Assembly (NCBI RefSeq): GCF_963921235.1
Contig: NC_086108.1
Span: forward strand, 81,654,001-81,718,000
DNA: 64,000 nucleotides
Direction of reading: 5' to 3'
Source: Mobula hypostoma
Lineage: Eukaryota
Shown: positions 1-64,000 of the stretch, one piece after another
Layout: each line of letters starts with the position of its first letter
How positions within the stretch are numbered: the first letter of the stretch is position 1
Program-made: the position numbers and the translations under genes
Notes under the pieces: generated by a model
Database searches by the model: none
What the model was told of the DNA's origin: nothing
The model's input: the letters and a program-made list of their open reading frames with translations, nothing else

Positions 1-1286
1 ATCCACTGGCCATTAAGTGGTGACAATTTATTTTCATCTCTGTCATTGAAATAAGGGACCATTGGTTCTTCACTCTCTCCAGTATTCTTGCTGTAAACTT
101 AGAATATAGAATGTGGAAGTTTCAATCTCATGCCAAGAGACTACCGCCTATCATTCCTTCTTTCCCTTCACTGTCTTTATTCGTTTTAACTGATTGATTT
201 TAAAATTCCTCATAATTAACTTCACATCTCTACATCACCCCATTGCCTTACATTTTTCTTCCAGATTTCCACCTTATCCATTTTCCCTTCAACAGGTGAT
301 GTCACATGATCTTAGACCACCAGTTCACAACTCCCTCCCCATATTGTTGCACTCCCTTTAAAGTGTTAACTTTAATCTTGGTCAGCAAACTTAGGTGAAG
401 TGAGTGACCACACAAATCCACTGCCCTTGACTTGTTCCATCTAGCTGTTCCATAGATTTTTAGTTTCTCCAGGCCAACAGAACAGCTTCCAATTCCCTCT
501 CCATCCTTAGTTTTCAAACTTTGAATCCTTGCAAAGAGTTCAATTTCGGCACTCAATTTAAAACTTATGTAGTGAGTGCACCAAACAAGTCCAAGCTGTC
601 ATTATTGCTAAATTCTAGACATTGATGGGAAAGTACCTAATCGATATCAAATCATGAGACCTAACATCGTCAGCCTCCACAGTAGTACCTTTGCTTCCAC
701 CCATTTAATTTTTCTTTGTTGTCATTTGATAAACATATCATATTACAAGCACAAGAGATTTTGCAGATACTGGAAATCCGGAGTAATGCTGGAGGAACTC
801 AGCAAGTCAGGCAGTATTTATGGAGAGGAACAAAGAGTCAACGTTTCAGGCCAAGATCCTTCATCATAATCTTGAATCATTGAATAGCAAATATTTTTCC
901 ATGTTATCTATAATATATAAAATAAAACAATCTAGTCAAGCCCAACCAATTCACCACATTCAGTGAATTCTCAATTTGGCTTCATCATCACTGATTCTTT
1001 GGATTAGGTGATTCATAATATATCCGACAAGATAACTATACAACTCATAAAATAACTTCTCGAGCTCACAATTTGGCTCAAAATGTTATTGCTCACCAAC
1101 GTTCAAGAATTATCACCCATCATTTTGTATGGGGAGACACCATTATCTCGAAAGTTAAAGACTTTCAAAGAGATGTTGTACAGACCAATTTGCTTTCAAA
1201 TGGGGCCATCCTTGTTAGTCTCTCTATTCCTTGAATTAGATTTCAGGTCATTTTCATACGTGTCAACATCCAGGGCTGCAGTTACT

Positions 1287-1411
1287 TCATCTAGTGCCCT
1301 CTTCCTCATAGGCGATCGCAATCCCCTTCCGTCCTTCTACTGCTTTGGACACAGGTGTCTCTCCAAGGTTTTGCTCCAATCCCTTCCAACTCCGAATTGC
1401 TAAGAATGAGG
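1287..1411 (-). CDS. DPH2: DPH2 last coding exon
   Basis: [41 protein letters not shown], the conserved DPH2 C-terminus. The spliced CDS totals 1500 nt = 499 aa + stop. Confidence 0.93.
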
Positions 1412-2397
1412 CTGTAAAATAATTTTTATATTAGTCTTGCAAAAAGCAGGAATACAGGAAAAGGAAAGAAAAACAAATCTAGTCTTAAGTAGTAGGCTAA
1501 TGAAAGAACTCAAATTGTTTCTTCAGAAAGTCCATTGGTAATGAAAAAACATTTTCCACCTCTTCAACACTTCTCTCAATCTCTTCACTCTCTCCAAGTC
1601 ACAGGACTTGTCCATATCCTGGACTGGATGAGCAGAAATTTCTTCCAATTAAACTTTAGGAAAACTTTAGAAATTATAGTGTTCAGTGCTCGTCGCAAAC
1701 TTTGATCCCTAGCTACCAAATCCTTTTCTCTTCCTAACAAATATTGAACTTAATTCAATTTTCACCACATTGATACCACCTTAACATGCCCTCAGTAATA
1801 CTGACTCCTGTCATGTCAGTATCACTGACAGACCCATTCATGTGTTGTTGAAACTATCCTCTATGCTTATTACCCCTAGACTTAACCATTCCTGGCAAAT
1901 ACCACTCTCTGAAATTCTGGTTATGCAAATTTCTCTGTTAAATTTAACAAGCGAGAAGATCTTTACAAGATTGCACAAAATGAAATTAAATACAATCTTT
2001 ATCTTTTCTTTCTCATCAGTGGCATCACTAAAAGTCATTTATTATAACTGCATTTTGGTTGTCTGCCTAACTATTCTAACCTATCCTCCCATTCACTCAC
2101 CAAGTGCTGTATGTGACCTTAAAAAAAGTAGTAGTTTCCTCTAATTCACCCAAGTGGCCTGTCTTCACGAATTCTTCATAAATAATTCATACTCATTTTC
2201 ATGTGTTGCATATATGTTAAATACTTCAATTAAAAGAAAATCCACAAGCCCCATCACACCCAATCTTCCCTTAGAGCACTGAGAACAAGTGGCTTGCCTG
2301 CGTCTTTACCATGTGAAATATGGATAAATCCTTGCGGGAAGAAATGAGAAAAATAACAAAAGCATCACCCTTCCTGATTGGTATTAAATTTTATTAC

Positions 2398-2580
2398 CTG
2401 CTGAGTGTGACTGAGTAACTGCAAGAGCCTCATTCCTGGGGATCAGAGATGTGCTGGATGTGTTGATTTGCCCCTCTGACTTTAGCAGATGAATTGCTTG
2501 AAGGTTTCCAGTTATTAGTGAGACATTGGTCTCCTGACCTTTGAAGTTCTCGTCTGGAAATTGAACATGACAGCAGCCAC
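2398..2580 (-). CDS. DPH2: DPH2 coding exon 5
   Basis: GGCCHVQFP...ETNVSLITGNL (DVSLITG-like motif). Bounded by ttcatag and gtaata, 183 nt. Confidence 0.9.
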
Positions 2581-4454
2581 CTATGAAGCAGGAAGTCAGT
2601 GACACTTAATGAAAACAGTCGTCAGTCCATTAAAAACCCAGCAAATACATAAAGTATTGTTTGTAATGTTGCTTCAGTTTGGAATATTGAGGAGGAATAA
2701 AGAAAAAGCAAGGAGAGTTAGTAATATAGCCAAGGAGCTGAGCGGTGCAGGAAACTGCTTTTACATCCCCAGTGTCTACTAGTTTGAGACAACTCAATTT
2801 AACTGTGACTAGCTGTGATCATGAAATTGATAATCAAAAACAGACACCCAGTCGTGCAGCTGGCAGAGCGGCTGCCTCTCAGCTGCAGCAACCCACATTC
2901 AAATGTGACACTCGCTGAGGTCCTCCAGTGGTTTATTTTGTCTTGCTGTCTGTACAGGATTTGTATGTTCTCTGAGACTGCATCCCCCAGATACTCTGGT
3001 TTCCACCCACATCTCAGAGGCATACAAGTTGGTAGGCTAATTAACTACTCTACGTTGCCCCTGCTGCATAGGCGAATGGAAGAATTGTTTTGAAATTTAG
3101 AGGGAATGAACTGGGATCTGTGTAAAATGGGTATTGATGGGTATGGAACCAGTGAGCCAAAAGTCCTGGTTCCATTTTGTAGTTATTTACAATTAGGCAA
3201 ATCATGAGGGATAACTTATTGTACACAATTCACTGATAATGTTACATGCTTAAGATATGTTACAAAATAGACTATAGTTTATTCCGCAAATGACTCAAAT
3301 TATAAGCAACTAGAATATATATCATTGGTGAGACCAATATTTATTGCCAAAGGCTAAATACCCTTGAGAAGCTGGTGGTTGGTGACGTGAGACCTTCTTG
3401 AACCACTGCAAATCTTCTGGTGAAGAACTTCGCTGTGGTACTGGGTGGGGAGTTCTAGGATTCAGACCTAGTGATAGTGAAGGAATGTGCAATATATTTC
3501 CAGTCAGAATGTAAAATAGTGTCTACTCCCTCCTCAGTCTACAGAAATCTATTTGACGGAAATCCGGCAAATTTCATGAGTCTACTACTGTATCATTGAT
3601 TAGCTTTATTTGTCACTTGTATATGGAAACATCAAAACATAGAATGACGTGTGTCATTTGCATCAAATCAAGGATTGTGCTGGGGAGCCCGCAGGCGTCA
3701 CCATAACATGTCCACAATTCACTAACCCTAACAGTACATCTTTGGAATGTGGGAGGGAATCAGAGCACCTGGAGGAAACCCACAGGGTCATGGGGAGAAC
3801 ATACAAACCCCTTACTGGCAGTGGTGGAAATTGAAACCAATCGGCTATCGCTGGCACTGTAAGTTACAGTATGTGCTTCGCTGGCACTGTGCCGCCCTGT
3901 TAACTGACTAGTTTTCAGGTCATCAGAAATGCACACATCAGTAATTTTCTCGCCTATACCATATGAAAAGTGAAAACCAAAACCAATAATCTAAACTTAC
4001 TGCAGGGCCATGCAAGGGTGCTACTGTGGAAAAGGTACACTTTTATTTTAACATAAACGGCTGAATGTTGTGAATCCATTCACTCACGTGCACCTCTCAA
4101 ACCCGCAACACCTGCTACAAAACTGGCAGGGGCAGCAGACACATAAGGACACAGTTGTCAGGTCCCCTGTTTAGAAGCACACTAGTCTGACTTGGAAATC
4201 TATTTCTTCACTGTCACTAGTTCTGTCTCCTGGAAATCCCTACTCAACCCCACAATGGAGTACCTTCACCAGCAGAACTGCAATGGTTCATGAACGTGGC
4301 GTATACCATCATCTTCCAAAATGGGATTAAGTCTTGAGCAATAAATATTGGCTAACCAGTGATACCAACATCCCAATTTTATAACGTTATGAGAAAATAC
4401 ACACACTTTTCTACAATCACAGATACAAGCATGAGAATGTGACAGTAGACAAAC

Positions 4455-5159
4455 CTGGAAGCAGGTCCCTGAAGTCAGTAATGTATTCTCCAGTCCATTG
4501 TCTTGCTTGATTGCAAGCAACCTCCATCTCATATGGGGTTATGACTGGTCTATAAAACTCACTGGAATCCAACAGAGAGTTTTCTGGACAAGCCACCAAC
4601 ACATATACGTCCACCTCCAAGAAATTAGCCAACTTTGCAACATTCAATTTACCCATTACAAAGGTGTAACTTTTTTTGCCCGATTGTTTGACAATCTTTT
4701 TAAGATGATCAATAGTGGAAAGATAGTCAGCAACACCAAGAGTCCCAACTAAAATTCCCACAACTTGAGCATCCTTGGCTCTTTCGATCATGTAGTATCG
4801 CTTCATTAAAGCCTTGTTAATATTCACACTTTCCTGTCTCCCAACTCCTTTCACAGGATCAAACGAGCAAAACGAACACTGATTCCACGTCATCATAAAA
4901 TTTGTCAATGTTGGGTTCTCCTGTCCAACGTAGAACATATTGTAGTCATTCACACTCCCGCCATCGTGAATTGTGAACTGGCGGCCAAACTTATTAATAA
5001 CTTGAAGGCGTGACTGGCTGCTAGATCCCTGGACATCAACAACACTTTCATTGTGAAGGCCATCGGTCTTACAGGGATCGGTTGTTCCATTTCTGTAAGC
5101 ACAAACTGCTGAAACAACAAGGTTTTCATATTCTGGTTGGAGCAGCTGTTGTAGTTCTT
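4455..5159 (-). CDS. DPH2: DPH2 coding exon 4
   Basis: IERAKDAQVVGILVGTLGVADY...GKLNVAKLANFLEVDVYVLVACPENSLLDSSEFYRPVITPYE. Acceptor cttttattag, donor gtttgt. 705 nt, phase 1-1. Confidence 0.95.
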
Positions 5160-5407
5160 CTAATAAAAGATCAAACAAATGCCTTAGTCAAGACTGCATA
5201 ATGAATAGTTACAGAAAAAGCAGAAGTTGTTATACATCGACGGTTATTGAATGTATGACCTGAAGAGAATGTTGCTTTGAATCACACCCTCATTCAACTA
5301 CATCAAAGCCAGTTTTTCTTGCATTTATATTTAGGTAAAAATTACCCTACCAGACTGTACCAAACAATCTTTGAAGTGAACAGTATATAAAAAAAATGAA
5401 AGATATA

Positions 5408-6158
5408 TAGTGGATTCCAATTATTGGGATACATCGGGATCAGTACATTTAGACCCAATTAAGCAGAAGTTTCATGAAAGTGGTTAAAAAAGTATTAAAA
5501 AACAGACAAACTAAGTAAAAACCATATATTAAAGTGAAGTACAGAACAAATTAGAACACTACCACTACTACTACAGTACTATAAAACGGTGCGTTAGTTC
5601 CTAATAGTTGTCAACTGAGGATTTCATTCAGTATACACCATGAACAAAGTCAATGCAGACACCTAGGTGCAGATGATGGACTGCCTTCATACAGTGCTAC
5701 TGATGAATGCATCCTCCAAATCTTTGTTTTCATTGAAACACTCAAGATGATTGTCGATACCTTCAAATTCTTCATAGCTCCTAACTTGTTGCTGTAGTGA
5801 AATCATTTAATTTTCAGTCTCAGCCAATTCTGGCTTCTCCAAGCCTGAATCCTTGAAACTGCAGAGAGCAAAACAGTTCAGAATTGTCTTACTGTTTATT
5901 TCTCACCAACAGTGACAAAAATCACTGTTTATAAACTATTCACTCTATGCACAGTGTAGCATCTAACAATCACACAAGTGCACACTTCTGACACTAGTTA
6001 GAATCTGTATGGCAACAGTTTTCTATCCCAATTAAGTAGCATAGTGTCCCAAATAAACCAATGGAGTATTGGCAATTTTCATGATTAGTTTTTGTTTTTT
6101 ATAAAAAGAGTTGTTCCAAATAAGTGGCTGTCATAATTAAATTATCCAGAATTCACTG
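5408..6158. mobile_element. Tigger/pogo-like non-autonomous element in a DPH2 intron
   Basis: TA-flanked (C/T)AGTGGATTCC...GAATTCACTG ends. Homologous along its length to 30893-31645. Confidence 0.65.
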
Positions 6159-6647
6159 TGTTGATTATGAGTTGGTTGAAATTAAGTGTCAAATACTTTA
6201 GATCTCATAATATCTGAGAAATAAGGGTAAAAGAATGAAAAAATCATTCTTTTAAAACAACGGCTAACTTAACTTCAGTTTCTACATCGTTTATTTGTAA
6301 AAAATGTGTTTAAAAATCACACAGGTGTATTCTCATTTATTAATTCCCTTCAAGTCAGCTTAGGATAAGGGAATATATTCATTTAGAATAGTAAGAAAAA
6401 CTTAAGAGGAATTAACCAAATTCCGAAGGCTTCCATGGTTTTTCTGTATTTCACGGCTATTTGGATAAGACGAATCTCAGAGATGTATTCTGCATACATT
6501 CTTTCATAATAAAATGAAGCTTTGGATCTTACTTTAAAATCTTTAAAGAGTCAGTAAACTCCTTGACAAAAGAAAGTATCTACTTATAGTATCTAGTTTA
6601 GGAGAAAGAATTCAAGAGGAGAAGGGTAAATATAAACAAACTCTTAC

Positions 6648-6868
6648 CAAGTACATATGAGTAGATGACATCACACAGAATTATAACATATGTAAACTTG
6701 TCTGGGTAGAGTGCACGAAAAGCAGCAGCACATTGATATAAATCGATAGATTTTTGTCCAAACACGTACATTACTGGGAGCCTTCTGGTCGGGCTGAGGC
6801 ATGCTCTTCCATAATGTATTATACTGTCAGCCTGAACATGCTCAGCGGCAACTTCATCCACACAGCAG
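6648..6868 (-). CDS. DPH2: DPH2 coding exon 3
   Basis: [27 protein letters not shown] is the diphthamide-synthesis family signature. Bounded by tatgtag and gtaaga, 221 nt. Confidence 0.95.
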
Positions 6869-7032
6869 CTACATAAATATGCAAATTTCAAATAATTCTG
6901 TCAATACAAAGAAAACTATACTTGCAGAACAATTGGAATAATGAGGAAAAGACAATAAATACTGCCCTTATCAGCATTCCCCTCATTCAAAGAATTGATG
7001 AAAGTTGTATCAAATATCAAATTAATTCAAAC

Positions 7033-7145
7033 CTGCCATATGATGTGTCGCCCAATATGAAGATCTTGGCACTGGTCTTTTTCTCCAATTTTGATACAAC
7101 CGCAGAAGCATCAATGAGAAGTTCATCGGGAAATTGAAGAGCCAC
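7033..7145 (-). CDS. DPH2: DPH2 coding exon 2
   Basis: [37 protein letters not shown] (conserved ALQFPD motif). AG/GT bounded, 113 nt. Not in the ORF track. Confidence 0.93.
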
Positions 7146-7381
7146 CTAGTGTGAATGATTAAATATTTCAGATGATACTCCCAGACATAAATGCATACTT
7201 ATAACAAATATAATGTGGCTATAAGGCCTCTGAAGTGGGCTGGCTACATTTCAATTATTCTTCCTTCCTTTACACTGGACAAGAGACCTAATTAAATTTT
7301 CTGCCGCAACAAATGTGACAGAGTTAAAGATTATTTGAACAATTTTTGGAGAATCTAATAAATTATTCGTGAGCTACAAAC

Positions 7382-7534
7382 CCTTTTAAAGGCATGATTT
7401 GTGATGAAGTCACAGGTTCTCTCAATCTCATACACGTGATCGATCTTACTGGCGTCCGTTCTGCTGCCTGTTTCGAGAACATCTGTGATCCGCTCAATTG
7501 CCTTCGAACCATCATCACTGAATGTTGTCGTCAT
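7382..7534 (-). CDS. DPH2: DPH2 coding exon 1 (2-(3-amino-3-carboxypropyl)histidine synthase subunit 2)
   Basis: ATG at 7534, MTTTFSDDGSKAIERI...VYEIERTCDFI..FKR. Upstream acceptor tttctag (exon starts 7544), donor gtttgt at 7381. 153 nt, phase 0. Confidence 0.9.
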
Positions 7535-8939
7535 GTTGATCCAACTAGAAACACAAAAATACGACAACAGTATTCAAAGTTTTCACTTCTAATTACTTTT
7601 CAAAACATGTATTTATGGCCCACTAGTCGAAACCCCACCCTATATTAAAGCATTACCAGGGATACATCTCAACCCTAACCATGGACTTTTTATTCTCCTC
7701 CCATCCGGTAGGCACTACGGGAGCCTCTGCTCCCGCACCAGCAGGCACAGGAAGAGCTTCTTCCCTGAGGCTGTGACACTGCTGAACCTCTCATCACAGC
7801 GCTAAGCAGTATTGCATCCGTATTGTTCTGTCTCAGTACTTTTATATTTGTGTACTGTAGCACTTTTTTTATTCGCAGTTATCTTGTAAATTACACTATT
7901 CTTTGCATTTCTGGTCAGATGCTAAATGCATTTCACTAGCTTTGTATCTGTACTCGGCACAATGACAATAACGTTGAATCTAATCTAATCTATATTCTCC
8001 AAAACACTAAAGAACAGATTTAATTTTCCCAGGCTGATTGCTTAACCAAATTACTCTGCAAGCACCATGGCAGGTATATAAATGGAGCCATAAACTAAAA
8101 GGTGGGTCATCATTAATAAAATTTCATTTTTATTCATCACAGACTGCCCCTTAAAAACTGAAGCCAAATTCATACCCAGTTGTTAAGGCACCGTGGCATA
8201 TAGTCCAAATGTATACGAGATGTGTGCCACAACATCATTAATAGCAATTAAAATGTAGAAGTTAGAAGCACTCAGTAGGTCTGACAACAACTGTCAAGGA
8301 GTACGGCTAACACTTCATATCAATGCAATAATTTGCTGGAGAAGCTCCACCAGTCGAGCACTCATGGGGGATGTGTGTGGGGTGAGGTAGGGGAAATCAA
8401 CACCCCCCACTCCCATAGAGGCAGCTCAACCCACCGAGTTCCTACAGCAGATTGTCTGTGCTCCGGATCCTAGCATGTGAAGACTTCACTTCGTGTCTAT
8501 GGTCTTTTGTCAGAGCTTGTCAGCACCTCAAGGGTTGGTCTCTGACCTGAAATGTAAACTGATTCTGCCTCTTCACCAAACACATCATTATCTAATCCAG
8601 CATTTTCTATACAATCTTAGAATTGCTGCGCCAAGATAACCAACAACTACCCAACCCCAAGCTCCGCCATCTGAGCCTGCAAGACGTCAGAGAGTGTCAT
8701 TCACAGGGTGAGCTACAAGCTTTTTGGGGACCACTCCACCAACTATTCATAATTGAGACCATATCCCACAGATATTCATTCTAAACCGAGCACTTTCCAC
8801 ACTATCTCAAATTTTATTTCATGTGTTCCCCCACCTCGGGGTTATACGCCATTTCAATGTTTCAAAGGCAACTTCTTCCCTCCCCCAAGCGTGCAGAGGG
8901 AGCCTGGACTGTGGATCTTCCTCAAGTGCCTCCTGGGGG

Positions 8940-9035
8940 ACCCCTATCTCACTGTGCTGGAAGAGCAAAACATTTCCAACAGACCAAGGACCATCGTTCG
9001 CCGAGTTGATGATCTTAGAACAGACTCCACGCTGA
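8940..9035 (-). mobile_element. Tx1/L1-like LINE C-terminal remnant
   Basis: CSKIINSANDGPWSVGNVLLFQHSE resembles the recalled ...IINSVKDALWSARNLLVFQ end of Tx1-type ORF2. Confidence 0.45.
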
Positions 9036-9120
9036 GCAGCTCCAGCACCACTTCGCTCCACAAAAGGCAGCCCCTCAACCCCTCAACCCCCCTCCCCTTC
9101 TCCTCCACCACCTCACTTAC

Positions 9121-9350
9121 CCCTCTCCACGATGCCATCCGCCTCACGAAAATCTCCACCAATCTGTATTTGCTACACGGAAAGAAAACCAATCAAATTC
9201 GGGCATCGCACTTGCGACCTCAGGAATGGACAGCAATCGCCTATCACAGCTCAGCTGGAAGGCGAACCAATTACAATTTAACTTTTCAGCGACGGCGGCT
9301 CAAAGGGAACGAAACACTAGAAGCGCCAAATTGATGAGCGGATGAGCGTT
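9121..9350 (-). promoter_or_regulatory. Putative DPH2 non-coding exon 1 / CpG-rich promoter
   Basis: Coding exon 1 is preceded by a splice acceptor, so an upstream exon is needed. Consensus donor GG|GTAAGT at 9121/9120 lies in a locally CpG-rich segment. Confidence 0.45.
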
Positions 9351-10249
9351 GATTGCAGTTTTGACTTCAAGTGTATTTTCCCCTCCTACTCGGTTTTAAA
9401 TCTTGTTCGAAAGATGCTATCCTTTCTGTCTGAACTGTTAAGCAGGATTAACATGAGGTCTGCATTAGAATACGATTTTAGAATATTGTCTGGACTGGAA
9501 TATCATGGTCGTGAATCCAGAGAGGGCGCAGACACTGCAGACACCGGAATCTGAGCTGGAAGATTGTTGCGAAGACCAAGCATTGCTGTGCGATCACGTC
9601 ACACAAGGACGGAGTCATTGAGTCATTGACAAACGAGTTCTAGACGCAGAAAGGCTTTGGGCAGAATTGAGTCTTGGGAAATCATTGCAGTGGGCTCCGA
9701 AATTAGTTACCCAATTCAGATGATACTACCAACCAGTAAGTGTACAATAGTAATAGACACGCATACTTTGAAAAGAAAACAATATATTATTTTCTGCTGT
9801 CGCAAAGTACAAATCATTGTTATAAAATATTAAGGGATTCTCCTTACAGCTTATATTAACAAGCAGCCCACTCAGAGCCGGATTTATTATGATTGGCATA
9901 TGACATGATTTGTTGCAGTACAAAGGCATTGAAATTTATAAATCACAACCCCCTAGCTTTTTTTTTGTGGTCCAATGCATTGGAGGGGGTTCATTTTCTT
10001 GCAGGCATTCAAAGTAAATCAAGGAAATACAAAAATCGATGAAAGATGCACTCAAAGACAGCAATGTGCAAAAGGAGATAAAATGTAAATACAAATAATA
10101 AATAAATAAATGATACTGAGCCGTAGAGTCCCTGAAAGTGAGTCCATAAGTTGTGGAATCAGCCCTCCATTTCCAACACTGACCTGTGAATGGGGGCCGG
10201 TGCATATTTACTCACAGGAGGCTAAGCATGATGCATCCTTGAGAGATGC

Positions 10250-12070
10250 GTGTGTGATAGGCAGCTAGAAGGAGATGTTATTACCTATCCAGACTGTGGT
10301 CTCCAGAAGGGGAAGTTGAGGATCCAGTTGCAGAGAGAAGTATGGAACTCCATGTTTTAAAGCTCGGTTAATATTACTGAGGGAATTGATTGTGTTGAAA
10401 GCCAAGATGTAATCGATAAATGGAAGCCTGCGGTAAGTTTCGTGGTAGGTGCTCCAAGGCAGCGAAGAGAGCAATGACATTACGTCCAGTTACTTGTTGT
10501 GGCAGTAGGTGAATTGTAGCAGGTTCAGGCAAATGCTCAGGCAGAAATTAACTCCAGCCATAACCAGCCTCTCGAAGTAATGTCATGGTCCAGTCCGTGA
10601 AATCCGCATTCCCGTTCACGGTCCAGTCCGTGAAATCCGCATTCCCGTTCACGGTCCAGTCCATCGATCCTTGCTCCGGGTATTCCAGTTTTCCCTTATT
10701 CTGTTGGGGTGCCTCAAATGAGGCACCCGATTCTCATTTTGGACTGGCTACATAAATAGCTCCTGGGTTCAGCTTCATTTGCTGGACTGTTCCCTTACCC
10801 TTCCCTTCCTTCTGAAACCTTGACTGCAACCTTGCCTTGAATGCTGTCAAGTTCAACTGCTGGAGCAAGACTGGAGCCTTGCTGTGTCAAGATAAGGAAC
10901 AGTTTGTCGCTATTTGGAATTGTCTCTTTGTGTCCTTGCCTTTGCTAGGTAGGTCTGGCTGTTTGCTGCTACCTCGTGTTGGGAACTGTCTCTTTGTGTC
11001 CTTGCCTCTGCTGGGTAGGTCTGGCTGTTTGCTGCTACCCTGAGTGGAGAACTGTCTCTTCATGTTCAGTGTACTGTGTATAGAAAGAACGCCTGCCCTT
11101 GGTCCTGTTCCCAAGGAGGGGTCCTGGCTCTGTGTTCTGTGTTTCCTGTGCTCAAGTCTGAGTTTCCTGAGTTCCAAGTCCAAGGCTCTGAGGTTCCTGT
11201 CTCCCAAGACCAAGTCAAGGCTTCATGTTCTTGTCCTGTCCAGGTGCCTCACCCAGCAGGAGTACCTTGCCCAGCCCTGTGCTGGAGTTCCCTCGTCCGG
11301 TGCTGGAGTCCCCTTGTCCTGTTCAGGAGTCTCATGTCCTGTCCTGTAGCCACGTCTTGTCCTAGCCTAAACCTGGATTCCGGTTCCAAGTCAAGACCCA
11401 GTTTCCTAGTCCCAACCAAGACCCAGGTTCTGGATCCTTGTCCAGGCTCTAGTTCCAGAGTCCTGTGTCCCTAGTCCAGGCTCCTAGTTCCTAGTTCCTT
11501 GTCTGGATTCTGTGTTTCTTGTCCATGTCCTAGCCCAGGCCCTGCATCCTAGTCTTGTCCAGGGCCTGTGTCAATGTCCAGCATCCTTTCTTCCCCACTT
11601 CCCTTGCTTCCTTGACACACCTAATCCTGTTCCTAGTACTTCAGTGTCTGTGTCTTGCATTTGGGCCTGCCATCAATGCCCCCCTTATGACAAGTAATTC
11701 GTTATGGTAGATGTGAGTGCTACTGGACGACAGACATTGAGGCAGCTCACCCTGCTCTTCTTGGGCATCAGAATGACTGCTGTGCTTTTGAAGCAGGTGG
11801 AACCTCAGAACGTGGCAGTCAAGAAGTTGAAAATGTTTTTGAACACTCCAGCCAGCTGGTCGGGACACGTTTTCACTACCTGGCCAGGTTCACCGTCAGG
11901 GACTGATGCCTCGCAAGGGTTCAGCCTCTGAAAGATGCTTGGACGTCGGCCTCTGGGACATTAAAGGGTTGCCGGATGCTGTGGGGATTCACAGGGCTGT
12001 GCTAGTCTCTTTCAAAATGTGCATAAAATGCATTGAGCTCATCAAGGAGTGAGGCATCACTGCCATTTAT
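10250..12070 (-). mobile_element. Degenerate Rex/L2-like LINE RT fragment (host of the solo LTR)
   Basis: RLPFIDYILAFNTI-like RT motif in ORF 10265-10480. The sequence resumes seamlessly after the LTR. Confidence 0.6.
10581..11692 (+). mobile_element. Solo LTR (1112 bp) with 5-bp TSD AGTAA
   Basis: TGTCAT...ATGACA termini, TSD at 10576-10580 and 11693-11697, TATA-like cataaata ~10751, internal 33-bp and 66-bp tandem duplications. Interrupts a LINE RT fragment. Confidence 0.8.
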
Positions 12071-14714
12071 GTTGTGATGCCCACGATTGAATGGCAGAGC
12101 AGACTCGATGGGCTGAATAGCCTGATTCTGCTCCTATATCTTATGGTCTTAAGGTTTCACCTTATAGACAGTAATGGCACACAAACCTGCCACAGCTAAC
12201 GAGCATCTGATTCCGTCTTTGGTTCACGCTTACAATGACCTTGTAGGATTTTGGATTGCTAAACACTACAGGGCTTCTGGTTTGGAAATCAGAATCTGAT
12301 TAGATTTCATATTACTGGCATATATTGTGAAATTTGTTGTTTTGTGGTAGCAGTATGTTGCAATACATGATTTAAAAAACTAAATTACAATAAGGAATAT
12401 ATATATAGTACGTAGTGTAAAAAATGGAGATGGTGTTCATGGGTTCATTGACCATTCTGAAATCTGGCAGAAGAGGAGAAACTATTCCTAAAACGTTGAC
12501 TGTCTTGGTGGTAGCAATGAGAAGAAGCATGTCTTGGGTGATGGGAGTCCTTAATGATGGCTGCAGCCTTTTTGAGGCATCGCCATTTGAAGGTGTCCTC
12601 GATGATGGAGCTGGCTGAGATTACAACTTTCTGCAGCTTTTTCTGAGGCCGTGCAGTGGCATCTCCATACCAGACAGCGATGCAACCAATTACACTACTT
12701 TCCTCAGTACATCTGTAGAAATTTCGGAGTTTTGATGATATACCAAATTCCATCCAACACCTAATGATATATAGCCAATATTGTGCCTTATTTGTAATTG
12801 CATCAATATATTGGGCCAAGGATAGATCTTCAGAGATGTTAACACCCAGGAACTTGAAACTGCTCACCCTTTCCACTTCTGATCCCTCGATGAGGACTGG
12901 TGTGAGTTCTCTTGATTTACCCTTCCTGAAGTACACAACCAATTCCTTGGTTTTAAACCATAAGACCATAAGACATAGGAGCAGAATCAGGCCATTTAGC
13001 CCATCGAGTCTGTTCTGCCATTCCATCATGGCTGATCCGGGATCCCACCTAACCTCATACCTCTGCCTTCTCACCATATTCTTTGATGCCCTGACTGATC
13101 AGGAAATGATCAACTTCCACCTTAAATATACCCATGGACTTGGCCTCCACCAACAGTCTGTGGCAGAGCATTCCACAGATTCACTACTCTCTGGCTAAAC
13201 AAAAATCTTCCTTACCTCTGTTCTAAAGGGTCACTTTCAATTTTGAGGCTGTGCCCTCTAGTTCTGGATACCCTCACCATAGGAAACATCCTCTCCATGT
13301 CTACCCGATCTACTCCTTTCAACAATAAGTAGGTTTCAATGAGATCCCCCACCCCCACTTTCTTCTAAATTCCAGTGAGTACAGGCCCAAAGCTGCCAAA
13401 TGCTCCTCATATGTTAACCCCTTCATTCCTGTGAACCTCCTCTGGACTCTTTCCACAGACAACACATCCTTTCTGAGATATGGGGCCCAAAACTGTTGAC
13501 AATACTCCAAGTGTGGCCTGACTAGTATCTGATAAAACCTCAGCATTATCTCCTTGCTGTTATAATCTAATACCTTTGAAAGAAATGTCAACATTATATT
13601 TGCTGCCTTTATCACAGACTCAACCTGTAAGTTAACCTTCTGGGGGTCTTGCATAAGGGCTCCTAAGTCCCTCTGCACCTCTGATGTTTGAACCTTCTCC
13701 CCATTTAGATAATAGTCTGCACTATTGTTCATTTAACCAAAATGCATTATCATGCATTTCCCAACACTCTATTCCATCTGCCACTTTTTTGCCCATTCTT
13801 CCAAGTTGTCTGAGTCTTGATGCAATCGCATTGCTAACTCAGCGCTTCCTACCCCTCCAGCTAGCTTCGTATCATCCACAAACTTTGCCACAAAGCTACC
13901 AATTCCATTATTCAAATCAACAAAAAATAATGTGAAAAGCAGTAGTCCCAATACTGACCCCTGAGGAACACCACTAGTCACTGGCTGCCAACCAGAAAAT
14001 ACCCTCTTTATTCACACTCACTGCCATTCCACTGTCCGTGCCAGTATCTTTCCTGTAATGCCTAGGATATTATCTTGTTAAGTGGCCTCATATGTGGCAC
14101 CTTATTAAATGCCTTCTGAAAATCCAAGTAAATGACATTGACTGCCTCTTCTTTGTCCTCCATGCTTGTTACTCCCTTGTAAAACTCCAACAGATTTGTC
14201 AGGTGAGATTTCCCTCTACAGAAACCATGTTGACTTTGACTTATTATATCATTAGTCTGCAAGTACCCCAAAACCTCATCCCTAATAATAGACGCCAACA
14301 CTTTCCCAGCCACTGAGGTTAGGCTAACTGGCCTATAATTTCTTTTGCCTTTCTCCCTCCTTAAAGAATGGAGTGACATTTGCAATCTTCCAGTCCCCTG
14401 GAACCATGCCAGAATCAAGTGACTCTTGAAAGATCATAACCAATGCATCCGTTACCTCTTCATTAACCTCTCTCAGGTTTCTGGGATATAGTCCATCTGG
14501 TCCAGGTGACTTATCCACCTCAAGATCTTTGAGTTTGCCTAGCACTTTTTCCTTTGTAATACCAATGATGCTCACTCCTGCTCGCTGACACTTACAGACA
14601 TCTGGCACACTGCTCGTGTCTTCCACAGTGAAGAATGATGCAAAGTACCCATTAAGTTCTGCCATTTCTGTGTCCCCCATTAGTACCTCACCAACATCAT
14701 TTTCCAGTGGTCCA

Positions 14715-15095
14715 CAGGGGCGGCGCTAAGGTGGTGCTAGCTGGGGCTATAGCCCCAGCAGAAATTGCAATAGCACCACCATAGCACCACCAAGAAATTA
14801 ACTGCAGCTGCTTTGCTTTCTCTGTATAGTTTTGAACACAGCTTGTTTCTCCAGTTGATCTAGTGAAACAGCGCCCCCAATTACCATAGCACCCACGCAG
14901 CAATAAAGTTATAAACTCTGTCAGATCCACTCTACACTTCTGCTTATTCGTTTGTTGTCAATGTCTTGCCATTGCTGTCCTCAGATCAGTTCAGCTGATC
15001 TAAGATCACTTAAGGTGGTGATGTCACTCACTCTCACTCACTGGATTGATAGTATACATCCAGGCGCAGGTCCATGGTCTCACGAGACTAACGGA

Positions 15096-15145
<50 letters not shown>

Positions 15146-17063
15146 CTTTTACAAGCTACGTGGGCCTGGCACGTGCATTATTTTGGCCGGCATGAAAAAT
15201 GGATCGATTTTTAGTCAGAAAACAACCCCATCCAGAGGAATCAGTGGTGTCTCAGCCTGAGCCTGTCTTAATTGAAAGTGACATGCAGAAAGTAGTAAGT
15301 GGGGATGAGGACGACAGCAGTTCATCGAAGGAGTGTGAGGGTGAAGTAGAGGAACAAGAAATGGAGCAGGATTTGGAAGAGAACATGAAGCTGCTCGTAG
15401 TGTGAGTGGGAATACTGTTAGCAATGTTAGCCAGCAGCCTGAGGAAGGACCCTGTCAGCCAGCATTGGAAAAAGTACCCTTCGCAACAGTTTGGCAATCA
15501 GCAAAGGAGTTTTATTCGTGGCTGGTTTGACCTGTACTCCTGGCTGGAATATTCAATCACAAAAGATGCTACATTCTGCTTTGCATGCAGGCATTTCCTG
15601 TGTGGAGGACATGGGTTCCATTCTGAGTCTACCTTCACTGTCACCGGTTACCACAACTGGCGGAAAGCTACAACAGCTTTCAAAACCCACCGTGTAAGTG
15701 CAGCTCATAATTTTGCTGTGGAGGCACAGGCCGAATTCAGATTGAGAAAACAAGACGGTTCAAGATTGGGAAATATGCTTGATAAAGGACATGCAAAGAT
15801 TGTCCAAGAAAATCATGAGTATATGAGAGCAGTGGTTGAGTCTCTATGCTATACTGCGTGCCAAGGCATTGCCCAGCGAGGACACCGGGAGGATGATGGA
15901 TCTGGCAATAGGGGAAACTTTGTTGAGTTGCTCACTGTAATTCGGCAGTTTGATAAGACTGTAGCTAAAAAATAGAGGACAATCCTGGAAATGCAAAAAA
16001 CACCCATCACAATATCCAGAATGAAATTATGGGTATTATGGCAGATATGGTCAGATGTCAAATAAGTGCAGAAATCAAGGAGGCTGGACATTTTGCCATC
16101 ATGGTGGATGAAAGTAAAGACTTGAGTAAAAAGGAGCAAATATCAGTGGTGGTGCAGTATTTGAATAACGAAACAGAGCTTGAAGAATTCTTGCACTTCA
16201 CTCCAGCAGAAGGGTTGGACGCAGAGTCGCTTCTTAAGAGCATTGAACAGACACTCGCCCAGTGTGTTATTGATAAGAACGCGTGTATGGGTCAGTGTTA
16301 TGACGGGGCGGCAGTGATGTCCGGCTGCAATAACGGGGTACAAGAGAGGTTCAGGAAAGAGGTCCCGCAGGCATTATATATACACTGCCATGCTTACAGA
16401 CTTAACCTTGTTTTAGTGGATGTTGTGAGCAATGTACCACAAGCGGGTGAGTTTTTTGAAACTGTGCAGCTGCTTTACAACTTCTTTTCCAACTCTGTTG
16501 CCCACAATCTTTTCATGAAGAAACAGAGAACTGGAATCAATTACACAGCCCGTGGAGTTGAAGAAATTGTCAGATACATGCTGGGCATGGCAGTATACAG
16601 CTTTGTGGGCTATAAGGAAATCACTCCCTGCCATTCTAGCTACACTACAGGATATTATGGGTCAACCAAATGCACGGAGGAAAACAGAGGCCAGAGCTGT
16701 AAATGGACTGATTGACGAGCAGTTTGCTTTACTTCTCACTCTGCTTGAGGATTTATTCCGAGTCACCAAGTTCATGTCAGACCAGCTACAATCTCCCAGT
16801 TTGGAGCTTTCATCTGCTGTGGACTTGGCTCAGTCTGTTATTGATGCACTCTCAGCAAAACGGGGAGAGGAATCATGGAGTGAAATTCCGACAAGAGCTA
16901 GGGACCTGTGCATCAAGGCCAGTATACAGAGCAGACCACATGAAAGGAGACAGGCCCAGCCACCCCGCCGCCTACATGATTTTGTTGTTGAGGCCCAAAC
17001 TGAACGCACACCCGTCACATCCTCTGATGACTTTTGCAAGCACTGTTTCTCTCCAGTTATAGA
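14715..17063 (+). mobile_element. hAT (Tip100/ZMYM1-like) DNA transposon, 3'-truncated, frameshifted transposase
   Basis: Left TIR CAGGGGCGGCGC. TTF-type zinc finger (WLEYS..KDATFCFACRHF), FAIMVDESKD, GQCYDGAAVMSG and YIHCHAYRLNL motifs. No right TIR found. Confidence 0.88.
15097..15141. repeat. (CA)n microsatellite inside the hAT element
   Basis: About 22 CA units read directly. Confidence 0.95.
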
Positions 17064-18109
17064 CACTTCATTCCATTGCGATACTGATACATCTGACTTA
17101 TGTTTCTCCCTCTCAGATTGCAGTATGAATTCAATCATATTATGATCACTGGCTCCTAACGGTTTCTTTACCTTAAGCACCCTAATAGGATCTGGGTTAT
17201 TACACAGCACCTAATCTAAGATAGCCTTTCCCTGAGTAGTTTCAAACACAAGCTGCTCTAAAAAGCCATCTTGTAGGCATTCAACATTCCCTCTCTTGCA
17301 ATCCGACACCAACCTGATTTTTCCAATCCCCTTGCATATCGAAATCCCCCATTACAATTGTGTCATTACCCTTATTACATGCCTTTCCCAGCTCCCTTTG
17401 CAATCTCAACCCACAACTTGGCGACTACTTGGAGGACTATATATGAATCCCATAATTTTTTTTACCCTTGCAGTTTCTTAACTCCATCCGCAAAGATTCA
17501 ACATTCTCTGGCCCTATGTCACCTCTTTCTAATGATGTAATTCCATCTCATGCCAACAGAGCCACACCACCGCCCATGCCTTCCTTCCTGTCCTTTCAGT
17601 ACAAAGTATATCCTTTGATGTTAAGCTCCCAACTGTGGCCTTCTTTCAGCCACGACTCAGTGATGCCTACAATGTCATACCGACCAATCTGTATCACACC
17701 ACAAGTTCATCCACCTTATTCTGAGTGCTATGTGTATTTAAATACAGCATCTTCAGCCCTGCATTGTTCGCCCTTTTGAATTTTGCTTCTGTGGTACAAT
17801 TTAACTCTTTACTCTGTCTGCATTTATACTCAATCACTGGCATTTCCTTCCTTGCATTCATGTTACACCCATCATCTATTTGTAAACCTGCTGGCTCATC
17901 CTCAGCTCTATCATACTGGTTCCCATCCCCCTGCCTTATTAGTTTAAACCACTACTAACAGCTCTAGCAAACCTGCCGCGAAAATATTGGTCCCCCTCGA
18001 TTCAAGTATAACCTGTCTCCTTTCTACAGGTTTCAGATGCCCCAGAAGAGGTCCCAATTATCCAGAAAACTGAATCCCTGCCCCTGCAGCCACCTTATTC
18101 TATTCCTAT

Positions 18110-18958
18110 TGTTACATACCCCGTAACTGGGTTGCCAAACCAGCAGAAATGGATCACTCAGTTGGAGTCTGGATTACTAGAACTAAGAAAGTTTTATTAA
18201 AGAAACAAGCAACACAGTACTCTAATCAAAAGGATAATAAATGCAACAGTTCAGCAATGATAAACATACATGTACACAGAATTCAGATAACAGGATCAAT
18301 CAAGCTCTATCGTTGTCTAGGGGTAAATGACCAGTTTCAAAGTGACGCAAAGTTCAGTCCAATTTAGTTCAGTTCAGTTCGCAGTAATCGCTGCCGTGGG
18401 AGATGGACAGTGGGGGGAAGGAGAGAGAGAGCAAAACGAATGAATATTCAAGGCTTCCACACAGACCTTCGCAGTCAGCTTTCGGGCGAGTCCTTTGTGA
18501 TGTCATCCGAGGTCACCGACCGTGACCCCTCCGTTTCCAGATACGATCGTTTCCCTGTGGTGAACCTGGCACCCAGGCAAGGGTGGACACACACCAGGTT
18601 TCCGCCGATCGTGCCTTTCCACCCTGTGCGTCTATGGCCCGATACTTCCCACCGACTTGTGAGAGACGCACCGCTTCCAGGGTCTTGTTACCTCGGGTGT
18701 CGGGTGTGTCCTGCCTTAGCGAACCTGTCCCTTTTTATCCCCCTGCTGGGGTATCGCCTGTCCATCACTTCAAACAGTTCAGGCTTCAAAGGGGGAGCCG
18801 ATCTTGACAGCTCTCCTTCCTTCATTAACATCTCCAAATGCTGCTCCATTGTTTTCCTTATCTCTCTCTCTCCTGAAGACAGGTGGCAGACCAACTGCCG
18901 ATCCCACCGGTGCCAGCACAGGACAGCTACATCTTAATCTATGTGTATTCTTGTCACA
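18110..18958 (-). mobile_element. Solo LTR (probably Gypsy, 849 bp) with 4-bp TSD CTAT
   Basis: TGTTAC...GTCACA termini, TSD at 18106-18109 and 18959-18962. Reverse-complement homolog of 24983-25793. Confidence 0.88.
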
Positions 18959-20886
18959 CTATCCTCACTGTCATGTGGCACAGTCAACAATCCCAAGATT
19001 ACTACCCTTGAAGACCTGCGTCTCGCCTTCCTTCCTAACTCCCTGTATTCTTTTTTCAGGACCTCCTCCCTTTTTCTACCTATGTTCTTGGTACCATTAT
19101 GTCCCACGACTTCTGGCTGCTCACCCTCCCTTTTCAGGATATTGTGGACGTGCTCAGAAACATTACAGACCCTGGCACCTGAGAGGCAAACTACCATCCG
19201 TGTTTCCTTTTTGCATCCACAGAGTCACCTATCTGACCCCCTGACTACAGAGTCCCCTGTCACTGCTGCCATCCTCTTCACTTCCCTACCTTTCAGAGCC
19301 ACAGGGACAGCCTCAGTGCCAGTGACTCGGCTGTTGTTGCTTCCCCCAGGTAAGTCGTGCCCCCTAGCGGTATTCAAAATGGAGGACTTATTGTTGATGG
19401 GGATGGCCACAGGGGAGTTGTCCACAATCTGACGTTCTCCCTTCCCTCTCCTGACAGTCACCCATTTACCTGTCTCCTGTAGCCTTGGGGTGACTACCTC
19501 CCTGTAGCTCCACAATGTTCTACTGATATTGAGTACAAGACCACCCAACCAGCTGATCTATCTCACTCCAGAATGAGTTTTCATCACCATCTGAAATTCA
19601 GCTGACAATGGTTGTGTCATTGGCATATTTATAAATGCCATTTGAGCTGTGCCTAGCCACACAGTTGTGGGTGTAGAAAGAGTACATCAGTGGGCTAAGC
19701 ATGCATCCTTGAGTTATTGAGTGTTAGCAAGAAGGAAAAGATCCACATTAACTGTGGTCTCTGGGTGAGAAAGTCAATGATCGAGTTGCAAGACTCAGTA
19801 TGTTTTTGAAAGCCCACAGTCATGCACATAGGTGAAGTCAGTGACAGCTCAGGCAAGTTAGTTTCCTGAATATGGCCCTGGTTACCAATTCAAAGCAGTC
19901 CTATAAATGCTCCTCTGTCTCGATTGACCATACCTTCTCCACCCTCAACACGGGGCCTGCAGTCCTAAGTCTCTGCCTATATGATGAGAGTAGAACCACA
20001 TTCAGATGATTGGACTTGCCTAACTGCAGGCTTGAGATGGCAACGTAAGCATTCTTGATGTTGTGTAACATTGATCGGGTACCTCTGATTCTGACTCTGG
20101 CTCCTGTGGTTTAGCTGGTGACGTGTTGATGGCAGTTGGTCAGGAACTTCTCCAAGCTACCCTGGTTGAAGCTCCTGAGATTACCTGGAAGGTATCATGG
20201 TGCTCAGTTTCTCCAGCATATTCAGCCCATCAAATCCATACCAGTTCTTTGTAAGTGTAATTCAGTTGGTTTCAGTCAATTCCATGCCCAGCAAGTTATT
20301 CAAATTTTAGGCACATATTTGGGTCCCTTTTGAACAATGCAATCAAATCTTCCTCCACTTGCTACCTCCGACAGTGTATTCTGGACACTAACCACCTGCT
20401 ACATGAAGATGATCCTCCTTGAATCACTTTGGTTGAGTATTTTGAGGGCACATTGTTCGTCCCCTCCCATTGATCATCTTGTATTGTTCTTAGTGGCATC
20501 ACACAAATACTTTGCTCCATGTGACACCAAGTCTGCTTCACCAATATACCTTTTCTGCAAATAGTTCAATAAGATGGTTAAATGACATCCAAAATTAGAG
20601 GAGCCGAAATTTGCTCTCTTAAAATATTACAGTAACTTTTGAACTATGAATATTCCTGACTAGGCCCAATGAAGCATCTCAGATATCCTAGGTCTCATTA
20701 CAGTAGAATGGAACCTGCCTTACTTTCTCTGACTGATAGAGATTGTGAAGGAAATGAATCAGAGGTAAGATCTCAAGGTGGAGGGCAGCTGAAAATTTAT
20801 TAATTGGGTCTGGTGCTTGGCAAATATTGGACAGATGCATGAAACAGCTTGAGGAGATCAGTAATGAAAGGCCCGCTGCACTAATC

Positions 20887-21482
20887 CAGACATCCCACCC
20901 TGCAAAAACTCATTTCAGGGAGGTAGCACCATCAATTTGCGGGAGACTTCCGGGAGAGGTGGGATGTTTGCAATAGAGTAGCCCTTAGCAGCCAGCCAGC
21001 TAGTTTAAATAGCGTTCGCTATGCCAATGAATGAATGACACCTGTTAAACTCACCTCAACATGTCTTTTACAGTTTTAACCCACCATGGGCAATAGAAAA
21101 GTCACTGTTGCAAACAGTGCAGCGAGCAACACTGTCATTATTTTTGACCCCTATTAGGCAGGGGTACACTTTAGTGTAGTTTGGGGTGACGTACGTTTTA
21201 TATTTTCTTTTTTTGGAACACTGCCCTGGAGTGCTCTCTCTCTCTCTCTCTCTCTCGTGGTTGTTCTTGCTTGCTTGCGCTCTCTCTCGCTCGCGCGCTC
21301 TCGCTTCCTTTCTCGCTCTCTCTCGTGGTCGCTCTCGCGCTTTCTCTTTTGCTTTCTCTCACTCTCTCTCTTGCTCTCAAAAAAATTGATTTCCGTGATA
21401 TTGTATGTAATTTGCGGGCATCAAGGAGCCACTATTCATATGCGGGAGACTCCCGGAAGTTCCGGGAGAGGTGGGATGTCTG
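20887..21482. mobile_element. Non-autonomous TIR element (MITE), 13-bp TIR, 6-bp TSD CTAATC
   Basis: CAGACATCCCACC...GGTGGGATGTCTG with flanking ctaatc on both sides. Internal CT-rich microsatellite. Confidence 0.75.
21233..21378. repeat. (CT)n and degenerate CT/CG microsatellite
   Basis: Read directly. Explains the low-complexity ORFs at 21186-21562. Confidence 0.9.
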
Positions 21483-22253
21483 CTAATCTCTACACTCATT
21501 ACTGGTTTAGCATATCTCAAACACCATATATAAATTTGCAGATGACGCCACTGTTAGCATAGCCTCAGATGGTGACAAGGCAGCTTGTAGGAGTGAGATG
21601 GATCATCTGGTTGAGTGATGTCGCAAAAACAACCTCGCACTCAAGATTCGCAAGATGAGGATTTTGATTGTGGACCACAAAACGGAAGTTGGGAAACCAT
21701 GAACCAGTCTCCATTGTGGGGTTAGTTGTGGAAAGGGTAAGCAGCTTTAAGCTGTTGGGTGTCAACACCTCGAAGGATCAATACTGGGCGTAACACATTG
21801 ATGCAATCATGAAGAAAGCACACCAGCAGCACTACTTCATTGGGAGTTTGAAGGAGTGTGGAATGTTACCAAGGACTCTTCCAGATTTCTATAGATGTAT
21901 GGCGAATATCATTATGGCTGTTGCAGCAGAGTCAGGTAAGGCCCGTCGCCATCTGAGACAGGTCTCCTCCTCATTACTACCATCAGGGACCTGCAGACCC
22001 ACACTCAACAATTTAGTGACATTTTTCTCCCCTCTGCCATCAGATTTCTGAATTGTCCAGGAACCCTCTTCTTACCTTTTTTTTCACTGCTTATTTATTT
22101 TGTTATTTATCGTCATTTATGTCTTTGCATTTTATTGCTGCTGCTAAACAACAGATTTCATGTCATATACAGTGTAGTTTGATCCTGAGAAGGTGCTGGC
22201 TGTGGTCCTCTGTAATTATGATTATGTTAAAGAATGTCCTAACCAGGAGGAAT

Positions 22254-22281
22254 ATGTACACACAGCAATACATAATGCAAG
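22254..22281 (+). CDS. TEX38: TEX38-like protein, putative coding exon 1
   Basis: ATG with -3 A; MYTQQYIMQ + G|gtgctt phase-1 donor (weak) joins the next exon in frame. In-frame ATGs at 22218 and 22224 are alternative starts. Confidence 0.45.
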
Positions 22282-22938
22282 GTGCTTGAAGTTTGGCATG
22301 TTTGCAATGGCCAGAATCTGTGCTGTATTACTGTATGACCACAGTCTTGTTTCACATTCCTGCTGTGACTCTAACCCCTAGTCTTTGACATCATACCTTT
22401 CCCTACTCAGAAAGCAGGCTTACTTAATATTGATGCTCTAACTTGTACCATTTTTGCCATCAATTCAAATTATAGATGAGGCTACACAATTAACATTCAG
22501 GAATGCATTACACGAGGAGTTGGACTGGAGCCTGGAGGAGTATTAAGGCAACACTACTAGGCTCAAGGACAGCTTGTATGCCACTCTTATAGGACTACTG
22601 AGCAGTTCTCTTGCATGATAAAATGGACTGTTGATCTTGCAGTCTACTTTGTCATAGACTTGCACCTTATGGTCTGTCTGCACTGAAGTTTCTCTGTAAC
22701 TGTAACATTTTAATCTGCATTCTGTTACTGTGTCTTTCCAATGAACTAGCACAATGTACTGAAGTGATAAACTGATTTATATAGATGGCAATGCAAAACA
22801 GTTTTTTTCCATTGTTCCTCAGTACATATAACAATAATAAGTTAATTTACCAAATTTATCATATTGAAACCAGTTGTATATGGCATTTAAGCCAAAAATG
22901 GCAATATTTTATTTAACACCCTTCTGTTTTATTTTCAG

Positions 22939-23435
22939 ACTGGGTTTCATCCTTTTTCATCATTTTTGGAGCATGCATGATCTTGGCATCTATTACCTGT
23001 TATCTGTTTCACTTGAGGAAGAATAGAAATCAAAAAAAGGAGATAACAGATTGGGTGAATTCCATGAAACACAGCAGAGTGGTGTACCACCCATTATTAC
23101 ACTGGATTCAGAATAACAGTGATTTATCCATTAAAACAAAAGTATATTCCTCAGATAATGAACGATGCAAGAAACAGAAGATTTGGAAAGCTCAGAATGC
23201 ATTACCATCAAAGTACAAGAAGAAATCAAGGAACCCAGGTGCCCCAGGTGCATCTAGTCATAGAGCAGGTTACTTTCATAATCCGCAGATTGGAAATAAA
23301 TGTTTCCCAAAGTCACCAGCGGATGTTGCTCCAGGTGAAGCCAGATGGATGCATAGTCAACCTAAAAAGCCAAGTACTTTTCTTTTTCCAAAGGTGCAAA
23401 ACCCCTCAAAGTCTTGCCAACCTCTTCTTCTCTAG
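22939..23435 (+). CDS. TEX38: TEX38-like single-pass membrane protein, terminal coding exon
   Basis: Strong acceptor cttctgttttattttcag. WVSSFFIIFGACMILASITCYLFHLRKN...WVNSM...YHPLLHWI aligns without gaps to the recalled human TEX38 N-terminus. TM helix followed by a basic stop-transfer stretch. AATAAA at 23624 and 23853. Confidence 0.8.
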
Positions 23436-24982
23436 ATTAATCATTTGCTAATATTCACAAGTTTAAGAGTGAACTTGATAAAAGGTACCTGACACAGTGG
23501 TGTCAAAGAAGAAATAACAGAATCATTAGTTTCACCAGCAAACCAGAAGCATTAGCGGATTCTGCTTGACTTTCTTATTCAAACTTAGAAAAGCATGAGA
23601 TTTTAATCATCCACCAGGAACATAATAAAAGAGTTTATTCAAGATGAACAACTCAGAAATTGTGTTTATTCAATCCTGAACCCTGTTTCCTTTTATGGTT
23701 TTATCTATTCAAGGTTCCACATTGGATTTATACTCAAGTATTCAAAGTGCATGTTACAATACTCCAAGAATCTCTGATCCATTCCAAGATTCCATGAAGC
23801 ATTGATCTCTTATGCCCTTATCTAACCAAGGTGCTACTTCCTGATTTTATTTAATAAACCAGTAATAGCTGTATCTTGAATTGAACAAAAAGAATAGTCC
23901 TTATTGGAAGTGTTTTTTCTGACTTTTGGAAAATATCTTTGTATATTTTACTGAAGAGTTGATGATAAACCAATGAACATATTTTAAAACTGCAATTTAA
24001 AATGCATACCTTTTGCATAAATAATGATTCAAATCCTATTCAACGAAAGATGTGTGAAACATAAACATATTTTGGTTCTAATATAGTAGTTGCATTTAGA
24101 AGCTTCTCACTGCTACCTAATTTGTTTTCTCCATTATTCATGCCTATTCTAGGTCTGTTATTGCAGATATAGATCATTTGGAAATTTGGGCGGAGAAGTG
24201 GCAAATGGGATTTAATCCTGATAAATATGACACCAAATGCAAGAGGAAAGTATACAATAAATGACAAGACCCTTGGAAGCATTGATGTATAGAGGTCTCT
24301 TTGCCTAGCCATAGCTTCTGAAAGTGGCAACACCAGTGGATAGGACAGTAAAGGTGGCATACCGCATGCTTGCTTTTGGTTGGGCCATTGAATATAAAAG
24401 TTAGGAAGTCACGTTGTCTTGTATAAAATTTCATTGAGGCCACATTTGGAGTATTGTGTTCTGCTCTTGTCACCACACTATATGAAGGATTTGGAAAGGG
24501 TGCAGTTGATGCTCATGGAGGACATTGCCTGGATTGAAGGATATTTGTTTTAAGAGAGGTTGTACAAACTCAGGCATGTTAATGTAAACACTTTAACATA
24601 AACTTACGTTTGTGTTTGCCACTACAAAAAGCTAATTTTTGTAGCATTATTCCCTGTATAGTTATAGGCAACTATAAACATGAACTTGAAGACTGTTTTC
24701 CCTGTAGTATTGGAGGCTGAGGCGGTGGGGGGGGGGGGTTACACGATGTAAGTGTATAAAATTACAAAAGGCATAGATGGGGTAGGTACAGTCTTTATCC
24801 CAGGTTAGGAATGCCCAATGATAAGGTGAGTTGGGGAATGGCTCAAGGAAATTTGTGAGGCAAAATTCCTTGCTTTAAATAAATGTCCAGAATATGTTAC
24901 CAGCAGAGATGGTAGAAGCAGACAATGATGGCAAAGTTAAGAGGCATATAAACAGAGACATGAACAGGCAAGGAATACAGGG

Positions 24983-25793
24983 TGTGACGACAAACCTAGT
25001 TATCAGAAGATTGATGCTAATGAGAAAGAGATAAGGGAGACAATGGAGGAATGTTCAAAATGTTAACGAGAGAGATAACGGAAAAGAAACACAGTTCAGA
25101 ATATTGACAGACCGGTTGCTTTGACCCTGAACTGTTTGAAGTTTGATGGACAGGCGATACCCCAGCAGGGGGATAAAAAGAACAGGTTCACTAAGGCATG
25201 ACACACACCACGAGATAACGAGACCCTGGAAGAGTGGTGTGCCCCCACAAGTTGGTACGAGTTTGGAAGTCTGATTCGAGGGAACTGACCACAGACTGAC
25301 AGGGTGAAAAGGTGCGATCGGCGGGAACCTGGTGTGTGTGTCCGCCCTTGCCAGGGTGCCGGGTTCACCGCGGAAGAACGGTCGTATCCGGAACGGAGGG
25401 GTCACAGTCAGTGACCACAGAAGACATAAAAGGGTCCGCCGGAAACCACCTGTGAACATCAAAGGTCTGCCTGAATCCAATTTGCATTTTTTTCTCTCTC
25501 TCTAACAGCACAACAGCGATTACTGCGAACTGTGCTAAACTGAACAGAACTCTGTGTCACTTGAGACTGATCATTTTACCCCTAGACTGCGATAGAGCTT
25601 GGTTGATTCCTATTACCCTAGTTCTGTGTACATGTGTGTTTTATCATTGCTAAACAGTTGCATTTATATCCTTACGATTAGAGTACTGTGTTACTTATTT
25701 CTTTAATAAAACTTTATTAGTTTCCAGTAATCCAGACTCCAACTAGCGGTCCATTTCTGCTGGTTTGGCAACCCAGTTACGGGGTACGTAACA
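24983..25793 (+). mobile_element. Solo LTR (same family, 811 bp) with 4-bp TSD AGGG
   Basis: TGTGAC...GTAACA termini, TSD at 24979-24982 and 25794-25797, AATAAA ~25705. Inserted in a CR1 3' fragment. Confidence 0.88.
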
Positions 25794-28700
25794 AGGGATA
25801 CAGACCATGTGCAGCTGATGGGATTAAGTAAATTGGCATCATATTCTGTCCAGGCAACGTGGCTGCAGCTACAGCTTCTTCCTCATCCAGTGCCCTGGAT
25901 CACCTTTTATTTTCAAGTTACTCTGCAACCTGATCTTTCAGGCTGAAAAGATGAAAACTGTAAAGGATTCCTCTACCTTACCTTGATCCAACGTTCAAGT
26001 TATTGTCATAGTCAGCCCCTTGAGTCTATGCTGAGCCATTTAAACTGCCTACTCCCATTGACCTATGACGGAATCATAGCCCTCCATACCCCTACCTTTC
26101 ACGTATCTATCCAAATGTCTCTTGAACATTGAAATCGAGATCGCGTGCACACTCTCATGACCCTCTGGGTGAATAAGTTTCTCAGGTTCCCCTTAAACTT
26201 TTCACCTTTCACCCTTAACCCAAGACCCTCCGGTTGTAGTCCCACCCAAACCCAGTGGAAAAAGCCTGCTTACTTCTATTCTATCTATAGCCTTCATAAT
26301 TTTGCAAATTTTAAAGTTGGTTCAAGTTCAACAGCCTGCAATTGTTTGCAAATCCAAAACAGAAAATATTATACTTCATTTAGACTGGTTGCCGCCCATG
26401 CAGGATTTAGGCAGCTGTCTATTGACTTTATTTCATCTGTACAGTACATGACAGGAACAACTAACTACTCTTTCCTCTTACTTTCATTGTAATTCTATAA
26501 ATTCTGGGTGTATGGCTGCAGTATACTTTGATATAGGAATTGAATATCCCATTCTGGTTATTGCTGGAAAGGCAAGCCTGCTAGTGAGCCATTGTCCTCT
26601 CTTCATAATTCATTACATTTCCAAACCCTCAATTCAAACGTGCCGTTACAAATAATTTGATCCTGAGAACTTCTACTACACCAATTAATTACCTTTAGAT
26701 TCCTAATGTGTATGTAACAGGAGTCTGTGCTCAGAATCCCAAGTTCCCAATAGCAAAAAAGATTGGAGTCACTTCAGTTGGTAGAGACTTTGCAACACCA
26801 CACCCCTGTAAGCTAGTTCAAATAGGGAATTCAGTGCTACTCATCTGTGGAGGTTAAGACACATTTATATATTTTCCATGAACCAATTGTATCTTGTGAT
26901 TTGAGGATTTAGTTATTGGAAATGTAGGCTAAAATTCCAAAGTTCTACTTCCATTATTATATTCAATGGATCCTTTGGGGGCGAATCAGATCTATTTTGA
27001 GAATAGAAGGGGAGCAAGGTGATGGGATCTGGGTGAGAGATATTGTGATAATGGCTGTAGTCTTAAAAGCAATGCATTAAAAAATGTACAACCATTGCGA
27101 TATCCAGTAAACTTTTATTCACTTATTTGTGCATATTAGAAGAAAACTGGAAATTCAAATTATATTTAACATGATAACCAAAGTTTGTTACAATTACAAA
27201 GAACAGTTGATAATATTTTTAAGATAAACATCATAATCAAAAGGCAAAAAAATGCAGATGTTGGAAATCTGAAACTAAAATTGGTGACACCAACAAATCA
27301 GTAAATATGCTAGTATCACACATACCCGGACCACATTATGCAGATTGATAACAAAATCCCAGCCGAAGTCAAAGAATTGAAGGATTGCTAACAACAGAAT
27401 CCTACTTAAACACTAAGTCACTTACATCAGTAATCTGAGTAAGGGGAAAATAATTTTAGCAAAGCACTAACATTGTAAATTTGGTATCAGACACTACTAA
27501 ATTATTGATCTTGTGTAAGTCACAAGAATGCTCTGGCTTTCCTGAAATTATTTTGACTCAGGAAGAAGTTATTCAGCACACCCAAGTATATTTCCCTTTT
27601 TTAAAAAAAGTACTTTAATCGTATTCTTTCCCCCATTGCTTTGCAAGTTATTTTTCCCCTCAAGCACATGGGAAACTCCCTTTTAAAATGCTTGATTGAG
27701 TTTGTTTCCACCGCCCATAAAGTCCCAGATCTTCAACTAAGCTGAGAGATACAGGAATGTAACGAAATATGCAAATCATCTCCTAGCTGCCAAGATTTCA
27801 GGCACAGCAGAAAAAGGCGTAAATGTACCAGAGGAGGGAACTAAACCAAATAAAAAGGTTGACAATGAAAAAGTAAAGTGTTTGAGATTAGTAAATTAGA
27901 AACAACCGCTTTCTAAATGCATTTGTAACTTATCTAAATAGCAAGAACACATCTATTCCACTTAACAAAAATGACTAAAAGCTAATTAAGTTTTATTTAC
28001 AAACATGCCATGAAAAGCCAGATGAATTGTTAAAATAAGTTGTGAGCTGAAGGAAGTGAACTGCCCGTGCCCCTCTTAGAACCGCAGTGATCTGATTTGG
28101 CTGTATTGAAGATTCACAAATCCATAAAAAAATAACAGCATAGTCTCACCAAACCTGAATTCAAAGCCTTTGGAAATGTTAATGCTCAAATTGTAGCTGG
28201 AATGAAATTAATTCAGCAACTTTTGAAGTGCAGATAAACCAAACTATTTCCATATCAGAACACAGTGTGATAATGATAAAACCAGAGTACCTTGCCTTGA
28301 AAGGAAAATAGCCAAGCTCACAGATACAGGAGTGAGAAGCAATCATTTCTCAGACCAGCAGCAAATGAACAAGATCAAGAAAAAGATGCTACAATCATAG
28401 TGGGAAGGGGTGACAATCAAATTATCAGGCGTGTTTGTTGGAAATAAGGGGGATTCAGTCCAAATTCAACAAGCTTATAATGAAACAATGACTGATCACC
28501 CATACATATAGAAATAGATTCCTTCCTCTGATCACGAGTTATCTTCAAAATCATGTACAGTTATGAACTTTACATACACATAATATTCAAAGTTAGAAGG
28601 CAGATTGCAGGGGATCTGCTGTGAAGCATGATCACCTGTACAACTTGGATCAGGCTTCTCCGAGTGATCTCCAGAATAAGCTGCATTCAGTGTCAGACAG

Positions 28701-29556
28701 AGAAATTAATGTCAATTAAAATTGTGGTTATGGTTAAAAGTGAAATTATCACAAGGTTATTATAGAGGAAAAGTCAGTGTGTGGTACTTCATTTATATCA
28801 TATAATCTTGTTCGAACCACAATGTACCGTAAAAGGGGTGTGGGACATGGAGGATTTTAGAGGGACATTTACTCTTCTGAAACACAAAGCTCACATAGAG
28901 CTAAAGTAGGCAGTCAGGAAGCTAACATAATGCTGGCTTTTATTGCAAAGCAATGCACATACAAATCTTACCAAAATTTAAAGGGCGCCATGTACTCCCC
29001 TTATTTGAAGAAATATATATATATGGAGTCAATTCAGGAATGTATGCAGGGATTGCGTTGGGAGGAAAAGTTGACAATCATTGAAGTTTAACAAAATGAG
29101 AGATGATCTTATTGAAACATACAACATTCTTAGCACAATATAGGGTAAATGCTGGTAGAATGTTGCCCTCACTGGTTAGTCTAGCAGAGGGCAAAAATCG
29201 CAGAATTAAGGGCTAACTACAAAATTGGTGAGCAAGAATTTTTCTCAAAGGGCTGAATCCCTATTGGATTGTTTGCCCAAGAAAGTTATGGAGGCTGAAT
29301 CCTTGATTATGTTCAAAGCTGCGATGGAACGGATAGTTTTTTTCTTCCCCCCTCCCCCCCCCCAAAGTTAGTAAGGCAATCGAAGTTTATGGGCGGGAAG
29401 ATGGACCTAGACACTTGAATCATCCGTTATCTTATTGAATGGCTGAGCAAACACAAGGAACCAAGTGACCTACTTTCTTTAATTTCATATGGTCTTATGT
29501 TCTAAGTGATGCTAGCAGTCTGTACAAGTCAGTTAAAAACTTTTCCTTTAAGCTTT

Positions 29557-29620
29557 TTGTGCAGTGGTCAGTCTGTAGTTACTAGTAACTAGTTTGAACC
29601 AAAGACTTCATTAAGCACAA
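29557..29620 (-). promoter_or_regulatory. SECIS element, type II, in SELENOP2 3' UTR
   Basis: Minus strand TTGTGC-TTA-ATGAA-GTCTTTGGTTC-AAA-CTAG TTA CTAG-TAACTACAGAC-TGAC-CACT-GCACAA. Helix I TTGTGC/GCACAA, UGA/GA quartet core, ~10-bp helix II, AAA bulge and apical mini-helix. Confidence 0.92.
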
Positions 29621-30294
29621 TAAAACTAGAGGAATAACTCACACTGAATAGTACACGTAAAGCCAACATCAAAATATTGATACATACTTTATCTTGCAGC
29701 ATTTCTGCCAAGGCAATGCAAATTCTCCTGCAATACTCCCCCCCCCACCACTCCCATAATGAATATTCATAGTTATGTCTGTGGATAACAAGAAATGGGA
29801 CATCCCTGTGTTCCTCTTTCTTTACAAATTACTTTATACTGGCTTAAAAGGTTAGAATCTGATTTATTCTTAGCCCCTGTTCATTCCACATAGCACTGAT
29901 TCATACCACATACATGGGATGCATGACAAAAGGCAGTATTCAGCTGAGATCACACTGGTTTTCCTATATTCAGAGGGCTATCTGGTTTGAGGCACACCTT
30001 GAAAAAAGTTGTTCAAAAGACCAGTCAACAGAGCTTAACCAAATTAGACTGCAGTCGTCGGAGATTCCCAAATATAAATTAAATTGCTTCGAGATAGTTA
30101 ATATCAAACTAGGTTTCTGAAACAAAACTTAGTACCCCGTTAGGGTCAACATTGGCATCTAAGCAGTTAAGGCCACTGAAATGAAGTTGAGTATTTTCAT
30201 AATAGGCTCCTGTTAAGATTTAGTTGGTCACATATGGCACTCATGCAGGCGATTTTCAAAAGCCTCAGTTTCAAACCCGTGATGTTAGATCGAA

Positions 30295-30327
30295 TTAATT
30301 TGGTTCTGTAGAGGGTGATGAGACCGT
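30295..30327 (-). CDS. SELENOP2: SELENOP2 putative last coding exon (TVSSPSTEPN*)
   Basis: First strong acceptor (ttcttttcttgcag) downstream of exon 3, and it lies upstream of the SECIS. Gives a 193-aa protein. Confidence 0.6.
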   Translation of the reverse strand, partial: TVSSPSTEPN

Positions 30328-30524
30328 CTGCAAGAAAAGAATATCATCAGTTTCCTGTTGACGAGGGAAAATCATTCTACTTTAGCTGCTTTATTTGCTT
30401 TTAGCTACTTCTATGACAATTATCTAGTCAGAGATGCCACAAGCACCATTTTGGAACTACTGTGATCCATCTACCACCCACCAATGTGTTCTCTCAGAGA
30501 CCAATGATTAATGCTAACAATTAC

Positions 30525-30657
30525 CTCCAGTGTGTTGTTATTGAATCTGCAGAACCCACAGATATCCCTGTTGTATGTGGCTCGAATTGCTGCTTCAACA
30601 TAGGGGAAATATGAATGGCTACGTGGTGACGTGACATGAAAGGTCAATTTACCACAT
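30525..30657 (-). CDS. SELENOP2: SELENOP2 coding exon 3
   Basis: RCGKLTFHVTSPRSHSYFPYVEAAIRATYNRDICGFC. Bounded by ttcctag and gtaatt, 133 nt. Confidence 0.92.
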
Positions 30658-30892
30658 CTAGGAAAAGAAGAGAAAATTTCAAATGTAAGGAGTCTCATTT
30701 CCATATTCAAACGACTATCATTTGTCAGACAAACTTGAATTCTCAACAACTACTGAATTCATAAAACAATAGCCAGTACCATCATAATTTTGAGCCACAT
30801 GGAGAAAGGAAAAATTGCTCCCAACCCACCTAGTCTGGTAATCTCATCTGTCTCAAATGTCCCAGGAACACAGGGGGAGCAAAAATGTAATA

Positions 30893-31645
30893 TAGTAGGT
30901 CCTGGTGAATTGGAACTTAGTGGGACCAGTACATTTATCTCAATTAAGCAGCTGCCCCAATTAGCCGAAGTTTCATGGAAGTAATTAAAAAGATATTAAA
31001 AAAATATACTGAGTAACAAATTATGTATTTAAATGAAATACGGAACAAATTAGAACACTACCAATACTTCAAAACTGTGTCTTAGTTCCTCATACTTATT
31101 GACAGATGATGTCATCGGTGTCACGTTCCTTTGAATGTAAATGAACAGAATCAGTGGAAGCACCTAGTGCAGATAATGAACTGCCTTCAGGAAGTGCTGT
31201 TGACCATTGCATCCTCCAAATCTTTACTTTCATTGTAATATTCAAGATGATCATTGATACCTTCAGATTTTTCATAGATTCTAACTTGTGTACTGAAATT
31301 GTTTCATTCACTCTCGGCCAATTCCGGCATCACCAAGCCTGAATGCCTGAAATTGTCAGTGACAAAATTCACTGCGTTTTCAACACAAGTACAGGCAATT
31401 GATGCTATTTAAAAACTGTTCACTCGAAGCATGCAGTAGTGTCCTACTGGCCACACAAGTGCACGTGACTGACGCTAGTTAGAAACTTTTCAGCAACAGT
31501 CTCCTGCCCCAATTGAGAGGCACAGTGTCCCAAATAAACAAAGTGAATCCTGGCTATCTTCTCAATTAGCTTTTGTTCTTTAAGAATTATGCCTAATAAG
31601 TGACTACCCCAAATAACCAATGGTCCAATTAACTGGAATCCACTG
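30893..31645. mobile_element. Second copy of the same Tigger-like element, in a SELENOP2 intron
   Basis: Shared internal sequence (e.g. tgcatcctccaaatcttt, gaacaaattagaacactacc) and right TIR GGAATCCACTG. Confidence 0.65.
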
Positions 31646-31929
31646 TGAGGATGAGTACTGATGCCTGATTCATGCACATCAACAAGGAGCAGATTATAAT
31701 GGCAAACAAACTCCGCATAGCTACAAGGCAAAGTATCAAAGTGCCAGAGCCCAATAACTAATGCAAAAAGTTCCTCCCATTTACCATCTTAAAATAAATA
31801 TATGACACCATCTTAAGAATTACTATACGGAAATACTTAAAGTGGAAAAATAATCTGCTTATTAACAACATATTCATTATCGTAACAAACAATGAGCTCT
31901 AAGTAAAATTAATACCCTGAAACACCAAC

Positions 31930-32142
31930 CTATCATAGACAAAGACATCATCCTTGACACCCCCCAAGATACGCCAAACATCAGGTTGAAATAGTTGTTG
32001 CTGGTAAACAGGGATATCTTTGGGAGCGCTGGATCTGAGTTTCCAATACAGGATCCTGGATTCAGATGCTTTATCGTTCACAATCATGTAATGTATGCCC
32101 GTTAGGCCCTGATGGACAAGCTTGTCACGCAATTTGCCTAAT
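31930..32142 (-). CDS. SELENOP2: SELENOP2 coding exon 2
   Basis: LGKLRDKLVHQGLTGIHYMIVN...IPVYQQ...DVWRILGGVKDDVFVYDR (SelP N-terminal domain). 213 nt, phase 2-2. Confidence 0.95.
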
Positions 32143-32965
32143 CTATCAAAGTGAAAAAAAGTACAAGCTGTCAATAACATGACTTTACAAATGTAGCATT
32201 AAGATGAAAATACGTGCAAGACGTTTCTGATTGGGCTTTTCTTTTTAAAATTGTACACAATTTGAGATCTCATGGTGCCACAGAATGATTGAAATGATTG
32301 ATGTATCATTTATTGAGTCCATCAACTTCCAAATCATTTTGTTTTTATGGGAAAGTTAAGTGATGCTATGATTTTATTACTTACTTTTCAAATCTGAAAT
32401 ATTAGAAGGCAAAAGAGAACAGGATTGCTCTTGGGACATAAACCATTTAAAAAAGGACAGAACTTAACCAGTTGCCAAACATAACCAAAGTACAAATTTG
32501 GCAATAGGTCCAAATTTCATTTTAATATACAATTTTTCAATGCATTATAAACAAATAATAAGGACAAAAATATCCAACATCAGAAGTCTTAACTGAGAAG
32601 GCTAACTAGAGGGAAAATATTGATTACGATACACCCTGCCCAAATAGTTAACATTATAAAAGTGATCAATTCATTTGAAATCTGTACTCAAGACTCAGTC
32701 CATGTATAGAGTTACTGATACCACGACTGCTAGGGTTGTCTCTGACAAAACAAGGGCCATCGTCTACAGAATGGATGAGAGTGAAGTGAAAAACAAGAGC
32801 ACTTCATTCCTCGACACTCTTGAGCTCTGCCTAACTGCTAATGGGAATGAGGGAGAATGGGACTGCAGCAAGTCTCCATACTATGATGTTGAATTGCAAC
32901 GTTTGTGTAGTACTATGGACAACATTATTCTGTGGGGTAATGTATAGATAAATTGCCACACTTAC

Positions 32966-33168
32966 ACGGCAGCCTGCTTTAGACAGAACCATCAGCTTGC
33001 TTTGAGAAGGGCCACCACGGTAATTTGTCCAGACTGTTCCTCCATTGGTATTTGACGGCCAATCTGCCAGTGAGGAGCCACCCGACAGATTCTGATGTCA
33101 TTCTGCGCTGCCGCCAGGGAGATTATTAACCCAAAAAGAATGGCAATTGAAGTTCTCTCCAGCCCCAT
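32966..33168 (-). CDS. SELENOP2: Selenoprotein P2 (SelPb) coding exon 1, with Sec UGA at 32994-32992
   Basis: Signal-peptide-like MGLERTSIAILFGLIISLAAA, then C..APHWQI...GQITVVALLKAS-U-WFCLKQA (UxxC, codon 59). Acceptor gives exon start 33187; donor gtaagt. 203 coding nt. Confidence 0.93.
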
Positions 33169-35894
33169 CAGTATCCTTCGTAGGTTCCTAAAATGTGAAT
33201 TGAGGAAATAATAACTTTTTCTAAAATTGGAAGTTAAAATGCAGTAGCAAATGTAGAAGGCTCCAATTATCATGTTTATCAGTTTTACTCTGTAAAAAAA
33301 TTATATTAAAGCCACAATGTAAATGACCTGCTGAGGAGCTGAGGGCTGAGTTTACATTGTTAAGAGTTCTTCTCTTACATGCAAAAAAAATACGAGTCGT
33401 TTGTGTGCTGAGCCAGAATTTTTTTGTTGTTTAATCAAAAAAAATGTAGTGTCTGAGACGATCTCCCACAGTTAAACTGCACCAACACTAATTTTGTTGA
33501 TAATCCTGCTCTAAGTTCGAAATTAAATCATTATCAATGTATACTACCTTGAATTTCATAATATTACAGGTGTTTACATGAAAAAAATAGCAAAACTATA
33601 CATAAATGAAGTCTGACAGACAACCAATGTGCAAAAGACTAACTGCAAGTTGTAAAAAGTCCTTGAAAGTGAGGAGGTACAGAATCCTGAAGGCACATAC
33701 TCAGCGATTCAGGAACAGCTTCTTCCCCTCTGCCATCTGATTCCTAAATGGACATTGAACCTTTGGACACTACCTCACTTGTTTAATATACAGTATTTCT
33801 GTTTTTGCATGATTTTTAAAATCTGTTCAATATACATATAATCTAATTGATTTACTTAAATTTATTATTTTTTTCTTCTATATTATGTATTGCATTGAAC
33901 TGCTGCTGCCAAGTTAACAAATTTCTCAACACATGCCGATGATAATAAACCTGATTCTGATTTCTTGTGGCAGCACTCCATATAAATGTACTTGATGATT
34001 GAGAGGACTCTGCCTGTGATGGACTGGGCTGTATCCAGCACTTTCTGTAGCTTTTTCTATTGCTGGCCATTGGTGTTTCCATTCCAGCTATGATACAACT
34101 TGTACTGGTAGACAGATAAACGACTGTGTAGCCTCAGCTGTAGCAAGGACTAGGCCTCAAGCCTCGGCTTGCCCATTGCTGCAGACCAGGTGAGAGCTAG
34201 TCTTGCGTCCTTGCTTGGCTCGGGCCTGGCCTCTCCAAACAGTGCTGCCCTCCTGTGTTTGAGCAGTGGAATGATGGGCTGGATTGCATGTGTCTGCACA
34301 CTGCCAGGAGACTGCACTGTCGATTGCTCGATATAGTCCAAGACCCTGAATGACAACATGCATGAATTCTTCCTCCCCTCGAGTGAATATGCTTCTTTGC
34401 TCACTATTTGAATTATGTTATTCGCTACTTTGAATGTCACTTTAAACGCAAACAACAGGAATTCTCGGCCTGAAACGTCGACTGCGCCTCTTCCTATAGA
34501 TGCTGTCTGGCCTGCTGCGTTCACCAGCAACTTTGATGTGTGTTGCTTGAATGTCACTTGCTATTTTGAATCCTTTGCACCAGAGGAACGCTGTCTCTTT
34601 CATCTGTATCCTTGTATAGTTTGAATGATAATTAAATTGATTTGATTTGAAAATCGCTCCAAGTAACCTAGGTATGGTATTTTAAACTATTGCCTTGGTA
34701 TGTATTCTGCAAAGCTTCTAAAACCTAGCACACATGGAGTAAATTAAGGGATTTACAATAGAGGTGTTTTTTTTAATCTGTGGATTATCACAGAATAGCC
34801 TGGAACTTCATGAATACAAAACCCCTGCTTTATGTTATGAAAGGCATTTAAGAAGAACTAAATTTGGAACACTATGAATTAGTTATGGCTGTTCTCATTT
34901 GTAATGAATAAAGGTTATCATTATCTCTAGGCAGTGTGTGTAAAAAAAACAAAGAAAGCAACTGTTGGATGCAAAACCTATGAATCACCATGATGTGCTG
35001 ACACTAACCAAACAAGGCAAACAGCCAGTATGACCCCATGGTCGTTAAATGTTGATTGAGAAAACAAAGGGTAACTTGCAGGTTGAGTCTGTGTAAGGAT
35101 GGCAATCACAGTGTTCACATTCATTTTAAAAGGACTAGAATATGAAAAGCAAGGATATAATGCCGAGGATTTACAAAACATTGGTCAGGCTGCACTTGGA
35201 GTACTGTACTATGAGCAATTTTGGGCCCCTTATGTAAGAAAGGATGTGTTAGCTTTGGAGAGGATCCAGAAGAGGTTCAGGAAAATGATCCCTGGAATGA
35301 AAGGGTTAACAGATGAAGAGTGTTTAAAGGCTCTGGACCTGCTATTTCAGTTTGGAATGAGGGAGGATTCTAAACTGAACTCTAAACTAGACCAATGAAA
35401 GGCCTAGATAGTGTGGACATGGAGAGGGTGTTTCCTATAGTGGCAGAATCTAGGACCTGAAGACAGTCTCAGAATAGAAGAAATGAGAAGGAATTTCTTT
35501 AGCCAGAAGTTGATGGATCTGTGTAATTCATTGACAAGTTGTCAGTTATATTTAAAGTGGATGTTGACAGATCCTTGATTGGTAAGGGTGTCAAAGGTTA
35601 CGAGGAGAAGGCAGGAGAATGGGGTTGAGGGGGATAATAAATCAGCTATGATTTAATGGTGGCGCAGTCTGTGACCAAATAGCTTAATTCTGTTCTTACG
35701 TCTTATGGTCTAAAATTACAAACTCTAGAAGTTGGATCGAAAATTGGCTCAAAAAAAAAATAGGTGGGTGGCTCAGCTCGTTGGACTGGAAGGTTCCGTC
35801 CTGTATCCTTAAATTAATAAATAAAACTATTTTGTGCATGAAAGCCTTCTAACACCGTAAGTCCAATCCAAAACAAAGTCATGAAATACCAACA

Positions 35895-36765
35895 TGGAGC
35901 AGCAGAGTATCTGGCATGGATCTCGAGATAGCAGATTTGCTTATGTGGAAAAAAACTGAGGAGGCCATGCCTGTATTCTGTAGAGTTTAGGTGAGGAGAG
36001 GTGTCTCATTAGCGGGGCAGCAGTATGATTGCACTGTTTATTCCAGGGACCAGCTGATTGTGCTAATGCCGGCCGGTTTAACAGACAGAGCGGCAGACGC
36101 CCCTGCTGAAATCTGGAGGAAAATACACAGAGGATGCAGAAAGGGATCACAAAGTCGAGGCAAGAGGACCGGGTCGAGACAACAGAGACTTACGGAGAAG
36201 AGGAGTTTGGTGGGTAATAAAACGGACAAGTTGACGGCGCTAGCCAGGAGTCAGAGAACATTTCGGGAGTGCAGTGTTATGTGTTTTACTGAAACGTGGC
36301 TGCACGAGGACATACCCGATCAAAACTTTTCCATAAAGGGCTTCTAGACCGTTCGGGCTGACCGCAAGTGCACTGAGAGCAGTAAGCATAAAGAAGTTGG
36401 GGGCTTGCTGTTCTAATTAACAACAAATGGTGCAATCCTGGTCATATTACAATTGAGGAACGTGTTTGTAGACCGGATATTGAACTTTTTGCTGTTGGAC
36501 TCTGGCAATATTCCACCGAGATACTACACTGGGCGTCATGGGAGGTTGTTCCTGCCTGTGGCCATCGAACTTTGCAGCTCCTCCTGTGGAGGGTCAGACA
36601 CTCTGAGCCAATAGACTGGTCCTGGACTTATTTCCATCTGGCATAGTTTGCATATTGTTGTTTGATTGTTTGTGGTTTTTGTATTGTTATATTTATGCTC
36701 TATTCTTGGTTGGTGCAGCTGTAACGAAACTCAATTTCCTTCGGGATCAATAAAGCATATCTACC
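35895..36765 (+). mobile_element. Internally deleted Rex1/Babar-like LINE
   Basis: APE endonuclease start (NKTDKL...CSVMCFTETWL) joined directly to a 3' end carrying AATAAA. Confidence 0.6.
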
Positions 36766-38874
36766 TATGTAATGGAAACTTTAAAAAATGCACAATAATC
36801 AACAGACTGGATGTTCTCCAAGCTGAGTAGTCTAGAATCAAGTATCGGAGTCTCAGAGCAAGTGATGTGTCATTTCAGACCTGATAGAGGTGTACAAGAC
36901 GAGGAGATGATTGTGTGGATAGTCAGAGGCTTTTTTTCCCCCCCAGGGCTGCAATGGCTAACACGAGGGGGCATAGTTTTAAGGAACTTGGAAACAGATA
37001 CTAGAGGGCTGTCAGGGGTGTGTTTTTATCAGAGTGGTGGGTGCATGGAATGCACTGCCAGCAAAGGCAGTAGAGGCAGATACAATAGGGTCTTTTAGGA
37101 GACTCTTAGATAGGTACATGGAGCTTACATGGGCTATGAGGTAGGGTAATTCTAGGCAGCGTCTCCAGTAGGTTACATGGTCGGCACAACATTGTGGGCT
37201 GAAGGGCCTGTAATGTGCTGTAGATTTTCTATGTTTTTATGAGGAAATATTAATTTACCAATGGTGGTGAATATTTGGAATTCTTCACCACAGAGCTGCA
37301 GGGGCTAAGTCACTAGAGTTCATCCAAAACAGAGTGCGATAGACTTTGGAACATTAAAGAATATTGGATATAGGGATAGTGCCGGAAAAACATGACATCG
37401 AGGTAAAAGACCAGTCATGATCTTCGTCGATAACAATAGTCAGTCATAGGCGCACCCCATGCATTTTTAACAGCCAAAATATCAAGACTAGTAACGAAAA
37501 TAAAAATCCCCGCACCAACATATTTTTCTAGCTAAAGCAACATTTCAGGAGTGATGAGGGTTCTAAATGCTTCGGCAAACATTTGCTGAGTGTTTGAGTT
37601 AGGAAGTGAATGGGTTGCTGTCAGACCTGATAAAGAAGTGAACTTACATGAATTCCTCCGCTGTGAATTTCTTGGGATATTAAGACAAAATAGTTTTGTT
37701 TTTGCTTTGATGCTAAGTAATAGGTATTGCACAGATCAGCTACTCACAAAAATATCAAGCAATTCTTTGAAATCATACGTTTGGAAATGTATTTTTAAAC
37801 CTACGTAGCCAATTGTCCACGGAAAGCACTAAAACCAGTGTTCTGCTAATGACTAAAGTCTTACTACCCTTTAGATCTGCCCTTCGACAAACACGGACGG
37901 AAAGCCTACTGCCTAGAAACAAAGCATGAAAACTCCAGTAAATCCGAACGGACAAAGACGAGGCTGACCGATTTGATCAACGGGGAGGGCGAACGCAGTT
38001 TTTTTTTAAATAAAAGAAAGCGATTGCTCACAACATGAAACAATCGAGACAAAAGAAAAATACAGGATGCTGGAAATCCGGAGCAACACACAAAATTCTG
38101 GAGGAACTCGGTGGATCAGGCAGCGTCTGCAACAGACTAATGAAAGGTCTCGACTCGAAACACCGACTGACCATTTCCCTCCGTGGAAACTTCATCGTTC
38201 TCCGTGTTCCTCGGGCATTTTGTGCGCTGCTTCATCGCCGTTCCCAAACGCACGAGTAGAAGTGGCAGCAGATGCAAGACGGCAAAATTGAAACGCTGTT
38301 CCTGTTGGGTAAAGATACTTCACAGAAACGCTTTGCAAAATTTTCTTGTACTTCTGTAAAGAAGTTTAGAGACTTCGAACGGATTCTTTGAAACATTCCA
38401 TCATACGCATTCTGAACAGGTTTAGCATTACATTGCTTCATAGTTATGCGGTTTCGAGGTGACCACCCCTCCCAAAAAAAAGTCACAGCAGCTTTCTTTC
38501 GTAATCAACAATTGCTAATAGCATTGGTCAATCAAAGCCTTTCACCCTGTCGTTGAGATTCGCTCCACTCGATCGCGCAGGGCGCTCGACAAATTCTTCA
38601 GCAATCGTTCCCCGTCAAGGACAGGATCAAATCCCTCTGGACGCTAAGGGATTCCAAAAATGTTTTTGATTTAACGCAATATACACGATGCCAATACTTA
38701 GCATTAATAAGTAACACCGCTAAATACACGTTTCTGCCTTTAATGGATTAACGTGTCCAGAGTTGGACTTTCTCGATTACTAGGTATTCCTTCGAGCTGT
38801 CGATACCACATTCTGCGGATAGAAATTCTAATCCGATTCGTTATCAATACTTTCCCAACTAAATTCAAACATAC

Positions 38875-39040
38875 CTTGTCCACATCCAATGCAACACGAA
38901 GGCCACCTAACAACGCCTTAACCGTGAAAGGCGGCCGTACTAAAATAAACCGATTGCAAATGAAGCTTTACAAAATAGCTTGAGCCCCGCCCACAAGATC
39001 CGATTGGTTACGCTCCTGGAACATTTGATCTGTACGTCAA
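38875..39040 (-). promoter_or_regulatory. Putative SELENOP2 non-coding exon 1 and promoter
   Basis: AAG|GTATGT donor at 38875/38874. Upstream GC box (ccccgccc ~38985), CCAAT on the minus strand (~39003) and CRE-like acgtca (~39034). Locally CpG-rich. Confidence 0.5.
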
Positions 39041-42000
39041 CCCAGCAATTCAAAAATTTCTGCATTGTTAAAATTTAAAGCATTTTTTAAAAACTTAAGC
39101 GCTAGGACCTTATTTATATATAAGAAAGAAACTCTTACAAACTTTATTTTGTCAATATAGTTTAGGTTCTCCGATGTTGGTAAGATAAAATGTCCAGTTT
39201 TTAAAAATGTGTACAGTATAATGTCGGCTTTTTTAAAAGTGTAAAATGATACACAACTTTTAGGAAGTCATAGAAATATAGAAAACCTAGAGCACAATAC
39301 AGGCCTTTCAGCCCACAAAGCTGTGCCGAACACGTCCTTACCTGAGAAATTACCTAGGGTTACCCATAGCTCTCTATTTTTTTGAGCTCCATATACCTGT
39401 CCAGGAGTCTCTTAAAGGACCCTATCGTGCCCGTCTCCATCACCTTCGCCGGCAGCCTATTCCACGCACTCACTACTCTCTGCGTAAAAAACTTACCCCT
39501 GATATCTCCTCTGCACCTACTAAGTCACCCACTGAAAATATATTAAACAACCAAAATGATCAGAGGCGGAATCAAAACTTAATTTAAGAACTTCTGAACA
39601 TGCACCTCAGTGTAATGAAGAGAGGAATACGTGACTTTCCAGGAACACGAATAGAAAGACTCCACAAAGTGTTAATGCATTGACCTGGAAGGAGATGGCG
39701 AGGATCGTGACCCAAATTGCATAGGGCTGAGGAACGTAAAAAAAAAGACAACCAAATCTCGGTTTAATTGCGACGTCGAGCTGTTTTGCTGCTTATCGAA
39801 TATTGCGAATGCAAGGAGTTCGTGTGGAGGATAGTCACGGTTCAGGTTCAAGTCAAATGGTTGTAAAATGCATCACCCTTGGGGAGAGATCTGTTCCCAA
39901 GGGCAAGTATGTAACCTCTGTGGAGATGTAAAGTACTGTATTTGTCTTGCACTGATCGTGACTGGTGAGGTGGAGACCACGTGAATCCACTCCTTTTTCT
40001 GGGCGGGAGAAGGAAAGAAAGGATGTGTGCGAAATGGAACAGGTGGCATTAGGCGACCCGTCACTATGGTCGTGGGCAAACTGAGTTAGGGGAAAAGGCG
40101 GAAACCAGCGGATATCATCAGAACATATACGACATAACGAGAAAAACTGGCTTTACACAGGAAACCGGATGGAAGAATTTGTGTTTAAGACTGCTGCGGT
40201 CATCAATGCGCTTGTATGGAAATTAAACACGGACATGCGCTGATAGAGAAACAGAAGTCACTCAAAGGGGGGCGATGGAATCAGATGTGAATCTGAGATG
40301 AAGATCGTACAATAGGCAAAAAACAGCAGACAGCAAAGAAGCAATCCTACTCACTATATATCTTTTTAAATGTCTCATTTCCTTATTATCCAACAACCAG
40401 GAGAATTCATTCACCTACTGAATGTCCTCTAAAAACAGACCAAAAAGGAGGGGCGGAGAAGGAAAATTTCTGGGGGGAGGCATGAGGGATGTATGACCTG
40501 TACTAACATGACAGGTTGCAGCTGAACCCGAGGGAGACCAATATTCTCGCTGGAAGTTTTGGTAGAGCTGTTGGGGGGGGGGGGACCGAACTGAAGGGAC
40601 TCCAATAGGAGGATGGTAAAAAGAGCAAAGATAGCGTGCAGACTGTCAGGAAGGGCAGGCAGATGGAAGGACAAAATCGCAGCCAGCAGGGTGAATATCA
40701 GTGCCTGAGGAATGCAGAATCAAAAAGGGTAGCAAATACAGTACTCAAGGTGTTATATCTCAATGAATAGGGTATAAGAAATAAGGTGGATGATCTTGCT
40801 GCATTTTACAGATTCTCAGGAATGATGTTGTGGCCATCACTGAATTGTGGCTGAAGGATGGTTGTAGTTGGAAGCTGAATGTCCAAGGTTATACGTTGTA
40901 TCACAGCGACCACAGATTACAAGGGGAAATAAAAAAGGCATGTCAACAGAGCAATGTTATGGTAGTATGGGAGATTTTAACATGCAGGTTGATGGGGAAA
41001 ATCAGGTTGGTAATGGATCTCAAGAAAGTGAGTTCGTTGTACGGCTAAGAGATATCTTTTTAGAGCAGTTTGGCATCGAGCCTACTGGGGGATCAGCTAC
41101 ACTGGATTGGGTGTTATATAATGAACCAGAGACAATTAGGGAGCTTAAGGTAAAAGAAACCTTAGGCACCAGTCATCACAACATAATCATGTTCAACTTA
41201 AGATTTGATAGGGAGAAATTAAGGTCTGACGTAGCAGTATTTCAGTGGAGTAAAGGAAATTACAGAGAGAGAAGTTGGCCAAAGTAAATTGGAAGGAGCT
41301 GCTGGCAGGGATGACAGCAGCAGAGAAGCAACGGTGTGAGTTTCTGGGAAAATGAGGAAGCTGCAGGATAGATGTATGCCAAAAATAAAGAAATATTCAA
41401 GTGGAAAAATAGTACAGCCACGGCTGACAAGGAAAGTCAAAGTTAATTTAAAAGCAAAAGAGAGGGCATACAACAAAGCAAAAATTAGTGGGAAGATGGA
41501 GGATTTGGAAATTTTTAAAAACCTACAGAGAGAAATTAAAAGAACCATTAGAAGGAGAAAGATGAAATATGAAAGCAAGTTAGCAAACAATATCAATGTG
41601 GATATAAAAGCTTTTTCAAGAATGTGAAAAAAAAAGATGTGAGTGGATATAGGACCACTAGAAAATTAGGTAGGAGAAATAACAACAAGGGGACAAGAAG
41701 ATGGCAGATGAGCTAAGCGAATATTTTGCATCAATCTTCACTGTGGAAGACACTAGCAGTGTGCCAGGCGTTGAAGGCGGTGAAGGAAGGGAAGTGACTG
41801 CAGTTACCACTACAAGGGAGAAGGTGTTGAAAAAGCTGAAAGACCTAAAAGTACATAAATCACCGAGACCAGATGAACTGCACCCTAGGGTTCTGAAAGA
41901 GGTAGCGGTAGAGATTGTGGAGGCATTCATAATAATCTTTTAAAAATCAATGGACTCTGACATGGTGCCAGAAGACTGGAAAATTGCAACTGTCACTCCA

Positions 42001-42515
42001 CTCTTTAAGAAAGAAGGAAGGCAGCAGGGAGGAAATTATAGACCAGTTAGACTGACCTCAGTGTTTGGGAAGATGTTGGAGTCAATTGTGAAGGATAAGG
42101 TGATGGAGTACTTGATGTCACAGGACAGGGTAGGACAAAGTCAGAATGGTTTCCTTAAGGGAAAATCTTGCCTGACAAACCTGTTGGAATTCTTTGAGGA
42201 GATTACAAGTAGGATTGATAAAGGGGTTGCTGTGGATGTTGTATATTTGGACTTCCAGAAGGCCTTTGACAAGGTGTCATGCATGAGGCTGCTTACCAAG
42301 TTAAGAGCCCATCGTATTACTGTACAGGAAAGTTACTGGCATGGTTAGAGCTTTGGCTGATTGGTAGGAGGAATAAAAGGATCCTTTTCTGGTTGGCTGC
42401 CTGTGACTAGTGGTGTTCTGTAGGGTTCAGTGTTGGGACCGCTTCTTTTTAAGTAACACACATCAAAGTTGCTGGTGAACGCAGCAGGCCAGGCAGCATC
42501 TGTAGGAAGAGGTAC

Positions 42516-42551
42516 AGTCGACGTTTCAGGCCGAGACCCTTCGTCAGGACT
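42516..42551 (-). ncRNA. Minimal type I hammerhead ribozyme motif (Penelope-associated)
   Basis: AGTC-CTGACGA-AGGGTCTCGGCCT-GAAA-CGTC^GACT: complete core, stem I AGUC/GACU, palindromic ACGU in place of stem III. Confidence 0.7.
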
Positions 42552-43218
42552 AACTGAAGGAAGAGTGAGTAAGGGATTTGAAAGTTGGAGGGGGAGGGGG
42601 AGATCCAAAATGATAGGAGAAGACAGGAGGGGGAGGGATGGAGCCAAGAGCTGGACAGGTGATAGGCAAAAGGGGATACGAGAGGATCATGGGACAGGAG
42701 GTCCGGGAAGAAAGACAAGGGGGGTGACCCAGAGGATGGGCAAGAGGTATATTCAGAGGGACAGAGGGAGAAAAAGGAGAGTGACAGAAAGAATGTGTGC
42801 ATAAAAATAAGTAACAGATGGGGTACGAGGGGGAGGTGGAGCCTTAGCGGAAGTTAGAGAAGTCGATGTGCATGCCATCAGGTTGGAGGCTACCCAGACG
42901 GAATATAAGGTGTTATCTTCCGTTAAGGCCCCACCTCCCCCTCGTACCCCATCTGTTACTTATTTTTATGCACACATTCTTTCTCTCACTCTCCTTTTTC
43001 TCCCTCTGTCCCTCTGAATATACCTCTTGCCCATCCTCTGGGTCCCCCCCCCCGTCTTTCTTCCCGGACCTCCTGTCCCATGATCCTCTCGTATCCCCTT
43101 TTGCCTATCACCTGTCCAGCTCTTGGCTCTATCCCTCCCCCTCCTGTCTTCTCCTATCATTTTGGATCTCCCCCTCCCCCTCCAACTTTCAAATCCCTTA
43201 CTCACTCTTCCTTCAGTT

Positions 43219-43254
43219 AGTCCTGACGAAGGGTCTCGGCCTGAAATGTCGACT
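43219..43254 (+). ncRNA. Second hammerhead motif copy (GAAAC changed to GAAAT)
   Basis: agtcctgacgaagggtctcggcctgaaatgtcgact in the opposite arm. Confidence 0.55.
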
Positions 43255-46200
43255 GCACCTCTTCCTACAGATACTGCCTGGCCTGCTGCGTTCACCAGCA
43301 ACTTTGATGTGTGTTGCTTGAATTTCCAGCATCTGCAGAATTCCTGTTGTTTCCGCTTCTTTTTATGCTGTTTATCAATGATTTAGATGATGGAATAGAT
43401 GGCTTTGTTGCCAAGTTTGTAGATGATATGAAGATTGGTAAAGGGCAGGTAGTGTTGAGGAAAGAAGTAAACTGCATAAGGACTTAGACAGATTAAGAGA
43501 ATGGGCAAGAAAGTGGCAAGTGAAATACAATGTTGGAAAAATGCATGGTTATGCACTTTGGTAGAAAAAATAAACATGCAGGTTATTTGCTAAACGGTGA
43601 GAAAACCCAAAAATCTGAGATGCAAAATGTCTTGGGAGTCCTTGTGCAGAACACCCTAAAGGTTAATTTGCAGGATGAGTAGATGGTGAGGAAGGCAAAT
43701 GAAATGTTAGCATTCATTTCAAGAGGACTCGAATATAAGAACAGGGATGTGGTGCTGAGGCTTTATAAGGCAATGGTGAGGACTCACCTTGAGTACTGTG
43801 AACAGGTTTGGACTCCTCATCTAAGAAAAGATGTGCTGGCATTGGAGAGGGTTCAGAGAAGATTCATAGTTATGATTCTGGGAATGAAAGGGTTATCACT
43901 TGAGGAATGTTTGATGGCTCTGCGTCTGTACTTATTGAATTTAGAAGGATGGGGATCTCATTGAAACCTTTCAAATGTTGAAAGGCATAGAGTAGATGTG
44001 GAAAGGACGTTTCCCATGGTGGGAGAGTCTAGGACAAGAGGGGGTAGCCTCAGGATAGAGAGGTGTCCATTTAAAACATATGCTGAGAATTTTCTTTAGC
44101 CAGAGGGTGGTGAATTTGTGGATTTTTTTTTACCACAGGCAGTTGTGGAGGCCAGGTTGTTGTGTGTATTAAGGCAGAGCTTGATAGGTTGTTGATTGGA
44201 CATGGCATCAAAGGTTACAGGGAGAGGGCTGGGGAGTGGGGCTGAGGAGGGGAAAAAAGGATCAGCTATGACTTAACGGCAGAGCAGACTTGATGGACCA
44301 AATGGCTTAATTCAGCTCCCATGTCTTATGGAGAAAGAGTGATTTTTTTTTCTATATATGAAGACCAAAGGACTGAATGAATGATGGTATAATTGATCGT
44401 TTTAATTATATTTATAATAATGTTATAAAAATTATTAGTAATGTTACCTCATATGTCACCAATATACATATTAAGCTACATTACTAATTATTTAAATACA
44501 TATATAAAATTTCCAGTTTGTAAATAATAATGGTCTGTAAGAGATTTTTGTCTAGAAGGGGATGCAGGACACATAATTGCTAAGAATACCTTTAAGAAAC
44601 AGAATTGGTGCCATTTTGATTATTGTTGAACCCGACAGATTTGTTAATGACAGTTAAATAATATTTTTCTGATAGCTGTAGCTTTTTGATTTACCTTAGT
44701 AAATGACACACTAAAAGAGCCTAGAGTTTCTGTAGTCAAGCATTTGCAGTGTAACCCTCTTGGTGGTAAAAAAAACTATTTTTAAACTAATTATAAAATA
44801 TTAACCATCGTAATCTTTGGATGGAATGATACAGAAGCCACAAAGTATTATTTACTTGTCAGTTTTTTTTCCCTGCGGCAGTACTCTAAATAAAGATTCT
44901 GATAAAACGAAGTATTTCCTGAATGGTATTTGAACAATTCCTGTTCAGATACCATTCAGCAGATTAACAGCATTCATTGGCACATATTAACCGCAATTCA
45001 TTGGCACATATTAACCGCGATTCATTTTGTGTGCAAACAGATAAAATTTCTTAGCTAATCAGCTACTTTTTTTAATACAAGGGAACTTCTATTAGACCTT
45101 TCAACTTTGACTGCAATGTAAGCACATTACTGAGAAGCCCTCAGCAAGAAATCTGAGGAATACCAACCTGAATTACAGATTTGCAGATTGGGTGTTTATG
45201 GTTGTTATACAACTGAGCAGAAGAACAGGAGTTAAAACAAAATCCAAACGGTGACCCAGCAAACCCCATTCCTCCACTGTTCGAACAATGATTACTTAGA
45301 AAATCAATACCCATCTATTGTAAAGATCATTTGTTTAAATTTATATTTTTTGGTGATTGAATTGTCACAGAACAGCTCGTTTTCTATTTTGCTTAACTGG
45401 TGTAAAGGTTAGTAATTCACCTTCTTTAGTGAAGAGCTTACCAGTGTTGTAACTAAGCAGCATTGCTTACAATAATAATGAATCAATATATTTAAAATAT
45501 TTAAAGCACTTAAAGTATTTCTTATGAATTTAAATTTTATTTATTGCGATACAGTGTGGAACAGGCCCTTCTGGTCCTTTGAACTGTGCCTCGCAGCGAT
45601 CCCCTGACTTAATCAACACACACAAAATGCCGGAAGAACCGGCAGCCAGGCAGCATCTATGGATAAAGTAAACAGTCGACATTTTGGGCCGAGTCCCTTC
45701 ATCATCTTAGCCTAATCACAGGACAATTACAGTAACTAATTAACCATCCAACCAGTACATCCTTAAACTGTGGGAGGGAAGCAGAGCACCTGGTGGAAGC
45801 CTACACGGTCATGGGAAGAAGGTACAAGCTCCTTACAGGCAGTGGTGGGAATTGAACTTGGGTCACTGGTACAGAAGACTGAATAATTTTTCTCTTTCTT
45901 GTTGGTCATTAAATGCATTTGCTAGGATGAGATATTGCAAAGGAGTTATAAGAAGCACAAATCTGTAAAGCTTAAAGGGAAAGATACTCCTGACATTCAA
46001 GAATGAAACACCTTAAATGTTAAGGACTCCTTTCTTCTTGAATTCGTACATCATCCATCATTAGATATTCTATTTCCAATGAGTGAGCCAACTCCACTTC
46101 CTCTCAGATTCCTACCATCAAAGAAGTCAGCTGTCAGTCAGTTTGCTTCATTGCAGACAACAAGAGCTTATGGACCAAACAACATCTTGTCATTGTATGC

Positions 46201-46493
46201 AGACTTGTGTTCCAGCCACACTAGTCGTTACTGGAAAATGTAAAAAAAAATGCCCTAGATACTCTACTCTCAAAAAGGACAAAACAAAGCTGGCTAATTA
46301 TTTACCATCTAGTTAGCTAGATTATTGCCAAGAGCAATGGAAGGTGTCACAGACAGTGCTCTCATGAAAAGGTTGAAAGCACATTGGATCCAATGATCGG
46401 AGGCAGAGGACAGCGATGGAAGGTTGCTTTTTTGATTGGGTCTGAAACCAATGCTGCTCTACAGGGATTGGTGATGAGATCTTTGTTGTTTGC

Positions 46494-47670
46494 CCATAAG
46501 ACATAGGAGCAGAATTTGGCCATTTGGCCCATAGAGTCTATTCCACCATTCAATCATGGCTGATTTATTATCCCTCTCAACCCCACTTCCTGCCTTCTCC
46601 ACACAAACTTTGATGCTCTTACTAACCAAGAACCCATCAACCTCTGTTTTAAATATATTCAATGACTTGGCCTCCACAGTCCTCAGTGGCAATGAATTCC
46701 ACAAATTTACACTCCTCTGGTTAAAATAATTTCTATTCTAAAGCAACATCCTTGTATTCTGAGGTTGTGCTCTCTGGTCCTAGGCTCCCTCAATATTGAA
46801 AACATCCTCTCCATGTCCACTCTATCTAGGCAAGGGGTTCCCAACCTTTTTTATGCGATGGAGCTTTACCATAAACCAAGGGATTTGTGGGCCCCAGTTT
46901 GGGAACCCCTGACCTAGACCTTTCAATATTCGATAGATTGCAGTGAGACCCCCCTCATTCTTTTAAATTCCGGTATGTACAGGCCAAGAGCCATCAAATA
47001 CTCCTCATATGTTAACCCTTTTATTCCCTGGAACGAAGCAGTCCAAACACCAACCCCTATGGAACACCACTAGTCACTGGCAACCAAGAAAAGGTCCCCT
47101 TTATTACCACTCTATGCCTCCTGCCAGTCAGCCAATCTGCTAGTATCTTTCATGTAGTACATGAGCTCTTACAATGTTTAGCAGCCTCATGTGCATCACC
47201 TTGTCCAAGGTCTTCTGAGAATCTAAGTAAACAACATCCACTGACTATCCTTTGTCTATCCTGCCTGTTATTTCCTCAAGGAAATCCAACAGGTTTGCCA
47301 GGCAAAATGTCCCTTAAGGATGTCATATTGACTTTTGGCTATTTTATCATATGCCTCCAAGTACCACAAAACTTCATCCTTAATAATGCCAACTGCTGAA
47401 GTCAGGCTAACTGGCCAATAATATTCTGGTTTTTTACCTCCCTCCCTTCTTACAGAGTGGAGTGACAGTTGTAGTTTTCCTGTCCTCCAGAACCATTCCA
47501 GAATCTGATAATTCTTGAAAGGTCAGTTTCATTGCCATCACTTTATGTACTTCTTTCAGAAACCTGAGGTGTAGTGCATCTGGTCCGGGTGACTTATCTA
47601 CCTTAAGACCCTTCAGCTTGTAAGCACCTTCTCCTCAGTAATAATGACTGCATTCACTTCTGCCCTCTGA
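46494..47670 (-). mobile_element. CR1 LINE fragment with internal deletions
   Basis: Begins with the ccataagacatagg tail, followed by RT-region remnants homologous to the other CR1 copies. Confidence 0.75.
46832..46911. mobile_element. 80-bp hAT-Charlie-type MITE
   Basis: TIR (C/A)AGGGGTTCCCAA...TTGGGAACCCCTG. Imperfect 8-bp TSD atctaggc/acctagac resembling the NTCTAGAN target. Confidence 0.75.
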
Positions 47671-48289
47671 TACTCTTTTAAACCCCCCTTTCTAGTCAAC
47701 ATCTTGGTGAATCTCTTCATTATTATGGTTGTTAGGGATGGACTTTAACTTTGGCTTTGCAAACAACTGTCACATCCTGTAAAATGAAAATTAAAGTTAT
47801 ATCAGAGTGATCTAGCGGCTTAATTTTACGACATCTTCTTCAAATATGGGAATCTAAAGTAGAACTTCGGAATGGTGGCTATTTTATTTATTTTTATTAT
47901 CACATTTACATTCCATGATTTTCTGTTAGTTCTTCAACATTATCTGGTAAATAACCAAGGCATATAAAGCAGTTACTCTAGTAACACTAACAGCATTCAA
48001 AATATCTCCCTTCAAAAGGCAACTATAAATATAAAAGCTGAATAGACTCAACTATAGTAGAATGGCCTCCTCTTAAGGTAACAATTCTACAAGCTAACAA
48101 AATTGAAGTAAATGTATAAAACGTTACCGAACTCTGTTCCATAACTACTGCGCATCACATCTGTCCAGGAAGATTTCCAGCATTTAGAACCACTCAACTA
48201 CACGCCAAATACCGTAATTCTGAAATGAAAAGAGAAAATACCGTAACAATGATCAGATCTGCCGACATTTGTGCTTTGAAACACAAAAT

Positions 48290-48500
48290 TAACTTTAAGA
48301 TGGAAAACCTTTCATCATTCCTTTACAAAGATGGCGCAGTAATGGTCCTGTAGAAAGATGGCGCTCAGAGCAGCTCCTTTACAAAGATGGTGACCCCAGG
48401 CCAGGCGATAGGCAGTATGTCATTTCCGATTAACTGGGAGCGGCTTCGCCTAGTGAAGTAGGAACCGGAAGCTGCTTTTGTCAACATGGCGCCGTGTATT
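48290..48500 (+). promoter_or_regulatory. USP24 promoter with YY1-type (AAxATGGCG) and ETS (CCGGAAG) motifs
   Basis: aagatggcg at ~48328 and ~48355, aagatggtg ~48384, aacatggcg ~48483, ccggaag at 48465. CpG-rich. Confidence 0.65.
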
Positions 48501-48682
48501 TCGGGTTCTGTATAACTGTTTTAGTTATTCCGAAATAACAACACGTTTAAGCCATTCTTCGTTCGCGCTACACTTAGGTGGGAATCGGACGCCTGGTGAG
48601 TCGTCACCCTGAGGCAGAGAACCTGTATTGGTGCAGACTCTATGGAAGAATAGGACTGAAGTGACAGACTGTGTCCGCCGGG

Positions 48683-49000
48683 ATGGACGTGGAGGAAGAG
48701 CACATGACGACGCTTCTGTGCATGGGCTTCTCGGAGCCAGCCGCTATCCGCAAGGCGCTCCGTATGGCCAAGAATGATATTAACGAGGCGGTGGCCCTGC
48801 TCACTAACGAGAGCCCTGGCCTGGGCTACGAGCCTATGGAGAGCGGCGACCGCCAGGTGGGCGGCAGTGGCGGAGGAGGGGGTGGTGGTGGAGGGACCGG
48901 TTCCCGAGGTGGTGGTGGAGGAGGAAACGGAGGTGGAGGAGACTACAGTCGGAGTGGGTTTGATCCGCCACCCGCTTACGATGAGGTGGTAGAGGTGGAG
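48683..49000 (+). CDS. USP24: USP24 coding exon 1 (UBA-like N-terminus); gene continues beyond the window
   Basis: MDVEEEHMTTLLCMGFSEPAAIRKALRMAKNDINEAVALLTNE...Gly-rich...GFDPPPAYDEVVEVE|gtaaga. 106 codons. No exon 2 recognised in the remaining 15 kb. Confidence 0.95.
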
Positions 49001-52000
49001 GTAAGATCTGTGTTTATCCCCATTAATGAGACTGCAGCACTTGAACTCGATGGTTTTAAGGCGCCATGGAAACATGTGGTTTCATGTTAGTTCTCATTTT
49101 CTCGTTCACCCGTTCGTTCCTGATGAAATGATCGAAACTGTCGGTGGACGACTGAGAGTAAATACTTGTCAGTTTCATTGAAATACTAGTTTCAGACCGC
49201 CACACTATCTCATAGGATGATTTTCTCTGCGCTGTGGTGATATGTTGGTTAATTAGCGTAAGTGTGTGTAGTTTAAAAGCCCGCATTTATAGTCAGAAAA
49301 TGTACTTATAATGCTTCTAATTATTAAAACCTGTAATCAATGTGTTAACTTTTGTATTTTACGTTCACCAATTCTGCTTTCGGTAGGAAACGTACTTTAT
49401 TAGACCATAAGATATGGGAGCAGAATTAGGCCATTTGGCCCATCGAGTCTACTCTGCCCTACATCATGGCTGGCCCTATATCGTGGCTGGTGCAATTTTC
49501 CTCACAGCGTTGATCTTCTGCCTTCTCCCCATATCCCTTCATGCCAGTCAAGGATCTATCCTCCCCTGCCTTGAGTACTGTGTACATAAAGACTTGGCCT
49601 CCACAGTTGCCCATGGCAAAAAATTCCACAGATTCACCACTCTCTAGCTAAAGACATTTCTCCTCATTTCAATTCTAAAAGGACGTCCCTCTATTCTGAG
49701 GCTGTTTCCTCTGGCTTTAGACTGTCCCACCATAGGAAACATCCTCTCCACATCCACTCTATGGAGGTGATATTCCAGTCTATTATTCTTGTCTTGGATA
49801 TTCTTGACAGTTATACAACAACACAGTACAGATACAGGCACTTTGGCCCAACGAGTCTATGTCAGCCTTGATGACCACCTAGCTAGTCCCTTTTTCCTGT
49901 ATTTGTCACATATCCCTCTAAGCTCTGCCCTGCCATATACCTATCCAAGTGCTTCTTAAATAATACTTCGGTAATTGCCTCAACTGCTTGTTCTGGCACT
50001 TATTTCATATACCCACCATGCTCTTTGTGAGAAGGTTAACACTCATCACTTTAAAATCTTTCCCTTCTCACCTTAAATTTTTTGTCCCTAATTTTGTACT
50101 TCCTCATTCCAGGGAAAAGACTTACCATTCACCTCATAATTTTAAACATTTCTATAACTTTGTCACTCACTCTCCTATTTTCCAAGGAATAAAGACCTGG
50201 TATGGCAACCTTTCCCTATAAATCACACCCTCTAGTTCTGGCAACATTGTATATCTTTTCTGCTCTCTTTCCAGTTTAACATCTTTTCCTGTAGCGGGGT
50301 GACCAGAACTGTACACATCCTGAAGGGTCTCAGCCTGAAATGTCGGCTGTACTCTTTTCCCACAGATGCTGCCTGGCCTGCTGAGTTTCTCCAGCATTTT
50401 CTGTGTGTTGCTTGGATCTCCAGCATTTGCAGATTTTCTCGTTTGTCACAGTAATCTAAGTGGGGCTTCATTAACTACTTAAATGATGCAACATTATGTC
50501 CCAACTCCTATGTTCAGTGCCTAGACTGATGAAAGCCAGTATGCTAAGTGTCTTTTTCACCACCCTATCTGTGATCCTGATTTCAATGAACTGCGCACAT
50601 CTATTCCTAAGTCCTGCTGTTCCATTACACTTCCTAGTGCCCTACCATTCATAGTATGTCATATACTGGTTTGACTTTCCAACATGCATCACCTTACACT
50701 TATCTATACTAAAATTCATTTGCCACTCCTTGGCCCCTTTCCTTGACTTAGCTCAATTTCCTAACTGATCAAGATCCCCTGTAATCTGGAATAACTTTTT
50801 AAAGTTATCAATAACGCTTCCTAATCTTGTGTCATCTGCAAACTTGCTGATCAAACTTTGTGTATTTGCATACAAATAATTTGTGTAGGTAAGGAATAAC
50901 AAGGGTCCCAGCACTGACCCCTGCGGTATATCACTCATCACTGGCCTCCATTCTGAGAAGCAAACTTCAACCAGCACCCTCTGGCTCCTTTCTCAGAGCC
51001 AGTTTGAATTCACCTAACTAGTTGTCCCTGAATTCCATGAGACCTAACCTTACAGATCAGCCTACCATATAGGGTCTTGGCAAAGGCCTTGCTGAAGTCC
51101 AAATAGACCCCATCATCTACTGCCCTGCCCTCAGCTGCAAGTTTGGTTATTTCTTCAAAAATACTGAAAGGTTCATTGAGCATGAATTTTCACACAATAC
51201 CATGCTGACATGATGTAGTTTATAAAGAAGGCAAGACAGCGGCTATACTTTATTAGGAGTTTGAAGAGATTTGGCTTGTCAACAAATACACTCAAAAACT
51301 TCTATAGTTGTACTGTGGAGAGCATTCTGACAGGCTGCATCACTGTCTGGTATCGAGGGGCTACTGCACAGGACTGAAAGAAGCTGCAGAAGGTTGTAAA
51401 TCTAGTCAGCTCCATCTTGGGTACTAGCCTGCAAAGTACCCAGGACATCTTTAGGGAGCGGTGTCTCAAAGGCAGCGTCCATTATTAAGGACCTCTAGTA
51501 GCCAGGGCATGCCCTTTTCTCATTGTTACTATCAGGTAGGAGGTATAGAAGCCTGAAGGCACACACTCAGTGGTTCAGGAACAGCTTCTTCCCCTCTGCC
51601 ATCGGATTCCTAAATGGACATTGAAGCTTTGGACACTACCTCACTTTTTAAAAAAAAATATAGTATCTCTGTTTTTGCATGTTTTTAAAAATCTATTCAA
51701 TATACATAATTGATTTACTTATTATGATTTATTATTTTTTTCTCTCTGCTAGATTATGTATTGCATTGAACTGCTGCTAAGTTAACAAATTTCACATCAC
51801 ATGCAGATGATAATAAAACTGATTCTGATTCTGTCTATCCAAATGCTGGTAGATCTTGTCTCTCAGAATTCCTTCCGGTAACCTCCCTACCATGGATGTC
51901 AGGCTGACTGGCTTCCATTTTCCTGGCTTGTCCTTGTTACCCTTCTTAAACAACGGAACCCAGTAGCTACTTTCCAGTCTTTGGGAACTTCAGTGGCTAA

Positions 52001-53269
52001 TGATTGACGCAAATACCCCCAGTTTCCTCTCTTGTTTCCCATCAACTCCCACACTCATTGAAACCCTGGGGATTTTTGTAGCCTTAATGTGCTGTAAGGC
52101 TGCGAATATCTCCTGACAGGTAATACGAATGTCTTGAGCAACCATGATTTTTTTCCTTCGTAAACATCAGGGAGAAATATCTACTAAAAGTCCTACCATT
52201 CAAGATTTAAACATCTCTGTTGAGACCTACTCTTTGTGAATAGAGGCATCAAATGCAGGGGAGTGGGGAGACCTTGTTACACCCAGTTTCTTTTGTTGAA
52301 TGCTTGCAGATTTTTATTTTCTTGTATGTGACGTTGGCTTATGCTGGTGTGTAACTGCATTGGTGTCACCAGGCTAGCAATGTCTCATGAAATGTTCCCT
52401 GTATTTGAGGTGAGATGAGAATGTAGTAACAGGGATACAAATCTACCGGAAGGGTAATAAGTAGTTTTGAACAACACTTCCAGAAGTCTGGAAACTATAT
52501 GAAAGTCATATTAGTGATGGAGGCTCATGAAGTTGTATGAAGGATAATTAAGCCAGATGTGCTCTAGATCTGGAGTTGCACTCAGACCAGACCTGATGAA
52601 AAGAACAGATTTCTTTCATTTAAGGATGTTATGAGGGTTTGCACAAAGTCTGGTGGTTTTATAATCATCAACACGGACTTTTCCATTATTTATTTAATTA
52701 ACTAAATTGGGATTAGAACTCCCACCTGAGGGTCATTTGTCCCCTTATAAAACCACCATTTTACATTTTACAGCTGCAAACAATTTCTTTGATTTCATGA
52801 GTTAAACTAGGGTTTAAAAGTACGAACCAAAGTACAGTATGATTCTAAATTTTACCATAAACATGGACAAACCAATATTACTGTTCATGCAGCATCCCCA
52901 ACATTGAGGCCGTAGTTGCATGCAGTTGTCTACCACTGGGAAGATTAGGACAATTTCATACCTTGAACCACACTCCTGAGGCAAGCATTCTTTTCTGAGC
53001 ACTGTCACCAAAGAATTTACAAGGTGAAGAGAGGAAAATATTCATGCATGGGTTAAGGATATGTTCAAAGTCTCCATTGGAAGAACTGGTTTCTTCTTGG
53101 GAATCTCTTACCCATGACCCCTCATAGTGGAGAAGGAGAAGTGGATGGTATTGAGAACCATAAGCCCATGCATTAGAAGTACATAGAGGCCCCGTGTCAG
53201 CTCAGAAATCACTTGCCCACACAGTTCTGCATCTTGATTAGAGAGCGTAAGGTAGAGGAACCCTTGGGG

Positions 53270-55600
53270 AAAGTGATCATAGTAAAATAGAATTCACTCT
53301 GCAATTTGAGAAGTAGAAGCTAAAGTCAGATGTATCAGTATTACAGTGGAGTAAGGGGAATTAGAGGCATGATGGAGGAACTGGCCACAATTGACTGGAA
53401 AAGAATACTTGACAGCGATGCCAGCAGAGCAGTGGTGGCTGGAATTTCTGGAAGCAATTTGGAAGATGCAGGATATATACATCCCAAAGAGGAAGAAGTA
53501 TTCTAAAGGGAAGATGACACAACTGTGGCTGACAAGAGAAGTCAAAGTCAGCATCAAAGCAGATGAGTATAATAGAGCAAAAACTAGTGGGAAGTTAGTG
53601 GATTGGGAAGCTTTTAAAAACTAACAGAAGACAACTAAATATCATTAAGAAAAGAAAAGATGGAATACAGAGGTAAGCTAGCCAATAATATTAAAGAGGA
53701 TATCAATTTTGTCAACATACATGTAGACCTTGAAGCCAATGTGCGCAAAACTCCAGACATTACACAGAGTTCACCATGCAACCAATCAGCAATGAGAGCC
53801 CCCCCACATCACAATTGACTTTCCATAATGACAACCAACCAACTGATTGATAAGTAACTAAAAGCAAAGCATTCAGAGGACACACCACAAGTGAACAGCA
53901 CTGCTAATAATTTCTCCTTGTCTGGTGATGAAACATTTGCAAATGGATTTCCAAGATCGGAGAACAACTCAACTCAACCCAACCCAACCAGGATACCAAA
54001 AGTTTAATGAAATACATAAAGTAGAAATGAGTAGTGAGAGTGGATGTCAGACTGCTGAAAATTGATGCTGGAGAGGTACAAATGGAGGACAAGGAAATGG
54101 CAGATGAACTGAATAAGTATTTTGCATCAGACTTCACTGTGGAGGACATGAGCAGTATGCTGGAAGTTTGAGAGTGTCACAGTGCCATTACTAGGGAGAA
54201 GATTCTTGGGAAACTGGAAGGTCCGAAGGTAGATAAGTCACCTGGTCCAGTTTGTATACACCCCAGGTTGCTGAAGGAGGTGGTTGAAGAGATTGTGGAA
54301 GCATTCCTAATGATCTTTTAAGAATCAGTTTATTCTGGCATGGTTCTGGAGGCTGGAAAATTGCAAATGTCACTCCACTCTAAAAGGAGGGAGAGAAGCA
54401 GAGAAAGGAAATTATAGGCCTGGAACATGATAAACTAGGCTGTAGTCAGCATGGTTTCCTCAGAGAAATCTTACCTGACAAATCTGTTGGAATTTCTGAA
54501 GAACTAGCAAGCAGGATAGACAAAGGAGAATCAGTGGATTTCTGTACCTGGAATTTCAGAAGACTCTTGATAAGGTGCCACATGATGCTGCTTAACAAGT
54601 TTAGAGCCATGCTATTACAGGAAAGATACCAGTATGGATAAAGCAGTGGCTAATTGGCAGGAGGCAAAGGGTGGGAATACAGGGAGCCTTTTCTGGTCAG
54701 CTGCTGAAGACTAGTGGTGTTCCACAGGGGTCTGTGTTGGGACCACTTCTTTTCGTAATATGTAAATATCAGTGACAGAATTGATAGCTTTGCTGCAAAG
54801 TTTGCAGACAATATGAAAATGAGTGGAGAGGCTTAGATAGATGGGAAGTGGCAGATGAAATACAATGTCGGGTAGTATATGGTCATGCACTTTGGTAGAA
54901 GAAATAAAAGAGCAGACTATTTTCTAAATGGAGAGCAAATTCAAAAATCTGAGGTATAAAAGGACTTGCAGGTTGGGTCAGTAGTGAGGTATGCAAATGC
55001 AATGTTAGTATTCATTTCAAAACGAATAGAATGTAAAAGCAAGGATGTAATGTTGAGGCTTTATAAAGCACTGCTTAGGCCTCACTTGGAGTACTCTGAG
55101 CAATTTTGGGCCCCTCTTGTAAGAAGGGATGTGCTGAAAATGGAGAGGGTTCAGAGGAGGTTCACAGAAATCATTATAGAGTTGAAAGGCTTGTCATATA
55201 ATGAACATTCGATGGCTCTGGGCCTGTACTCACTGGAATTCAGAAGAATGAGGGGGGATCTCATTGAAACCTTTTGAATGTTGAAAGGACTTGATAGAGT
55301 GGATGTGGAGAGGATGTTGGGGAAGTCTTAAGACCAGAGGATACAGACCCAGGATAGAGAGTCTAAAATGCAGAGTAGTGAATCTGTGGAATTCGTTGCT
55401 ACAGGTGGCTGTGTAGACCAAATTATTGGGTGTATTTGAGGCAGAGATTGATAGATTCTTGATTGGTCAGGGCATGAAGGGATACGGAGAGAAGGCAGGA
55501 GATCGGGGCTGAGAGGGAAAATTGGATCAGCCATGATGAAATGGCAGAGCACTTGATGGGGCAAATGGTCTAATTCTGCTCCTAGATATTATGGTCTTAT
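53270..55600 (+). mobile_element. Degenerate CR1 LINE ORF2 with a ~280-bp Penelope-like insert (53707-53989)
   Basis: RT motifs (RPHLEYS, SGVPQGSVLGP) and TCTTATG tail. The insert is flanked by aggata(t/c)caa. Confidence 0.78.
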
Positions 55601-56488
55601 GATCTTCTCTCTCACCCATAGAAGAATCTGCAGTTCACAAGAACTGAAGTTATCTTTGATCTTGAAAGAATGTTTTGGAAGAAGATAAAGGCTATCCATA
55701 AAGTGTTAAAATAATAAAGGGAATTAGGATATTGTATCACATTTTACAACCAGAATATTGTTGTAAGTGTAGTGGCTAATCAGTGCAATAAACTCCCACA
55801 AACTATGAAAACAAGATAGTTTTAAATAGTATTTGATTGAGAAATGAAGGTTGTTCAGAGCACTGAAAACATCTGGAGCTCTGTCCTTTTAAGTACACTT
55901 GAGAGCAGAGCCTTGATAAAAATGATATCTTTGTTGCAGCAGCATTCCCTTAGTCCAGCACTGGAGTGTTAGATTTTATGCTCAATTCTCTGGTTGGGAT
56001 CTTGAAATCAAAATTTTCTGACTTTGAGGGAGGAGTGCTAGCATTGAGCTCAGGTAAAGTGTTGCTCCTTGAAAATCTGTGGTTAGCTTTTCCTACACAG
56101 TAAATGTCTGATCTTCATAATGTTGTACTGTTTCATATTTTTTGTTAATCACATTTGGCTATGTTTTTCACAATTTTACAACACGCCTCATTCAATGAAA
56201 CATGAGATTCATGTATTTTCTTCATTATAAGTTTTGAAAATAAAGGGCATGATGTTTGGTGAAAGAAACTCAGCAGCCTAAATTTTACTTGATTGGCAGA
56301 GTAGTGACATGGAAAAGAGATTCTGTTAATTTGTCACTTGCTACTGAGCAGAGAATTATTCTTGAAACATTTCCTAAAACCCGAGCAGAATCTAAGCAGA
56401 TACTTTAGAGCAGTGTGTTACTATAACTGTTGTAGAGAGCAACAGAGTTATTATCTGTAGATTTTGAATTAGTTTATGGAACGCAGTA

Positions 56489-57300
56489 TAGGTTGAATAC
56501 CCCTTATCCAAGCTGCTTGGGGCTGGAAATAATTTGGGTTTTGGAATATGTAATGAGATAGCTTGGATTGCCATCATTTCCGACTCTGAATTTATGTGCT
56601 ACCCATAAGCAGTCTTTGCCTTACATTTGTTCATCACACATATGCAAATTATTACATACAGTATTATTAATATAATAAAAATATATGTGCTACCAGTAAT
56701 AGAAGCAGCACAGCAGCATCGGGAGAATACCAAAATCAGCTGTTGAACACCAACAAACAACGGCAGGCTTTCAGTCTCCACCTACAATGCTGTGTTTTGA
56801 TTAAAGGGTTGCAGTACTCTATATTTGACTTTTTTCTAGGTTTTATGTAAGGTATAAAAACAATCGGTATCGTAGTCCTGTTCTGGTGCTAGATTGTCGT
56901 GATCAGCGGATGCTTTAAAAATTTGATGCCATACCTTCTCTTAAATTTCTGCAACCAGCCTGCCGAATATTCACAATTACCTTTAATTTTCAGTTCGTTG
57001 GAATAGATTTTAGCTTGTTTCATGATCAGCATACCGTTAAGAGGCATATGTTCACTCCGCTGATGATACACAATTGACATCTTCATTTTTCTTTGCTTCG
57101 TGCAAGGTTTTTCTGTTTTTCATTAACTTCTGTTCATTACACATGTGAGGTCACTTCTCAGAACTGTCTGCGGTGCACAGAGATCTGCGCATTGCCTGGG
57201 AACCTTCCCAAGAGTCTTCTGAAATTTTCCATTTGTGACGTCATGTCAGCACCAAAAAAAATTATGATTTTGGAATTGCAGCTAAGGGGTACTAAACCTA
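56489..57300 (-). mobile_element. Tigger/pogo transposon deletion derivative
   Basis: TIRs TAGGTTGAATACCCCTT / AAGGGGTACTAAACCTA. CENP-B HTH fragment MPLNGMLIMKQAK...SAGWLQKFKRRYGI. Confidence 0.82.
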
Positions 57301-58624
57301 CCTTCCAATTCTTGTGTTTAGACTACTGAAATCTATTTACTTTTGCCTTCTAACACTGAGTAATGTGTAGTTTATTTTACATCACCCAGACTGCTGACTT
57401 CCCCAGTGTACCACTCACCTCAGAGTACTGCAGGAATGCCACTGAAACTCCGTAACATCTGTGGGTTTGATTTCTGCCATGTATTCCTGAACTACCTTCT
57501 ATCAGCAGTTCCTGTTAAATTCGACATTTTATAAACTGAGCAACTTGCATTCTGATCTAAGCCAAAGGACAACAGAAATTCATCAAACTCCAGATGCTGG
57601 AATCTGGAGCAAGAAACAATCTGCTGGAGAAGGGCAGCAAGTCAAGCAGCATTTGGGGAGGGGAAGGAATCATCAATCTTTTAGGTTGAAATCCTGTATC
57701 AGGGCCTATTATGCCAGCCACCAGTACCTGCCATTAACTTAGACACTTAGTATGAGGTTATTTTTCTCCAGCATCTACTTACGCTTGCAGGATGCTAATT
57801 CCAATTCCTCATTCCTCAAAGGTGAGATCTGGAGTTAGAGCAGGGCCTTAAAGTATCACTCTTGTCAATTGGAGGGAGCATTTCCAGCATTGACAGCAGT
57901 TCTCTGTCAGCATTGCTTTTAAAAAAAACTTTGAATTGGCCTTGAGCCATAGCTAAGTCACAATGGAATAGATTGTTTCTGGCATTCAGGAATGATCTAA
58001 GCATGGTGAAAGTGCACAAAAGATTTTAATTTGATTTCAAATTAAATAAAAGAAAGCAAAACAAAATAATGCTTGACAATTATATTTTGATTGGAACTAT
58101 TTTGTCCCTTGCATTCAAAAAGGGATTTTCCATCCTGTACCTGGTTCAAGCTGATGCAGGTTATTTGGATGGATCTCTGCATTTGTGCCGGGGAATTGCA
58201 ACCACATGATTTTGTCTCGAGACTGTTTTGAAATATTTTCTTGAGCAATGTCACCGAGTCATTTACACAGGTGACAGGAGTAACTCTGGATGTTTCTCCA
58301 CAAAATTTTGGCCTTAATCTCAAGATTTGTCTGAACTTGTTACCAATTTCCACAAATTCCAGTTTTTGGAACTGTTCATTCAGCAGTAGTTCTGTGCTTT
58401 TGTCCTGTTTCTACGTACGATCTTAGAATCTGTTTCCTCCTTTTATTCCCCAAGGTCAGCCAGATAATTTTGGTTAGTTAATTTTACTAATTATCATTAA
58501 TATGCAATTTCCAAAGTTGTTATTCAGTGCAACAGTTTCAGCAATCAGTTTTTTAAAAGGAAGTCTCCATTCCAGGCAAAACCTTGTTATAGGTATGCAG
58601 ATAAGCACAATGCATATACATTAT

Positions 58625-59790
58625 ATGAGAAAGTCTGCAGAGGCTGGAAATCCTACGCAACACACACAAAATGCTGGAGAAACTCAGCAAGTCAATTATA
58701 TAGAATGAATAAACTGTCCACGTTTTGGGTCGATACCCTTCCTCAGGACTGGAACAGAAGGGGAAAGATAGCAGAATAAAAAGGTGAAGGAGAGGAAGGA
58801 GGTTAGCTAGAGGAGGATAGGTGAAACCAGGCAGTTAGGAAGGGTAAAGGGCTGCAGAGGAAGGAATCTGATAGAGGAGAGTGGACCATTGGAGAAAGGG
58901 ATGGAGGAGGAATCCAGGGCAGATGAGAAGAGGTCAGATGTCAGAGTGGGGCATAGAAGAAGAGAGGGGGGGGGGATTTATTTTTACTGGATGGAGAAAT
59001 TGATATTCATGCTACAAATTTGAAGGCTACCCAGATGGAATACAAGGTGTTCTTCCTCCACCCTGAGGGTGTCCTCAATTGTGGTACAAGAGGACGGCAA
59101 GGATCTACACTTTGCAATGGGAATTAAAATGTTTGGCAGGGATAAGTGCCGGGAGGGAGGATTAAACAGGGGAATCACGAAGATAGTGATCACTGGGGAA
59201 AGCAGAGGTGGGGGAGGAGGTAAAGATATGTTTAGTGGTAGGATCCCTTTTGAGATGGTGGAAGTTGTGGAGAGTTATGTGTTACATGCAGAGGCTCATT
59301 GGGTGGTAGGTAAGGACAAACTCTATCACTGTCAAGGCAGCAGGTTGATGGGTTGAGTGCAGATGTATGGGAATGGAGGAGATGCTGGTGAGGGCTGCAT
59401 CAATGGTGGAGAAAGGGAAGCCCCATTCTTTGAAAAAGGTCATCTCTGATGTCCTGGAAAGGAAAGTTGCATCCTGGGAACGATGTGGCAAAGATGAAGG
59501 AACTGTCCTGCTGAAGGGTTTTGGCCTGAAACATGGACTGTACCCTTTTCCATAGATGCTGCCTGGCTTGCTGAGTTCCTCCAGCAATTTTGTGTACGTT
59601 GATTGGATATCCAGCACCTCCAGACTTTCTCTTGTTTGTGAGAAAAGGTCATCTCATTTTTACAGGAGACAGGATGGGAAGAGGTATAGTCTAGTCATGA
59701 GAATCCGTAGATTTATAAAAAATGTCAATTGACAGTTTGCCTCCAGAGATGGAGACAAATCAAGAAAGGGGAGGGAGATGTCTGAACTTA
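58625..59790. mobile_element. Older Penelope-like fragments with degenerate hammerhead motifs
   Basis: Same aaatgctggag...tttcgggtcgagacccttc..cagg leader. EEEHLVFHLGSLQ..MNI and FFKEWGFP peptides are typical of these elements. Confidence 0.6.
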
Positions 59791-60789
59791 GTTGATCATG
59801 ACAAGTTTAGTACTATAATAGCTGTATAACAGGCTCTTCAGCTCACTAAATCTATGCTGACAATCAAGCACCCAATTAGACAAAACCCATTTTACTCTCC
59901 TCTCGTTCCATCAACTGTCCCCAGATTCAACAATAATGGACTATTTACGGTGGCTAACTAATCTATCAATCCGTGCATCTTTGGGGTGTGAGAGGAAACA
60001 GAGCACTCAGGTGAGAATTGTGGAGAAAATGCTAATGAGACAGCATCGGAGTTCAGGATTACTGGAGATGTGAGGCAGCATCTCTACCAGTTGAGCCACT
60101 GTCTTTATAACATTATAGTTCATTCTTCAAGAATGCATTGCTTGTGGCTGAGAAACATGGAGCTACTATTGAACTGACAGTGCTATTAAGCATTTATAGG
60201 GAAGGCATATTGTAGGTTTTAGATGCTTTTTACTTCATGACAAACTGTATGGTTGAGGGAGTAGGAACTCCTTTGGAAGAAATACTACAGCTGATGTCTG
60301 TTCAGTTTTGAAATATTACTTTATCAATGAAATATACTATTAATGGAAGGCTTCACAGCTTTTTACATAACGTTCTGAAAAATGGAAAATAAAAACTGCT
60401 TTGTAGATTTAATGAGTAATTGCAGAACAAGTGATGTTGCAGTGTACATACTGGTTTTAAAGAAATATCTCAATATGTTTTTAAAATGGTTTCACAAATA
60501 ACAAAGAATGTTCCACATATGGTTTCTATTCTGTGCAAAATTTAGCATAAACATTTTCATTATACACAGTGATACAGTATCTGTACCATCTAGTGTTTTT
60601 TAAAAAAGACATTCATTTCTCACTACTTCCCATAATCCTGAAATAATTAGAAGCCAACTGAAGAAGAGGGTTCAATAAAGGTATTCACTGTGGCTGATAT
60701 TAATATCTGATCAACTGTGCTTAAATATTTTAAAGCAAAACAAGAACTAAACATGGGGACTCGATGGTTTTTGCTTTACTTCAGAGTTT

Positions 60790-61340
60790 AGACCATAAAG
60801 ACCAGAAAACATAGGAGCAGAATTAGGCCATTTGGCCCATTGAGTCTGCTCCACCATTCAATCATAGCTGATCCTTTTCTTTTATCTCCTCCTCAACCCC
60901 AGTTCCTGGCCTCTCCCCATAACCTTTGCCATGTCCAATCAAGAACCTGTCAATCTCTGCCTTAAATACATCCAACAACCTGGCCTACACAGCTGCATGT
61001 GGCAACAGATTCCACAAATTCACCCCCCTTTGGCTAAAGAAATTTCTCCACATCTGCTTTGAAAGGGCACTGCTCTACCCTGAGGCTGTGCCCTCTTGTC
61101 CTAGACACTCCCACCATGGGAAACATTCTTTTCATATTTACTCTGTCTAGGCCTTTCAGCATTCAAAAGCTTTCAATGAGATCCCCCCTCATCCTTCTGA
61201 AATCCAGCAAGTACAGACCCAGAGCCATCAAATTTTCCTCATATGATAACCCTTTCATTCCTGGAATCATCTTGTGAAACTCCTCTGGACCCTCTCCAAT
61301 GTCAGCACATCTTTTCTAAGATGAGGGGCCCAAAACTGGT
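60790..61340 (-). mobile_element. CR1 3' fragment
   Basis: ccataagacc tail and CR1 3' sequence homologous to 12957-13500. Confidence 0.75.
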
Positions 61341-62217
61341 GAACCTTGGTGATTAAAATAGGAGCTGACTTTATGACTGATTCTTTTAAAAATAATTGTA
61401 TATGTATCTGAAACTAATTGCCACTGACTTTGCTATTTTAGAAGTCAAGAGGGAATGATCTCCATGCTGTTGCTGAGACTAGTATGAGGGCACTTCCAGT
61501 GTCTGGATATACTCAACCCGAGCCTGATAGGACCTGACCCTTGGTCAGGCTCAGCTAGGTTGGATGTATCTTCCGTAAAAAGACTTTGGGTTCCTCCAAC
61601 CATTGGGCAATTGTCTTGAACTAAATGGGGTGTTCAAGACAGCAGTGGGTGGTTATCTTGAACACTCCATTTCATTCAAGGCAACCACCCAGTTTCACTG
61701 CATGTGAAGAGCACACTCAAGTTCTTATACACACTTCATGGTAAGATATTTGCCAGGATGAGAGCCATAACTGCTGCACTTGGGTCAAGCTTGGGCTGAG
61801 ACCCAATTTTATATCCAATTAAAGCTCCATTCCATAATACTACAACAAAACTGGGCCTTGTACCTTGAAACCTATTGGGTTTATCCAACCCCATCTGAAT
61901 GAGCTAAGTTGACACACTTAAAGGGATTTAAAATGATCAAATTTAAATAAAAAGCAAGACATTTATTACAGGGTTGCTAGGTGAATTGAGTTGCACCATA
62001 TATTAATATCCATGTGTACCTTGGGCTTAACAAAGCAATTAGAGGGTATTCTATCCAGAATCCTGTAATATTGTGGAAGAAGGAAATCTGAGATCTAAAA
62101 TTTATTAGAATAAGTTTATTATACAAGCTCCACAAATATATGTGCAAAAGGTTGGCGAACTGAAATTTACTTAAGGCATTTCATTACTGCTGGAGCACCA
62201 AGGACCAGTGTTTAGAG

Positions 62218-62295
62218 CAGGGATTCCCAACCTAGGGTCCAGACACCCCTTTCTTAATACTATTGGTCCATGCATAAAATGGTTGGGAACCCCTG
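62218..62295. mobile_element. Second copy of the hAT MITE, opposite orientation
   Basis: CAGGGATTCCCAACC...GGTTGGGAACCCCTG. TSD gtttagag/gtttaggc. Confidence 0.75.
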
Positions 62296-62597
62296 GTTTA
62301 GGCACACAAAAATAATACCTGATCTGTCCCTGGCTAATTTGATTTCAACCTCAGCCTAATGATCGTATATGAGATTGAATGTGTATGTAGTTGAGCTCAG
62401 GTCATGTAGACATGCTCTTTAGTAAAAATGCTGTACACATTCAGCAGGTCAGCCTACAACTGTGGAAAGGGGAATAGATAACGATTCTAATTAAAGACAG
62501 TTGATCAGTACCAGGAGAAAAGAAAACAAATTAGTTTCAGTAGCAGAGAAGCATTAGTTTTGGTTGGGGAAGGCATAGATAAGATGCAGGGTATATA

Positions 62598-64000
62598 CAG
62601 TTGTAAGAAAAAGTTTGTGAACCCTTAGCAATGACCTGGTTTTTTGCATTAATTACTCATAAAATGTGGTCTGATCTTCATCTAAGTCACAATAGTAGAC
62701 AAACATAATCTGCCTAAACTAACACAAACAATTATACTGTTCAAAGTTGCTGGTGAATGCAGCAGGCCAGGCAGCATCTCTGGGAAGAGGAACAGTGACG
62801 TTTCAGGCCGAGACCCTTCGTCCTAATGAAGGGTCTCAGCCTGAAACGTCGACTGTACCTCTTCCTAGAGATGCTACCTGGCCTGCTGCGTTCACCAGCA
62901 ACTTTGATGTATGTTGCTTGAATTTCCAGCATCTGCAGAATTCCTCATGTTTGCAATTGTACTTTTCATGTCTTTATTGAACATATTGTTTAATCATTCA
63001 CAGATTAGGCTGGAAAAAGTATGTAAGGCCTTGTATTTAATAACTGGTGGAACCTCCTTTAGCAGCAGTGACCTCCAGCAAACATTTTCTGTAGCTGCTG
63101 ATCAGACTTGCACAGCGGTGAGGAGGAAACTTAGACCATTCCTTGATACAAAACTGTTTCAGTTTATCAGTATTTCTTGGATTCCTTGCATGACCAGCTC
63201 TCTTCAGGTCGTGCCACAACATCTCAATTGGGGTTAAAGTCTGGACTCTGATTTGGCCATTCCAAAACACAAATTTTCTTCTTTTTAAACTACTGTTGTT
63301 GATTTACTCTTATGTTTCAGATCATTGGCTTGTTGCATCATTCAACTTCTATTAAGCTTCAGGTGACGGACCGCTCTCCTGACATTCTCCTGTAAAGTTT
63401 CTTGATAGAATTTTGAATGCATTGTTCCCTCAACAATTGTAAGCTGTCCAGCAAAGCAGCCCCAAACCATCATGTGCCTTCCACCAAGCTTTACAGTTGG
63501 GATGAGGTGTTGGTGTGCCTTTTTCCTCCAAACATACCAAGGTGCATTTCTGCCAGAAAGTTCAACTTTTGTTTCATCTGTCCACAGAATATTGTCCCAG
63601 AGGTGTTGTGGAACATCCAGGTGGTCGTTTGCAAACTTGAGACATGCAACAATGTTTTTTTGGAGAGCAATAGTGCCCTTTCACGAATGCCATTCTTGTT
63701 CAGTGTTTTTCTTGTAGTGGACACATGAACAGAGACTTTAGCAAGTTCTAGAGATTTCTGCAGGTCTTTTGCTGTTTCCCTTGGGTTGTTTTTCACTTCG
63801 TTCAGCATTGCACATTGTGCTCTTGGTGTGATCTTGGCAGGATGCCCACTCCTAGGGAGAGTGGCAACAGTACTGAATTTTCTCCACTTGTAGACAACTG
63901 AGGACTAATGAACACTCGGGTCTTTAGAAATGCTTTTGCAGCCTTTTCCAGCTTCGTGCATCTCTACAATTCTTCCTCTGAGGTCCTCTGAAAGTTACTT
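62598..64000 (-). mobile_element. Tc1-like transposon (IR/DR type), degenerate, runs off the window
   Basis: TA|CAGTTG..AAAAAGTTTGTGAACCC TIR, with an inner direct repeat at ~63013. Transposase remnants EVKNNPRETAKDLQKSL and PIEMLWHDLKR. Confidence 0.85.
62742..62953. mobile_element. Short fold-back Penelope-like insertion within the Tc1 TIR
   Basis: ~80-bp inverted arms meeting at the hammerhead motif. Imperfect 13-bp TSD caattatactgtt/caattgtactttt. Confidence 0.72.

Follow-up and report, generated by a model that had tools for sequence, protein, structure and literature searches.

A probable TEX38 (THEG4) orthologue in the ray Mobula hypostoma points to an origin of the family before the amniotes

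Does a short anonymous reading frame in the genome of the ray Mobula hypostoma, beginning with a stretch that looks like a membrane helix, belong to a cartilaginous-fish counterpart of the mammalian testis protein TEX38, and if so, what does the complete gene look like? The frame lies in a window of 64,000 nucleotides (contig NC_086108.1, positions 81,654,001 to 81,718,000 of the forward strand), and all positions given here are counted from the first letter of that window. A first-pass annotation, made from the letters alone, had proposed a TEX38 homologue with two coding exons. Interest in TEX38 as a male-fertility factor dates from 2025, with three mouse knock-out papers (PMC11912386, PMC12335575, PMC12927553), and the protein has been suggested as a target for contraception. 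On the basis of Ensembl trees, TEX38 was stated in 2025 to have "first appeared in amniotes" (PMC12335575). Our reading is that the window holds an intact ray orthologue of TEX38, with two coding exons, a 13.2-kb phase-1 intron and a product of 170 amino acids, and we give this reading a probability of about 0.85.

In Pfam, TEX38 goes under the name THEG4, for "testis highly expressed protein 4", and C1orf223 is another alias. The 164-residue translation of exon 2 scores 39.3 bits against the THEG4 profile PF15834, for which the curated gathering cut-off is 27 (E 9.3e-10). This match is confined to the first third of the model, exon-2 residues 1-71 being aligned with profile positions 2-72 of 201. 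Nine relatives were returned by a first homology search, and all nine carry a precomputed PF15834. The nearest is Hypanus sabinus LOC132401556 (87% identity, 100% coverage), followed by six shark proteins (59-61% identity), a batoid protein assembled from Logan contigs (55% identity) and a short catshark isoform. Apart from Hypanus, the elasmobranch entries include Stegostoma LOC125456609, Carcharodon LOC121289465, Scyliorhinus LOC119964499, Mustelus LOC144497437 and others.

A profile of nine aligned elasmobranch sequences (A2) was then scored against all 1.84 billion representative proteins at an E value of 0.001. Nine proteins passed, all of them THEG4/TEX38 and none from any other family. 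Among these were Callorhinchus milii A0A4W3ID63 (E 1.8e-25), an Oncorhynchus transposon fusion, a 117-aa protein, and two sequences named "testis-expressed protein 38", Salmo trutta XP_029570036.1 (E 2.1e-8) and Ctenodactylus gundi KAM5248602.1 (E 2.5e-4). A reciprocal search had been put forward as a check on the original proposal, and the relatives that come back are TEX38/THEG4 only: 9/9, and 120/120 of those listed among the 139 proteins of a wider profile (A3), which all carry PF15834 and are mostly mammalian or marsupial TEX38.

Three pairwise BLASTP alignments of ray exon 2 are all ungapped, with 19/56 identities to gundi TEX38 (pairwise E 3e-12), 21/68 to the salmon protein and 36/67 to the chimaera Callorhinchus (54% over the core). 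The figure of about 20/56 ungapped identities, which had been reached by hand against TEX38, was thus sound. In alignment A3, eight residues are invariant among ray, sharks, chimaera, salmon and mammals (W1, F6, H24, W38, P51, L53, W55 and I56 in exon-2 numbering). With only 56-71 residues matched, a third of them in the membrane helix, the likeness could be explained simply as chance resemblance between TEX38 and a hydrophobic helix with trailing basic residues. We regard this explanation as effectively refuted: PF15834 is matched above its curated cut-off, the exhaustive profile search finds only THEG4, the strongest agreement (W38, P51, L53, W55, I56) falls beyond the helix, and the phase and position of the intron are identical to those of the mammalian gene. 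The proposal of a TEX38 homologue with two coding exons in a cartilaginous fish is therefore borne out by Pfam, the profile search and the intron.

The features of the gene and its surroundings are collected in Table 1. Exon 2 stands as first proposed, with a strong acceptor (the AG follows a long pyrimidine tract), a frame open through to the stop codon and two downstream AATAAA signals. A second batoid, represented by Logan contigs L001-L004, preserves the acceptor tract with its AG almost letter for letter. The 5' end of the model has changed. From sequence comparison, we place the first coding exon 13.2 kb upstream of exon 2, and the predicted product becomes 170 aa where ~174 aa had been expected. 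A tblastn search with the N-terminus of the Hypanus sabinus protein matches the window at 9648-9737 with 26/30 identities (87%, E 2e-12), and the predicted joined N-terminus, MILPTN/WVSSFF, compares well with MIMPTN/W in Hypanus and MIIPNN/W or MIMPNN/W in sharks. In the Hypanus model the protein begins 42 residues earlier. This extension was rejected as coding sequence in the window, since the frame is closed there by a stop codon and exon 1 is preceded by no ATG in that frame.

Table 1. Positions of the TEX38 gene, its predicted protein regions and neighbouring features in the window
Feature	Positions	Strand	Details
DPH2 exons	4417-5178 and 6598-6891	-	PF01866, 205 and 79 bits
DPH2, further 5' exons	7017-7145 and 7355-7567	-	
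Probable 5' UTR of exon 1	9590-9719	+	stop at 9627-9629; no in-frame ATG before 9720
Exon 1, coding (predicted)	9720-9735	+	ATG ATA CTA CCA ACC A, giving M-I-L-P-T and the first base of an Asn codon
Splice donor GTAAGT, phase 1	9736-9741	+	context CCA/GTAAGT
Intron	9736-22938	+	13,203 bases, transposon debris
Reverse-transcriptase fragments in intron	14062-14418	-	RVT_1
Transposase remnant in intron	15406-16715	+	DUF4371
Pyrimidine tract and AG acceptor	22908-22938	+	AG at 22937-22938; read from sequence; kept in the 55%-identical batoid
Exon 2, coding	22939-23435	+	two bases of the Asn codon, 164 codons from 22941, stop TAG at 23433-23435
Transmembrane helix (predicted)	22941-23009	+	residues 7-29 of 170; hydropathy, AlphaFold2
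Juxtamembrane core, predicted cytosolic	23010-23138	+	H-L-R-K...W-V-x-x-M...Y-H-P-L-L-H-W-I...D-L-S-I-K; ~45 residues, conserved
Basic tail, Lys/Pro/Ser-rich	23139-23432	+	poorly conserved; dN/dS 0.96, pLDDT <50
AATAAA, first after stop	23624-23629	+	
AATAAA, second	23853-23858	+	
SelP-type gene	downstream of TEX38	-	PF04592

The structure of the intron is informative across the family. At the ray junction (A/gtaagt ... cag/AC TGG GTT), a phase-1 intron interrupts the codon directly before the tryptophan that opens the helix. The gundi gene, which also has two coding exons, is interrupted in the same phase by GGA C/gtgagc ... cag/TG TGG GTC, the split codon being the one that immediately precedes the W of WVSLYF. 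In salmon, exon 1 consists of ATG and 13 further bases, the same length as in the ray, and the phase-1 intron falls three codons before the aligned tryptophan. In Hypanus the gene takes up only 4.57 kb in all, a difference explained by the transposons that fill the ray intron.

Contigs of four sequencing runs, only presumed to be RNA, were aligned to positions 18200-24000, with exon 1 lying outside this interval. Those of runs X1-X3, which belong to one study, fall on 22939-23115, 23064-23326, 23306-23612 and 23369-23606 with 0 differences, and one X2 contig (depth 2.3) starts exactly at 22939. The run contigs extend beyond both AATAAA signals. Unique intron stretches at 19752-20721 and 22274-22467 have a depth of 0 to 1.7, the second being covered by none of the contigs in the four runs. 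Run X1 contains 9/9 sampled words of 9590-9735 together with most of exon 2. Contigs built from a de Bruijn graph end at splice junctions. Contigs on exon 2, a contig start at 22939 and bare unique intron stretches are together the pattern expected from RNA, and we take them as a weak indication that exon 2 is transcribed and that the acceptor at 22938/22939 is used.

A different first coding exon had been proposed, a mini-exon at 22254-22281 (+) encoding MYTQQYIMQ and spliced to 22939, which might be the sole form or an alternative first exon. Its letters do exist (ATG...CAAG/GT at 22254-22282), with an open frame, phase 1 and a fair donor, AAG/GTGCTT, that agrees with 5/7 consensus positions. 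The block around it (22209-22243, and TACATAATG at 22269-22277) is also partly conserved in the distant batoid. As a first coding exon, however, it is almost certainly wrong, and we rejected it. The peptide MYTQQYIMQ(D)W does not fit the MI[ILM]P[NT][ND] of sharks and the stingray, whereas the exon at 9720-9735 does. The homologous donor position in contig L001 of the second batoid reads ...ATAATGTCAG/GG and thus lacks GT. Phase-compatible ATG...GT candidates are common, with 226 in the 13.2-kb intron and ~30 in its last 1 kb, and 17 of the 226 have an equal or better donor score. None of the contigs of the four runs covers 22274-22467, and the joint 22281/22939 was not found among the joints listed for these runs over 18200-24000. 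The partly conserved block at ~22209-22281 may be no more than intron sequence that evolves slowly.

The protein predicted from the upstream exon and exon 2 would consist of six extramembrane residues, one helix, a basic stop-transfer stretch, a cytosolic core of ~45 residues and a disordered basic tail. The helix, WVSSFFIIFGACMILASITCYLF, is a hydrophobic stretch of 23 residues; its Kyte-Doolittle maximum is 2.3, and 19-residue windows exceed 1.6 from residue 2 to 13. It is followed by HLRKNRNQKK and then by DWVNSMKHSRVVYHPLLHWI. The basic RKNRNQKK stretch and the W-V-x-x-M-x6-Y-x-P-L-L-x-W-I motif, both described in the first-pass annotation along with the transmembrane helix, are present in the exon-2 translation. 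Over the whole protein of 170 aa, there are 27 K+R against 7 D+E. With a single helix and then a positive cluster, the predicted location of the C-terminus is the cytosol. AlphaFold2 (alignment A3, mean pLDDT 56) predicts a long helix over residues 2-46 and a short one over residues 51-58, which covers PLLHWI. The pLDDT is 87-94 in the membrane part and ~75 after it; there is no confident structure beyond residue 60, and the tail is predicted to be disordered.

Mammalian TEX38 has a similar layout, with a very short N-terminus and a single helix, placed at residues 4-26 in mouse (PMC11912386, PMC12335575) and predicted at 7-29 in the ray. The motifs H-x-[RK]-K, W-V-x-x-M and Y-x-P-L-L-x-W-I are shared as well. 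After about residue 70 there is no similarity, and the ray tail is shorter and strongly basic. Salmonid TEX38, represented by sequences of Salmo trutta and Salmo salar, shares the core, the length of exon 1 and the intron phase with the ray, while its tail is acidic and rich in glutamate. Salmonid proteins named TEX38 by NCBI likewise lack the mammalian-like C-terminal two thirds. The Salmo salar sequence XP_045543025.1 carries the name 'CFAP251'.

We calculated dN/dS by the Nei-Gojobori method between the window and one other batoid (L002), a check that had been suggested with the original proposal. The ratio is 0.28 for residues 1-66, which include helix and core, versus 0.96 for the remainder, with dS of ~0.53 in both. 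BLASTP gives no alignment of the tail with the mammalian or salmon tails, and none beyond residues 56-71 with the mammalian protein. Tail length also varies: the protein ends in ...CQPLLL in both the window and Hypanus, and is ~40 residues longer in L002 and ~90 longer in sharks. Judged from these comparisons, only the helix and ~45 juxtamembrane residues are conserved, and the tail drifts almost freely. The conserved core of ~56 aa that had been proposed is supported by the ungapped BLASTP alignment over 56 aa, the invariant residues and the low dN/dS, and the view that the tail is unrelated to the mammalian one agrees with the missing alignment and with the tail's nearly neutral ratio.

The same tail raises another possibility, that the gene is a decaying relic in this ray lineage (a unitary pseudogene, or a transcribed open reading frame without function) and that the short tail is a sign of decay. 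A tail truncated relative to sharks and the L002 batoid, its dN/dS of 0.96 and an intron inflated by transposons would all be in keeping with this. We consider decay very improbable, since the reading frame is intact with a stop shared with Hypanus, the core has a dN/dS of only 0.28, both splice sites are intact and none of the residues kept unchanged between ray and mammal is missing.

The neighbourhood of the gene was also compared. The 5' exons of DPH2 reach position 7567, so that TEX38 exon 1 lies ~2 kb from the DPH2 start in head-to-head orientation. In Hypanus the order is Diphthamide_syn(-) / THEG4(+) / 193-aa gene(-), and in Scyliorhinus THEG4(+) / SelP_N(-), which matches the order in the window in part. 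The elasmobranch orthologues resemble the ray gene in gene order as well as in their N-terminus. The gundi order is ATP11 (ATPAF1)(-) / THEG4(+) / 495-aa gene(-). The mammalian micro-synteny ATPAF1 / TEX38 / EFCAB14 is not kept in the window and Hypanus, where the order is DPH2(-) / THEG4(+) / SelP(-). We therefore rejected micro-synteny as support for orthology with mammals, and orthology rests on sequence and intron structure. Further along the window, a first exon with a UBA domain at 48671-49090 belongs to what we take to be USP24, and human DPH2, TEX38 and USP24 are presumably all located on chromosome arm 1p.

The family has members among mammals and salmonids as well as in rays, sharks and a chimaera. 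This distribution, taken together with the shared position of the intron, dates it back to the ancestor of jawed vertebrates, as the first-pass annotation had supposed. Such a date puts TEX38 before the amniotes and contradicts the published statement that it first appeared in them (PMC12335575). In the literature searched, we found no statement placing TEX38 outside amniotes, and a search on TEX38/THEG4, ZDHHC19 and ARRDC5 in sharks or other fishes gave no paper on non-mammalian TEX38. The description of the gene as hidden and easily missed was overstated, since NCBI predicts it in seven other elasmobranchs with PF15834. These seven are entered as "uncharacterized protein", none of them under the name TEX38, and the chimaera relative is present in UniRef. 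The window's own protein was not found in the protein collection searched, which may indicate that the gene is unannotated in this assembly.

With relatives already in NCBI and UniRef under a Pfam domain, the result is one of naming and dating and does not describe a new kind of gene. What is new here is modest: a correction of the family's age and, for this genome, a corrected gene model of 170 aa with exon 1 placed 13.2 kb upstream. The original reading of the locus was thus right about exon 2, the family, the contrast of core and tail, and the age, and mistaken about the first exon, the length of the product and how hidden the gene is.

What the protein does in a ray can be approached through the mouse. 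In the plasma membrane of mouse spermatids, TEX38 forms a heterodimer with ZDHHC19, a multi-pass DHHC palmitoyltransferase. The two stabilise each other, and TEX38 also localises the enzyme; losing either bends sperm heads, and in an AlphaFold3 model the membrane helices of the two pack together, with the TEX38 tail also contacting ZDHHC19 (PMC11912386). For that tail the ray protein offers no counterpart. Mouse TEX38 also binds ARRDC5 and is required for the cytoplasmic droplet (PMC12927553). By homology, the helix and juxtamembrane core could be the working module of the ray protein, and what has been conserved for >400 million years might serve to dock the protein onto a DHHC enzyme. The tail would then carry lineage-specific contacts, such as that with ARRDC5 in mammals. 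The proposed mode, in which a small partner stabilises and localises a DHHC enzyme, would be analogous to that of accessory subunits such as GCP16/GOLGA7 for ZDHHC9 (PMC11912386), which have no sequence relation to the ray protein.

Another possibility is that this is a true THEG4 member with a different job in cartilaginous fishes, one that is not testis-restricted or not tied to ZDHHC19, for example by assisting a different DHHC enzyme, or some other membrane protein, as an accessory subunit. We think this somewhat unlikely, although several observations speak for it. What ray and mammals have in common is confined to the helix plus juxtamembrane core; the tails beyond it are unrelated and evolve close to neutrality. 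The promoter neighbourhood is DPH2 here versus ATPAF1 in mammals. Salmonids keep TEX38 even though teleosts are reported to lack zDHHC19 (PMC11167447), which suggests that the ancestral partner may have been another DHHC enzyme. Against a different job, the conserved part includes the very helix that packs on the ZDHHC19 helices in the mouse model (PMC11912386).

Taking an orthologue of TEX38 as the preferred identity of the gene, one speculative scenario, which we rate as doubtful, is that the ~65 residues of helix and core represent an ancient gnathostome escort of DHHC enzymes, older than ZDHHC19, its only known partner. As ZDHHC19 is reported missing in teleosts that have TEX38, this module would serve a different DHHC enzyme in fishes, and the mammalian sperm pathway of TEX38, ZDHHC19 and ARRDC5 would have arisen later, as a specialisation based on tails that evolve freely. 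The comparison of ray with mammals narrows the constraint to the helix and ~45 further residues, which gives mutagenesis studies of the ZDHHC19 interface something concrete to go by.

Part of the intron of the TEX38 gene is conserved beyond Mobula hypostoma. Window positions 22209-22281 align with positions 760-840 of L001, a contig of a second batoid whose TEX38-family protein is only 55% identical to that of the window, and conservation within this intronic block is partial. The letters in common between window and L001 are GTAATTATG.TATGTTAAAGAATG.CC, followed 30-40 bases further by TACATAATG. The mini-exon at 22254-22281, which the first-pass annotation had proposed as the first exon of the gene and which was rejected as a coding exon, falls within this block, and its GT donor is absent at the conserved block in L001. 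The block may act as a regulatory element of the intron, or it may represent an alternative exon of old origin.

In the RefSeq model of the closest relative, the Hypanus sabinus LOC132401556 protein, 42 residues precede the conserved start MIMPTN. Window positions 9616-9719 are 87% alike to these residues (1-42), but here a frame shift and a stop codon at 9627 interrupt the matching frame. Because of this disruption, the extension in the stingray model is probably 5' UTR read as coding sequence. Naming is affected in the Atlantic salmon orthologue of TEX38, Salmo salar XP_045543025.1 (locus L005 10001-10935, with PF15834). It lies in one 90% cluster with the Salmo trutta protein named 'testis-expressed protein 38', yet its source name is 'cilia- and flagella-associated protein 251', a label probably prompted by the Glu-rich tail of the salmon protein.

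DPH2 (4417-7567, minus strand) and the TEX38 gene are arranged head-to-head, so a bidirectional promoter region, about 2 kb long, may serve both genes. On the other side, a selenoprotein P-type gene follows TEX38 in the window, as it does in Scyliorhinus and probably in Hypanus. In the second ORF of this gene the PF04592 match extends to the stop, where selenoprotein P carries selenocysteine.

Features of the window surrounding and within the TEX38 gene
Feature	Coordinates	Strand	Remarks
DPH2 exon	4417-5178	-	diphthamide synthesis, PF01866
DPH2 exon	6598-6891	-	diphthamide synthesis, PF01866
Probable further DPH2 exons	7017-7145, 7355-7567	-	
Reverse-transcriptase fragments, TEX38 intron	14062-14418	-	RVT_1
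DUF4371 transposase remnant, TEX38 intron	15406-15975 and 16029-16715	+	over two frames
Selenoprotein P-type gene	29557-33273	-	PF04592 at 31899-32180 and 32992-33273
ORF pair one	42469-42804 vs 42966-43301	+ vs -	
ORF pair two	42449-42802 vs 42866-43321	- vs +	
First exon with UBA domain, then Gly-rich run	48671-49090	+	PF22562 / PF00627, scores slightly under their cut-offs

Transposon debris lies in the TEX38 intron at window positions 12445-17145. Contig depth is very high at 18200-18975 and 20916-21497, and both stretches are therefore high-copy repeats. Further downstream, the two near-identical ORF pairs in opposite orientation at 42449-43321 are an inverted duplication, which adjoins a reverse-transcriptase fragment (41950-42348). 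The UBA-domain exon may be the start of USP24.
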